A DNA stretch of 64,000 nucleotides from Parachlamydiales bacterium (GTDB lineage Bacteria; Chlamydiota; Chlamydiia; Chlamydiales; SM23-39), in NCBI GenBank assembly GCA_041661445.1, contig JBAZUK010000003.1:129885-193884 (forward strand). The letters run 5' to 3'. Positions 1 to 64,000 of this stretch are shown here, piece by piece (the first letter of the stretch is position 1; each line of letters begins with the position of its first letter). The notes beneath the pieces are model-generated. The model did not search any database and was not told the DNA's origin. It was given only the letters and a program-made list of their open reading frames with translations. The position numbers were made by a program, and so were the translations under genes.

Positions 1-1
1 G

Positions 2-685
2 ATCGGAGGAACATCTCCTTCAAATGCAAGATTTGTTCCACCTCCTGCTGAAGAAATATCCAGATGTATAGGAGATCTTGAAAAATTTATTCATGATAAA
101 AAAAGTCTTATTTCTCCGCTTATTAAAGCAGCATTGTTACATGCGCAATTTGAAACAATCCACCCTTTTACAGATGGAAATGGAAGAACTGGTCGTTTAT
201 TAATAACATTATTTCTTTGGCAAGAAAAATTACTTACCTTTCCTTTGCTATACCTATCTAGTTTTTTCAAAAAACATCAAGATTTATATTATGAACGATT
301 GCAAAAATATCATAGTTCTGAATCCCAAGTAGATTCCTGGCTAGATTTTTTCTTTGAAGGTATTATTTTTACTTCTAATTCTGCTTGTGAAATAGCTTAC
401 AAAATAAATCAAATTCGTGAACAAGATATGATGAAAATTTCAAAGCTTGGAAAAACATCTTCTTTAAATGCGTTAGAAGTATTAAAAAACTTGTTTCATC
501 AACCCATCGTTGATATATCAAAAATTCAAGAATGGACAAAAACAAAAACTAGAAGCGGGGGACAAAAAATCATCGACCGTTTTATAAACTTAGGAATTTT
601 AGTACAAAGAGATCCTAAAAAAACTTATGGCAGAACATATGAATATCGTTCCTATATTCAAGCATTTGAAAATAGTGAAAATTAA
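2..685 (+). CDS. Fic/DOC family protein (putative AMP-transferase), 5'-truncated by the window edge
   Basis: The frame is open from base 2 (IGGTSPSNARFVPPPAEEISRCIGDLEKFIH... precedes the track Met at 134). It carries the canonical Fic active-site motif HPFTDGNGRTGR (HxFx[D/E]GNGRxxR) and a C-terminal winged-helix-like tail (QKIIDRFINLGILVQ). Confidence 0.85.
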   Translation: MGGTSPSNARFVPPPAEEISRCIGDLEKFIHDKKSLISPLIKAALLHAQFETIHPFTDGNGRTGRLLITLFLWQEKLLTFPLLYLSSFFKKHQDLYYERLQKYHSSESQVDSWLDFFFEGIIFTSNSACEIAYKINQIREQDMMKISKLGKTSSLNALEVLKNLFHQPIVDISKIQEWTKTKTRSGGQKIIDRFINLGILVQRDPKKTYGRTYEYRSYIQAFENSEN

Positions 686-894
686 ATATCGAAGGAAACT
701 TTTATTTAAGCATTCCTCCATGAAGTTTAAATATTTTAATGGCTTTTCTACGAATATTTAGTAATTTTTTCTTCTTATTGGATTATATATACTGCACTTA
801 ACTTATAACTGCAGTATATTCTATCCAATTAGAATTATCGATAGTTTTTATTCTTATGCAATTAATTTTGCATTACTTATTTGCTTTAGATACA

Positions 895-1398
895 TCACTT
901 ACTATTTTTTTTCAAATGGTCTACAATTAGTTTTGCAATTTTTTCTTCGAGACTCCGATTAAAGAATGTATGTCCCATGCCTTTTATCAAAACAAATTTT
1001 GATTTAGGAATGATATCAGCTACAGACTTACCATATCTTAATAGAACAACAGGATCTTTATCTCCATGAATAACGAGAGTTGATAGATTAGTTTTTTTAA
1101 GAACATCTAATCTTTTTATATTAGCAAGAAAATCACTCATCATTAATTCATGATTTTTTCCTGCATTTTTATTTTTTGTACGGGTCAAAAAATCTATTGT
1201 AAAATTATTTGCGAGCTCTTCATCAAGTAAATATTCAGCATTTAGATGTCGCCAAGCAGGCAGATGATTTTTAACTGTTTCTTCAAAAGTCTTCCCCTCT
1301 TTAATCGAATGAAAAATTTTTGAAGTATAATCAAGAATTTTTTGTTCATTCTCTGTGAGAGGAATAGTCCATTCATTTTTTTTAATTGAATGGTGCAT
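895..1398 (-). pseudogene. alpha/beta-fold hydrolase, C-terminal fragment only (probable remnant)
   Basis: The ORF has VIHGDKDPVV (acid-residue strand) and KGMGHTFF (catalytic His motif), typical of the C-terminal half of alpha/beta hydrolases. The N-terminal half with the GxSxG nucleophile elbow is missing. Only 56 nt separate the ORF start from the divergent neighbour. Confidence 0.55.
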
Positions 1399-1454
1399 TC
1401 TTTTCTTGAACGAGAGTTATTTGCAAATTGAATTAATTATTAGCCTTAAAACTT

Positions 1455-2027
1455 ATGCATGCTTATAATTACCGATCAAAAATAATTAATGAGTGTAATT
1501 ATATGTCAATAACATGCAATACCTATGGAATTAGATCGATTAATGCCGAAAGTTTTAATACTTATGGTTCTCAAGATGCACATCTTCCCCATTCAATACG
1601 AGATTTTGCAGTTACCTCTCTAAAAATAAATAATTTAATTTTGAATATTTTAGGATACATTCCTGGAGTTGCTCAAATTTCTGGATGCATTCGAATGGGA
1701 ATTGGTAGCAGCATTATAATTTTAAGCTTTGCATTAGGTAGTCCAAATGCAAAAGAGGGCTTGATTATCGGTCGTTGGTTTAAAGAGGCGTTGGTAACAG
1801 GAACCGCTCAAATAGCACGTGGAGCATTAGAAGCTTTCTTCTCATTTGGCAGACTAATCAATTTGTCTTTAGACGTTATTGGAACGATTATCAATCTTCA
1901 TACTGAAGTATGTCATTTACGATATACAGGTGGAATGGAGGAAGATGAAATTCTAGCAGAAGAAGCTCGCCCTCCTTATCGAGACCCTAATTATCCGATT
2001 CTTTTTATTCCCTTATATTTTGCTTAA
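1455..2027 (+). CDS. hypothetical membrane protein
   Basis: 190-aa ORF with a central hydrophobic stretch (ILNILGYIPGVAQISGCIRMGIGSSIIILSFALG ... FFSFGRLINLSLDVIGTIINL). I recognise no family. The start may be the internal Met at 1504 (MSITCNTYG). Confidence 0.45.
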   Translation: MHAYNYRSKIINECNYMSITCNTYGIRSINAESFNTYGSQDAHLPHSIRDFAVTSLKINNLILNILGYIPGVAQISGCIRMGIGSSIIILSFALGSPNAKEGLIIGRWFKEALVTGTAQIARGALEAFFSFGRLINLSLDVIGTIINLHTEVCHLRYTGGMEEDEILAEEARPPYRDPNYPILFIPLYFA

Positions 2028-2297
2028 GCAAACTTGGATTTAACAAATCCCACTCCAAAGTTTTGAATACGCCTCTCCATCTCCATTTGTATCTTTTAAA
2101 CTTTTCTAAAAAATGCTACTTAACAACTCTAAGTTGATTTTTATTTGAATTTTGATAGATCATGTTTTATAGATCTCATTTGTTTACAAAGACATTTAAT
2201 TTTACCAGGTTTAAAAAAAATAATTTTACAAACAAAGTTGCGCCCGAAGAGATGCAGCTTTGTTTCTTTAAAAAGGGATCATAATAAATTACTTGAA

Positions 2298-2804
2298 TTA
2301 CAAAATTTCTTTTTTGATTTTTTTTAATTCTTTTATTCTAATGATTGCTTTTCCATGTAATGGAAAATGCATAACGAAAACTTTTGATGAAATAATTTTG
2401 TCTTGCCATCCGAAGCTAAATTTTTTCAGACCAGAAAATTTTTCATATGAAATTTTACCAACGAAACAAATGACTTCGGGTTTTTCTTTTTTAATAATTA
2501 AAGAAATCCTTTTTTGACCTAATTTTTCTTCTTTATGTTTTAATTCAGTAATATCGTGCGTCGGACGATTAATAACATTTACAAAGCCAAGTTTGTATAT
2601 ACTATTAAATTTTTTTAGGTAAAATTCTTTTAGTTTTTTATCATCTTTTAAATTTTTTAAATCTTCATTAATTATTCCAGCTTTAGCAAGAAGATACCAA
2701 AAAGTTTTGTTATTGGAAAAAGGAACGCCTCTTTTAAATGAACCAGGATGAGGATTAATGCCGACAAAAAGAATTTTTGGTTTATGAATTTTATAAAATA
2801 TCAT
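2298..2804 (-). CDS. uracil-DNA glycosylase superfamily protein, MUG/TDG-like (G:U/T mismatch glycosylase)
   Basis: The N-terminal motif [29 protein letters not shown] matches the family-2 signature GINPG..S...F....N.FW. The start overlaps the upstream gene's stop as ATGA (2801..2804). Confidence 0.7.
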
Positions 2805-3160
2805 ATTTTTTCTAAGAAATCTTTTATAACAACTGCATTATTATGCTCAGTATCTTTTGCGCCATAAATCAATGTGACTTTGCCTTTTTTTATTTCAAGT
2901 TCTAATTCGCTTACTGATGTTTTATTATTTTTTAGTTCTTTTATATATTTTTTTTTAAACTCTATCCATTTAATTGGATCATGTCCAAACCATTTGCGAA
3001 GCTCGCTACTTGGCGCAATATCTTTTAGCCATATATCAATTTTTGCGTTTTTTTTACTTAATCCTCTTGGCCAGAGCCTATCAACTAAAATCCTAATACC
3101 ATCATTTTTTTGTGGTTTTTCATAAGCTCTTTTTATATTCAATCCCATAAATTTCTCCAT
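2801..3160 (-). CDS. DUF488 (YeaO-like) family protein
   Basis: [68 protein letters not shown] matches the YeaO/DUF488 pattern (VDRLWPRG ... W.K..APS..LRKWF.H). Confidence 0.75.
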
Positions 3161-3583
3161 ACGGTCAAAAATTTTGAAATATAGATCAATCTATTTGCAC
3201 TTTTTTCAAAATCTTTCTTTATTTTTCAAATTACACACTAATATTTTAGTATGTCTATATTTGTACATATGAGATTTTACAATTTTTATCAAATTTTTTT
3301 AGCTAAGGCTAACTTTTTAAAAAAACAGGAGCAAATATGATTTATAATTAAAAATAAGAGTTATGTTTTCCAAGAAAGATATTGATAATGCAAAATTTTC
3401 TATGAAGTTGCTAGCGCTCAGGACTTTTCGAAAGCTTCAATTTGTTTTAATAGAGTAAAACTAAAAAAATTATCGTAAGTTGAAATCAAGTTTTTAGAAA
3501 ATTTTACTTATAAGGGTTAACAAAACCAGCTAAAACAAACCGCTTGTTTCTGATTCACTTAATTTTTTTTAATAAAAAATATT

Positions 3584-4021
3584 TCAATCTGGCAATAACT
3601 GACTTGCCAAATCTTTTGCTAACTTTGCATCTATTGCAAGATTAAGCTTCATAATGCTTTTCATAACCAATCCAAGATCTTTTTTTGTCTTTGCACCTGT
3701 CTCAGCTATTGCCTTCATAACAATTATTTTCGTTTCTTCTGGAGAAACTGTCTTAGGCAAAAACTCCTGGACAATCTTTAGCTCAGATTTCAGTTTTTCA
3801 ACTATCTCAGGACGATTAGCCGTTTGGGCCTGTTCTAAAGCTTCTTGAAGATTACCGAAATAAGTTTTGAATAATTTTATTATTTCAGAATCAGAAAGAC
3901 TAGCTCGAGCATCAACAGCTAAAATTTTTGATTTAAGCATACGCAAGGTTTCTAATCTAAGTAAATCTCGATTTCTCATCGCTTCTTTGATACCAGAATT
4001 TATTTGGTCAATAATAGCCAT
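3584..4021 (-). CDS. GatB/YqeY domain-containing protein
   Basis: 145-aa ORF. The N-terminus IKEAMRNRDLLRLETLRMLKSKI and the C-terminal KKDLGLVMKSIM are typical of YqeY-family proteins. Confidence 0.75.
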   Translation of the reverse strand: MAIIDQINSGIKEAMRNRDLLRLETLRMLKSKILAVDARASLSDSEIIKLFKTYFGNLQEALEQAQTANRPEIVEKLKSELKIVQEFLPKTVSPEETKIIVMKAIAETGAKTKKDLGLVMKSIMKLNLAIDAKLAKDLASQLLPD

Positions 4022-4127
4022 AATATTCTCCTTTCACTTAGTTTTTTAGTTATCTTGAGATCATAAAAAAATGTTTACAAACACCCCAGTTAAGGGTTTT
4101 TTGAACATTATCGATTTTATAACCGCT

Positions 4128-4159
4128 AAAAAAGCAGAACAAAAAAGCTCTGCTTTTTT
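4128..4159 (-). terminator. candidate intrinsic terminator downstream of the cold-shock gene
   Basis: GCAGA(4134-4138)/TCTGC(4149-4153) stem, extended by flanking A-run/T-run pairing. On the minus-strand transcript the hairpin is followed by a U-run. The stem is short. Confidence 0.4.
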
Positions 4160-4169
4160 ATCTTTGTTA

Positions 4170-4376
4170 TTATAAACCTTTAACGCTTTTAGCTTCCGGT
4201 CCCTTACGACCTTCTTCTTCAACATATTCAACTTTTTGTCCTTCTCTTAGAGAGTTTGTACCCTCTTCAAGATTGTTGATATGAACGAATAGCTCTTTTC
4301 CACCTGATTCAGGTGTAATAAAGCCAAAGCCTTTTTGTGAATTAAAAAATTTAACTGTTCCTTTGGATTTTTTCAC
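4170..4376 (-). CDS. cold-shock protein (CspA family)
   Basis: GTVKFFNSQKGFGFITPESGGKELFVHINNL carries the RNP1-like KGFGFI and RNP2-like VFVH-type motifs. The track ORF extends to 4421. An in-frame GTG at 4376, preceded by the purine-rich AAGAAAGAGAGAAAAAGA, gives the canonical 68-aa size. Confidence 0.85.
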   Translation of the reverse strand: MKKSKGTVKFFNSQKGFGFITPESGGKELFVHINNLEEGTNSLREGQKVEYVEEEGRKGPEAKSVKGL

Positions 4377-4750
4377 TCTTTTTCTCTCTTTCTTAAAATA
4401 TTTAAAAAAAACCACTGACATATTTTAAATTATATCAATGGGACCCAAATATTTTGGGCTTTTTACATAAATCATAACCTATTTGGGATAAATCTTAAAG
4501 CAACAATAAATTACAACATATAAAATTTATTTAAATACTTAAGATTAATTATCTCAAAGCAAGCCTCGATTCGCAGAGAGAATCCAAATGTAACTATATT
4601 ATATTTTTTTATTTTATAATTTTTTTTTATTATAAATAATCGCCTAAGAATTGAAAGTAATAAATAAGATGAATATAATCTTAAGAAGATAAAAAGCTAA
4701 TATTAATCAGTCAAGCAAAGCTAGATTTATTTTAGTTAAAAAATCAATAA

Positions 4751-6361
4751 ATGACTTCTTTTTTAAAAACTGGAAAATACTTGATTATGTTATATAGAAT
4801 CCATGACATTCATTTAAGATATGACGAGGATTCACTTCAACACCTCAAAAATTCCATTCTTCAGCTTCTTCAGTTAAATGAAAAAGATCTTTTGTTTTTC
4901 AAAATCGCGAAGCGCTCTATTGATGCTAGAAAGAAGCCTGCTCGCATCGTTTACAGTGTAGATGTAGAAATGGCTCAGACTCCTTTAATAATGGAAGCAG
5001 AACCCATCTCTGAAAACCATATTGAGAAAATTATTTCCGGAAAAAAACCAAGTCATGTAAATCCTATTATCGTTGGGGCTGGTCCAGCCGGTCTATTTGC
5101 TGGTTTTATACTCGCTAAATATGGATACAAACCTATTATTCTCGAGCGAGGAAGTGATATTCAGGGAAGAAATATAGCTTTGGATAATTTTAAAAAAACG
5201 CGAAAACCTAACATTAATTGCAATGCCCTATTCGGTCTTGGAGGGGCAGGAACATTTTCAGATGGTAAACTTACAACATCCCTATCACACCCTTTTATTA
5301 GATATATTCTCGAAATTCTAGTCGAATGCGGCGCTCCTCAGCAAATTCTTATCGATGCGAAGCCCCATATCGGCACGGATATACTTCAGGGGGTCGTCAC
5401 TAATCTAGCAAAAAAAATTGAAAGTTTAGGTGGAATAATAAAAACCGATACAACGCTTACTAATATCATCGCTAAAAATGGACTGATAACAAAAATTGAA
5501 ACTTCGGAAGGTTGTCTAGAAACAGAAACTCTTATTGTGGCTACAGGCCTTAGCGCAAGAGACACATGGAAAATTCTTGAAGCCGCCGGTGTAGAAATCG
5601 CGCCCAAACCATTTCAGATAGGGATACGGGTCGAACATCCCCAGAATTGGCTAGACAAACAGCAATATGGCGAAGGAGCTGGCCATCCTGCCCTTGGAGC
5701 ATCTGATTATAAAGTAGTAGCCAACATAAATAAAACACCTGTGTTTTCATTTTGCATGTGTCCTGGCGGATGGACAATGCCAACAATAAATGAACCCGGT
5801 CATCTTTGTATAAACGGCATGTCCTTTCATAAAAGAGAAGGCCGTTTTTCATCTAGCGGCATAGTAGTCACCCTCGACCCCAATATATATGGAGGTAAGA
5901 ATTTAGATTCATGCCTCTCTTTCATTAGGAAAATTGAAGCAAAATGTTTCGAAAAAGGCGGCTCTGATTATACAGCCCCTGCCCAGACTCTTAATGCCCT
6001 TATTAAAGGGCAAATAGATAAAACTTTGCCAGAAACCAGCTATAATTTTGGACTTTCCCCAGCTTCCATGGATGATCTTTTCCCTGGATTTATCATTGAA
6101 AAAATCAAGGAAGCTCTACCAATTTTTAACAAGAAACTGCCCGGCTTCATTCAGGATGCAGCTATAGCAATAGCTCCTGAAGCAAGAGCGTCGTCACCAG
6201 TTAGAATAGTCCGCGACCAAGAAACCAGGCAATCTACAACGATAAAAGGTATTTATCCAATCGGAGAAGGTTCTGGCTATGCGGGCGGGATCATGAGCGC
6301 TGCTCTAGATGGTCTTAAATCTGGAATAAAAATCATCGAAGAATTCGCACCGGTTTCTTAG
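4751..6361 (+). CDS. FAD-dependent oxidoreductase (COG2509-type uncharacterised dehydrogenase)
   Basis: Dinucleotide-binding motif IIVGAGPAGLFAG, an N-terminal KRSIDARKKP segment and a C-terminal GEGSGYAGGIMSAALDG, as in COG2509 proteins. The true start is probably Met13 (4787, MLYRIHDIHL). Confidence 0.75.
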   Translation: MTSFLKTGKYLIMLYRIHDIHLRYDEDSLQHLKNSILQLLQLNEKDLLFFKIAKRSIDARKKPARIVYSVDVEMAQTPLIMEAEPISENHIEKIISGKKPSHVNPIIVGAGPAGLFAGFILAKYGYKPIILERGSDIQGRNIALDNFKKTRKPNINCNALFGLGGAGTFSDGKLTTSLSHPFIRYILEILVECGAPQQILIDAKPHIGTDILQGVVTNLAKKIESLGGIIKTDTTLTNIIAKNGLITKIETSEGCLETETLIVATGLSARDTWKILEAAGVEIAPKPFQIGIRVEHPQNWLDKQQYGEGAGHPALGASDYKVVANINKTPVFSFCMCPGGWTMPTINEPGHLCINGMSFHKREGRFSSSGIVVTLDPNIYGGKNLDSCLSFIRKIEAKCFEKGGSDYTAPAQTLNALIKGQIDKTLPETSYNFGLSPASMDDLFPGFIIEKIKEALPIFNKKLPGFIQDAAIAIAPEARASSPVRIVRDQETRQSTTIKGIYPIGEGSGYAGGIMSAALDGLKSGIKIIEEFAPVS

Positions 6362-6563
6362 CGAATGTTTAAGAAATAATGTTTTAAGCAAATATTTTTT
6401 TCTAAGGATCTAGTTCATTATTTTGCAATAAAAATATCAATATTCATATGCACTTTTCCTTTTTTTTTATTACTAAGTTTTTATTTTGCAATTATTTTAA
6501 AAAATATTTAATGTAAAAAAATATAAGGATTTATTTCCTTAATTTTTTAATGGAGACAATTTT

Positions 6564-6809
6564 GTGAAAAGGAATAAAATTTTATTGAGTATAGCGGTTT
6601 TTCTAATTGCCTTAGGTGCATTTAGTATTTTATATGAACAAATCTCATATGTAAGACATGAAAAAATTATTGATATTGGACCACTGGAAGCCACAATTGA
6701 AAGAGAGACTCATTGTGTCAGATTGCCAGTGTTTTTCGGAATATCTGTCATTTTATCAGGAATATGCATATTTTTTTTGGAAATCAAAAAAAAGCCGCAA
6801 ATTAAATAA
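6564..6809 (+). CDS. small two-TM membrane protein, hypothetical
   Basis: GTG start preceded by GGAGA (6552-6556). Two hydrophobic helices (ILLSIAVFLIALGAFSIL; VFFGISVILSGICIFFL). Confidence 0.45.
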   Translation: MKRNKILLSIAVFLIALGAFSILYEQISYVRHEKIIDIGPLEATIERETHCVRLPVFFGISVILSGICIFFLEIKKKPQIK

Positions 6810-6917
6810 TTATTGATTTTCGCTCCTACTTTCTGAAAAAATTTAGATAAGTATTAGTTTAAATATTGAAGTGTTTAGTTCTATACATCTTCATTTATAA
6901 TTTATAATTATCAAAAA

Positions 6918-7463
6918 TTACTTTTTTTTAGACAAAAGCTTCACAATCTTTCCATCAATAACGAACTTGCCCTTGCCGCAATGATGAATCATGAGCGCTC
7001 TTTTTTTTCTAGGTCTGATCCATGCTTTTACTACCTGAAGAATAAATATATTATATTTTAAAGCCATTGTCATATCGATAACTTTACACTCAAGGCTCGA
7101 ATAACACTCAGAAAGCAACGGAACCTGAACCTTTTCACCACTTTCTTTCAGAAGATCAAATTTTTTAAACTTATTAATTTTCTTACCGGAAATATTTCCG
7201 ATGCCCACTACTTTTTTAATCAAATCTGCAGTAGGAATATTAATTACGCATTCTTTAGTTTTTTTTATCATATCAAATGTATAATTTCGATTGCTGATAA
7301 CACATCCTAATACTGGTGGCTCAAAATCAATCATCATATGCCAAGATAAAGTCATGACATTATCTTTTCCATCACATGAAGCAGTAACCATAACAACTGG
7401 TCCTGGTTCGAGAAGTTGATAAACACTAGATAAAGGCACTGACTTTCTCATAACTTCTTCCAT
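6918..7463 (-). CDS. flavin reductase-like (FMN-binding split-barrel) domain protein
   Basis: LLEPGPVVMVTASCDGKDNVMTLSWHMMIDFEPPVLGCVISNRNYTFDMIKKTKECVINIP fits the flavin-reductase-like domain pattern. The track start at 7496 is a TTG, and the first ATG (MEEVMRKS) is at 7463. Confidence 0.7.
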   Translation of the reverse strand: MEEVMRKSVPLSSVYQLLEPGPVVMVTASCDGKDNVMTLSWHMMIDFEPPVLGCVISNRNYTFDMIKKTKECVINIPTADLIKKVVGIGNISGKKINKFKKFDLLKESGEKVQVPLLSECYSSLECKVIDMTMALKYNIFILQVVKAWIRPRKKRALMIHHCGKGKFVIDGKIVKLLSKKK

Positions 7464-7865
7464 AAATTTTATTCTTTTAGAAATCTGAAAACACAATTTT
7501 CTTGTAAAATTATTTATGTTTTTTTCTAAACTCTCATAATGTTTTATATAAAATCCAGACGGGTTTTTAACAAGATCAAAAATTCAATGCTTCCTTGATT
7601 AATTTTGGTAGATAAAGTAAATAGATAAAGTTAAATAAGAGTATTGAATCTTAATTTCTAATAAAAAATCATACTATATTTTGTTGTGTAAAAACTAAAA
7701 AAAATCAATATATTGATAAAAATTCATCGAAGTATTCAGAATGCAACAAGCTATTATAGCTATAAGATCTTCTGAGATGTTTTATAAAAAAACTTTTTTT
7801 TCTTTACAAAAACAGATGTTTTTTCTATTGTTTTTCTTGAAAACAAACAAATTAAGGATGTTTTT

Positions 7866-8195
7866 ATGACAATATGTAATTTTAGACCTATAGAACCTGC
7901 AAATTCCAGAAGTCCTTCACAAAGCCCTACAGCATCAATAATTAGTCAATTAGAAAATCCTTGGGGATTGCCATCAGAATTAGAAAATATACTAAAAAAT
8001 AACATTGTAAGAACTGGAACAGATTCTGGTTTAGGCGGATTAGATTCAGAAGGTAAAGAATCTAGAATTGGGACAGGCTCTGATTTAGACAGATCAGATT
8101 CGATAAAAAAAATTGCAAACGAAATACTTAGAGCTAGAACAGGCTCTGATTTAGGTGGATTAGATTCGATAGAAAAAGCATTTGCAGTAGTTTAA
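7866..8195 (+). CDS. hypothetical protein with internal TGSDLGGLDS repeats
   Basis: 109-aa ORF with AAGGA 6 nt upstream of the ATG. Three copies of the motif occur: RTGTDSGLGGLDSEGK / GTGSDLDRSDSIKK / RTGSDLGGLDSIEK. No recognisable family. Confidence 0.45.
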   Translation: MTICNFRPIEPANSRSPSQSPTASIISQLENPWGLPSELENILKNNIVRTGTDSGLGGLDSEGKESRIGTGSDLDRSDSIKKIANEILRARTGSDLGGLDSIEKAFAVV

Positions 8196-8282
8196 ACGGA
8201 CTTGAGCAGGTATAAAGATAATATAAAGAGCATCAAAAATTGTTAAAATTTTAGATGCTCAAAAAAACATAATAAATTTTCA

Positions 8283-9596
8283 TTACATTATTTCGGCAGC
8301 TATTTTAGCAAGTTCTGATCTTTCTGTTTTTTCTAAAGATATATGTCCAAATATTTTTTTATCTTGAAATCTTGATACTGTATAAGTAAGTCCATTGGAA
8401 TCCTGATCAAGATAAGGGTTATCTATTTGGGTAGGATCTCCTGTCAAAATCACTTTAGTTCCATGGCCTGCTCTAGAAATAATTGTTTTTACTTCATGCG
8501 GCGTTAGATTCTGTGCTTCATCTATTATCATATACACTTTCGGCAAAGTTCTCCCTCTTATATAAGTCACTGCTTCCATTTCAAGTTTTTTACTTTCCAT
8601 TATCCATTCAAAAGCAGATTTATCATTACCCTCTCCATTAGAAAGCTGTAAAAGCAATTCTAAATTATCATAGATCGGCTGCATCCAATTATAAAGTTTT
8701 TCTTCTTTAGTCCCCGGAAGATACCCAATATCTTTACCAAGAGGCATAATAGGTCGTGAAACTAAAATCTTTGAATAGACGGCTTCATCGAAAACTTTTT
8801 TCATCCCGCAGGCTAATGCTAATAAAGTTTTTCCGCTTCCTGCAGCACCCAACAAAGTTACCAGCTTTATATCATCTCTTAAAAGCAAATCTATCACACA
8901 TTTTTGTTCGACATTCAGCGGCTGGATTCCCCAAACTCCTTTTTTTGTTTCAATTAAGGGCTCTAATCTTTTTTGATTGTGATTAAACTTACACACTGCT
9001 GAAGATCTTTCTTTGCTCTTCAAAATACAGTATTCATTTGGAAGCAATACAAGATCTTCCTTAACAAGGCTTCCATCTTTATAAAATTGATCGATATCCT
9101 GCTTGGAAGTTTCTATTGTTTTTAATCCTTTGTACATTTTTTTATACTTTACTTTCAGATTCTCATAATCTTCTGCCTCTATATTCATGGCTTCGGCTTT
9201 GACCCGAGTAACGAAATCTTTTGAAACCAAGATTACCTTCTGACCTTCTTGCTTTAAGACATAGCAAATAAGAAGAATTTTATTAGAATTCCTATCTAAA
9301 GAAAGTGGAAACTCATTTAGATGTTTGTTTTTTATATCTAGATGAATTTTAATTCTAGGACCTTCTTCGATTTCTACGCCTTTATTAAAATCTCCTGCCC
9401 CCATAGCTTTTAATGAATCTATATATCTGACCACTTCTCTTGCATTTTTTCCTAATTCATCAGACCCTCTCTTTAAAGAGTCCAATTCTTCAAGTACAAT
9501 TAAAGGAATCACTACATCATTTTTTTGAAATTTTTTTATAGATGTTGGATCATGTAAAAGAACGTTTGTATCAATAACAAAAATTTTGCGAACCAT
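8283..9596 (-). CDS. PhoH2-type protein: N-terminal PIN domain fused to PhoH-like ATPase
   Basis: The N-terminus FVIDTNVLLHDP is the PIN acidic motif. Walker A is GAAGSGKT and Walker B-like is MIIDEAQN. The C-terminal PhoH signature is GTKVILTGDPTQID. Confidence 0.9.
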   Translation of the reverse strand: MVRKIFVIDTNVLLHDPTSIKKFQKNDVVIPLIVLEELDSLKRGSDELGKNAREVVRYIDSLKAMGAGDFNKGVEIEEGPRIKIHLDIKNKHLNEFPLSLDRNSNKILLICYVLKQEGQKVILVSKDFVTRVKAEAMNIEAEDYENLKVKYKKMYKGLKTIETSKQDIDQFYKDGSLVKEDLVLLPNEYCILKSKERSSAVCKFNHNQKRLEPLIETKKGVWGIQPLNVEQKCVIDLLLRDDIKLVTLLGAAGSGKTLLALACGMKKVFDEAVYSKILVSRPIMPLGKDIGYLPGTKEEKLYNWMQPIYDNLELLLQLSNGEGNDKSAFEWIMESKKLEMEAVTYIRGRTLPKVYMIIDEAQNLTPHEVKTIISRAGHGTKVILTGDPTQIDNPYLDQDSNGLTYTVSRFQDKKIFGHISLEKTERSELAKIAAEIM

Positions 9597-9897
9597 TAAA
9601 TATTCTCCTTATATTAATTATTTTTTTAACCGAAAATATTAAAACATCTCCCTTATTAGCATCATTACCTACAATGACATATAAACAAAAAAACATAGTA
9701 AGTAAAATGGTTTTTTAAATTTAAATATTTTTTTTTATTTTTTTTTAAAAAATTTCTTAAATATTGTTCTTATTTACCTTATAATTAAATACTTAAAAAT
9801 TATATTTGGCATACAAGCGTAATAAGCGCTAAATATTTGACTATTAAATCTTACTTTTGTATAATTAAATTGATAAAAAAAAATTTAGGTTACTAAT

Positions 9898-10548
9898 ATG
9901 AAAGTGAATAAAGAAATATTAAGCATCCCTCCATATATATCCACTTCCTGGGAAAATATTTTATCTCTTTTTACAGCCCACGATCATTTAATAGTTGTTT
10001 TAAAAAACGGTTCAAAAGTAGAAATACCTGATTTGAATGTAAATTTAATAGAAGTAATTTTTGATACACATGCAAAATTTTTAGAAAATCAAACAAAAAA
10101 GACAGGGCTGAACCTTGGTTTATCCTCTTTAACCAACAGTTCGATGGACTCATTATCTTATGCTCTTCAGCATAATCCTGAACAGAAAAACTCACCTAAT
10201 ATGCCCCCTGACATAATTAAAAAAATTGCTAACCTGGCAAAGTTATTTGCAGAAGAGTCAAATATAGATATGCCAAAACCCGAACCTGATTGTAACTGCA
10301 TGCATTGCCAGATTGCAAAAGCCCTGCAGATAGGCGCCGGAGTAAACCCTGAAAACCTCGATGAAGAAGTAAAAGAAGAAGATCTGAAATTTAGAGTTTG
10401 GGACATAAAAGAAGAAGGAAATAAATTATATTCTGTAACCAATCCACTAGACACAAATGAACATTATTCAGTTTTTTTAGGCACGCCAATCGGTTGCACA
10501 TGCGGTAAAAAAAACTGTGAACATATCAAAGCCGTATTAGACAGTTAA
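9898..10548 (+). CDS. hypothetical protein with C-terminal SWIM-type zinc finger
   Basis: The C-terminus CTCGKKNCEHIKAVL fits the SWIM CxCxnCxH pattern. A second Cys/His cluster, DCNCMHCQIA, lies upstream. Confidence 0.6.
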   Translation: MKVNKEILSIPPYISTSWENILSLFTAHDHLIVVLKNGSKVEIPDLNVNLIEVIFDTHAKFLENQTKKTGLNLGLSSLTNSSMDSLSYALQHNPEQKNSPNMPPDIIKKIANLAKLFAEESNIDMPKPEPDCNCMHCQIAKALQIGAGVNPENLDEEVKEEDLKFRVWDIKEEGNKLYSVTNPLDTNEHYSVFLGTPIGCTCGKKNCEHIKAVLDS

Positions 10549-10646
10549 CTTTTTTATAAAAAAATTGTGGTAAAAAATTTCTCTTTCACTCTACTATTAT
10601 AATTAAAGCAAATGTTACATTTAGCTTTGGTCAAAGGAGTGAAAGA

Positions 10647-11894
10647 ATGCTAAGGCTGTTATTTATAATTAATTTTTTATTATTTTCAGCAAATCTTATA
10701 GCTGAAGAAAACAAAGGAAATGCTGTAAAAAGCAATGTAATCAAGAAAGAAATTTCAGAACAAAAAAATATTAAACAAAAAAATGTTCTTCAAAAGACTG
10801 ACTCTCTTCAAGAGTTTAAGCCTTTTTGCGGAAAAATCACAGGCAGTAAAGTAAGAGTAAGAACATCTTCTGATTTAGACAGTCATATTATAAGCCAATT
10901 AAACAAAAATGATCTTGTTTTAGTAACAAAAGACGAAAAAGATTTTTGGGGAATTAAACCTGTTTCAAATGTAAAAGGTTATGTTTTCAGAAGTTATATA
11001 ATTGATAATGTTGTTGAAGCCAATAGAGTTAATGTAAGAGCAGAGCCTAATTTAGATTCTCCTATTATTTTTCAATTACAGAATAAAGAAAAAGTAGAAG
11101 GATGCATCTGTGCAAATAATAATAAATGGATGGAAATAAGCTTACCTGAAAATGTTTGCTTTTATATAGCAAAAGAATACGTTGCTGTCGCAGGAAATGT
11201 TGAATATTACGCTGATATGCAAAAAAGAAAAAATGAAGTTGATAATCTTGTGAACTCAGCTTATTTCATTACTCAAGCTGAATGTAAAAAACCCTACGAT
11301 GAAATGAACCCAAGTGAAGCAATTAATCAATTTGACCTTATTATCAAAGAATACGGCGATTTTCCTCAACATGTGCAGCAGGCAAAAGATGGCCTTGCCC
11401 TTCTGCAGGATAATTACCTGCAAAAGAAAATTGCATATTTAGAAGCAAAAGCAAATATTTCAAACATAGAAAAAAAAGAATATTTGGAAGCTTTAGAAAA
11501 ATCTAAGAAAGCTGAAAATGAAAACATTCTCAGCAATTCTAATGACAATAAAAATCTCACAGACAAGATGAAATTCTGGGAACCTGTTGAAAGTTCTTTA
11601 TTTACTACATGGACTACCTTTCATCCAGAAAAAAAACAAAATGATTTTTATAAAGAACAAGAAATTAATGCAGTTACAATTGCAGGAATAATCGAAGGAT
11701 ACTCTCAATCGATTAAAAATAAGCCTGGTGATTTTATTGTAGTCACAGATGATAATACAAAAGCATACTTATACAGCACTAAGGTTGATTTAAATCAATT
11801 TGTAGGAAAAAAAGTTGCTATAAAAGCCTCACCAAGACCAAATAACAATTTTGCATTTCCTGCATATTTTGTTAATTCTTTAGAAATTCAATAA
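10647..11894 (+). CDS. secreted protein with two bacterial SH3 (SH3b) domains
   Basis: AAAGGAG RBS and signal-like N-terminus MLRLLFIINFLLFSANLIA. Two SH3b-like segments: GSKVRVRTSSDLDSHIISQLNKNDLVLV...GYVF and ANRVNVRAEPNLDSPIIFQLQNKEKVEG. Confidence 0.65.
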   Translation: MLRLLFIINFLLFSANLIAEENKGNAVKSNVIKKEISEQKNIKQKNVLQKTDSLQEFKPFCGKITGSKVRVRTSSDLDSHIISQLNKNDLVLVTKDEKDFWGIKPVSNVKGYVFRSYIIDNVVEANRVNVRAEPNLDSPIIFQLQNKEKVEGCICANNNKWMEISLPENVCFYIAKEYVAVAGNVEYYADMQKRKNEVDNLVNSAYFITQAECKKPYDEMNPSEAINQFDLIIKEYGDFPQHVQQAKDGLALLQDNYLQKKIAYLEAKANISNIEKKEYLEALEKSKKAENENILSNSNDNKNLTDKMKFWEPVESSLFTTWTTFHPEKKQNDFYKEQEINAVTIAGIIEGYSQSIKNKPGDFIVVTDDNTKAYLYSTKVDLNQFVGKKVAIKASPRPNNNFAFPAYFVNSLEIQ

Positions 11895-11910
11895 ACGAAT
11901 AAATTATAAA

Positions 11911-11947
11911 AATAGCTTAAGGTTTCTTCTTAAGCTATTTTTTTTAT
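11911..11947. terminator. bidirectional intrinsic terminator between convergent genes
   Basis: Perfect 11-bp stem AATAGCTTAAG (11911-11921) / CTTAAGCTATT (11929-11939) with a 7-nt loop. A T-run follows on the plus strand and an A-run precedes it, so it can serve both convergent genes. Confidence 0.7.
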
Positions 11948-11957
11948 TGTGTATCTT

Positions 11958-13100
11958 TTAGACCTCTTCAGATTTTATATAACAAGCTGTACTAAGTTCT
12001 TCAAGTTCGTTTTCTTTATGGGAAAGGCCCATATCTTTTAATTTTTTTGCACTTACCATTACGCGACTATTCAATGAAGCGACAGTTTGATTATATGCTT
12101 CTACTGAAGTTGATAAATTTCTGCCTAATTTAATAAAATGTGAATTCATGGTCATTAATCTTTCATAAAGCTCTTTTCCCACTCTTGCTATCTCATCAGC
12201 ACTCTTTGATATCGCATCTTCTTTCCAGATATAGGCAACTGTTTTTAAGATGGCTATCAAAGTTGTCGGGGTAGCAATAATAATATTTTTTGCAGCAGCA
12301 ACTTCCAAAATAGCTGGATCCACTTGAATAGCCGCACTTAAAATACTTTCTGTCGGCAAGAATAAAATCACATATTCAGGTGTATGGTTAAACTTGGTAA
12401 AATATTCTTTTGAAGCTAAATCAATAACATGTTTTTTTAAATTTTGTGCTTGAGCTTTAAACCTTTCAGTCCTTTTTTCTTCTACTTGATCCTGAGATTC
12501 TAAAAAAGCATCAATAGGAGTTTTAGCGTCAATGATAATTAACTTATCACCCGGTAATTTTACAACCAGATCCGGTCTATATGATTTATCCTCTGCAATA
12601 GCCGTTTTCTGTTCATAAAAATCACAATTGTTCAGCATACCGCATAGTTCGACAACCCTTCTTAAATGAATCTGCCCCCACGAACCTCTCATATTCGGTG
12701 AACTTAAAGCTTTTGTCAGATTAGCTGTTTCCCTTCTTAAAGAGCTTTCGCTTTCAATTAAAATATCTAATTGTTTATTCAAAGAAGAAAAATCACCTAG
12801 TCTTTGCTTTTCAACTTCTTTTGTATAACTATTAATTTTTTCAATAGACTCTTTTACCGGATTTAATACATTTTCAAGTTCCCTTTTCTTAAATTCAATG
12901 TCGGCTTTAAATCCTTCGTGATATTTATCAAAGTTAGATCTGGCCAATTCTATGAACGATTCGTTATTTTGTCTCATGATATCAAAAGACATGCTTTTAA
13001 AAGCCTCATTCAGAGCTTTTTTAGATTTGTTTAAACTATAATTTTGCCAGATTGCCATTAAGATAACCGAAAAAATAAAAACTAAAAAAAGCGTACTCAT
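11958..13100 (-). CDS. rmuC: DNA recombination protein RmuC
   Basis: N-terminal TM helix, a long coiled-coil region, then the RmuC core (RGSWGQIHLRRVVELCGM ... YRPDLVVKLPGDKLIIIDAKTP ... PEYVILFLPTES). Confidence 0.85.
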   Translation of the reverse strand: MSTLFLVFIFSVILMAIWQNYSLNKSKKALNEAFKSMSFDIMRQNNESFIELARSNFDKYHEGFKADIEFKKRELENVLNPVKESIEKINSYTKEVEKQRLGDFSSLNKQLDILIESESSLRRETANLTKALSSPNMRGSWGQIHLRRVVELCGMLNNCDFYEQKTAIAEDKSYRPDLVVKLPGDKLIIIDAKTPIDAFLESQDQVEEKRTERFKAQAQNLKKHVIDLASKEYFTKFNHTPEYVILFLPTESILSAAIQVDPAILEVAAAKNIIIATPTTLIAILKTVAYIWKEDAISKSADEIARVGKELYERLMTMNSHFIKLGRNLSTSVEAYNQTVASLNSRVMVSAKKLKDMGLSHKENELEELSTACYIKSEEV

Positions 13101-13158
13101 AGATACTCCTGAAAAGACCGAACAAAATAATATTATATTAATATAATTAAAAAATCAC

Positions 13159-14007
13159 TTACTCTTCGTCTTCATCGTCTTCATCTTCTTCAGGCGCAAA
13201 ATCTTCCAGAGTTTTTGATTTTTTTCCTGCGATTATTCTAATAATAGCTAAAACCAAAGCAATTAAAATATATGACCAAGAGCTAACAAAGAAAAGAAAT
13301 GAAAAATAATAAAAGATACCATATAAAACAAAAATCGCAGCCATTCCTGAAAAAATTGCTAGATAAAAAGAAGGGATTCTAAAATGAAGACCTTTCAAAG
13401 AGGGAAATTTCCATCTGCTTACCATAAGGTATCCCAACAGAATATTGAATACTATCAGTAAAATTGTCCTAATTGAATTTGAAATATCCAAGCGTTCATT
13501 AAATATTGGAGATAATAAAAACAAATTAAGTGAAATAGAGCAAACAGCCGCGGCAGGAATTGGTAATCCGGTAAAATGCTTTTTCTGGATTGTCATCTCA
13601 ACTATGTTCCCTTTTGCCTCAGTAGATGCTAAATTGAATCTAACCAATCTCAATATCCCGCAGAGTGTATAGATCATTGCTCCTGACACAGCGAAGAAAG
13701 AAAGTGTAGTTCCTTGCTCAAGAGATAAAGTTTTTAAAAGAATAACCGAAGGAGCTACACCAAAAGAAATACCATCCGCCATAGAATCAAACAATACTCC
13801 AAAATCGCTTTGAGCTTTAAAAGCCCTGGCAACAGCTCCATCAATAAAATCAGCTAAAGCAGCTAAAAGAATCAATAAGGCCGATTTCTGAACCATATCA
13901 AAAGTTCCACTTCCTGGTTCAATCATATTAACTTTAAAAATAACAAAAAGACCGCAAGCAAGGCCAAAAGCTGTTATCATGTTAGGAATCAGATAAATTT
14001 GTTTCAT
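13159..14007 (-). CDS. pssA: CDP-diacylglycerol--serine O-phosphatidyltransferase (CDP-alcohol phosphatidyltransferase family)
   Basis: The CDP-alcohol motif DFIDGAVARAFKAQSDFGVLFDSMADGISF fits DGxxARx8Gx3Dx3D. The protein is multi-pass hydrophobic with an acidic C-terminal tail (EEDEDDEDEE). Confidence 0.85.
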   Translation of the reverse strand: MKQIYLIPNMITAFGLACGLFVIFKVNMIEPGSGTFDMVQKSALLILLAALADFIDGAVARAFKAQSDFGVLFDSMADGISFGVAPSVILLKTLSLEQGTTLSFFAVSGAMIYTLCGILRLVRFNLASTEAKGNIVEMTIQKKHFTGLPIPAAAVCSISLNLFLLSPIFNERLDISNSIRTILLIVFNILLGYLMVSRWKFPSLKGLHFRIPSFYLAIFSGMAAIFVLYGIFYYFSFLFFVSSWSYILIALVLAIIRIIAGKKSKTLEDFAPEEDEDDEDEE

Positions 14008-14146
14008 AAAATTTCTTCTCTTATAAAAAACTTCATTAATTATTACTTAATGTTCTGAATATCATTATTATCTATTAATTTTTTTCAAATCTATAAAAAT
14101 ATTAAATAATTTTCATGATACAATAAAATTAAAAGGAAGTGCTTAT

Positions 14147-14431
14147 ATGAACGAAAACAATTATAATGAATTTAGAATCAGCAATTTAGATTATGAATCA
14201 AAAAAAACAGACTTATTAAAACAAGAGCTGGATGTTAATTTACAACTGCAGGTAATCGTTAAAAAAAGGATAGAATTGCTCAAAGACTCTTTTCTGCAGA
14301 TCCCAAATACCGCTCCGGAATATGCTCTTTTATTAACTCAACAGGAACAAGACATGATTGAATTAGATGAATTAAAATATCGAGAAGGCCTGATTACAGA
14401 GCTTTTATCAAAATACAAAAGTAAGTTATAA
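14147..14431 (+). CDS. hypothetical coiled-coil protein
   Basis: 94-aa ORF with AAAGGAAG upstream. No recognisable motif. Confidence 0.4.
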   Translation: MNENNYNEFRISNLDYESKKTDLLKQELDVNLQLQVIVKKRIELLKDSFLQIPNTAPEYALLLTQQEQDMIELDELKYREGLITELLSKYKSKL

Positions 14432-14557
14432 AAAATTTTAAATCTTTGATCTTATATTTTATAACTATCTTATAATAAATACTATCTAGCCTAATTTATA
14501 AATAAAATTAATTTAGTTTAGTTAATTTATAAATAATTAAATTTTTATTACAATTTA

Positions 14558-14566
14558 TGATATAAT
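14558..14566 (+). promoter_or_regulatory. candidate extended -10 element (TGATATAAT)
   Basis: Perfect TGnTATAAT about 58 nt upstream of the mini-ORF at 14625. Chance TATAAT matches are common in sequence this AT-rich. Confidence 0.3.
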
Positions 14567-14624
14567 AGATAAATATACAAATGTTTAATAACTAATTTAA
14601 TTTAATAAAAAAGCAGGTAAAAAA

Positions 14625-14723
14625 ATGAGTAGCAGTACTAATAATAGCGAAATTCAAAATTTTGATATCGACGAACCTGATGAAGCTTTAGATTTGGGTT
14701 TGGATGATGAGATGGATGATTAA
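14625..14723 (+). CDS. candidate 32-aa highly acidic mini-protein (absent from the supplied ORF track)
   Basis: ATG preceded by AGG 7 nt upstream. Translation is MSSSTNNSEIQNFDIDEPDEALDLGLDDEMDD, ending in TAA at 14721-14723. Eleven of the last 20 residues are D/E. Confidence 0.3.
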   Translation: MSSSTNNSEIQNFDIDEPDEALDLGLDDEMDD

Positions 14724-14856
14724 TTAATCGATAAAATTCCTTTAGAAAGCTCTAATTATCAATATTTTAAATATTTTTTTTCAAAAAATTATAATTTTAA
14801 TATTATAAAATAAAGTTTTTATTATAATCAGCTTTAGATGCATTTTAAGGTTTATT

Positions 14857-15174
14857 ATGAAAAAAACAAAAAAAACTAAAATTAAGACTAAAGAAAAACC
14901 AAAAAAAATCACAAAAAAAATCTTAAAGAAAGGCAAGTCGCCTAAAAAAACTCTAAAAAAGAAAAAAGCGCCTATTTGGGAACCAAAACTAAATCAGATG
15001 AAAGATAAGCTTGAGAAAACTTTAAAAAAGTTAAAAGATGATTTAGAAAAAAAAGTTTCTTTTGAAATAATTGAAAAAGATAACAATGAACTTTTATTGT
15101 TATTAGGTGAGTGCAATTATCTGGTTAGAGAGTTCCACGAACATGCAACTTTAAAAGCTAATAAACTTAAATAA
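14857..15174 (+). CDS. lysine-rich basic protein (possible nucleic-acid-binding protein), hypothetical
   Basis: 105 aa with 21 Lys in the first 39 residues (MKKTKKTKIKTKEKPKKITKKILKKGKSPKKTLKKKKAP), followed by a helical C-terminal half. Confidence 0.55.
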   Translation: MKKTKKTKIKTKEKPKKITKKILKKGKSPKKTLKKKKAPIWEPKLNQMKDKLEKTLKKLKDDLEKKVSFEIIEKDNNELLLLLGECNYLVREFHEHATLKANKLK

Positions 15175-15192
15175 TTTTTTTATTTAAATATT

Positions 15193-15230
15193 ATTAAAAA
15201 GTTTCAATGTTCTGATTGAAACTTTTTAAT
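15193..15230 (+). terminator. perfect 16-bp palindrome, terminator-like
   Basis: ATTAAAAAGTTTCAAT (15193-15208) / ATTGAAACTTTTTAAT (15215-15230) with a 6-nt loop, 19 nt after the stop at 15174. The stem is AT-rich and no clean distal T-tract follows. Confidence 0.4.
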
Positions 15231-15569
15231 ATTCTTTATCTTATTCTTTTTTAGATGTGTATTTATATTTTTTATAAAATCAGAGAAAACTTCAAAGGTA
15301 ATAAATCTAGAAAATAGGAATTCAACTGCTCCGTAGACTTAAAAAATCAATTTTGAGATCTACAGTTCTTAATTAATTTTAAGGATCATTCTTTTGAGAT
15401 GATTCTGAATTTATTAAATTTAATAATAAATTACACAAATATTGAGTTCATCAGCTGTTTGCAGGATAAAAAATGATATGCCGAATATTTTTTTTGTTAT
15501 TCTTAAAAAACCTTGCGAAGCTCTACAATTAAATTAATGAATGAGCTTCCTTCCAATGTAAACAGAGAT

Positions 15570-18500
15570 TTAAAAAGGAAAAACATTTCCTCTATTTTCA
15601 GCGCTGAAGAATTTTTCATCTTTATATAGAACTTCACCGGGATCCCTATTAAAATAAAGTCTATATTTATTAAAATCCGCAAAACGTTTTAAGTTATATT
15701 CAAGGATCAGATCTGTAAAATGCAATGCCAGTATCACATTGTCCAGAATCTTAGTAGGGAAAATAACAAGCTGAATATTGAAAACTCCTCCTAAAACATT
15801 AGTAGCAATGTTATTGGCTAGATCAACAAAAACTTCAGATGTGTAATTTGAATAATCTAATATGTTGATAGGAGTTGGAGAGTTGCCTCCATCTATAAGG
15901 CCGGTTAATCCCTTATTATTGCTTAAAACAAATCTATCCCCCTGCGTGCCTCCGACTAAACTTGGAATGTTTACAAATGATAAGCTCCCGCTAATATTTC
16001 CCTGGTTCAGATCCGTAATATTCCAAATGGTATCAACATTCGGACCATAAATAGTATCTAATATGTTTGTACCGTTAATTGTTCCTTTTTGAGGAACTGT
16101 CGTAATAATATGGTAAGCATTATTGGAAGTTCCTCCATTGATAAAAAGGTTCCCTGTTGTCAAAGAAACATTTTTATACAGATTTAATATTCCGCTAGAA
16201 GTTTGACCTATGTTTAAAGCAATATTGTCAGCTCCAGAATTTCCCGAGGTCAAATCGGCATTCAGATCAATATTATTCCCTCTTATTGTGACAGGAAAAT
16301 TATTAAATGAATAACTTTCGCTACCTGTTCCAATAACAATCGAATGGCTGCCAGATAAATTTCCAATAAAAACATCGGAAAAGCCGCTATTAATTGAATT
16401 TAAATCCGTAGAAAGCAATCTAAAATTCGCTGATAGAGGATTTAATAAATCAATTGGATCGCTAGTATTTATTGGCTCAATGATTAAATTGCCACTGCCT
16501 GAAACGGCCCCTGATAATTTAATGAAGTTGGCTTTTAACAATATATCGCCGGTATCTGAACCTCCCCCGATAACAGCCCCAGCATTCAAATCAATCCCCG
16601 GGAATGAATTATCAAAACCTATCCCTTTAATTGAAATATCGGCCGAACCTGTGCTTAATATTCCAGAACCAGATAACATATTAAGTCCGCGATAGTTTGT
16701 TACCCCTGTTCCAGTTGCATTGATTGTTATTTGCCCTGAAACAGAAGATACTTTTGCCAGACTATGAAAAATAATTCCATCGCTTCCAGATGAGCCGCCA
16801 GTTGCGGTAATTTCAATTGTTCCAGTACCCAAAGATTGTATCTCGTTGCTGGCTGCCTGAACTCTGTTAAATTCTATACCGGGACCGCCATTCGCTCCTC
16901 CTGTTGCAATTATAACAATATTACCTGTTCCCAAAGATTGTATAGGAACTCCGGCTGTAATTCCCCCAAAATTATCCATTTCCAAACCCGGACTTGCATT
17001 TCCTCCATTTGCCGTAATAGTCAAATTTCCATCAACAACATGAAAATCTTCTAATATGCTATCAACGGAATAAATAAAAACTCCGGGACTAAAAATACTT
17101 GCATCTGTTGAACCTGTACCTGTAATTTGAATACCTGCGTCATTGTTTGCAAATATATTGTAATCTTCAATTAAGACCCCATCATTTTGATCAGAACTTC
17201 CTTTTCCAATACCATTAATAACAATTTGACCGGAATTAGCCGAGATTTCATGAACAGCGTTATCATCAGCGAAATTCACACCTCTATTACCTGTAGTGCC
17301 ATCACCGGCTGTCCCAGTAATTGATATTGATATATCGCCATTATTTTTTGTGTTAGAGGTAAGTTTAATATTTGTATTGTCTGCAAAAACTCCAACATTA
17401 AATTGTCCCGCAGCGCTACCTCCTCCATTGCCGAATAATACTATTTTACCTTGAGTTGTATTAATGTTACTGTCCTCTATGTTAATTCCATTATTATTTG
17501 AAAGCGCACTAAGACTAGCGCCACCTATTCCTGTGATATTGATTTTTCCTCTTGTTACATTCGTTGGAAAAGTCTGTATTGTAGAATTTGATATTTTAAC
17601 TCCGTGATTAAAATCGCTGTTTCCGCCTGTTCCATGTAAAATTATGTCACCGTCAACAGATTGCAATGTAATTGGAGATGCAAAAATACCTTGCAGATCA
17701 ATTCCGCTATAATCACCATTTTTACTATCACCGCTTGTAAAATTTATCGCAGTAAAAGAACTGCCGGATGCTGTAGAATCAATAGTAACCGCATCATTAA
17801 TTATAATCTCCCTATCTGCTGTGATGGTTAAAGTATTTGGAGTTGACCAATTAATATTAGATCCGCTCTGAATTGTTATAGTGCCTACTCCTCCAGCACC
17901 AGCTGCAGTCTGTATCACAACATTTGTAGAAGATAAAGCTGTGTTAATATTTACATAATCCAAGCTTGCCGAAGGTGTCACAGGATCATAAGTACCCGGA
18001 GGAGTTGTTGGAAAACTCGGAATGCTTGTTCCACCGAAGGCTCCTATAGTGATATCTGACGGATCTAAAAGTAAAGTTCCCGTTTTTCCATTTGCTAGAG
18101 TGTTAACAAAACCATTAAATCTTAAATTATTATTCTTTGAGGAGATTTCAACAAACCCGCCATCTCCAGATATAACCCCACCTTTAGCATCTATATTTCC
18201 AAAAAAACTTGTATCTTCATCAGACCATAAAATTACCTTTCCGCCATTTCCTGCGATCTTTGATGATGCATCGATAAACGCATCATTTTCTACATAAACA
18301 TATTTTGCATTCTGAATGTTTTCATTCTTACCCTGATAATCTCCACCAATCAGCACAATCCCGCCATCTTTTTCAGAGCTGACATCTATGATTGCATTTT
18401 CTTTAACATGAACATATTCGGCTAAAAGATTAATTTCTCCGCCTTTATCTAGAGATAATGCTTTTAAATTTCCATTAACCTCGATCTTACCGCTATCTGA

Positions 18501-19244
18501 AGCTAAGATTATCCTGCCATTTTTATTTTCTATGCCTGTTGCATTTATGACACCATTTTGATTAATGGCAAGAGAGAATATATTATCACTTGCTGCCTTA
18601 AGCTCTATCTGAGCTGCATTAATAACTCCATTATTTGTTATCGACCCCAAGGTGTTTTTTCTGACAACAAAATCTTCATTTCCTTTTTCGTATAACAAAA
18701 CATCCATAGCTCCCGCTATTCCTATAGTTTTAGAATCCAAAGAACCATTATTTTCAACTTCTCTTGATATCAAATAGATTTCTTTTGTAGCTTTTATTCT
18801 GCCCAAGTTTTGGATTTTACAAGAAGATTCTCCATTGAAATTTATGTCATGCCCATCTAAAAACTCATTATCTAATACATTTAATGTTGAAGCTATAAAA
18901 CTCATGGCGCTTATCTGCCCGTCTTTTCCGATAAAAATTCCATTTTGATTAATGAGATAGATTTTTCCATTAGCTTCCAGGTTTCCATAAATTAATGATG
19001 GATTGTTAGTTACCACCCTATTTAGAATTACCGCGCTCTCGGAGGGCTGCATAAATTTGGTTGTTTCATTTTTTTCAATTGAGAAATTCTGCCAGTTTAC
19101 TATGGCTTTATCGCTTAACTGATTAACTAATAAATTATTGTCTGCTGATATTATTGATACATCTCCGCTAACAACATCTCCTCCCTGAGGATTGGCAAAT
19201 GCATTAGAAAAGTATAAAAAAAATATTAGAAATTTATTTTTCAT
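15570..19244 (-). CDS. TpsA-family large exoprotein (filamentous-haemagglutinin-like), paralog of the giant gene, with no adjacent transporter
   Basis: Signal peptide MKNKFLIFFLYFSNAFA. TPS domain: AIVNWQNFSIEKNETTKFMQPSESAVILNRVVTNNPSLIYGNLEANGKIYLINQNGIFIG. It shares GDGGFVEISSK...GKTGTLLLDPSDITI with the giant TpsA, then has G/S/T/N-rich beta-helix-type repeats. Confidence 0.88.
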   Translation of the reverse strand: MKNKFLIFFLYFSNAFANPQGGDVVSGDVSIISADNNLLVNQLSDKAIVNWQNFSIEKNETTKFMQPSESAVILNRVVTNNPSLIYGNLEANGKIYLINQNGIFIGKDGQISAMSFIASTLNVLDNEFLDGHDINFNGESSCKIQNLGRIKATKEIYLISREVENNGSLDSKTIGIAGAMDVLLYEKGNEDFVVRKNTLGSITNNGVINAAQIELKAASDNIFSLAINQNGVINATGIENKNGRIILASDSGKIEVNGNLKALSLDKGGEINLLAEYVHVKENAIIDVSSEKDGGIVLIGGDYQGKNENIQNAKYVYVENDAFIDASSKIAGNGGKVILWSDEDTSFFGNIDAKGGVISGDGGFVEISSKNNNLRFNGFVNTLANGKTGTLLLDPSDITIGAFGGTSIPSFPTTPPGTYDPVTPSASLDYVNINTALSSTNVVIQTAAGAGGVGTITIQSGSNINWSTPNTLTITADREIIINDAVTIDSTASGSSFTAINFTSGDSKNGDYSGIDLQGIFASPITLQSVDGDIILHGTGGNSDFNHGVKISNSTIQTFPTNVTRGKINITGIGGASLSALSNNNGINIEDSNINTTQGKIVLFGNGGGSAAGQFNVGVFADNTNIKLTSNTKNNGDISISITGTAGDGTTGNRGVNFADDNAVHEISANSGQIVINGIGKGSSDQNDGVLIEDYNIFANNDAGIQITGTGSTDASIFSPGVFIYSVDSILEDFHVVDGNLTITANGGNASPGLEMDNFGGITAGVPIQSLGTGNIVIIATGGANGGPGIEFNRVQAASNEIQSLGTGTIEITATGGSSGSDGIIFHSLAKVSSVSGQITINATGTGVTNYRGLNMLSGSGILSTGSADISIKGIGFDNSFPGIDLNAGAVIGGGSDTGDILLKANFIKLSGAVSGSGNLIIEPINTSDPIDLLNPLSANFRLLSTDLNSINSGFSDVFIGNLSGSHSIVIGTGSESYSFNNFPVTIRGNNIDLNADLTSGNSGADNIALNIGQTSSGILNLYKNVSLTTGNLFINGGTSNNAYHIITTVPQKGTINGTNILDTIYGPNVDTIWNITDLNQGNISGSLSFVNIPSLVGGTQGDRFVLSNNKGLTGLIDGGNSPTPINILDYSNYTSEVFVDLANNIATNVLGGVFNIQLVIFPTKILDNVILALHFTDLILEYNLKRFADFNKYRLYFNRDPGEVLYKDEKFFSAENRGNVFPF

Positions 19245-19548
19245 AGAGGATTCCTTTCAAATTATATTAAAATAAAAAATTATTAATATGTCTAACATTT
19301 TCTTATGCATCCTCATTTTTCAAACTAAAGCATTAATTATCATTTTTAATAGAAAAATTAATTGCAATTTCGTTTAAAATTTACCATCAGACATTACTTA
19401 AATATTTACTGTATAGACAAAAGACTTTTTTATGTTTTTTTGCATGTTTTTTTTCAAAGCATAAAAAAATCCTCTGAGGTATGATAGGTTATTGATAAAA
19501 AAAATCTGTTAAACTTAATAATCATGATTATTCAAGATAGGATGCAAC

Positions 19549-22476
19549 ATGTCGCTTATAGGAAAAAAATACAATAATTTTATTGTTACAAAACAAACAA
19601 AGATTGAAGAGATAAAAGTTGAGCTCATTGAACTTAAGCATATCATTTTAGGCTGCGATGTAATAAAAATAAAAAATGATGATGATGAAAATCTGTTTTC
19701 TTTATCATTTAAGACCTATCCTCATGATTCAACAGGGTCTGCCCATGTTTTAGAACATATAGTCCTTTGCGGGTCTAAAAAATTCCCAGTAAAAGATCCT
19801 TTTTTTTCTATGCTGAAAAGAAGCCTCGCAACTTTTATGAATGCAATGACAGGATCTGATTTTACATGCTATCCTGCTTCTAGTTTGGTAGAAAAGGATT
19901 TTTATAATTTATTAGATGTTTACATCGATGCTGTTTTCCACCCGACATTAAGTGAAATGTCTTTTTTGCAGGAAGGCCACAGGTTTGAATTTTCAAATCC
20001 TACTGATGGCAGCTCGGATTTATTGATCAAAGGCATTGTTTATAATGAAATGAAAGGATCAATGGCAAATCCTGATAATATTTTGCATCAGAAGATTTTC
20101 CAGCATCTAACACCCGATCTTCCTTATTGTTATAATTCCGGAGGAGATCCGAAAAAAATCATCGAACTCACTTACGAAAATCTCAAGAAATTCCATGAAA
20201 AATTTTATCACCCCTCTAGATGTCTGTTTTTCTTATACGGCAACCTGGACCTTGAGAAACAACTCAATTTTATTGAAGAAAAAGCTTTAAAAAACATATC
20301 AAAGCAGCCGCCTATTCCAAATATAGTTAAACAAAAACGTTTTTCTAATCCTAAAACAATTGTAGATACCTACCCAATACCGGAAAATGAAACACCGAAG
20401 GACAAATCCATCATTTCTTTTGGATTTTTAACCTGTTCAATTGAAAATCAGCTCGATATTCATGCCCTGTCGATTTTAGATAATATTTTAATGGGAACCG
20501 ATGGTTCTTATTTAAAACTGGCCTTACTGCAATCCAATCTTTGTCAGGAAGCAGATAGCTACTTTGATACAGATCTCAGCGAAGCTCCTTATATAATAGT
20601 CTGCAAAGGCTGCGATCCTAAAAATCAAGAAGCTATATTTAATATTATTACAGAAACGTTAAACAGATTAGTTAAAGAACAAATTCCTAAAAAAATTATT
20701 GATGCCGCACTGCACCAATTAGAGTTTTCAAGAAAAGAAATCTCTCATGATTTCGGTCCATATGGATTAGTACTATTCTTTAAAGCCGCACTGGCCAAAC
20801 AACATGGAATTGATGCTGAAAGCACCCTGCTGATCCATTCATTATTTAATACACTGAAGAAAAATTTGGATGATCCAACTTTTATTCCAAATCTGATCTC
20901 TAAATATTTTTTAGATAATTCCCATTATATCAAGCTGACCTTGAAAGCCGATAATGAATTATTTGCAAAAGAGATGAAAGAAGAACAAAAACAAATACAG
21001 GATATTCAAAAAAATTTAACTCCATCTGAAATTGAAAAAATTCTTTCCGATACTGAAAAATTAAGTTTTTATCAAAAAGAGCTGGAAAGCTCATCGCTTG
21101 AATGTTTGCCAAAAATCGAAATAAATGATGTCCCTAAAAAAAATAAAAATTTTCTGTTAAATATTGAAAATGAAAAAAACTTTAAATTTTTCCATCATGA
21201 TAATTTTACAAATGAAATATTGTATGCAGATTTATTATTCGATTTTCCAAAACTTGATTTTGAAGATATAATTTTACTTCCGCTGTTCTCTTCACTACTT
21301 ACAGAAGTTGGAGCGGGAAAAAGAAATTACATCCAAAACCTTGAATACATAGAAGAATATACAGGAGGAATCGACTCATATTTATCTATCCATATCGATG
21401 CCAATGATTTCAATAAATTTACTCCATCGATTGCAATAAAATCAAAAGCATTATATAGAAACTCCGATAAAATGTTTGCCTTGATAAAAGATGTTATTAC
21501 AGACCCGATTTTCACTGACTCAAAAAGAATAAAAGAGCTTCTTATGCAGCAATATTCCTATCTTGAAAGCTCTCGTGTAAAAAACTCAATGAAATATGCC
21601 ATTTCGTTGTCTCAAAGCAATTTCACAAAAGCCGCTTTTTTATTATCTGCCTGGCATGGTATTGATTATTATAACCGATTGAAAGAAATTATTAATAATA
21701 TCGATGCAAAAATCTTAAGTTTAATCGATAAATTAAATTCCCTAAAATCAAAAGTTCTTTGCATAAATAATGCCCATTTAGTGCTCTCTTGTTGTGATAA
21801 AATGTATTCAGAAATTCATAAAAATAATTTTTACGGTTTACTAGATATCAACTTTAAGAAATCAAGTCCTTTTGAGATAGATTTTAATATAGATGCAAAA
21901 GCGTCCCATGTAAATATAATACCATCTCCTGTTGCTTTTACTGCGACTTCTTATAAAACAATAGGTTTTATGAATGAAGATTCGGCCTCTCTTTTAATCG
22001 CATCTCAGATTTTTGAAAACGTAACATTGCATAAAAAAATAAGAGAACAAGGCGGAGCTTACGGCTCTTCAGCTAATTATTCCCCTACATCGGGAATTTT
22101 TACATTCTCAAGTTTTCGCGACCCTCATATCAAATCGAGCTTAGATGCTTTCAAAGAATCTGTATCTGAGATTGCAAATGGTAATTTTTCACAAGAGAAT
22201 ATCAATGAGGCAAAACTTGGAATTATTCAGCAGAATGACACGCCTATTTCTCCAGGATCCAAAGCTATTGCCGCCTATACCTGGCTAAGAGCAAATAAAA
22301 CAGATAAAATCAGACAGAAATTTAGAGAAAAAATTTTAAGTACTACGAAAGAAGGGATTATTAAAGCAGTAAAAGCTCATTTACTATCTCAAATTGATGA
22401 CAATGTAACTATCTCATTTTGTGGAAAAGAGCTTCTGGAAAAAGAAAAGATCAATTTAAAAAATTTCTCTAAATAA
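19549..22476 (+). CDS. M16C family zinc metallopeptidase (presequence-protease/PreP-like insulinase)
   Basis: 975 aa with the inverted zinc motif HVLEHIVLCGS (HxxEH) near the N-terminus, followed by ...YNEMKG. Length and layout are typical of M16C PreP-like enzymes. Confidence 0.85.
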   Translation: MSLIGKKYNNFIVTKQTKIEEIKVELIELKHIILGCDVIKIKNDDDENLFSLSFKTYPHDSTGSAHVLEHIVLCGSKKFPVKDPFFSMLKRSLATFMNAMTGSDFTCYPASSLVEKDFYNLLDVYIDAVFHPTLSEMSFLQEGHRFEFSNPTDGSSDLLIKGIVYNEMKGSMANPDNILHQKIFQHLTPDLPYCYNSGGDPKKIIELTYENLKKFHEKFYHPSRCLFFLYGNLDLEKQLNFIEEKALKNISKQPPIPNIVKQKRFSNPKTIVDTYPIPENETPKDKSIISFGFLTCSIENQLDIHALSILDNILMGTDGSYLKLALLQSNLCQEADSYFDTDLSEAPYIIVCKGCDPKNQEAIFNIITETLNRLVKEQIPKKIIDAALHQLEFSRKEISHDFGPYGLVLFFKAALAKQHGIDAESTLLIHSLFNTLKKNLDDPTFIPNLISKYFLDNSHYIKLTLKADNELFAKEMKEEQKQIQDIQKNLTPSEIEKILSDTEKLSFYQKELESSSLECLPKIEINDVPKKNKNFLLNIENEKNFKFFHHDNFTNEILYADLLFDFPKLDFEDIILLPLFSSLLTEVGAGKRNYIQNLEYIEEYTGGIDSYLSIHIDANDFNKFTPSIAIKSKALYRNSDKMFALIKDVITDPIFTDSKRIKELLMQQYSYLESSRVKNSMKYAISLSQSNFTKAAFLLSAWHGIDYYNRLKEIINNIDAKILSLIDKLNSLKSKVLCINNAHLVLSCCDKMYSEIHKNNFYGLLDINFKKSSPFEIDFNIDAKASHVNIIPSPVAFTATSYKTIGFMNEDSASLLIASQIFENVTLHKKIREQGGAYGSSANYSPTSGIFTFSSFRDPHIKSSLDAFKESVSEIANGNFSQENINEAKLGIIQQNDTPISPGSKAIAAYTWLRANKTDKIRQKFREKILSTTKEGIIKAVKAHLLSQIDDNVTISFCGKELLEKEKINLKNFSK

Positions 22477-22578
22477 TTAATTATTTTTGAGGTTTTATTT
22501 GTTTTAATTAAATAAAAAGAATTAATTAGGCAATGGTTTTTAGTTAAAAAAAATATATTATTCTTAATTAAAACTTGC

Positions 22579-22607
22579 TTGAGAATTTCTTTTAAAATTT
22601 ATATAAT
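22579..22607 (+). promoter_or_regulatory. candidate sigma-70-type promoter of htrA (TTGAGA-17 nt-TATAAT)
   Basis: TTGAGA at 22579-22584, a 17-nt spacer and TATAAT at 22602-22607. AAGGAG RBS at 22631-22636, 6 nt before the ATG at 22643. Confidence 0.45.
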
Positions 22608-22642
22608 CCAGTTTAAATAAATGTTTATTTAAGGAGATCATC

Positions 22643-24064
22643 ATGAAACGAATCTTTATTTTATTTTTTGCAGCATTTCCATTATTCTTTTCTCAGATCA
22701 TCGCTCAAGATCTAGATAAATCTTATCTTAAGCAGACGTCTAAAGCTTTTACCGAAGTTGGAAAAAAAGCTATTCCTGCAGTTGTTTTTATTAAAGTTAC
22801 ATACAATGGCGTATGTGAAGCTACAAACCCTAATGATTATTCTGATCCTTTTGAATATTTTCATGACGAATTTTTCAAAAGATTTTTCGGTTCTCCAAAT
22901 GGAAAAGGGATTCAGGGACAGCCTCAATGCGCAGCAGGTTCCGGATGCATAGTATCAAAAGACGGCTATATTCTTACAAATAACCATATCGTAAAGGACG
23001 CAGATACAATAACAGTAACATTAAACGATGGTAAGGATTACATTGCAAAGGTAATCGGGACCGATCCGAAAACCGATTTAGCAGTAATAAAAATTGATGC
23101 GGATAATTTACCATTTTTAACTTTTGCAGATTCTGACAAATTAGATATCGGGGAATGGGTAATTGCCATAGGCTCTCCATTTCAATTGAAAGCTACACTA
23201 ACTGTCGGAGTAGTATCGGCTAAAGGCAGACAGGACTTAAGAATAACCGATCTGGAAGACTTCATCCAGACAGATGCAGCTATTAATCCGGGAAATTCCG
23301 GCGGGCCATTATTAGATTTAGACGGCAATATAGTTGGAATAAATACTGCAATCGTATCTCAAACCGGAGGATATCTTGGAATTAGTTTCTCAATTCCTTC
23401 AAATATGGCAAAACATGTGATGGATCAAATTATAGAAAAAGGATCTGTTGTCAGAGGTCATTTAGGAATTTATCTGCAAACTATTGATCAGGAAATGGCC
23501 GAAGCTTTAGATCTGAACTCTACTGATGCAGTTTTAGTGGCTGATGTTACCAAAGACTCTCCTGCTGATAAAGCCGGCATAAAACAAGGTGATGTAATTT
23601 TATCTTATAACAACATTCCAATAAAAAATATGATCTCGTTCAGAAAGGAGATAGCCTTGATGAACCCTGGTGATAAAGTAAAGCTTCTGGTTTTGAGAAA
23701 TGGAAATAAACAAAACATCGAAGTTAAATTAGGTCTTGCTCCTGAACCCCAAATGGCAATTAATAAATCAGTAGAACTTGGTCTGGAAGTATCCGAAGTA
23801 AAAGATCTATCTCCGGACATCATAAAAAAATGGCAATTTTCTTCTGATCTTGAAGGCGTTGTCATTACTTCAGTAAAATTCAATTCTATTGCAGAAAAAG
23901 CCGGATTAAAACCAGGCATGATCTTAATGCAGATCAATAACAAAAAAATAAGAAATTCAACTGACTTTAATGAAGCTATGAAAGAGATCGACAAGAAAAA
24001 ACACATAGTTTTGTTAGTCAAATATCAGAATATAACCAGATTTGTAACCATAAAATTAAAATAA
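22643..24064 (+). CDS. htrA: periplasmic serine endoprotease HtrA/DegP with two PDZ domains
   Basis: Signal peptide, catalytic triad context (TNNHIV ... DLAVIKI ... GNSGGPL), and two PDZ-like segments (GIYLQTIDQEMAEAL...; GLEVSEVKDLS...). Confidence 0.92.
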   Translation: MKRIFILFFAAFPLFFSQIIAQDLDKSYLKQTSKAFTEVGKKAIPAVVFIKVTYNGVCEATNPNDYSDPFEYFHDEFFKRFFGSPNGKGIQGQPQCAAGSGCIVSKDGYILTNNHIVKDADTITVTLNDGKDYIAKVIGTDPKTDLAVIKIDADNLPFLTFADSDKLDIGEWVIAIGSPFQLKATLTVGVVSAKGRQDLRITDLEDFIQTDAAINPGNSGGPLLDLDGNIVGINTAIVSQTGGYLGISFSIPSNMAKHVMDQIIEKGSVVRGHLGIYLQTIDQEMAEALDLNSTDAVLVADVTKDSPADKAGIKQGDVILSYNNIPIKNMISFRKEIALMNPGDKVKLLVLRNGNKQNIEVKLGLAPEPQMAINKSVELGLEVSEVKDLSPDIIKKWQFSSDLEGVVITSVKFNSIAEKAGLKPGMILMQINNKKIRNSTDFNEAMKEIDKKKHIVLLVKYQNITRFVTIKLK

Positions 24065-24073
24065 ATTCAAAAA

Positions 24074-24107
24074 AGACTGGAGGTTTCATAAGACCTCCAG
24101 TCTTTTT
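24074..24107 (+). terminator. intrinsic terminator of htrA
   Basis: Perfect 11-bp GC-containing stem AGACTGGAGGT (24074-24084) / ACCTCCAGTCT (24093-24103) with an 8-nt loop, followed by TTTTT. Confidence 0.8.
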
Positions 24108-24204
24108 GTTTCATTATCTATAATATCTATCTTGATACATTCTTTTAATTTGCTCTTTTACTTTTCATGAAATAAAATTTTTAAAATTTATTAAGAGAAA
24201 TATT

Positions 24205-25596
24205 ATGAAAAAAATATTAATTGTATTTTTTTATGCTCTTTCAAACTTTGGTTTTTCTATAAACTTTCTTGATGTTTCTTCTACAGAAACAGAGCTCGGC
24301 AATGCAGAAATTGTAATGAATAATTCAGGAAAATCATTTGTTGTTTGGGTAAATAATCAAAGATCTAATAAAACTCATAAGATCCAATATGCAGCATCAT
24401 CAGATTTCGGCAAAACATGGACAGAGCCTAAATTACTTAAAAGCGTTCATGATGCTTGTAATGTTGAGCCGCCTAAAGTTATCATCAATAATTCCGGCGA
24501 CATAATGTGCCTCTGGAATGAGCCGATATGTTGTAAAATAAATTACATTAAATCAGCTATATCATGTGATTTTGGCAAAACGTGGAATTTTCATGAAATT
24601 TCAGATAATGAATATTTATATCATGCGGCATTAACAAACATCGACAATACAGTATTATTAGTATTGGTAAAAAAAATTAATGATCCTGATGATGAATATA
24701 ATTATTTAATTGAAATTCGAAGATCTCTTGATTTCGGTTCGTCTTGGCTTTCATCAAAATATTTCAAAACAAGACATAATCCTAGACCGGAAATTAAGTT
24801 AAGAAAATCAGGAAAGACATTACTTACCTGGAATGATGAATATTATAACGCTGAATACTATAAATATGAGACAGGCGATTATGACCAACATGTTATTGGA
24901 TACAGCTCTTCGGACAACTTCGGTGAAGATTGGACAGATCCCAATGAAATCCTGACAGATTCAGAGCCTACCGAGATCCAAAATATTTTAAATGATGAAG
25001 GTAATAAAATAATTATGTGGAAAGAACAGCAAAAAGATTTCAATAACTGGTGGTCATCATCATTATTTTATTCTATTCTATCAGATAATGAAAAATCATT
25101 TGGGACAATGATTTTAGACAAAGCTTCCCCCGGTTTGGAATATTATAATCTTGTTTCTTCCTTTGAATCTTCGCCCTCTCTTTTTGCCGTTTGGGAATCC
25201 GATACTGGAGGAGGGTCAGATAATTTTGGTTTAATTAAAGTATCAGTCAGCAGAAATTTTGGAAAAACATGGACTAGTCCTAAAATTATCTCCAATAAAT
25301 TTACAGATTGCCGTAAACCTATATTATTTTCCGACTCCCAAGGTCACGTTTTAATATCATGGAATACCTATGATAATAAAGACAAATCTTATATTATACA
25401 GTGCATATACTCTTCAAATTCAGGCAATAACTGGTCAAAAATCATTAATTTATCAAAAAAGGACCAGCTTTTCAAAGATCAGAAAATAGCTCTCAATGAG
25501 AAGGGAAAGATAATCGTTTTATATAAACAGCTAGAAAATAACAGATATGGTTATCAGATAATTATATCAGATGATTTTGGGAAAAGCTGGAAATAA
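24205..25596 (+). CDS. secreted BNR/Asp-box repeat protein (sialidase-like beta-propeller fold; catalytic function unproven)
   Basis: Signal-like N-terminus and seven Asp-box-like motifs: SSDFGKTW, SCDFGKTW, SLDFGSSW, SSDNFGEDW, SRNFGKTW, SSNSGNNW, SDDFGKSW (the last at the extreme C-terminus). No FRIP/RIP sialidase motif seen. Confidence 0.75.
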   Translation: MKKILIVFFYALSNFGFSINFLDVSSTETELGNAEIVMNNSGKSFVVWVNNQRSNKTHKIQYAASSDFGKTWTEPKLLKSVHDACNVEPPKVIINNSGDIMCLWNEPICCKINYIKSAISCDFGKTWNFHEISDNEYLYHAALTNIDNTVLLVLVKKINDPDDEYNYLIEIRRSLDFGSSWLSSKYFKTRHNPRPEIKLRKSGKTLLTWNDEYYNAEYYKYETGDYDQHVIGYSSSDNFGEDWTDPNEILTDSEPTEIQNILNDEGNKIIMWKEQQKDFNNWWSSSLFYSILSDNEKSFGTMILDKASPGLEYYNLVSSFESSPSLFAVWESDTGGGSDNFGLIKVSVSRNFGKTWTSPKIISNKFTDCRKPILFSDSQGHVLISWNTYDNKDKSYIIQCIYSSNSGNNWSKIINLSKKDQLFKDQKIALNEKGKIIVLYKQLENNRYGYQIIISDDFGKSWK

Positions 25597-25676
25597 CATA
25601 TAAGAAAAACATAATAAAATGTTTTGGCTCTTAAAAAAAACCTAGAAATTTTTTCAGAATATTTTACTTAATTTTT

Positions 25677-28600
25677 TTAATGAGCTGCTTCTTGCAGATC
25701 CTCATCTTTTAAACGGCATTTCAGCAGGTAATTTCCCTTAAGCGGATCTAATTGATAACGGCAGCTTTGCAGATATGATTCATCAAAAAAGTAAGATAAA
25801 AAGAAATAATAACTTGCCAAATTGAAATACGAAGAATCAAATCCAGGGATGGCAAATGGCAAAGACGAAATTACTATTATCGGAGGAACAACATTACAAT
25901 CTTTTATAACAACTCCATTAAAAATAATCTTGCATGGAGGATTGGAAGGAATTTCATGAATAGTATTATCTATTGTACTTCCATTAAAATCAGCCAAACT
26001 AGGCTGCCCTCTTGCTCCTGCGAAAACCTGACCTGAACTGTTAACTAAAATCGGTGATGATAAGGTTCCCACATTGCCGCCTAAAGCATTAAAACTTGAT
26101 GTATTAAGAGACGTGATCGCAACCGGTGCTGCGGTGTTAGTGATATCAGTCAATGAAACAAAACTTGGATTGTTTGCATTTATAGTACCTGAAAAGGTAA
26201 TTTTTCCTGAATTAACCAATAAATTATTAATATTTCCAAGGCTCGAAATAGTATTTAAGAATGCTGTTCCAGTTCCCGTATCTATTGAGATACTTTCAAA
26301 ATCGGTTCCTAGAATGCTCACAAATGAAAAACTTCCATTATTTGTAGTAATCTGAAGGTCGTTGGAGTTTCCTAAAACGATAGTCCCGCTTGTAAATGTA
26401 ATAGGTCCGCCAAATGATGTGAAACTGGTTAAGTTCCCTGTGTTTAAATCTATAACATTTCCAGCCGAATATATTTGTGTATTTGCCTTATATGTATTTC
26501 CCAGTAAATTAATATCGTTAGCAGAAGTGATAGTGAAATTCTCAAGAGCGGTGGTTTCACCGACATTCTGATTCAAATAGACATCGCCAGTTCCTGCTGC
26601 AATAGTCAGATCATGTGCTCCATCAACTTTAAATAGGTTGATATCAGCTCCAGGAACTCCGCTGCTGATTGACAAATTTCCGGTAAGTGTTAATGGGCTT
26701 ACGAAATCAATTGTTTGGTTATTTGTATTTAGAGTTCCGCTGCCCGAAACAAGACCTGCTCCATTTTGAAGGAAAGGACCATCTAAAGAAAAATTACCTG
26801 CAAAAGAAAATAAGCTGTCATTAGTTATAGTAAGAGGACCGCCTGCCGATGTAGTTACGTTACCATTGATGCTAAAAGCGACGCCCATCATTGAGATTCC
26901 CGATGCTCCGCTGGTAGTTAAATTACCACTGATAGTTGCTTGAGTAGCAATTCCTGATAGATCGATAGAGGTTGCGCTGATCGATGAAGATGTAAAATTA
27001 TTTGCCGAGCTGACCAAAAAGTTATCTATCGGTCCGACATTTTGGGCAAATGAAATATTTCCAAGACCTGAGTTCAAAGATAGATTTTGAAATCCGCTCA
27101 CGGTTCTTAAAAAACTGATATTTCCAAGACCGATTCCAGTATCTAGCGAAATATTATTTCCAAGGGTTACAGGTCCTGTGAAAAGAATAGGATTTGACAA
27201 GGTTGTTATATTGGCAGAAAGGTTGACATTGCCAAGTCCTAACTGCGAAAAAGATCCGGAAAGGTTAAAAGATGCCCCTGCGCTGATTGTTAAAAGATCA
27301 GAGTTTGTGATATTTACCGGTCCTCCTGCCAAAGTAGTAACAGGATTATTAAGAGTGAATTGAAAGCCGCTTAGATTAATTCCGCTACTGCCTGTACTTT
27401 CAATGGATCCATTGAAAGTAGTTAAACCGGTTCCTGCCAATTGAGTAATAAATCCTGCTGTGATCGCCTGGGTTGTAACATTATTTGCAGTTTCAATAGT
27501 TAATGAATTTATGGGAACCATGCTGCCGATATCTGCCGAAATGATAATATTTCCCGTTCCAGCGATCAGAACCAAATCCTCATTTCCATCAACAGTACTC
27601 GAAATTAAAATATCTCCGCCCGCATTACTATTAATAGTAGCCGCATTCGTTAAAGAGATTGCATTGGTAAATGTAACCATAGAATCTACAGCATGCAAAA
27701 TTCCTTCAAGAGATACAATTCCTGTGCCGCTTTCTGTAAAAGCACCTGAAATCAAGGTTGAAGCTCCGAATTTGAAAGAAGAATCAGCTACATGATTTAT
27801 AACTACAGATCCCCCTGCGGTTGTAATTACTGATCCGTCCAGGGCAAATGCATTGCTATTCAAGTTGATACCGGCTGCTGCGTTTGTATTAAGATCTCCA
27901 CTTAAGGTTGTTGTCCCGCTTCCGGCTGTTTGCATAATCGTAGAAGCACTGATCGAAGATGTATTAATATTATTTGCAGCCGTAAAGATTAGGTTTCCGA
28001 GCCGTGTAACTGAGCCGGCTGCTCCATTTACAGTTATATCTGCAGCGCCCGAATTAAAACTTAGATTTCCCGGTCCATTTAAAGTTGATGAAAGAGTAAT
28101 TGGCTGAGAGGAGGCGGTCAAAAAAGGACTGCCCGTAACTGCAACGCCGCTAGAAAAAGAAATCGCTCCATCACTTGTAACAGAACCGCTAAGCGATGAT
28201 GATCCTGCCCCATTTTGTGTGAAAGCTCCGGATACTACGCAAGTTGCAGTAACACTGAGTAGCCCTGCATTTGTAAGAATCACAGGTCCGCTGTTTGTTG
28301 TTGTAACATTATTATTTAGATTGATAGCACTGGTTATTATCTGAATACCCCCAATAGTATTTGTGTCGGTTGTGTTATTTAGGGAAGTAGTCCCGGTTCC
28401 TGAAGATTGAATAAAAGAAGTAGTTGACAATCCATTAAATGTCGCATCTTTTGCACTTGCTATATTAATAGTTCCTAAACGTGTAGTTGATCCTATAGAT
28501 GTGCTAAAAGTGATGTCGCCAAGACCACTTGTTAAGCTAAGAGTTTCAACACCTGCTGTCGTTGCATTAAGGCTGTTATTAAAAGTCATGGAGCCGATTC

Positions 28601-31600
28601 CCGAACCTGAATTGAAGGACATGTCTCCAGGAAGAGCAGGTGTTATCGATGGTGTTAGGGTAACCGGTCCATTAAAGTTAATTGAAGCATTAGATGTAGT
28701 AAGTGATCCTCTTATTTCAACCGGTCCAGCCCCGCTTTGATTAAATGCGCCTGATGAAGAGATACTCCCTGCCGCAATGCTTGTAAAAGTGCCGGAATTA
28801 TTTACTGTTATAGGGCCTGAATTTGTAGTTGTCCAGTTTGCTCCTCTAACAAAATTTGTTCCATTCAAATCAATTCCAGTTATGCTGCTTGTAGTTAAAG
28901 AGCCTGCAAAAGTAGTTGTTCCGCTGCCTGCTGATTGAGTAAATGATGAAGCTGTTATAGTCTTAGCAGCAGAGATATCATGAGCGCTTGGAATGAGGAT
29001 GCTGCCTATCGGAGTTGAATTTCCAATATCCTCACTAAATAAAATATCACCGCCTGAGCCTGAACTTATAGATAAACTGCCGGGGCCTTGGATAGTATTT
29101 GAAAAAGTAACATTTTGATTATTTGCGCTTGAATTAAAAACAGAAGCTGCAAGAAGTGTTACAGGGCTTGAAAATGAAATATAACCATTAAGGGTAGTAA
29201 TAGACCCTGCAAAATTAACCGGCCCCGCTCCATCTTGAAGATAATGACCAGCGATATTACGCGAGCTGATCGCAAAACCTGTGATTAATCCAGAATTGGT
29301 AACATGTACAGATCCTCCAGTTGTTGTAACAAGAGAGCCGTTCAAGATAAAATTATTTCCGACCAGAGTAACTCCAGCGGCACCATCAGTATTAAGCGCG
29401 CCATTAACTGTTGCTGTACCTGTTGATGAAACCAAATTAACAAATCCTGCAGATGCTGACTGAGCTGTAACATTATGAGAACTAATTATAGTAATACTTC
29501 CAATTCTGGTAGTTGATCCGATATCGGATTGAAGTAAAATATTTCCATTATTGCCTGCAGCAAAGGTTATATCTGCAGCTCCATTGATGGTATTTAAAAA
29601 GGTAATCGACTGATTTGCTACTGATGTATCGAGTAACGGACTTCCGCTGATAGTTGTCGCTCCAGTAAATAAAATTGGCTGACCTGCTGTTATTGATCCT
29701 GACAAAGAAACAGTTCCGCTGCCCATTTGAGTAAAAGCTCCGGATAAAGATGCTGTTCCTGCAAAACCAAGGTTTCCAGAGTTAGTTACACTTAGAAAAC
29801 CATTATTGGTAGTATTGACAGTACTATTAAAATTAAAATTATTTCCTGTTAAGGTAATACCAAGACCAGTCGAAACATTAAGCTGGGCATTGAAAAATGT
29901 AGTACCTGAACCTGCGAACTGAAGTAGTGATGCTAGATTTGTTTGAGCAGAAAAAGTTACATCGTCAGCTGAATTTATTGTTAAGTTTAATAGAGGATTG
30001 ACACCCCCTATAACTCCACTAAAAATAATATCTCCAATCCCGGAATCTACTGTCAGCATATTTGAATTTGCTGAAGTATCATCTAAGATCCCATTAAAAG
30101 TGATATTAGCCCCAGTGCTGCCTAAAGTAGAAAAAACACTGGTTGCTTCAATGATAACCGGACCTGGAAAAGAAAGCGCATTATCATTAGAAACAATATT
30201 TCCAAAAGCATGCAGATCTCCTGAATAAGTGAAATTTAATGCGTTCGAATATTCATTTCCTAAAGTTAAATCTGTTCCAGTAAAGGACGTAGATAAAAAT
30301 TCTTCATTTCCTGATGTTCCCAAATCGCCTACTACAATATTTCCACTACCTGCATCGAAAATCAGTGTTCTCAAACTTGAAGCCGCTGCATGAACATTTC
30401 CCAGGTTGATATTTCCATTACTAGAATTTATAGTAAGATCTGTAATAGCTGATAATTCAATGCCTAAACCGCCTGCAAAGTTTATATCATTTCCATTTGT
30501 GAAAAATGTAGTCAAGGCTCCTGAATTCATATTAAATGAAAAAGAAGGATCAATATTATAGGTCTGAGTGCCGCCAATATTATAATTGCTTCCTGTAAAA
30601 TTTATATTTCCGCTTGCTGTCAGTGTAATAACTCCAGTAATCCCCTGATCTGTTGAAGTTCCAACATTATTAATTGAAATCTCACGACCATCTGCAATAA
30701 TAGAGCTCAAGGATGTAGTGGATTCAATAGGATATCCAATAGGATTTAAGAAAGTAATATTCCCAGCATTTGCATCAAGAGTGAGAGTCTCAGTTCCTGC
30801 AGCTCCATTTACTGTGTTGCTAAATACAATGTTTCCTGATCCTACCGTAGTATGTAAATCTGCGTCGGCACCTACAATGACAGGTCCCGTAAACGATATA
30901 CCCTGATTTGCCGTTAGAGGTCCGCCGATCACAATCTTTCCTGTTCCGTTCTGAATGAATGAACCGTCAATTGTTATAGGAGTTGCTCCTGCTCCCGAGA
31001 CTAATCCTGAATTAGTGACTGTAAATGATCCGCCATTAGTAGTTTTTATTAAAGTCGCTCCCGCACCTACGGTAAAATTATTCCCGGTTAGTGTGATCCC
31101 TGCCGGTGTATTAGTATCAATACTTCCATTAAGAATAGATGTTCCTGTTCCATTTGTCTGGGTTATTGATCCTGCAGTAACTGCCTGAACTGTTGCATCA
31201 TGAGCGCTTGTTATCGTAAATGCTCCAAGACGCGTTGTTCCTCCAAAAGCCCCTAAAATGCTGATATTTCCGCTTCCGGCTATTAATGTAATCGGCTGAT
31301 TTCCGTCTACTGTACTTGCAGCTGAAAATGAAATCGTTCCACCTCCAATACTTGAATCGATTACGGATGGCGCTGTAAGAGTAATTGGGTTTGTTCCTGA
31401 AAAATTAATAGCTGCGCTTAGAGCTGAAGCATTTGTAGTTGTAATTGCGCATCCAAGTAAAACGCTTCCTGAACCGGCCTGGGTAAAAATTCCATTAGAA
31501 GTTATTGACTTGCCCGCTGTAGTTGTCAGCACTCCGCTATTAGTGATGGAGACAGGTCCGCCTCCGGTAGTTGTCATATTCTGCTGAATAGTAAAGTTCG

Positions 31601-34600
31601 TTCCGTTTAAATCAATTCCGATAGCGCCTGAGGTGCTGATGCTGCCGTTAAATAAGGTAGTTCCGCTTCCTGCGCTTTGAGTCAATGATGAAGCGCTAAT
31701 ACCTTGAGTTGTCAAATTCTGTACTGTCGAAACGGTTAAAGAACCAAGAGCTGTTGCATTCTGGGAAAGTAAAATATTCCCTGTTCCTGAAGATAAACTA
31801 AGATTGCCCGGACCGTTAAGCGTACCGGCAAAAGTGATCGGCTGATTTGCAGCTGATGTATTTAAAGATCCTGTTCCTGAAACAGCAAAAGGTCCGTTAA
31901 ACTGCATCGCTCCGCCGGCTGTTATAGCGCTGGAAAGTAAAGTTCCTCCCGATCCGTTTTGTGTTAATGCTCCGGCAACCGAACCTGTTGCTCCCGCTGC
32001 GAAAGTAAGCAGTCCGGTATTTGTAACGCTCAAAGGTCCTGCTGCTGCGGTAGTGAAAGCAGCATTGAACGTAAAAGCAGTTCCTGTCAAGGAAATGCCT
32101 GCTGCCTCTGAAGTATTTAAAGCGCCATTGAAAGTAGTTGATCCCGATCCGGCTGATTGTGCAATAGATGCTGCTGTAATCGCTTGAGTAGAAACAATTC
32201 CCCCCTGAGTGATTGAAAAAGATTTAAGTGCGGTTCCTAAGCCTGCATCTCCGTTTAAAGTAATATTTCCTGATCCGCTATTTAATGTAAGGTTAAATGT
32301 ACCGTCAATAGTCTGACTTAAATTAATATTTCCGGCTCCGGCAGCTGTGTTTAATGAAGTATTTCCCGTTAGTGTTATCGGTCTTGCAAATGAAATATTA
32401 TTGCTTGAGGCAGAGATTGATGATGCTATGTGGACAGGTCCGGTCCCATTTTGAGTAAAAGCGCCTGCAGAATTTATGTTGGCGCCAATAGTTAATATTC
32501 CCGGAGTATTATTTGTAAATGTAACCGGACCAGAATTTGCTGTAGTTATAGAACCGTTTTGAGTAATAGTACCGCCGGTGATTGATATTCCCAATGCCCC
32601 TGTTGTATTAATAGGACCGGTGATTATAGTTGTTCCACTGCTTCCAAGTTGCCCGATAGAAGATGCCTTTACAAGAAGAGGATAGGTGATGTCCTGGACG
32701 CTGTTTACGGTAATAGCCCCAATAGGAACGGTAGCACCTAGGCTTGGTCCAAAAATGATATTTCCGGTTCCTGCTGTCAAAATTAAATTTTGATTACCAT
32801 TTACAGTACTAGATAAAGTGATAGTTCCAGCGCCGGTATCAGTAGAAAGAGTAGTAGATCCTGTCAGGGTAATAGCATTTGCAAAAGAGATATTTTGATT
32901 CACAGTCGCAACTTTGCCTGAAAGAGAGACTGCTCCCCCTCCGCTTTGCGAAAAAGCTCCGGCAATTGATGTGCTGCTTCCTAATATTAAAGATAAAGGT
33001 CCACTGTTAACTATGGAAAATGGTCCTGATCCCGTTGTTATCAGTGTGCTATTTATATTAAAATTAGTACCGGTAAAACTTATCCCGGAAACTCCGGTCG
33101 TTGTCATATTTCCGCTAATTGCAGTAGTCCCAGTTCCGGCGCTTTGAGTAATTGAAGCGGCAGAGATTGCTCCTGCAGTAATATTGCGCGCATTTGTAAA
33201 GTTTAAAGCTCCGATAGGAGTAGATCCGATGGCTCCGCTAAATGTAATATTTCCAGTTCCGGAATTTAAGGTTAAAGCATGAGGTGTTACTATGTTGTCA
33301 TTTGTCAAAGTAGAGCTAAACAAGATATTTTGATTATTTGAAGAAGTATTTAAATTACTTGCCCCTGTAAGAGTAACTCCGCTTAAAAATGAAATTAATC
33401 CTCCCGATGTAAAAGCGCCGGAAAGATTTACGAGACCGGCTCCTGTTTGTGTTAAGGCCCCTGAAATTGAATAGGTGGAATTTGAAAAAGAAAGTAGCGC
33501 TGAATTATTAATTGTTAAAGGCCCGGCTGCTGCTGTAGTAACATTATTATTAAAAGCAAATGCGGATCCGGTAAGATTGATTCCATTAACTATGCTGGCA
33601 TTTAACGCGCCATTAAAAGTAGTCGTTCCGCTTCCGGCTACCTGAGTAATAGAAGTAGCCGAGATTGCATCTGCTGCAACATCTCTTGCACTTGTAATTC
33701 TTAGAGCTCCTATACGAGTAGTATTTCCCACAGTCCCGCTAAATGTAATATCTCTGCTTCCTGAAGCAAGAGTTAAGTTTTGCCCTCCGGCGGTGGTGCC
33801 TTGAATTGTGCTTCCAAAAGCAATATCGCCTGAAGCTGAACCATTTGAATTGATTGACAAATTACTATTTAAGGTAATCGGATCCGCAAATTGAATTAAA
33901 GCATCCTGTGTAGATAAGCTTCCGCCTATATTGACGTTTCCGCCTCCGCTTTGATCAAAAGCGCCGGATATACTCAAACTTGAACCAGCTGCAATAACAA
34001 GAGCGCCTGTATTAACAAGAGTTAAAGGGCCGCCGTTTTGTATAACAATAGATCCGCTTAAATTAATATTAGCAGTTTGAATGGATATACCGTTTACATC
34101 TGTTGTTGTAATACCTGAATTAATGGATGTAGTTCCAACTCCGTTCGTTACAGTTAGATATCCGATATTTACAGAACTTGCCATTGTTAAATCTGTTGCA
34201 GAATCAACAGTAATAAAATCAAACGGAGCAGTAGAACCTACAGGCCCATTAAACTCGATAGATCCTCCACATGGATTAAAATCAAAACTTAAAGAATTCA
34301 CGCCACCGTTAAGGGCATCAACCGTGCTATTAAAAATAACCATTCCAGGGCCAGGGCATGAAAAATCAACTGCACCATTAATAAAGACTGGGACATTATA
34401 TGTCATAATACTTGAAGGCTGATGTCCTGAAAGGATACTAGAATCTGGTGCGTTTTGTTGTAGAGAGACGGCAAAAACATTTGTATTCAGAACTGGTGTT
34501 GGATTAAACGTATTAGCTGTAAGATCAACATTGTTTAAATCCTGTCCCGAGGATCCGATCTGGTTAAAATTATAGATTCCCATGCCTGCATTGACTGTAA

Positions 34601-37600
34601 AATTAAATCCTGGCCCTGAAAGATTTCCCATCGTGATTGTTCCGCCATTACTGATTAAAGTAAGGTCGGAATTACTCAGATTAATCGTTGCTGGTGTAAT
34701 CGTTCCTGTTGTAAAAGTAATCGGTAAAGCATTTGAAGTAACGCTCGCAGGAGACAATGATGTAAAATCAAAAATACCGCCAGCTGTATAATTCTGAGTT
34801 CCATTATTATAAACAGTCCCTGTAAAGGTAATGTCTGTTGTTGCTGTTAATGAAGTTGTTCCAGTTGCTCCAAAAGAACTGGATCCTAAGCCTGCCCATG
34901 TAATATTAGTGGCATTTAAAGTAACATTATTATAAGAAATCATTGCTCCGATTGGTGAGTCAAGAATTATATTACCTGAACCTGCATCCATAGTAAGATC
35001 ATGACCAGCCACAGTTCCATTAAAAGTTCCTGTGATCTGAATATTTCCAGCAGTTCCAACTCCGGTAGAAAGTACGGTGGAAGTGCTGCATATTATATTG
35101 CTATTTAAAGTAATGTTTGTAGCGCTAGTTGTAATGTCTCCACCTAAATGAACAGTAGTTGCTGTTTCATCTACACTTCCGGTTGCGGTAACGGCAGCAT
35201 TCTGAAATACATTATTTGCAGATGTAACCTTTAAACATCCAAGAGGAGTAATTCCTCCTACAGTTGAAGAAAATGTTACATCTCCTGCTCCAGCTATCAA
35301 CTCAATACATTCAGGTCCATCAACTGTATTAAAAAATGTTATATTCCCTCCATTGCTTGTATAAGTAGAAGCAAGCAAAGCATTCACAGCTCCCGAATAC
35401 GAAATATCTCCACCGCTTGTGGTAAGAGTTCCTCCAACGTCATTTGAACCTGTTCCATTTTGTGTAAAACCGCCATCTAAAGTTATTGTTGTAGCCACAT
35501 TCCAAGTTGCAGAACCGCTATTGGTTATTATTAAAGGACCAGCGTTTGTGGTATTTATTGTTAATCCAAATAAATTAAAATTATTACCAATAAATGTTAT
35601 ACCCGCTAAAGAATTGGTATCTAAATTGTCATTTATATCTGTAGTGCCTGCAGCATTTTGCAAAATAATTGATGAAGCGGTTATTGCGGAAACAACAACA
35701 TTATTGGCAGATGTTATAGTAAAAGCACTGATACGATTTGTTGATCCAATAGGGCCCGATAATATTACGTTTCCGGCTCCGGCAGTTAAGGTTAAATCAA
35801 AATTACCATCAACAGCAGATAATAAGATCAAATCGCCTCCGTCTGAGTTGAGAACGATATCATTTGTAAGTGTAATAGGTGAGTCAATTGAAAGATTTCC
35901 TATTGATGAAATATCAGATCCTAAAGAAACACTTCCTGCTCCTGATTGAATAAAGGTTGTGTAAGAAGAAATAGGAGAGCTTGAAGCTACTGTCAAAGTA
36001 CCGGCATTTGTGATTGTAATATTGCCGGAAAATACAGCATCATTAAAATTAATATCCGATCCATTTAATTCAATTGAAGCCGCATTTAAAGTTCCATTAA
36101 AACTAGTGGTCCCGGATATTGGAGTTATATTTCCTGTTACGAAAGCCACAGAAACAGCTACATTAGAATTTAAAGTAACTCCCGCTGCACTTTGTATTGC
36201 CACGTTAGTTAAAGGAATCAAATCGCCAATGCTATTCTGAAAATCAACATTTCCGTTGCCGGCAGTTACAATAAGATTTTCAGCACCATCAACTGCTCCA
36301 TTTAATGTAATATCTCCTAGACCAGATCCTGAATTAAGTGCTGCAGCTGCAATCAGGGTTATATCAGATAAAAAACTTATATTATCATTTGAAGTAGTAA
36401 TTGAGCCGCCAAAAGAAACTGGTCCGGCTCCGTTTTGCGTGAATCCTCCGTCAACGGTAAGAACCGAGCCACCTGAAATAGTTAAAGTTCCGGAGTTAGT
36501 AATGCTCATCACGCCGTTATTATTAGTTGTCACATTATTGAAAGTAAAATTGTTTCCAGTAAGCGTAATTCCACCTGAAGTAGTTATTAAACCATTAAAG
36601 GTTGCCTGTCCTGTTAATGCAGTTCCATTTGATATCGAACCTATTGTCAGACTGGACGATGCAGTTATATTATTTAGACTTTGAATAAAAAGTATAACAG
36701 GCTTTGTTCCTCCTACAATACCGCTAAAAGTAACATTGCCTGCATTTGCATCAAGAGTGAGAGTCTCAGTTCCCGCAAGTCCATTTACTGTATTGCTAAA
36801 TACAATATTTCCAGATCCTACCGTAGTATCTAGATGTGCGTTGGCACCTACAATGACAGGTCCTGTAAACGATATGCCCTGATTTGCCGTTAGAGGTCCG
36901 CCGATCACAATCGGTCCTGTTCCATTCTGAATGAATGAACCGTCAATTGTTATAGGAGTTGCTCCTGCTCCCGAGACTAATCCTGAATTAGTGACTGTAA
37001 ATGATCCGCCATTGGTAGTTGTTATTGCAATCGCTCCCACATCTACAGTAAAATTATTCCCGGTTAATGTAATTCCTACCGGGGTATCAGTATCAATACT
37101 TCCATTAAGGGTAGATGTTCCTGTTCCATTTGTCTGGGTTATTGATCCTGCCGTAACTGCTTGAATAGTTGCATCTTTAACGCTTGTAATCGTAAAGGCT
37201 CCAAGTCGTGATGCTATATCTCCAAAACTTCCTAAAATGCTGATATCTCCGCTTCCGGCTATTAATGTAATCGGCTGATTGCCTTTTACTGTACTTGCAG
37301 CTGAGAATGAAATTGTTCCACCTCCAATGCTTGAATCGATAACGACTGGCGCTGTAAGAGTAATTGGGCTTGTTCCTGAAAAATTAATAGCTGCGCTTAG
37401 AGCTGAAGCATTTGTAGTTGTAATTGCGCATCCAAGTAAAACGCTTCCTGAACCGTCCTGAGTAAAAATTCCATTAGAAGTTATTGACTTGCCCGCTGTG
37501 GTTGTCAGCACTCCGCTATTAGTGATGGAGACAGGTCCGCCTCCGGTAGTTATCATATTCTGCAGAATAGTAAAGGTCGTTCCGTTTAAATCAATTCCGA

Positions 37601-40600
37601 TAGCGCCTGAGGTGCTGATGCTGCCGTTAAATAAGGTTGTTCCGCTTCCGGCGCTTTGAGTCAATGATGAAGCAGTAACTGCCTGAGCTGTAAAATTTTT
37701 AGCTGTTGAAATCGTTAATGTTCCAAGCGAAATTAAACTGCCGGCATTTTGAGAAAATAAAATATCTCCTGTTCCGGATGATAATGTGAGATTATCGGTT
37801 AGGGCAATAGTTCCGTTTAGCGTATTTAAGAAACTAATATTCGCATTGGCTGCGCTGGTATTTAATAAACCTGTTCCTAAAACGGCAAAAGGTCCGTTAA
37901 ACTGCATCGCCCCGCCGGCTGTTATAGCGCTGGAAAGTAAAGTTCCTCCCGATCCGTTCTGTGTTAATGCTCCGGCAACCGAACCTGTTGCTCCCGCTGC
38001 GAAAGTAAGCAGTCCGGTATTTGTAACGCTCAAAGGTCCTGCTGCTGCGGTAGTGAAAGCAGCATTGAAAGTAAAAGCAGTCCCTGTCAAGGAAATGCCT
38101 GCTGCACCTGAAGTATTTAAAGCGCCATTGAAAGTAGTTGATACCGATCCGGCTGATTGTGCAATAGATGCTGCCGTAATCGCTTGAGTAGAAACAGTGG
38201 CTGCATGGGTTATTGAAAAAGAATTAAGCGCAGTTCCTAAGCCGGTGCCGGCATCTGCACTTAAAGTAATATTTCCTGTCCCGCTATCTAATGAAAGATT
38301 AAATGTACCGTCAATAGTTTGACTTAAATTAATATTTCCGGCTCCGGTTCCTGTGTTTAATGAAGTATTTCCCGTTAAAGTTATCGGGCCTGAAAATGAA
38401 ATGTTTGCATTTGTAGTGTTAATATTTCCTGCTAAAGAAACTGCACCTAATCCATTTTGAGTAAATGCTCCTGTTAAATTAATATCTCCTGCAGCAGTAC
38501 TTGTAAGGGTACCGGCATTTGAAATGGTGACAGATAAAGGACCGGCTCCAGTTGTGGTAATTGCAGCTTTTCTAACAACGGAATTTGTATTAATTGAAAT
38601 TCCCGCAACTCCTGAAGTTATAAGCGCGCCATTGAATGTGGTTGTTCCTGAACTTGATGTTTGTGTAATAGAAGCTGCTTTAATACCTTGGGTTGTTAGA
38701 TCGCCTGAACTGCTTACGTTTAAAGCACCTATTGGAGTTATCGATCCGACTGCTCCACTAAGCAAAATACTGCCTCCGCTTGATAACAAGCTCAAACCAT
38801 ATCCGCCATCAATTGTATTACTGAAAATCATGCTTCCGCCACCCACACTCAAATCAATAACTGAAGGAGAAAAAACTATAACTCGGCTTCCTACAGAAAG
38901 ATTACCATGTACAATAGTAGTACCCGAAACATAGAAAAGGCCTGTTCCCGATTGACTAAAGTCCCCATCACAGGTAATTATAATACCTGTTGCTCCGGTT
39001 ATGTTTCCTGTATTGATTATAGTAATATCTCCAAGAGCGGTTGTCGTAATATTTCCACTTGAATAAAAATTATTACCGGAAATATCAATTCCTCCTGAAC
39101 CAACATCAATCGTTCCATTTACTGTAACATCTCCGCTTCCCGTGGTAAGTATTGCTGAATTGGAAACAAGAGATTGCAAGCTAACGTTCTGAGCTGAAGT
39201 AATCTTAAAGGCTGCAATCGGGAAATTAAAACCAATATTTCCGGAAATGAGAATGTTGCTGGCGCCTGATTTTAAGGTTAGATCAAATGGACCGCCACTA
39301 CTGTAGTTATCAATTGTGCTCATAAAATTAATTTCATGAGAAGTCGAGGATGTGTCGATAGATGCATTACCGATCAAAGAGACTGCGGTTGTAAATGAGA
39401 TTTGATCATCTGAGCTTATAGAATTCCCAATCTTTGAAACTCCTAAACCTATCTGTGAAAAAGGACCGCTTAAAACGCAGGTTGCTAAACTCTCCATTGT
39501 CAGAAGCCCGTTATTATTAATCAGCAAAGATCCATTGTCTGCCGTATTAACTGTATTATTAAAGGTAAAAGCATTCCCGGTAAGATTGATTCCTGCACTG
39601 GCTGAAGTAATAATAGGACCATTAAAAGTAGTCGTTCCAGTTCCCGCAGTTTGAATTATAGAAGATGCTGTAATATCATTTGCCGTTAAATTATTCGCCG
39701 TTAAAACTTTTAATAAAACTAATGGTGAAGTTCCGCCTGCAGCTCCGACAAAAGAAATACTTCCGGAGCCTGATGCCAAGGTCAAATCAAAAGTGCCGTC
39801 GACAGTGCTGCCAAATGTAATATCAGCATTATTGGAATTAATCGAACTCGAGCCGGTTAAACTAACCGGATCAGAAAAAATAAGAGGATTAGCGCCTGTT
39901 ACAGTAATGTTGTTTGCGATTTCAATAAGGCTTGCGCTTACAAAAAAAAGATTTGTTAAAGGAGCAGTTCCTCCGATAATGTCAGCAAATGTAACGATGC
40001 CGGTTCCTGCAGTAAAAGTTAAAGAATTTGCGCCATTTAAAGTGCTGTTAAATAAAATATTGGCATCATTAGAAGTTATATTGCTTGTACCTGTTAAACT
40101 TACAGGACTTGGAAAAATTAGCGAATTGTCAACTGTAACAGTTATATTGCTTCCTATCTTAATAAGACTTGCGCTTGCAAAAGATAGTTTTGTTAAAGGA
40201 ACGCTCCCCCCGACAGCTCCAGAAAGTGATATAATCCCGACTGTTCCAGCTCCCAAAGTTAAAGAATTTGCGCCATTTATAGTACTTGCGCTTGTTGCGA
40301 AATTAATATCAGCTCCGGTTGAAACTGCTCCTGAATTTGTAGCATCAAAATTTAATGCTCCGGTTATCGCAACCGGTCCCGTCATTGTAATTATGCCACC
40401 GCTTGTAGTTATGCTGCCGTTTATATTGATGGCAGTTGACCCTGTATAGCTTAATGCACCTGTAGTTTTTGCGCTCGAAGATTGGGTAATATTAGCTGCT
40501 GTGGCTGTTAAACTTGTTAAAGGAGTTGTTCCTCCAATGGCCCCGCTTAATGAAATTGTTCCTCCGGTTCCTGCATTCAAGGTCAATGACGTATTGCCGT

Positions 40601-43600
40601 TAATCGTAGATGCTAATGTTGCAAAATTAATATTTGCTCCTGCAGGCGTTGTTCCTCCATTAGTGCTATCAAAAACAGGCGCTCCAGTAATCAAAACCGG
40701 TCCTGTCATTGTGATGCTTCCGCCGTTTGTTGTGATATTGCCATTCACATTAATAGCGCTTGATCCAGAATAACTCAAAGCTCCTGTTGTTTTTGCGCTT
40801 GAAGTTTGAGTAACGGTTGCTGCAGTAGTAGATAGGCTTGTTAAAGGAGAAATTGCGCCGATAGATCCGGTAAATGTTATTATCCCAGAACCTGCTGAAA
40901 TAGTCAGGGCATTTGCCTCATTAAGGGTACTACTAAAGCTGACATCAGCATTATTGGAATTAATTATACTCGTCCCAATCATGTTCACAGGACTTGGGAA
41001 AGCTAACGGATTGGCTCCTGTAATAGTTATATTGCTTCCTATCTGGATAAGATTTGCACTTGCAAAAGATAGGTTTGTTAAAGGAACGCTCCCCCCGACA
41101 GCTCCAGAAAGTGATATAATCCCACCCGTTCCGGCCTTCAAAGTTAAAGAAGTCGCTCCATTTATGGTACTTGCGCCAGATACAAAATTAATATTAGCTC
41201 CGGCTGGAACAGGTGATGGTCCTGAATTTGTAGTATCAAAAATGCAAGCTGCGCTTAATACAACCGGTCCTGTCATTGTAATTATACCGCCGCTTGTTGT
41301 AATAGAGTTATTTATAGTAATTATAGTTGATCCGGTATAACTTAATGAACCTGTTGTCTTAACGGTTGAAAATTGTATAATATTTTTAGCTGTTGCAGAC
41401 AAACTTGTCAAAGCAGTAGTGCCTATAGCCCCGGTAAATAAAACAGTTCCTGATCCTGCCGTTAAGGTCAGCGAATGTGCACCATTTAAAGTGCTGTTAA
41501 AAGAAATATCGGCACCATTAGAAGTTATATTGCTTGTGCCTGTTAAACTTACAGGACTTGGAAAAGTTAGCGGATTGTCAGCTGTAACAGTTATATTGCT
41601 TCCTATATTAATAAGACTTGCGCTTGTAAAAGATAGTTTTGTCAATGGAGTGCTTCCGCCAATTGAACCTCCAAATGATATAACGCCACCTGTTCCAGCT
41701 CGCAAAGTTAAAGAATTTGCGCCATTAATAGTACTTGCGCTTGTTGCGAAATCAATATTAGCTCCGGTTGGAACTGCTCCTGAATTTGTAGTATCAAAAA
41801 TTGATGTACCGGTTATCGCAACCGGTCCCGTCATCGTAATAACGCTGCCGCTTGTAGTTATGCTGCCGTTTATATTGATGGCAGTTGTTCCTGTATAGGT
41901 TAATGCACCTGTAGTTTTTGCACTCGAAGATTGGGTAATAGTGGCTGCTGTTACTGTTAAACTTGTTAAAGGAGTAGTTCCACCTACAGCACCGCTAAGC
42001 GAAACGATTCCTGCAGATCCCGCATTCAGGGTAAGAACCACAGCTCCATTAAGAGTGCTTGAGAAACCGATATTTGCCCCAGCAGGCGCAACTCCTGCAT
42101 TAGTGCTGTCAAAAGTAGGAGAGCCGGTTATCGCCACCGGTCCTGTCATGGTAATGCTTCCGCCGTTTGTTGTGATATTGCCGTTTACATTAATTGCTGT
42201 TGAACCTGTGTAACTAAGCGTTCCGGTTGTTGCTACGGTTGAAGATTGGTTGATAGTTGCTGCCGTTACAGATAAATTTTTCAATTGGCTCGACGAAGCA
42301 GCTAATGTCGTTGTTCCGCTTCCTCCATTAACAGTCAGACTTCGATTGGAATTACCATCAAGCGTACTATTAAAAGTCACATCAGCATTATTGGAATTTA
42401 TTGTGTTTGAGGGGATTGATACTAATGTAGGAAATGGAAAGACAAGAGGATTAGCTCCCGTTACAGTAATATTACCGACAAGAATATTACTCGTGCTGGT
42501 AAAGATCAGATTAGTTAAGGGAGTAATCCCTCCTATATTATCGGGCAAGTTTATAGGCCCTATCCCTGCTATAAAAGTTAAGGATGTCGCTCCATCAAGA
42601 GAACCGTCCAAATCAATCTGAGAATTAGCTGTTGTAAAAATGGTAGGATTTGATATTACAGTCGCACCTGTTAGCCAAATGAAGCCGTTCATACCGGTAG
42701 TAGTAATATCTCCATTTATATTAATGGCTGATGGCGCTGTATAACTTATAGCGCCTACTGTTCTTGCGGTTGACGATTGCGTTATACTTGCAGCCGTTGC
42801 AGATAAACTTGTTAAAGCATTAGTTCCACCAACAGCTCCTCCGAACGATATAGCTCCTCCTGTACCTGCTCTTAAAATAAGCGGGACAGCTCCATTAAGT
42901 GTGCTTGAAAAACTGATATTAGCTCCGGCGGGAGTTGCTCCTCCATTTGTACTATCAAAAGTAGGAGTTCCGCTTATCGTAACCGGACCTGTCATTGTGA
43001 TGCTTCCACCACTTGTGGTAATGTTGCCGTTCACATTTAATGCCGTAGCACCTGTGTAACTAACCGCTCCGGTTGTTTTTACAGTAGATGATTGGGTGAT
43101 AGTTGCTGCTGTTGCAGACAAACTTGTCAAAGCAGTAGATCCACCAACAGCTCCCGTAAATGTTGTAGTTCCCGATCCTCCTGTAATAATCAACGATTGA
43201 GCACCATCAATAGTACTACTAAAGGACACATTACCATTACCGGAATTGATCGTGCTTGGTCCTGTTATGCTTACTGGCTTTGAAAAAATAAGAGGGTTAG
43301 CTCCTGTTACTTTAATATTGGCTCCAATATTAATACGAGCCGCATCAGTAAATATAAGATTAGTTAAAGTAGTACTTGCTCCAACATTTCCGCCAAACGA
43401 TACATTTCCTCCGGTACCCGCATTAAAAGTAAGTGTTGTTGCTCCATCAAGAGTGTCTGATAAAATAATATCGGCTCCGGCCGGATGTGACCCAGCAGTG
43501 GTATTAATGGTAATACTAGGGTATAACAAAACTGGACCAATTGATACGGTACCACCACTTGTTGTGATATTATGTATCTTACTAAGTAAACTTCCATAGG

Positions 43601-45416
43601 TTACGGTTCCTCCAGCTACAAATGAATATACAATCGATTGTTGATCAATTGTCGCCGAAACCACTAAGAGGTTATTAACAGAAACTTGTCCTGAAAAAGT
43701 CGTTGTACCCGTCCCACCTGAAACAGAAAGAGAGCCGGTACCAGCACCACCGCCAGCGCTTAAGACATTTTTAAGAAAGGTAACATCTGTTCCTGTACTT
43801 ACATTCAACGTAACACCGTTAGGAATTGTCACTACACTATTAAAATCAACAAATCCAAAATTTGTTGTTATTTGCCAAGTAGTATTAGCTCCTGTCTGAA
43901 AGGTGAAATTGCCTCCAGCTATCCGCAAATCCACGCCTGACTGAATCATGTTAATAACTGCATCATTATTTTGAGTTATAGTGCCGGTACCAGCACATAA
44001 TACAACTAAGGAAGCTGCATTATTTATTGTTGTATCATTAATAGTAAAACTACCACCGCTAAAACAATCTGCTGCGTTTGCAAGAGCTGAAGATCCTTGA
44101 TTTGTATTATTGCGAACTATTGTAATAGACGATGGATCTAGCAGCCAAGAGCCAATTTTTCCATTGGGAGACATAGTGTTTGCGTTTCCAAAAGCAACGC
44201 CTAGATTTTCTTTTCCTGAGGTTTCAACAAAACCGCCATCACCGATTTCTTTTCCGCCGCGCGCATAAATCTGACCATTATAATAGGTAGTATCATCTGA
44301 CCAGACAATTACCTTGCCACCGTCGCCTCTCTGGATTGCATCGCAGTAAATGTTTGTATCAGCATCAACAACAGTTGAAATAGCATTGTGAACTTCTTCT
44401 TTCCCCTGATATCCGCCGCCGATCAATACCTCTCCACCGCCTATATCACCGGATGCATTTATCTCAGCTTTTTTTAGAGAAACATAGTCCCCTAAAACAT
44501 GAACTGTTCCGCCTTTTTCACCGATATTAAGATTTGAAGCATCTATACTGCCTTCTACTATGATGTTTGAATTATCTTTTCCGTTAATCTCTACTTTTTT
44601 GGCAATTATTGAACTGCTGTTTACAAGATGGATAACCCCATTTACTTCTGTCATTTCATCTGCCGGTTTGATCCCATCGGCATTGACAACCATCTTGATG
44701 GCTTTTTTTGCGGCTCTAAGCGTCAGCTCGACTGCTCCATTAGCTGCTTCAATGTTTCCATAATTTTCTATAAGCGCTTTCTCCAAATCCCCTTCAGCGG
44801 TAAATTGAATGAGACCATCCCCTGAAAAATCAATTGCCACTTTTTCAGATGATGCTAAAACAACTTTTCCCGCATGGGCTAAAATTGAGCCCTTGTTTTG
44901 GATTATCGGAGCGAAAAGGGCTATGAACCCTTCGGGACTTACCGAGATATTTCCTTCATTGACAATACTTGATTTTTCAGATCCTATCTCCTGAAAAAAT
45001 TTAAATCTGTCATTTAAAAAATCATCATCAAGAATGTTTAAGGTAGAAGCTAGAAAAGAGCCGGTATTTACTGTTGCATTGGGACCAAAATAGATGCCGC
45101 TTGGATTGACTAAAAATACTCTTCCGTTACCGCTTAGCTTACCTAAAATTTTACTGGGATCTTTTCCTGTAACTCTATTTAGGATAGTAGCCTTATCCGA
45201 TGGCTGGATGAACTCGACATGCTCGCTTTCATTTATATTGAAACTCTGATAATTGATTATTGTCTTGTCAGAAGCTGTGATCTTTAAATGATTGGCCTGA
45301 GAATTGAAATCTGCCTGACCGTTGACAATATCTGCCCCTTCCGGCAAGGCAAAAAGAGTGCTTCCGGCTATAAGAAATGCATTAAAACATAAAAAATTCT
45401 TTAAAAAGCTTGGCAT
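25677..45416 (-). CDS. giant TpsA-family exoprotein (6,579 aa) of a two-partner secretion system; filamentous-haemagglutinin-like adhesin
   Basis: One uninterrupted 19,740-nt frame. Signal peptide MPSFLKNFLCFNAFLIAGSTLFA. TPS domain: TIINYQSFNINESEHVEFIQPSDKATILNRVTGKDPSKILGKLSGNGRVFLVNPSGIYFG. It has GDGGFVETSGK...GKIGSWLLDPSSITI, then thousands of residues of periodic G/T/S/N-rich modules. The start overlaps the tpsB stop by 16 nt. Confidence 0.9.
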   Translation of the reverse strand: MPSFLKNFLCFNAFLIAGSTLFALPEGADIVNGQADFNSQANHLKITASDKTIINYQSFNINESEHVEFIQPSDKATILNRVTGKDPSKILGKLSGNGRVFLVNPSGIYFGPNATVNTGSFLASTLNILDDDFLNDRFKFFQEIGSEKSSIVNEGNISVSPEGFIALFAPIIQNKGSILAHAGKVVLASSEKVAIDFSGDGLIQFTAEGDLEKALIENYGNIEAANGAVELTLRAAKKAIKMVVNADGIKPADEMTEVNGVIHLVNSSSIIAKKVEINGKDNSNIIVEGSIDASNLNIGEKGGTVHVLGDYVSLKKAEINASGDIGGGEVLIGGGYQGKEEVHNAISTVVDADTNIYCDAIQRGDGGKVIVWSDDTTYYNGQIYARGGKEIGDGGFVETSGKENLGVAFGNANTMSPNGKIGSWLLDPSSITIVRNNTNQGSSALANAADCFSGGSFTINDTTINNAASLVVLCAGTGTITQNNDAVINMIQSGVDLRIAGGNFTFQTGANTTWQITTNFGFVDFNSVVTIPNGVTLNVSTGTDVTFLKNVLSAGGGAGTGSLSVSGGTGTTTFSGQVSVNNLLVVSATIDQQSIVYSFVAGGTVTYGSLLSKIHNITTSGGTVSIGPVLLYPSITINTTAGSHPAGADIILSDTLDGATTLTFNAGTGGNVSFGGNVGASTTLTNLIFTDAARINIGANIKVTGANPLIFSKPVSITGPSTINSGNGNVSFSSTIDGAQSLIITGGSGTTTFTGAVGGSTALTSLSATAATITQSSTVKTTGAVSYTGATALNVNGNITTSGGSITMTGPVTISGTPTFDSTNGGATPAGANISFSSTLNGAVPLILRAGTGGAISFGGAVGGTNALTSLSATAASITQSSTARTVGAISYTAPSAININGDITTTGMNGFIWLTGATVISNPTIFTTANSQIDLDGSLDGATSLTFIAGIGPINLPDNIGGITPLTNLIFTSTSNILVGNITVTGANPLVFPFPTLVSIPSNTINSNNADVTFNSTLDGNSNRSLTVNGGSGTTTLAASSSQLKNLSVTAATINQSSTVATTGTLSYTGSTAINVNGNITTNGGSITMTGPVAITGSPTFDSTNAGVAPAGANIGFSSTLNGAVVLTLNAGSAGIVSLSGAVGGTTPLTSLTVTAATITQSSSAKTTGALTYTGTTAININGSITTSGSVITMTGPVAITGTSIFDTTNSGAVPTGANIDFATSASTINGANSLTLRAGTGGVISFGGSIGGSTPLTKLSFTSASLINIGSNITVTADNPLTFPSPVSLTGTSNITSNGADISFNSTLNGAHSLTLTAGSGTVLFTGAIGTTALTSLSATAKNIIQFSTVKTTGSLSYTGSTIITINNSITTSGGIITMTGPVVLSAACIFDTTNSGPSPVPAGANINFVSGASTINGATSLTLKAGTGGIISLSGAVGGSVPLTNLSFASANLIQIGSNITITGANPLAFPSPVNMIGTSIINSNNADVSFSSTLNEANALTISAGSGIITFTGSIGAISPLTSLSTTAATVTQTSSAKTTGALSYSGSSAINVNGNITTNGGSITMTGPVLITGAPVFDSTNGGTTPAGANINFATLASTINGNTSLTLNAGTGGTISLSGAIGGTTPLTSLTATAANITQSSSAKTTGALSYTGSTAININGSITTSGGIITMTGPVAITGALNFDATNSGAVSTGADINFATSASTINGANSLTLGAGTVGIISLSGAVGGSVPLTKLSFASASLIKIGSNITVTVDNSLIFPSPVSLTGTSNITSNDANILFNSTLNGANSLTFTAGTGIVTFADIIGGTAPLTNLFFVSASLIEIANNITVTGANPLIFSDPVSLTGSSSINSNNADITFGSTVDGTFDLTLASGSGSISFVGAAGGTSPLVLLKVLTANNLTANDITASSIIQTAGTGTTTFNGPIITSASAGINLTGNAFTFNNTVNTADNGSLLINNNGLLTMESLATCVLSGPFSQIGLGVSKIGNSISSDDQISFTTAVSLIGNASIDTSSTSHEINFMSTIDNYSSGGPFDLTLKSGASNILISGNIGFNFPIAAFKITSAQNVSLQSLVSNSAILTTGSGDVTVNGTIDVGSGGIDISGNNFYSSGNITTTALGDITIINTGNITGATGIIITCDGDFSQSGTGLFYVSGTTIVHGNLSVGSRVIVFSPSVIDLSVGGGSMIFSNTIDGGYGLSLLSSGGSILLSGAVGSITPIGALNVSSSGDLTTQGIKAASITQTSSSGTTTFNGALITSGVAGISINTNSVVRKAAITTTGAGPLSVTISNAGTLTSTAAGDINLTGAFTQNGLGAVSLAGNINTTNANISFSGPITLTGNTSLNTGTGAGNINLSQTIDGTFNLSLDSGTGNITLSADAGTGLGTALNSFSITHAATVSTQAITAASIAQSAGSVSTTFNGALNTSGAAGISLTGTAFTFNAAFTTAAAGPLSVTNTGLLTFAAGATGSVAGALTQNGSGGTLLSSAITAGGAMQFNGPFAVLGTGLLNTSAANANISFLNTLNGTIALTDNLTLSSGTGDILFSQNAGSLISLGTLTISTAKNFTAQAVTASSLTQSAGSGTTLFNGSISTSGAIGIDLNGTTFTILQNMITTGGGPVSITNSGVLTTTAGKSITSNGIFTQDGSGSVLLGCAITTTNASALSAAINFSGTSPITLTAPVVIDSSIGGGTISFSAASTVKGNQPITLIAGSGDISILGSFGDIASRLGAFTITSVKDATIQAVTAGSITQTNGTGTSTLNGSIDTDTPVGITLTGNNFTVDVGAIAITTTNGGSFTVTNSGLVSGAGATPITIDGSFIQNGTGPIVIGGPLTANQGISFTGPVIVGANAHLDTTVGSGNIVFSNTVNGLAGTETLTLDANAGNVTFSGIVGGTKPVILFIQSLNNITASSSLTIGSISNGTALTGQATFNGLITTSGGITLTGNNFTFNNVTTNNNGVMSITNSGTLTISGGSVLTVDGGFTQNGAGPVSFGGSITTSNDNISFLSDITLIAAAALNSGSGLGDITLNGAVDGAENLIVTAGNGNVDFQNSIGDLIPLTNVAIQSAAGVTLNSNVAVSVAFVTGNITPISGTTSFNGTLNAASIELNGSDINFNDAVFSGNITITNAGTLTVASSSPISSYTTFIQSGAGSVSLGSDISSIGNLSIDSPITLTNDIVLNSDGGDLILLSAVDGNFDLTLTAGAGNVILSGPIGSTNRISAFTITSANNVVVSAITASSIILQNAAGTTDINDNLDTNSLAGITFIGNNFNLFGLTINTTNAGPLIITNSGSATWNVATTITLDGGFTQNGTGSNDVGGTLTTSGGDISYSGAVNALLASTYTSNGGNITFFNTVDGPECIELIAGAGDVTFSSTVGGITPLGCLKVTSANNVFQNAAVTATGSVDETATTVHLGGDITTSATNITLNSNIICSTSTVLSTGVGTAGNIQITGTFNGTVAGHDLTMDAGSGNIILDSPIGAMISYNNVTLNATNITWAGLGSSSFGATGTTSLTATTDITFTGTVYNNGTQNYTAGGIFDFTSLSPASVTSNALPITFTTGTITPATINLSNSDLTLISNGGTITMGNLSGPGFNFTVNAGMGIYNFNQIGSSGQDLNNVDLTANTFNPTPVLNTNVFAVSLQQNAPDSSILSGHQPSSIMTYNVPVFINGAVDFSCPGPGMVIFNSTVDALNGGVNSLSFDFNPCGGSIEFNGPVGSTAPFDFITVDSATDLTMASSVNIGYLTVTNGVGTTSINSGITTTDVNGISIQTANINLSGSIVIQNGGPLTLVNTGALVIAAGSSLSISGAFDQSGGGNVNIGGSLSTQDALIQFADPITLNSNLSINSNGSASGDIAFGSTIQGTTAGGQNLTLASGSRDITFSGTVGNTTRIGALRITSARDVAADAISATSITQVAGSGTTTFNGALNASIVNGINLTGSAFAFNNNVTTAAAGPLTINNSALLSFSNSTYSISGALTQTGAGLVNLSGAFTSGGLISFLSGVTLTGASNLNTSSNNQNILFSSTLTNDNIVTPHALTLNSGTGNITFSGAIGSTPIGALNFTNARNITAGAISAASITQSAGTGTTAISGNMTTTGVSGISFTGTNFNINSTLITTGSGPFSIVNSGPLSLILGSSTSIAGAFSQSGGGAVSLSGKVATVNQNISFANAITLTGSTTLSTDTGAGTITLSSTVNGNQNLILTAGTGNIIFGPSLGATVPIGAITVNSVQDITYPLLVKASSIGQLGSSGTTIITGPINTTGALGISITGGTITQNGSITTANSGPVTFTNNTPGILTIGANINSAGAFTQNGTGPVHIASSISASSNNISFARPITLTGNTSLNTAAGAGNINLSQTIDGTFNLTLNSGSGNITLNGDAGLGTALKSFSITQGGIVSTQAITAASIAQSAGSGSTTFNGALNTSEAAGISLTGTAFTFNAAFTTAAAGPLSVTNTGLLTFAAGATGSVAGALTQNGSGGTLLSSAITAGGAMQFNGPFAVSGTGSLNTSAANQPITFAGTLNGPGNLSLSSGTGNILLSQNATALGSLTVSTVQNLTTQGISASSLTQSAGSGTTLFNGSISTSGAIGIDLNGTNFTIQQNMTTTGGGPVSITNSGVLTTTAGKSITSNGIFTQAGSGSVLLGCAITTTNASALSAAINFSGTNPITLTAPSVIDSSIGGGTISFSAASTVDGNQPITLIAGSGNISILGAFGGTTRLGAFTITSAHDATVQAVTAGSITQTNGTGTSILNGSIDTNTPAGITLTGNNFTVGAGATLIKTTNGGSFTVTNSGLVSGAGATPITIDGSFIQNGTGKIVIGGPLTANQGISFTGPVIVGADADLHTTVGSGNIVFSNTVNGAAGTETLTLDANAGNITFLNPIGYPIESTTSLSSIIADGREISINNVGTSTDQGITGVITLTASGNINFTGSNYNIGGTQTYNIDPSFSFNMNSGALTTFFTNGNDINFAGGLGIELSAITDLTINSSNGNINLGNVHAAASSLRTLIFDAGSGNIVVGDLGTSGNEEFLSTSFTGTDLTLGNEYSNALNFTYSGDLHAFGNIVSNDNALSFPGPVIIEATSVFSTLGSTGANITFNGILDDTSANSNMLTVDSGIGDIIFSGVIGGVNPLLNLTINSADDVTFSAQTNLASLLQFAGSGTTFFNAQLNVSTGLGITLTGNNFNFNSTVNTTNNGFLSVTNSGNLGFAGTASLSGAFTQMGSGTVSLSGSITAGQPILFTGATTISGSPLLDTSVANQSITFLNTINGAADITFAAGNNGNILLQSDIGSTTRIGSITIISSHNVTAQSASAGFVNLVSSTGTATVNGALNTDGAAGVTLVGNNFILNGSLVTTTGGSVHVTNSGLITGFAISSRNIAGHYLQDGAGPVNFAGSITTLNGYISFSSPVTLLAASVFNSSANNQNVTFSNTIQGPGSLSISSGSGGDILFSEDIGNSTPIGSILIPSAHDISAAKTITASSFTQSAGSGTTTFAGSLTTSSITGIDLNGTNFVRGANWTTTNSGPITVNNSGTFTSIAAGSISSSGAFNQSGAGPVEIRGSLTTSNASINFNGPVTLTPSITPALPGDMSFNSGSGIGSMTFNNSLNATTAGVETLSLTSGLGDITFSTSIGSTTRLGTINIASAKDATFNGLSTTSFIQSSGTGTTSLNNTTDTNTIGGIQIITSAINLNNNVTTTNSGPVILTNAGLLSVTATCVVSGAFTQNGAGSSSLSGSVTSDGAISFSSGVAVTGSPFLTASSQPITLSSTLNGPGNLSFNSGAADITVNGAAGSVTRLGNLIFTAANNINTSSISASTIMQTAGSGTTTLSGDLNTNAAAGINLNSNAFALDGSVITTAGGSVVINHVADSSFKFGASTLISGAFTESGTGIVSLEGILHAVDSMVTFTNAISLTNAATINSNAGGDILISSTVDGNEDLVLIAGTGNIIISADIGSMVPINSLTIETANNVTTQAITAGFITQLAGTGLTTFNGSIESTGSSGINLSGFQFTLNNPVTTLAGGPVNITNSDLLTISAGASFNLSGSFSQLGLGNVNLSANITTLSNPILFTGPVTLGNNISLDTGIGLGNISFLRTVSGFQNLSLNSGLGNISFAQNVGPIDNFLVSSANNFTSSSISATSIDLSGIATQATISGNLTTSGASGISMMGVAFSINGNVTTSAGGPLTITNDSLFSFAGNFSLDGPFLQNGAGLVSGSGTLNTNNQTIDFVSPLTLTGNLSISSGVPGADINLFKVDGAHDLTIAAGTGDVYLNQNVGETTALENFTITSANDINLLGNTYKANTQIYSAGNVIDLNTGNLTSFTSFGGPITFTSGTIVLGNSNDLQITTNNGSFSFVSILGTDFESISIDTGTGTAFLNTISSLGNINNLLVNSGKITFSGTINANNPSFVSLTDITNTAAPVAITSLNTSSFNALGGNVGTLSSPILVNSSGQVFAGARGQPSLADFNGSTIDNTIHEIPSNPPCKIIFNGVVIKDCNVVPPIIVISSLPFAIPGFDSSYFNLASYYFFLSYFFDESYLQSCRYQLDPLKGNYLLKCRLKDEDLQEAAH
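30757..32400 (-). repeat. copy A of a near-identical ~1.65-kb intragenic duplication in tpsA
   Basis: See copy B. At the protein level it is a three-module block, from ...NINLSQTIDGTFNL... to ...GTETLTLDANAGN(I/V)TF, with only scattered substitutions. Confidence 0.85.
36733..38405 (-). repeat. copy B of a near-identical ~1.65-kb intragenic duplication in tpsA
   Basis: Aligns with 30757..32400 at offsets of 5976, 6000 and 6006 nt, all multiples of 3. For example, 37871-38100 and 31871-32100 are almost identical base for base. Antisense track ORFs 36931..37164 and 30955..31188 translate nearly identically. Confidence 0.85.
39750..43450 (-). repeat. N-proximal in-frame tandem array of ~95-aa modules inside tpsA
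   Basis: Protein-level repeats of F.STLNGA..LTL.AG.G...F.GAVGG...LTSL..TAA.ITQSS..KTTGALSYTG..AINVNG.ITT.GG.ITMTGPV.ITG. Non-adjacent copies are highly similar at the DNA level (~40080-40500 versus ~41530-41940). Bounds are approximate. Confidence 0.75.
44550..45350 (-). other. TPS (haemagglutination-activity) secretion domain of the giant TpsA
   Basis: Approximate bounds. The region contains the conserved LNRVTG...S.I.G.L..NG.V.LVNP.GI.FG core that TpsB POTRA domains recognise in characterised TPS systems. Confidence 0.8.
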
Positions 45417-47089
45417 GTTACTTTAATGTAAGTAAAAACTCCTCTATTGTCATCTCTATGGTTTAATGGAAAACCAACATCAAGATTGAATACAAAATTA
45501 TAAGGTCCGTTAACTCTTACACCAAGTCCGCTGCCCCAGAGGAAGCTGTCTTTTTCAGATTGCAAAAATACGCCGCCATGATCAAGAAAAGCATCAAACT
45601 GGATTATGTCTTTCCACTTTTTTTTATGTAGCATAAAGAAACATTTGTTTGCAAGTATTGGAGGAGGCAGACGGAACTCAAAGTTCAGATAATAACCATT
45701 ATCACCTAAAGCAGCGGCAAGAGGAAAGCCTCTGATAGTATCAACGCCGCCAATATAAATCTGCTCAGGAAGCGTTAATTTACTGGGACTTAGCTGCCCT
45801 GATCCGTGAAAGTAGAAGAAGCAGTCTTTAGGCAAATACTGTATCCTGTCATAATCCATGTTAAAAATAAAAAATCTTCCGCCTCCGCCTCTTCGCGAGC
45901 TGTTTTTATCAACAGCTTTCAGGCCGCCTAAAAAGTTTGGGATACCGGCAGCCAATCTGAGAACAAGATAATCTCTTCCCTGCATCGGTATAAAATGATC
46001 AAGAGAAGTTCCGAATGTTAAAACCCGAAGCTTATCAAAAGATGATCTACTGGAAAGAACAAAGTTCTGGATCTGTTTAAAATCGAAATATGTAAAAAGA
46101 TCCATGCTCAGAGAGCGTTTTCTGATAAGGGCCTGGTTGAATTTCAAAGTAGCAATATCAGATCTGCCTTTTAAATGCAGACTTGTAAGTTCTTCAATTG
46201 TGAATTTTGAAAAAAGATAGGCAGCTTCCAAAGAAGCTCCTTTTCTATTTAACGGCACATTATAGATAAGATCTGTGAAATACAGCGCATTGATCGGAAA
46301 GCCGACAACTTCAGCAACCGAGAACTTGTCTCCTTGCGTAAACAGATTGCCCCAATCAAGACGCCCGCCTGCCCTGAAATTTGTAGTCAGATTTCTTCCA
46401 TAGTTATTTGCGTTAAGATAAAGATGAATAGGTCTGGCATCATTGACTCTTAGTATTACATCTGCATATCCAAATTCTTTACCCTTTTGAAAAACAGATC
46501 CGACCATGAGGTCGCTGTTGTCATTTACAAGCATTAATGCCTGCAAAAAATCATCATATCTAAGTGCCTTGTTCTGCAACTCCGTAAAATAGCTTAAGAT
46601 GAACTCTTTGGTATAATACTTGTTGCCGACTACCTCAATATTACCAAGCTTTCCTTCGATAACTTCTATTAATAAAGATCCATTTTCAATAGCTTGCGGA
46701 GGAGGATATGCCCTGGCAAGAAAATATCCTTTTCTTGCATAGATATTTTCTATGTAATAACAAAGTTCATAAATGTCTTTAAGAGATAACTTTTTATTTA
46801 GATAGCATTTTGATTTGGAAATTATTTCCTTTGTCGAAATGCATTCATTTCCCTTTACTTCAATGCGATTGATCAAAACCTTTTGGCCATCTGGCATTTC
46901 CAGTCTTTTTTCAGGAATATCGATCTGGATTGCAGGGACTGTTTTTTCCTGATCAAGAGGTTTGGCCTCATATTCCTTTTCCAGCTCGCGCTCTACAACT
47001 CCGGCAGATGGCGCTGGTGGAGGAACGGCAAACAGCCCGATTCTTGTTAGAAGAAAAAAAATAGTGAAAATAAAATATCTTTTAATCAT
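45401..47089 (-). CDS. TpsB outer-membrane transporter (ShlB/FhaC/HecB family, Omp85 superfamily)
   Basis: 562 aa with a signal peptide (MIKRYFIFTIFFLLTRIGLFA). POTRA-like region: VLINRIEVKGNECISTKEI...IENIYARKGYFLARAYPPPQAIENGSLLIEVIEGKLGNIEV. The C-terminal beta-barrel region has alternating aromatics and ends in ...F. It lies immediately 5' of tpsA and overlaps it. Confidence 0.88.
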   Translation of the reverse strand: MIKRYFIFTIFFLLTRIGLFAVPPPAPSAGVVERELEKEYEAKPLDQEKTVPAIQIDIPEKRLEMPDGQKVLINRIEVKGNECISTKEIISKSKCYLNKKLSLKDIYELCYYIENIYARKGYFLARAYPPPQAIENGSLLIEVIEGKLGNIEVVGNKYYTKEFILSYFTELQNKALRYDDFLQALMLVNDNSDLMVGSVFQKGKEFGYADVILRVNDARPIHLYLNANNYGRNLTTNFRAGGRLDWGNLFTQGDKFSVAEVVGFPINALYFTDLIYNVPLNRKGASLEAAYLFSKFTIEELTSLHLKGRSDIATLKFNQALIRKRSLSMDLFTYFDFKQIQNFVLSSRSSFDKLRVLTFGTSLDHFIPMQGRDYLVLRLAAGIPNFLGGLKAVDKNSSRRGGGGRFFIFNMDYDRIQYLPKDCFFYFHGSGQLSPSKLTLPEQIYIGGVDTIRGFPLAAALGDNGYYLNFEFRLPPPILANKCFFMLHKKKWKDIIQFDAFLDHGGVFLQSEKDSFLWGSGLGVRVNGPYNFVFNLDVGFPLNHRDDNRGVFTYIKVTCQAF

Positions 47090-47179
47090 TTCATCATCTT
47101 AAAAAAAATTATATATATACCACAATAATAAAATATAAAGTAAACAAATTGAAATGTTTATAGATTTTTAAAATTTTCT

Positions 47180-47208
47180 TTGGCGGAGAATCTTACGCTA
47201 AATATAAT
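47180..47208 (+). promoter_or_regulatory. candidate sigma-70-type promoter (TTGGCG-17 nt-TATAAT)
   Basis: TTGGCG at 47180-47185, a 17-nt spacer and TATAAT at 47203-47208. AAGGAG RBS at 47221-47226 and ATG at 47233. Confidence 0.4.
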
Positions 47209-47232
47209 TATTGGCTTTTTAAGGAGAAAACA

Positions 47233-47886
47233 ATGAAAAAATTAATTTGTATTTTAACTTATATGATACTGGGAAGTTGTTTTGCAAATAAAAGTGAATA
47301 TTATGTTCATCCGAATGGCACTTTTATTTATGAAAGCAGAAATTTCGGTCCTTATTATATATCGGAATTCCAACTGGATTCTTGCGAAATATACAACAAT
47401 TATATACATGGAAAAATCGACAAATTAAACGAATGGACCCAGGCCTATAAATTTATAATAAATGATGAAGTCATATCATCTCATTATTCATATTTATTTT
47501 CCTTCGGCTCGCTTTTCGATTCCTGCAAATATTTTGATGTATATGATAATACAAACACTTTTATCGGCAGTATCGAAGGCAACTTTAGCGTTGAAGCATC
47601 GGCAGAATTTCTTTTTTATGATAAAGATCACCAATTATTTGCTAAAGCTTACATAAATAGTTCTAATCCTCAAATCACAATATCGTCTCCAGAGGGGCAA
47701 CCATTAATTACCGGCATAAAGATATTTCATGATTACGGTCCATTTTATAATAATCCCAGTTTTCAACGATCTCCTGATTATTATTGGAAAATCAAAATGA
47801 ATGATAATGGTTCTTTAGATCCTCGGTTTCTATGGCCTTTTATTGGTTTTATATCAGAAGTATGGTGGTACGAGAGTCCCGATTAA
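47233..47886 (+). CDS. hypothetical secreted protein / possible lipoprotein, divergent from tpsB
   Basis: Strong RBS and signal peptide with a lipobox-like ILGSC. The protein is rich in aromatic residues and belongs to no family I can name with confidence. Confidence 0.5.
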   Translation: MKKLICILTYMILGSCFANKSEYYVHPNGTFIYESRNFGPYYISEFQLDSCEIYNNYIHGKIDKLNEWTQAYKFIINDEVISSHYSYLFSFGSLFDSCKYFDVYDNTNTFIGSIEGNFSVEASAEFLFYDKDHQLFAKAYINSSNPQITISSPEGQPLITGIKIFHDYGPFYNNPSFQRSPDYYWKIKMNDNGSLDPRFLWPFIGFISEVWWYESPD

Positions 47887-47988
47887 AATCCCTAATAAAC
47901 TCAGTAGGCTTTTAATAAATTTTTCAAATAATCATAAACTTGATTATTGGCAAAAAATTAGACCTCCAAAAATTTTTTTATTAAACAA

Positions 47989-49119
47989 TTAATAAAAAAA
48001 ACTTTTAAATTCGGAATCATTTTTTACATTATCAAAATATTTCTCTGATAAAATTGACTCAAGATCAATATCGCCGAACTGAATGGCTGTTTTAAGCCAA
48101 CCACCTGCAGGTTTGGCTTCTTTTAACATAGCAAAGGCTTTAGCATTGGTTAAAGCCACAAACTTAGTAGCAGATAACTTATAACAGTCTGAAGATAACT
48201 CTTTTACAAGATCAAAATTATTTTCTTCAAAAGCCAATTTATGCAAAAGACAAATTGCATCATCCATGAGATTATTTTTTATCAACAGAAGATATTCATA
48301 GGCTTTTTTGAAATCATTTTTTTCATAGGCAATAAAAGCAAGGTAATGAACGGCTTGATTATAGATCATGCCGTCATGAGTCTGATTTCTAAGATCCATC
48401 AGAAGTTCTTCTGCTTCAGCATAATCTTTTTTTTGGAATAAAAATATTGCCTTATTAAGTTTATTTACCAATTTTTCATCTCTATCATCTTTCGATAAAT
48501 CCTTTGATTTCCTATAAAGCTCAAAGCTCTGGAAAGCAAAAAGGAAAAATAAAGCTCCTAATAAATATTGTCTTAAGGCAAAAGATACCAGTGCAATCAA
48601 TGTAGCAATGACAAATCCCAAAATCAAAGATGCCTTAAATCCTTTAACACCAAAAAAACCTTCCAGCGCGATCCGTAAAAGCTGGCCTCCATCTAAAGGC
48701 AATACCGGGATAAGGTTGACCAAAGACCAGAAAAGATTAACTGAGCTGAAGATTTTAAGAGTGCTTAAGGCTAGAGGATTTTTAATAAAATCAAACCATA
48801 TAATTAAAACAGAAATGGCAAAAAGCAGAATACCGAATAATGGCCCATTCAATGTAATTAAAAACTGCTGGTAATACTTTAACGTTTTTCCATGATATGT
48901 TGTTAATCCTCCCATGGCAACTAATTGAATTTTAACTCTTTGTTTAAAAATCAGAGCCATTACAGCGTGACCTAGCTCATGAACCAAAACTGAAACAAAA
49001 ATTATTCCAATCCAGAAAAAAGTTCCAATCAGACTTCCGCTCATAAAAAACCCGATAAGAGCTGAAAATAACCAAAAAAACGGATGAATATAAATAGGTA
49101 TTTTTTTAATAATTTGCAT
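47989..49119 (-). CDS. M50 family (site-2 protease-type) membrane metalloprotease with C-terminal TPR-like helical domain
   Basis: HExxH in a TM helix (VLVHELGHAV) and the second M50 motif NLIPVLPLDGGQLL. The C-terminal ~170 aa are soluble and helical-repeat-like (YAEAEELL...YNQAVHYLAFIAYEKNDFKKAYEYL). Confidence 0.8.
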   Translation of the reverse strand: MQIIKKIPIYIHPFFWLFSALIGFFMSGSLIGTFFWIGIIFVSVLVHELGHAVMALIFKQRVKIQLVAMGGLTTYHGKTLKYYQQFLITLNGPLFGILLFAISVLIIWFDFIKNPLALSTLKIFSSVNLFWSLVNLIPVLPLDGGQLLRIALEGFFGVKGFKASLILGFVIATLIALVSFALRQYLLGALFFLFAFQSFELYRKSKDLSKDDRDEKLVNKLNKAIFLFQKKDYAEAEELLMDLRNQTHDGMIYNQAVHYLAFIAYEKNDFKKAYEYLLLIKNNLMDDAICLLHKLAFEENNFDLVKELSSDCYKLSATKFVALTNAKAFAMLKEAKPAGGWLKTAIQFGDIDLESILSEKYFDNVKNDSEFKSFFY

Positions 49120-49150
49120 TTTTTAATATCCTTCTTTTATTCTTTGTTAT

Positions 49151-50098
49151 GTGATAGAATTCATTTTCAATCAAGGAAATTTTACAATGTTGAACTTTTT
49201 TAAATCCAAGCTGAAAAACATAACAAATTTCATCAAAAATATTTCAATAGGGAAAAAAATAAAAGATCTTTTTTCTAAGAAAATCGATGATCAGCTTTTT
49301 GAAGAGCTTGAAAAACTTTTTTATGAAGCAGACCTTGGAATAAAAATTTCAGTAGAACTAACAGAAAAATTAAAAGAAATCTTAAAAAAAGACCCTAACA
49401 TTAAAACAGAAGAAATATTGCAGATCATCAAAAAAGAATTATTAAAAGATACGATATCTTGTGAAGAAGTTACCTTAAAAAAACCGCATGTTATAATGAT
49501 CGTGGGTGTAAATGGGAGCGGTAAGACCACTTCTATCGGCAAGCTAGCCAAATACTACAAAGATCAAAATAAAAATGTATTATTGATCGCTGCTGATACC
49601 TATAGGGCAGCAGCCGCAGATCAACTTTCAATCTGGGCAAAAGACATTGAGGTGGATATTGTTAAATCTATCCATGGCTCAGATCCTTCTTCAGTAATAT
49701 TTGACGGCTTAAATGCAGCAAAATCAAGAAATGCGGATATAGTTATTATTGATACGGCCGGAAGACTTCATACTAAAACAAATTTAATGCAGGAACTGGA
49801 GAAAATCAAAAGAGTCTCAAAAAAAGTCATTGAAGACTCTCCTCACGAAACTATTTTAGTAGTTGATGCTACAACCGGTCAAAATGGTGTTGACCAGGCC
49901 AAAATATTTAATAGTTACACTCCTATCTCTTCTATCTTTTTAACAAAATTAGACGGTTCTGCCAAAGGCGGTATAGTACTGGCAATCCAAAAAGAAATAA
50001 AAGTTCCGATTAAATGGATCGGTGTTGGAGAAAAAGTTAAAGACATCCAGCCTTTTGAAGCTGAAAGTTTTATTGATGGACTCCTTTCTTTAGATTAG
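49151..50098 (+). CDS. ftsY: signal recognition particle receptor FtsY
   Basis: SRP-GTPase motifs GVNGSGKTTSIGKLA, DTAGRLH and TKLDGSAKGG. The track start at 49151 is a GTG. The in-frame ATG at 49187 (MLNFFKSKL), preceded by AAGGA, is the more likely start. Confidence 0.92.
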   Translation: MIEFIFNQGNFTMLNFFKSKLKNITNFIKNISIGKKIKDLFSKKIDDQLFEELEKLFYEADLGIKISVELTEKLKEILKKDPNIKTEEILQIIKKELLKDTISCEEVTLKKPHVIMIVGVNGSGKTTSIGKLAKYYKDQNKNVLLIAADTYRAAAADQLSIWAKDIEVDIVKSIHGSDPSSVIFDGLNAAKSRNADIVIIDTAGRLHTKTNLMQELEKIKRVSKKVIEDSPHETILVVDATTGQNGVDQAKIFNSYTPISSIFLTKLDGSAKGGIVLAIQKEIKVPIKWIGVGEKVKDIQPFEAESFIDGLLSLD

Positions 50099-50160
50099 CG
50101 AGTTTTTCAAATTTGTTTTTTTTTATTTTTCTGATATAACTAATAAAAAGATAATAATGT

Positions 50161-51288
50161 ATGTCAGCTGAAAAAAAATATAAATCCTTAATCAATGATA
50201 CTATTTGCTATCTGCAGGACTTAGAATTTTCTAATTTTGAACCAAATAGCATTTTTTATAGTAAGCCGGAAAATAAAAAACTATCCTCTGTTAAGAAAAC
50301 TCCAAACAAAACACAAGCTAATAATAATCTATCCAAGACCCTAAAAGAGGTTTCTGCAAACAAACAAAATCCATCCATAAAACCTCTTGTAAAAGAAACT
50401 AAAAATGAAAATCAGGGCTTTGAGAAAAAATCAACATTTGAGGAATCAAAAACAAAAAACAGCATCGATTCAATTGCCAGCCTTGAGAAAGAAGAAAAAA
50501 AGGAATTGATGCCAGATGAGTCATCTAAGCCAAAAGACATTAAATCCCTCAATGAGAAAAATTCTTTAGAAACTTCAAAATCACTTTCTGAAAAAAATCA
50601 ACTACATATTTATGACAATAATATTTTAGATAGACAGATCAATGCTCCTTTTATAAATTCTGCAAAAATATCAGAAAATAATGATCTTAAGACTGAGGAT
50701 AAATCAGATAACGATAAGTTAAGCAAGCAGTCAAATGCTGTTCTTGAAACAAAAAAAATAATCAGAGAAACTAAACCTTCTATCATTGAAGATAACTTTA
50801 ATGACATAAAAAACGTTTTAAAAAAAATACAGCCGAATCTGATATTAACTGATGAAATACCTGATGATAAAACAGCGAAACAAAAAGCACAAAAGTATAA
50901 ATTCAAAAACATCTCATCGCCGATTACGATCTTGGCTTATAAGGAAAACGAAGATTATTACAAATTCTTAGAAAAGCTCTCCATAGCCCTAAACATATAT
51001 TTTATGCCTACTAAAGTTGTTTCTGCCTATCTGATTGAAAAACAAAACAATTGGGAAGCTTTCTTTTCTGAGAATGAAATTAATTTAATTATCTCTTCGG
51101 ACTATACTGTTTTTGAACTTCCCATCTTAAGAAAACATTATAAGGAAAATCCTTCTCAGCAGGAAAAATATTTAAAAGAAATCCCATTATTTTTACTTCC
51201 GGACATATCAATTTATTTTAAGGAACCTTCTTTAAAGCTATCTCTTTTCAAAGCAATCGAGAAAAAAGTGACTGAAATAAAAAAATGA
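50161..51288 (+). CDS. hypothetical protein (K/E/S/N-rich low-complexity N-terminal two-thirds, ordered C-terminal domain)
   Basis: 375-aa ORF whose stop overlaps the priA start (ATGA at 51285-51288). No family recognised. Confidence 0.5.
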   Translation: MSAEKKYKSLINDTICYLQDLEFSNFEPNSIFYSKPENKKLSSVKKTPNKTQANNNLSKTLKEVSANKQNPSIKPLVKETKNENQGFEKKSTFEESKTKNSIDSIASLEKEEKKELMPDESSKPKDIKSLNEKNSLETSKSLSEKNQLHIYDNNILDRQINAPFINSAKISENNDLKTEDKSDNDKLSKQSNAVLETKKIIRETKPSIIEDNFNDIKNVLKKIQPNLILTDEIPDDKTAKQKAQKYKFKNISSPITILAYKENEDYYKFLEKLSIALNIYFMPTKVVSAYLIEKQNNWEAFFSENEINLIISSDYTVFELPILRKHYKENPSQQEKYLKEIPLFLLPDISIYFKEPSLKLSLFKAIEKKVTEIKK

Positions 51289-53501
51289 ATATTGCAAGCG
51301 TAATAGTTGAAAATAATATTAATAAACCTCTTGACTATCTGATCCCTGAAAACTTTCAATCAAAAATCAAAGAAGGCATGTTGGTCGAAGTCCCTCTTCG
51401 GGGAAAATTAACCAAGGGAATTATCATTGCAATAAAAGACTCCTCTCACCTGAAAGAAATTTTGCAGATAAACCGGATTGTTTTTGATGAAGCTATTTCA
51501 AAAGACATCTTTTCTTTAGCCATCTGGATGTCAGCATATTATTGCAGTCCATTATCTAAAATTTTAAAATGCATAATTCCCAGCAGCGTTCGAAATGAAA
51601 TAACTTCCAAATATCAGATACTCATATATTCAAATAAAACAAAAAACGAACTTTTAGATATTTTAAAAGAACTTCTCATCAAAAACCCCAAGCAGGCTAT
51701 TGTCATCGAACACATTTTGAAATCTCCAAAAAAAGTTTTATTGTCTAATCTTCTATCTGAAACAGATTTATCAAAAGCTCCCATCGAAAGCTTGATCAAG
51801 AAAAAGATTCTGTCTTCAAAAAAAATCCTAGCCGATGAAATTGATGTCTTAAACAACGTTGAATATTTCCAAACCACAAAAAAAGTTCTTAATAATGATC
51901 AGCAAAATGCCTTAGACAAGATTAATAACAGTTTAGAAAACAACTTGTTTTCTACACATTTGATTTATGGAGTAACCGGAAGCGGTAAAACGGAAGTCTA
52001 CATGCAGGCGATTGAAAAAGCGCTATCTTTGAACAAAAGCGCGATAATGCTAGTGCCTGAGATATCATTAACCACGCAGACAATTGAAAGATTCCGCTCT
52101 CGGTTTAAAGAAAAAATGGCGATATTTCATCATAAAAGATCTTCCGGAGAAAAAAGTCTGGCTTGGGAAAACGTCATCCAGGGAAAAGCTAAAATCATTA
52201 TCGGGGCCAGGTCCTGCATTTTTGCTCCAGTAAAAGATCTGGGATTAATAATAGTCGACGAAGAACATGACCCTTCATACAAACAGACCTCAGAAACCCC
52301 GACTTATAATGCTAAACACCTGGCAATAATGCGCGGCAAGTTAAATAATGCAACGATAGTTCTTGCAAGCGCAACGCCATCTATTGAAAGCTATTACAAT
52401 GCTATGTCTAACAAATTCATTTTAAGCAGCCTTTTTCAGAGGACCAACAATTCAGAACTTGCAAATGTAAAAATTGTTAACATGAAAATCGAAAAGAACA
52501 AAACAAATGGATATTTTTCAGAAGAACTTCTATCTGCAATTAAACAAAGATACGAAAAAGGCGAACAGACAATCTTGTTTATCAATCGAAGAGGATACAA
52601 TACCTCTATTCGCTGTACTAACTGCGATTATACTTTTAGATGTCCTCATTGCGATATTACCCTTACTTACCATAAAAAAGAAAATAACCTACGCTGTCAT
52701 TTATGCGGAACAAAAGTTGAAATAATAAAAAACTGTCCTAGCTGCCAAAGCAATGAATATATTAAATACCAAGGCTATGGATCAGAGCATATCCAAAATG
52801 CCTTGAAAGCCATCTTCCCGCATATCAGGTCTATTCGAGTTGACAGGGACACCACAACAACCAAAGATGGTCTGGAGGACATGTTGAAACAGTTTAGGTC
52901 AGGAAAAGCCGATGTTCTCATTGGAACTCAGATGATCGTTAAAGGCCTTCACTATCCATCAGTTACTTTAGTTGGAATATTAAATACAGATGCTGCATTA
53001 AATATTCCGGATTTTAGAGCATCGGAGAGAGTCTTTCAGCTCATCACTCAAGCTTGCGGCCGTGCCGGTAGAGCTGAACTGAAAGGCGAGGTCCTTATAC
53101 AAACTTATATGCACGATAATGATACGATCAAATATGCTTCCAAGCAGGACTATTTAAGTTTTTATGAAAAAGAAATTGAGACTAGAAAACTATTCGAATA
53201 TCCTCCGTTCTGTCAAATGGTGAAAATTGCCTTTTTATCAAAAGATGAGCTAAAAGCTAAGGCAGCTGCTGTTGAATTTAGGAAATTATTAATCGAAAAT
53301 GTAAATGATACTTACAAAATTCATCCCGTTTTACCTTGCGGCAGAGCCAAGATAAAAGATGTTTTTAAATACCAGTTTTTAATAAGAGGCAAAAATATTA
53401 AAAATCTTTGCTTGGAAATTAAAAAAATTAAAGATAACTTTAAAGCTCATTCTGATGTTATTGTTTTCATAGATGTTGATCCAATTGATACATATTTTTA
53501 A
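51285..53501 (+). CDS. priA: primosomal protein N' (replication restart helicase PriA)
   Basis: Walker A GVTGSGKTEVY, DEEHD box, and the Cys-rich zinc-binding insert CTNCDYTFRCPHCDITLTYHKKENNLRCHLCG...CPSC. Confidence 0.93.
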   Translation: MNIASVIVENNINKPLDYLIPENFQSKIKEGMLVEVPLRGKLTKGIIIAIKDSSHLKEILQINRIVFDEAISKDIFSLAIWMSAYYCSPLSKILKCIIPSSVRNEITSKYQILIYSNKTKNELLDILKELLIKNPKQAIVIEHILKSPKKVLLSNLLSETDLSKAPIESLIKKKILSSKKILADEIDVLNNVEYFQTTKKVLNNDQQNALDKINNSLENNLFSTHLIYGVTGSGKTEVYMQAIEKALSLNKSAIMLVPEISLTTQTIERFRSRFKEKMAIFHHKRSSGEKSLAWENVIQGKAKIIIGARSCIFAPVKDLGLIIVDEEHDPSYKQTSETPTYNAKHLAIMRGKLNNATIVLASATPSIESYYNAMSNKFILSSLFQRTNNSELANVKIVNMKIEKNKTNGYFSEELLSAIKQRYEKGEQTILFINRRGYNTSIRCTNCDYTFRCPHCDITLTYHKKENNLRCHLCGTKVEIIKNCPSCQSNEYIKYQGYGSEHIQNALKAIFPHIRSIRVDRDTTTTKDGLEDMLKQFRSGKADVLIGTQMIVKGLHYPSVTLVGILNTDAALNIPDFRASERVFQLITQACGRAGRAELKGEVLIQTYMHDNDTIKYASKQDYLSFYEKEIETRKLFEYPPFCQMVKIAFLSKDELKAKAAAVEFRKLLIENVNDTYKIHPVLPCGRAKIKDVFKYQFLIRGKNIKNLCLEIKKIKDNFKAHSDVIVFIDVDPIDTYF

Positions 53502-53656
53502 AATTAATTCTTATTAAAAAAATTTAAGAAAAAAATATATAAAAATTTATAAAAAATGTTTTATTCAATTAAAATTATGATGAATAACCGTTTTAAATAA
53601 AGATACTTAATAAATTTCTGACAAATATAAAGTCATAGTTTATATTTGTCATTATT

Positions 53657-54082
53657 TTGAAAAATTATTCAAAACGTATTGTAAAAACACCTAAGATCTA
53701 CTTTGCAGACACTGGGCTTTTATGCTACCTTCTCTCTATAAGAAATATAGATCATCTCAAAACACATCCCCTTCTTGGTTCAATTTTTGAAACATTTATT
53801 GTAAATGAGTGTTTTAAAAGATTTTTAAATATAGGAGAAACTCCTCCGCTTTATTTCTGGAGAGACCAGTCCGGCAATGAAGTTGATTTAATAATTCAAA
53901 ATGGGAGAAAAGGATTTCCTATTGAGATTAAACTTTCTCAATCATTTAACCTCGATTTTAAAAAGAGCATCGAAAAATGGTTAGAATTAAAAAACAATTC
54001 TGCAACAAAGGGAATGGTTGTCTATTGTGGAAATGAAGCCATAAGTAATAACATTTCGGTTATTCCTTGGTTTTACTTATAA
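53657..54082 (+). pseudogene. C-terminal DUF4143 fragment of a COG1373-type AAA ATPase (remnant)
   Basis: PKIYFADTGLLCYLL...GSIFETFIVNE...FWRDQSGNEVDLI matches the DUF4143 C-terminal half of these ATPases. No AAA/Walker region precedes it, the start is a TTG, and the upstream 155 nt are non-coding. Confidence 0.55.
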
Positions 54083-54102
54083 TTTTTTTTATTTGATATT
54101 TT

Positions 54103-55500
54103 TTAATTATTTTCAAACTGCATGTTGGCCTGATTAATAAACATTTCCATGCCATAAATTACAAGACAACCTCTTTGCTGCGCATTCTTTAAAAAGGGAG
54201 TCTCAATAGGTTTAGAAACAACATCCATAGCAATAGTGCCAGAAATTAAACATTCGGCGGGTATAATATCGACATCTTCCATTCCTGTAGAGGTTGCATT
54301 AATTATCACATCATATCCTTCTTTCATAACATCTTTAATTCTTTCAAGAGGGAAAGCCTTACATTGCAGTTTTGATGCCAAATCATAAGCTTTTTTCTGA
54401 TCTCTATTAAAGATCGATAAATTAGCTTTTCTTTTTACTGCTTCATAAGCTATTGCTTTAGCTACACCACCAGCACCGATAAGAAGCACTCTTTTATCTT
54501 TGATTTTAATTTTTTTCTCAATGGAATCAATAGCAGCTATGCCATCTGTGTTATATCCGATTAATTTCTGATCTTTTATTAGAATTGTATTTATTGAACC
54601 AACATTTGCCTTATCTTCATCTATAAAAGATAAAACATTTTCTTTTAAAGGCATGGTAACGCTAAATCCGACAAACGGAAACTTTTTAATCGCAGTAAAA
54701 AATACCGGCAGCTCATGAGCCTGAAGATTGATTTTTACGTATACAGCATTGATATTTTTTTTTGAAATATAGTCATTGTGATAAAGATGCCCTAAGGAAT
54801 TATCCAAGGGATAACCGATCAATGCATAAATTTTAGTGTCAGAATCAATTTTTCTATAATTATAGACATTTAACAAATCTTCTAATGAAATCTGTCCCAA
54901 AGCATTTTTTTTATCAACATTTGCATAAGTTATTTTATTACCGTAGATCTTTGATATTACTCTAACAAAAGATCCATTATCTCCCATAGGAATAGCAATC
55001 AAGCTTCCATCATTATTTTCTTTTAAGAATTCTAATACTTTTAAACTGTCTATCGAATTTTTAGCCTGAGTTGCGATCTTATAAAAAGTCGCATAGGGGT
55101 TTCTGATACTTTTTAATACTTCTTTCAGATCATCTGGGGTATTTTCAAAATTATGATAAGAAGTAATTATTTTTACATCCGGATGTTCCTTTGTCATCTT
55201 CATTAAAAAATCAACCGAGATATCGGATTCCAAGTCAAAATAATTCGGTTTTAAGGAAAAAAGCCTGGAGAGATCAAAGTATAACTTATTATCATGCTGA
55301 AGATATTTTCCACCGTGCTGTTTTCTTCTTAATGAAAAGATTACGGTTTTATTCCAATATTTTTGTAATTTTTGTATTTTTATTAAATCTATTGCATCTA
55401 AACAATCCAATCTGATTTCAATTGCATCGGCTAAACCCGCATCTTTAATTTGCCTTTTAGCAGAAAACAAATCAGGACCTGTTACAACAGCTGTTAACAT
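54103..55500 (-). CDS. aroE: bifunctional 3-dehydroquinate dehydratase (type I) / shikimate 5-dehydrogenase (AroD-AroE fusion)
   Basis: The N-terminal ~220 aa are DHQase-I-like. The C-terminal half has the shikimate dehydrogenase motifs LIGYPLDNSLGHLYHN, NTDG and the NADP-binding GAGGVAKAIAYE. Confidence 0.85.
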   Translation of the reverse strand: MLTAVVTGPDLFSAKRQIKDAGLADAIEIRLDCLDAIDLIKIQKLQKYWNKTVIFSLRRKQHGGKYLQHDNKLYFDLSRLFSLKPNYFDLESDISVDFLMKMTKEHPDVKIITSYHNFENTPDDLKEVLKSIRNPYATFYKIATQAKNSIDSLKVLEFLKENNDGSLIAIPMGDNGSFVRVISKIYGNKITYANVDKKNALGQISLEDLLNVYNYRKIDSDTKIYALIGYPLDNSLGHLYHNDYISKKNINAVYVKINLQAHELPVFFTAIKKFPFVGFSVTMPLKENVLSFIDEDKANVGSINTILIKDQKLIGYNTDGIAAIDSIEKKIKIKDKRVLLIGAGGVAKAIAYEAVKRKANLSIFNRDQKKAYDLASKLQCKAFPLERIKDVMKEGYDVIINATSTGMEDVDIIPAECLISGTIAMDVVSKPIETPFLKNAQQRGCLVIYGMEMFINQANMQFENN

Positions 55501-56567
55501 ATTGTTTTACCTCCAACTACAAAACTAAAGGAGTTTAATATATTATTTTCAATAATTTCAACATTATTAATTGATTTGCCAATACATTTTAACAAAACAA
55601 ATCTATTTTTCCCTAAAATATTTTTTTTATCTCTTTTCAAAAATGAAATTATCTTCTCTTTTGATAAATTCGGAATGTCTTTTAAAAGTTTTTTAGTCAT
55701 TAAAAAACTATAAATTTCCTCAAATTCTTTTTTTGAAAGAAAGTTCATAACGTAAGAAAGATGGCTCTCGATCAATATCCCATAAGCCAACGCTTCTCCA
55801 TGAGTTATCTGATAATCTAAACCGGCTTCTATTGCATGGCAAATGGTATGGCCGAAGTTTAAAATTTTTCTCAAGTTATTATCATTTTCATCTTTTTGGA
55901 TAATTTTTCTTTTAATATTGATGCTTTTTATTATCATTTCTTGAGAAATAAAGCTTGAATGCAAAAGATCATAGAAATCTTTTTTTTTCATAATAAGCGT
56001 ATGTTTTAACATCTCTACAAGACCGTTTTTCATTTCATCATCACTTAAAGATTTTAAAACATCAAAATCGATAAAGACAGCTGAGGGATGATAAATAACA
56101 CCTATGGTGTTTTTTCCATATTCTGTGTTCACCCCTGTTTTGCCGCCGATTGAAGCATCTACCATGGCAAGAAGTGTAGTGGGAATTGCAACATAAGGAA
56201 TTCCCCGCATATATGTTGATGCAACAAAACCTGCGATATCACTTACTATTCCCCCTCCCAAAGCAATTATTAAACTATCTCTTCCATAGTTACTTTCTAG
56301 TATTTGATTTTCGATGAGCTCTTTAGTCTTTCTGGTTTTATTTATTTCCTTATTTTCAAAACTGAGCAGTTTGACTTTTAAATTTCGCTGTAAAAATTTT
56401 TCAAGCAAAGGTTTTGCGAGTTGCTGCTCTAAATTTTTATGAGTGATAATAACAAATGAGTTTGCCATTTTTTGGCAAAAATCTAATATGAAGGATCCTT
56501 CAAGAAGCTTATTTTCATAAAAAATATTATATGAATGATTTTTCAGTTTTACTCTTAGCTTCTTCAT
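55494..56567 (-). CDS. aroB: 3-dehydroquinate synthase
   Basis: LIIALGGGIVSDIAGFVASTYMRGIPYVAIPTTLLAMVDASIGGKTGVN plus the metal-binding GHTICHAIE...HGEALA. The start lies 41 nt inside the 3' end of aroC. Confidence 0.9.
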   Translation of the reverse strand: MKKLRVKLKNHSYNIFYENKLLEGSFILDFCQKMANSFVIITHKNLEQQLAKPLLEKFLQRNLKVKLLSFENKEINKTRKTKELIENQILESNYGRDSLIIALGGGIVSDIAGFVASTYMRGIPYVAIPTTLLAMVDASIGGKTGVNTEYGKNTIGVIYHPSAVFIDFDVLKSLSDDEMKNGLVEMLKHTLIMKKKDFYDLLHSSFISQEMIIKSINIKRKIIQKDENDNNLRKILNFGHTICHAIEAGLDYQITHGEALAYGILIESHLSYVMNFLSKKEFEEIYSFLMTKKLLKDIPNLSKEKIISFLKRDKKNILGKNRFVLLKCIGKSINNVEIIENNILNSFSFVVGGKTIC

Positions 56568-57645
56568 CGTTTAATATCCTTGTTTGATTAAGTAAAATGA
56601 AATCAACTATTGTCAAAGCGCACATTGCCTCAACAACTGGAGTAGCTCTTATTGCGATACAGGCATCATGCCTGGAATCATCTTCATATTTTAATATTAC
56701 TTTATTGCCGTAAATATCTATTGTATTAATCGGCAGACCGATTGTGGCAGCAGGTTTAAAAACTACTCTGCCGATTATCGGCATTCCATTTGAAATTCCA
56801 GCAAGAATCCCCCCTTCATTATTTGTAATTGTCCTGACCTGGTCATCAACATACTCAAAAACATCATTTCTATAAGATCCTCTTTTGTTAACCGACTCAA
56901 AACCATCGCCGATTTCAAAACCCTTGGCAGAAGGTATGCTCATCAGGGCATAAGCAAGTCTTGCATTTAATTTATCATAGATCGGCTCCCCTATTCCTAC
57001 AGGAACATTATCAATGTAAAATTCTACAATCCCTCCGATTGAATCTTTTTGATTTTTTATTTCCAAAAGCTTTTCCAACATCATCTTTTCTGCTTTTAAA
57101 TCAGGACAATAGATTGAATTTTCATCTAAGCCGCTTAAATTATTGTAATCAATATCAGCACTGATGTTTCCCAAAGATTTTAAATAAGCAAAAACCTTGA
57201 TGTTTTTTCTTTTTAGAATCTTTTTAGCAATAGCGCCTGCAGCTACTCTTAGAGCAGTTTCCCTGCCGGAGGCCCTCGAAGCTCCTCTATGATCAAATAT
57301 TTTGTATTTTTTAAGATAAGTATAATTCGCATGAGATGGCCTTAAAACATTTATTATTTCATCATAAGCACTAGATTTTACATCATTATTTTCTATAACA
57401 ATGCAGATCGGAGCTCCTGTAGTCTTTCCTTCAAAGACTCCGCTTACAATTCTAGCAAAGTCAAATTCATTTCTTTGTGAAACATACTCATTTAAATTAG
57501 GTCTTCTTTTTTTCAGTTCGATATTTATCTCTTCCTCGGAAATTTCCAGATTCGAAGGGCACCCATCAATAATAACTCCAATTAATTTTCCATGCGATTC
57601 GCCAAAAGTAGTTACTTTAAATATTTCCCCAAATGTATTACTCAT
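56527..57645 (-). CDS. aroC: chorismate synthase
   Basis: The N-terminus NTFGEIFKVTTFGESHGKLIGVIIDGCP and internal RPSHANYTY...GASRASGRETALRVAAGAIA are canonical AroC motifs. Confidence 0.92.
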   Translation of the reverse strand: MSNTFGEIFKVTTFGESHGKLIGVIIDGCPSNLEISEEEINIELKKRRPNLNEYVSQRNEFDFARIVSGVFEGKTTGAPICIVIENNDVKSSAYDEIINVLRPSHANYTYLKKYKIFDHRGASRASGRETALRVAAGAIAKKILKRKNIKVFAYLKSLGNISADIDYNNLSGLDENSIYCPDLKAEKMMLEKLLEIKNQKDSIGGIVEFYIDNVPVGIGEPIYDKLNARLAYALMSIPSAKGFEIGDGFESVNKRGSYRNDVFEYVDDQVRTITNNEGGILAGISNGMPIIGRVVFKPAATIGLPINTIDIYGNKVILKYEDDSRHDACIAIRATPVVEAMCALTIVDFILLNQTRILNDEEAKSKTEKSFI

Positions 57646-58148
57646 AATAAAATCCTCATGATTTCATCGCAGATCTGCAAAATTTCTTTGTTATCATTTA
57701 AAACGATATGATCTGCACATTGCTGATAAAGTTTTTCTCTATTTATAAATTCTTTCTCGAAAAAATGATCATCATTAAAAACAGATCTTTTTTCCTGAGA
57801 AATCCTTTTTTTTAAGATTTCTTTCGAATTTTTAAGATAAATAACAGTTTTTTTGTTTGTAAAAACTGACAAATTATTTTTATTTAAAATACATCCGCCT
57901 GATGTGGCAATAATTGAATTATCAACATTCTTTGTTGAAAAAAAAGCTTCTTCTTCAAGAAGTCTAAACTTTTCTTCTTTCAAAAAACGATATATTTCAA
58001 TTACATCACTTCTTTTCTTATTTCTTTCAAAAAAAATATCAGCGATAACATCATCCATATCTATAAAATTTTTGTTGAGCATCATGGATATTTTTTTTCC
58101 GATTGCAGATTTGCCTGAACTCTTAAATCCGATTAAAATCAAATTCAT
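57642..58148 (-). CDS. aroK: shikimate kinase
   Basis: P-loop LIGFKSSGKSAIGK, then FIDMDD and ATSGG. The track ORF starts at 58157. The ATG at 58148 (MNLILIGF) forms an ATGA overlap with the aroA stop and gives the usual N-terminal length. Confidence 0.85.
   Translation of the reverse strand: MNLILIGFKSSGKSAIGKKISMMLNKNFIDMDDVIADIFFERNKKRSDVIEIYRFLKEEKFRLLEEEAFFSTKNVDNSIIATSGGCILNKNNLSVFTNKKTVIYLKNSKEILKKRISQEKRSVFNDDHFFEKEFINREKLYQQCADHIVLNDNKEILQICDEIMRILL

Positions 58149-64000: not shown

Follow-up and report, generated by a model that had tools for sequence, protein, structure and literature searches.

Two adjacent genes on the minus strand of the window, the 64,000-nucleotide stretch of DNA analyzed here, have the makeup of a two-partner secretion locus (TpsA/TpsB, type Vb; positions 25677 to 47089), as judged from their domains. 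The larger gene, tpsA, is predicted to encode an exoprotein with a TPS secretion domain, and tpsB, which lies directly upstream and shares 16 nt at its end with the start of tpsA, is predicted to encode an Omp85-type transporter bearing POTRA domains (Table 1). The Pfam matches agree with the original prediction, which had called the gene tpsA. The N terminus of TpsA is hydrophobic and by eye resembles a signal peptide; secretion is predicted. The TPS domain is followed by an N-proximal repeat class (amino acids [aa] ~500 to 1900), an array of 165-aa modules (aa ~1900 to 6300), and a conserved C-terminal tail, with irregular segments among the modules near aa 3430 to 3700, 4890 to 5080, and 6290 to 6480. 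A second pair of elevated similarity in tpsA, distinct from the one described below, lies in the N-proximal repeat class, where 39953 to 40834 and 41405 to 42274 are 80.5% identical.

Table 1. Features of the tpsA locus, in window coordinates; aa positions are those of TpsA.
Feature	Position	Strand	Description
tpsA	25677..45416	minus	Single uninterrupted ORF, 6,579 codons (19.7 kb); predicted giant two-partner-secretion exoprotein
TPS secretion domain	44607..45347	minus	aa 24-270; Pfam PF05860, E = 1.3e-30, 107.6 bits vs cutoff 33.5
tpsB	45401..47089	minus	Predicted Omp85-type transporter, 562 aa; ShlB PF03865, E = 5e-26; POTRA_2 PF08479, E = 8e-17
Block copy 1 (N-proximal)	36727..38405	minus	aa 2338-2896; ~3.4 beta-solenoid modules
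Block copy 2 (C-proximal)	30751..32399	minus	aa 4340-4888; C-terminal end adjoins irregular non-modular segment
Spacer between copies	32400..36726	minus	1,443 aa; includes poorly repetitive segment, aa ~3430-3700
Divergent patch	37664..37870 (copy 1) / 31685..31870 (copy 2)	minus	45-70% nucleotide identity, dS above 1
Longest exact tract	37960..38069 paired with 31960..32069	minus	110 nt; from global alignment

TpsA resembles exoproteins of the FHA/FhaB type (FhaB/FhaC, HMW1, HxuA, and EtpA) in its N-terminal TPS domain, in the neighboring ShlB/POTRA_2 gene, and in what the model suggests is a very long beta-solenoid passenger built of degenerate repeats. It differs from them in its host, a Parachlamydiales/Anoxychlamydiales-like uncultured environmental chlamydia of the phylum Chlamydiota, and in its passenger: a Pfam search assigned the 165-aa modules to no family, and a Foldseek search of the PDB with the AlphaFold2 model of block copy 1, which is all-beta (pLDDT, 94.7), returned no solved structure at an E value of ≤1e-3. 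The weaker matches were mostly beta-helix or beta-roll proteins, including HxuA, EtpA, HMW1, and Ag43. FhaB is smaller than this 6,579-aa protein. The locus is a record of large TPS exoproteins from environmental Chlamydiota; they are absent from the papers searchable here, among which text searches found none on TPS systems in chlamydiae.

Two stretches of the module array stand far above the module background. Self-BLASTN of tpsA aligned 30751 to 32399 with 36727 to 38405 at 88.2% nucleotide identity (1,679 columns, 30 gap positions, bit score of 2136), whereas rival pairs of the 165-aa class reached at most ~73% over at most 150 nt and 36 to 50% at the protein level. Both copies are in frame within one ORF. 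The copy-to-copy offsets, obtained by repeat search and global alignment, are 5976, 5979, 6000, and 6006 nt, and the indels inside the pair are 3, 9, 12, and 6 nt; every one of these values is a multiple of 3. Thus, an in-frame pair of about 1.65 kb with its copies 6 kb apart exists as originally predicted, other modules are indeed far more divergent, and the sample comparison of 31871 to 32100 with 37871 to 38100, said to differ at only a few bases, differs at 6 of 230. Calling the copies almost identical, however, overstated an overall identity that is uneven along the pair. The proposed three-module block is modular, but it comprises ~3.4 of roughly 27 similar modules rather than exactly three. 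A further candidate origin, that the pair is the leftover of a full 6-kb tandem duplication, was rejected: an offset of +2,000 aa gave the best match only at aa ~1830 to 1940 and ~2216 to 2890. Since this offset is limited to part of the unit, either an ancient duplicated segment was at most ~1,060 aa long or the remainder has been erased.

Identity along the pair is mosaic, with tracts at 95 to 100% broken by a single patch of ~190 nt, in which the 9- and 12-nt indels fall. Beside the longest exact tract, the copies share further exact tracts of 89, 86, 61, and 51 nt; 13 exact tracts are at least 30 nt long, three of them at least 86 nt. The proportion of identical-aa codons that differ is 0.04 to 0.06 in some tracts versus 0.43 in the patch, and synonymous differences between the copies are clustered, with up to 18 falling within 30 identical-aa codons (P < 5e-5 by permutation). 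A search within tpsA for a third module that could have donated the patch found none, each patch being the other's best match. The patch is an old one, probably skipped by recent conversion.

We compared the window gene (W) with four giant TpsA orthologues from Chlamydiota assemblies (L001 [JAZKBL010000020.1], L002, L003, and L004; n = 5 genes, all metagenome derived). The block was present at both positions in all five, 1,957 to 2,120 codons apart, and in each orthologue no other site matched the window block better than these two. The left and right 150-aa flanks split by position with 100% bootstrap support (NJ, 500 replicates). The pair is thus older than the divergence of the compared lineages. 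In the block interior, the two copies grouped by genome in W (bootstrap support of 100), L001 (100), and L004 (98), whereas L002 and L003 kept positional orthology, their copies 1 pairing at 100 and their copies 2 at 100 (NJ, 500 replicates). The window copies share 88% aa identity with each other versus 53 to 64% with the orthologues. The dS between copies was 0.23 in the window, 0.22 in L001, and 1.8 to saturated in L002 to L004; between species it was 1.6 to 2.0 or saturated. The L001 pair was 96.3% identical over 1,364 nt, including a tract of 1,030 nt without a difference, and its core protein copies were 100% identical. This is an independent and more recent homogenization of the same two sites, although a collapse during assembly might, in principle, account for the perfect tract.

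The length of the spacer between the copies is conserved. Spacer lengths across the five genes were 1,443, 1,433, 1,417, 1,436, and 1,535 aa, with collinearity in four of five, and the window spacer is orthologous to and collinear with those of L001, L002, and L003 at 50 to 54% identity. The N-proximal and C-terminal parts of TpsA, in contrast, differ by ~1,000 aa among the orthologues. The conserved spacer suggests selection on fiber length or content. Because the spacer tree does not resolve how W, L001, and L004 branch, one origin of homogenization is indistinguishable from three. Painting of the blocks against L002 and L003 suggested that, in both copies, the 5' end of the block carries type-1 sequence and the 3' part type-2; given the same tree, the direction of transfer is ambiguous.

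Database look-ups extended the comparison to closer relatives. Exact-product look-ups with the window TpsB and the downstream BNR protein gave no match, and those with LysRS and HtrA gave only short contigs (4.5 to 15 kb) from other assemblies. Three contigs (L015 to L017) are 100% identical to the window and stop before the block. The look-ups also identified SRR18595301, ERZ27249449, and JGI 3300014208 as source samples. Another relative (L018), found via a 217-aa ORF, matches the window at 97.4% identity across tpsB and the TPS domain; beyond aa ~400 to 450, its TpsA departs sharply from that of the window, and its contig breaks off within tpsA near window position 40461. In a protein database, the block matched only fragments of <1,000 aa, of which the best was 54% identical, and the contigs of two such fragments (L019 and L020) are seemingly frameshift ridden and do not carry both block positions.

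Collectively, the genome-specific similarity, homogenized synonymous sites, mosaic tracts, and conserved spacing make it very probable, as far as sequence comparison can tell, that the blocks are an ancient intragenic paralogue pair kept similar through concerted evolution by repeated, patchy gene conversion. One copy would serve repeatedly as the repair or overwrite template for the other, by nonreciprocal homologous recombination, in patches tens to hundreds of bases long that would leave copy number, spacing, and reading frame unchanged. Events of different ages would then produce the mosaic of near-identical tracts, moderately diverged tracts, and one skipped patch of ~190 nt. The enzymology may involve RecA-dependent strand invasion, with the patchiness arising from mismatch repair. 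A crossover between the copies would take out the spacer plus one block length; such products (a 6-kb deletion or a triplication) would arise and then probably be purged by selection, since ~12 modules and a unique nonrepetitive segment would be lost. The original prediction had described the block as copied or homogenized recently. The synonymous-site and mosaic data speak for recent homogenization, whereas the two-copy layout in five deeply diverged orthologues speaks against recent copying.

Homogenization might itself be selected for, which we consider unlikely. Under this reading, the fiber would need two identical surfaces of ~560 residues, separated by about 2,000 residues; such a layout could serve bivalent binding, for example, or let fibers associate with one another in register. 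This reading would explain why the sites are alike in three deep chlamydial lineages, why the ~12 spacer modules diverge freely, and why the spacing is fixed. In a weaker variant, the pair would act as a low-frequency, frame-preserving 6-kb length switch.

The pair had also been proposed to drive a length change of ~2,000 codons, and an active switch of this kind, in which crossover between the copies yields frequent deletion and re-duplication alleles that coexist in the population and the identity is kept because it is useful, appears improbable. A frame-preserving deletion of ~6 kb by crossover is mechanistically possible in principle because the direct, in-frame repeats share 13 exact tracts of at least 30 nt, and the conversion itself makes recombination evident. 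The passenger also differs between close relatives, as the abrupt divergence of the L018 TpsA illustrates; that variation, however, sits in the N-proximal region, away from the pair. That surface proteins can vary in length through closely similar DNA repeats is an established idea, exemplified by periscope proteins, which are bacterial surface stalks of variable length with highly identical tandem repeats whose number varies among strains (Whelan et al. 2021, PMC8201768). Like these, TpsA is an elongated, repetitive surface or secreted protein in which repeats of high DNA identity offer a substrate for in-frame recombination. Unlike theirs, its copies are nonadjacent, only two in number, and just 88% identical, and their number and spacing are conserved in five lineages. 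No deleted or triplicated form occurred among the orthologues compared (n = 5), and in four lineages the spacer stayed at 1,417 to 1,443 aa, against a variation of ~1,000 aa elsewhere in the protein. The comparison thus lends the proposed length change no support: the spacer is conserved, and it is the terminal parts that vary.

A recent segmental duplication, by which a 1.65-kb, three-module piece was newly inserted 6 kb away, making the gene longer, and the copies then drifted 12% apart, is very unlikely, despite the in-frame offsets and an identity that is high relative to other module pairs. A homologous block already occupies the recipient site in four of four other orthologues, the flanks are orthologous position by position (100% bootstrap), and the spacing and spacer are conserved. 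A single event also predicts uniform divergence, whereas along the block dS varies between 0 and values above 1. Both copies with position-specific flanks are thus found in the related genomes, neither is newly added, and the originally predicted recent duplication was not borne out. An account of the locus as a recent duplication or length switch is accordingly replaced by a tested one, a long-lived intragenic pair that gene conversion has in all probability maintained. The practical warning is that repeat identity in giant adhesin genes does not equate with recency unless orthologues are compared.

An assembly artefact, with a single real copy placed twice or the reads of two strains merged, is highly improbable. 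The source is a metagenome bin, as seen from a LysRS that is 100% identical to a protein labelled as coming from a Parachlamydiales MAG, the same-population contigs from other assemblies do not reach the block, and the contig of the 97% relative terminates inside tpsA. Yet the ORF is intact over 19.7 kb, and the copies differ by 12%, carry four in-frame indels, and have distinct flanks that match positional orthologues in four independent assemblies. Collinearity with these four assemblies speaks for a correct assembly of the window. The region had been flagged as a risk for mis-assembly; some risk exists, but it is modest for a pair at 88% identity whose longest exact run is 110 nt. Finally, purifying selection alone, with both blocks constrained in protein sequence without DNA exchange, is extremely unlikely. 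Even with dN below dS (0.07 versus 0.23) and identical L001 core proteins, protein constraint cannot fix synonymous sites or produce exactly matching tracts such as the 110 nt of the window and the 1,030 nt of L001, and a block that has diverged to 61 to 64% aa identity between species cannot be called extremely constrained.

Concerted evolution by gene conversion is known in bacteria from rRNA operons, tuf genes, and the outer membrane protein paralogues of Helicobacter and Neisseria; the process is not new, and the tpsA pair is a clean example of it. Like such paralogues, the two copies predate a species split, cluster by genome, and combine homogenized synonymous sites and mosaic tract ages with a fixed copy number. 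Recombinational homogenization is also on record between the giant surface-protein genes of Apilactobacillus kunkeei (PMC12863079). The tpsA pair is a compact natural case in which direct repeats in a bacterial gene undergo conversion while crossovers are not fixed, and the case recurs in several lineages. The pair departs from the known concerted paralogues in that the partners, direct repeats separated by 6 kb, share one ORF and make up a small part of the module array, and in that at least three deep lineages within one phylum have homogenized these same sites while two others have let them diverge.

The label tpsA given to the giant gene in the window (G+C ~30%) holds, because the product carries a TPS secretion domain in its N-terminus and an ORF for a ShlB/FhaC-type transporter lies immediately upstream (see table). 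The window's lysyl-tRNA synthetase matches a Parachlamydiales bacterium MAG protein at 100% identity; the named relatives that come next are 'Candidatus Anoxychlamydiales' (77%).

Features of the giant tpsA gene and genomes matching its repeat block
Feature	Position	Strand	Remarks
tpsA	25677-45416	-	single uninterrupted ORF, 6,579 codons
TPS secretion domain	TpsA aa 24-270 (N-terminus)	-	PF05860, E 1.3e-30
tpsB, ShlB/FhaC-type transporter with POTRA_2 domain	45401-47089	-	just upstream of tpsA, 16-nt overlap
Conserved C-terminal motif	25677-25980, TpsA aa ~6480-6579	-	shared by window, L002, L003, and L004
Irregular non-modular segment 1	aa ~3430-3700, about 34317-35127	-	weakly related to other two
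Irregular non-modular segment 2	aa ~4890-5080, about 30177-30747	-	block copy 2 ends exactly there
Irregular non-modular segment 3	aa ~6290-6480, about 25977-26547	-	weakly related to other two
Orthologue L001	JAZKBL010000020.1		Chlamydiota MAG
Orthologue L002	JAJFMJ010000017.1		Chlamydiota MAG

Self-BLASTN of the gene revealed one outstanding direct repeat, 30751-32399 (copy 2, aa 4340-4888) versus 36727-38405 (copy 1, aa 2338-2896), with 88.2% identity over 1,679 columns. In a global alignment, the copy-to-copy offsets (5976, 5979, 6000, and 6006) and the indels inside the block (3, 9, 12, and 6 nt) were all multiples of three; thus, the predicted in-frame pair of highly similar repeats 6 kb apart is real. 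The block spans several modules of ~165 aa, about 3.4 rather than the three originally described. As had been claimed, the remaining pairs of the same module class are far more divergent (at most 73% over at most 150 nt; 36 to 50% in protein). "Almost identical," however, was too strong a wording for the block itself, which is a mosaic: tracts of 95 to 100% identity, with exact runs of 110, 89, 86, 61, and 51 nt and only 6 of 230 bases differing between 31871-32100 and 37871-38100, surround one ~190-nt patch (31685-31870/37664-37870) of only 45 to 70%.

Overall, the window copies have a dS of 0.23 to 0.25 and a dN of 0.07 to 0.09, and dS ranges from 0 to >1 across 30-codon windows. Synonymous differences affect a fraction of 0.04 to 0.06 of same-residue codons in two tracts versus 0.43 in the patch, a clustering that was matched in 0 of 20,000 permutations. 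One duplication event with clock-like divergence afterwards does not give this pattern. Each form of the patch finds no sequence in the rest of tpsA that matches it better than its counterpart, which rules out import from a third module and indicates that the patch is an older layer.

Scanning one genome per species yielded two matches to the block, both in Chlamydiota MAGs (L001 and L002), and a metagenome scan added two further collinear orthologues (L003 and L004). In each of the five genes, the pair of sites most similar to the window block is separated by 1,957 to 2,120 residues. L001 has a nucleotide-level pair (96.3% over 1,364 nt, offset 5955), while nucleotide similarity at that offset is faint or absent in L002, L003, and L004. 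The L001 copies include a 1,030-nt tract without any difference (10776-11805 and 16731-17760), with identity decaying at the flanks, which could stem either from a conversion event of very recent date or from short-read assembly.

We then compared neighbor-joining trees (500 bootstrap replicates) of the 10 block copies and of the 150 residues flanking each side. Both flanks split by position, all copy 1 versus all copy 2, with 100% bootstrap. The block interior grouped by genome for the window (100%), L001 (100%), and L004 (98%) and by position in L002 and L003 (100% for the two first copies, B1+C1, and 100% for the two second copies, B2+C2). Copy-to-copy dS was 0.23 in the window and 0.22 in L001 but 1.8 to saturated in the other three genes; between species, dS of the block was at least 1.6. 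Collectively, these data indicate that the two-copy arrangement is older than these lineages. The present similarity of the window copies arose later, in their own lineage, synonymous sites included. "Homogenised," which the original prediction had also offered, was therefore apt, and the pair very probably reflects concerted evolution by gene conversion. The recent duplication proposed there is ruled out by the occupation of both positions in every gene and by the positional flanks; recent segmental duplication, which also conflicts with the non-uniform divergence along the pair, is accordingly highly improbable. Protein-level constraint alone keeping the copies alike is less credible still, since homogenisation reaches synonymous sites.

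Against the L002/L003 types, which are not homogenised, all four copies of the window and L001 were "type 1"-like at the block 5' end and "type 2"-like in the 3' part, which would mean that transfers ran in both directions. The spacer (the part of tpsA between the copies) gave a tree in which only L002+L003 were resolved (99%), with window, L001, and L004 lacking resolved branching; homogenisation may thus have begun once or several times, and transfer may have run in either direction.

Exchange between the copies would, as predicted, keep the frame, removing or adding 1,992 to 2,002 codons. The copies share 13 exact tracts of at least 30 nt, longer than the minimal pairing lengths for RecA-dependent recombination in Escherichia coli. 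The comparative record nevertheless argues against persistence of the deleted or enlarged products, because the spacer is conserved while other parts of tpsA vary in length. Spacers measure 1,443 (window), 1,433, 1,417, 1,436, and 1,535 aa across the five genes, and those of L001, L002, and L003 are collinear with that of the window at 50 to 54% identity. The stretch preceding copy 1 measures 2,338 aa in the window versus 1,372 aa in L002, the two genes whose N-terminus is complete, and among the four genes reaching a stop codon the tail beyond copy 2 is 884 to 1,751 aa long. A deletion would also take the poorly repetitive spacer segment at aa ~3430-3700. It is at other places that tpsA evolves in length, and a role of the pair as a length switch is unlikely. 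Same-population contigs from other assemblies are short and end before the block. A contig of a close relative (L018, JGI Ga0172379_10014107), matching window 44011-49591, has 97.4% nucleotide identity to the window across the flanking genes, tpsB, and the region for the TPS domain, and its TpsA switches abruptly to 30 to 60% aa identity past residue ~400-450, right behind that domain; it stops inside tpsA at about window 40461. The passenger therefore varies between close relatives, and the change in L018 lies away from the block pair; it resembles replacement of the allele or reshuffling of the passenger, with the secretion domain kept.

The process at the tpsA pair is ordinary concerted evolution. 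Intragenic recombination is well described for surface proteins built of tandem repeats of high similarity (Periscope proteins, PMC8201768), and giant surface-protein genes are reported to homogenise one another by recombination (PMC12863079); here, in contrast, a single ORF contains both partners, as direct repeats that are not adjacent. This arrangement, the restriction to 3.4 of about 27 similar modules, and the homogenisation of the same two sites in three deep lineages with fixed spacing are somewhat unusual. Text searches of a limited literature, which are not proof of novelty, turned up no publication on TPS systems in Chlamydiota.

AlphaFold2 modelled copy 1 as all-beta with high confidence (pLDDT 94.7). 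Foldseek gave no PDB match at E ≤ 1e-3; weaker matches were mostly beta-helix/beta-roll proteins, including the TpsA proteins HxuA, EtpA, and HMW1. The three irregular segments break up the module array and share about 30 to 35% identity (offsets +1405 and +2773 aa), which suggests that the fibre had an older super-structure made of three parts. The C-terminal motif, PFA[IV]PGF[DE]SS.FNL[AS]..[YF][FY]F followed by [YD]F[FI][DN][EK], is common to the window, L002, L003, and L004 (L001 ends before its C-terminus and is outside this comparison); it lacks a Pfam match and might serve these TpsA proteins as an anchor that has been retained or as a processing element. A second elevated pair (39953-40834 versus 41405-42274, minus strand; 80.5% over 882 nt, offset 1452) belongs to the N-proximal repeat class. 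L001 and L003 have their own 84 to 85% pairs in this region, the part of TpsA differing most in length between species.

A smaller ORF 6.4 kb from tpsA (15570-19244, minus strand; 1,224 aa) has a filamentous-haemagglutinin N-terminal (TPS-type) domain (TIGR01901, E 5e-19). Because its nearest flanking ORFs of at least 150 aa encode a PreP-type M16 peptidase (Pfam) and an unannotated 282-aa protein, no second tpsB was identified among them, and the 1,224-aa protein may share the one TpsB. The ORF at 61216-62847 (plus strand; 543 aa) has no NCBIfam match, and its truncated gene call on a 100%-identical contig (L016) shows weak or faint Pfam similarity to the RING zinc-finger and TPR families; the protein could be a eukaryote-like E3-ligase effector, a class common in environmental chlamydiae. 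A compact shikimate-pathway operon (54103-59425, minus strand) encodes, in order of transcription, EPSP synthase, shikimate kinase, chorismate synthase, DHQ synthase, and a fused aroD/aroE, the last matching NCBIfam PRK09310 at E 2e-104, yet under the family's curated cut-off (350 versus 598 bits).
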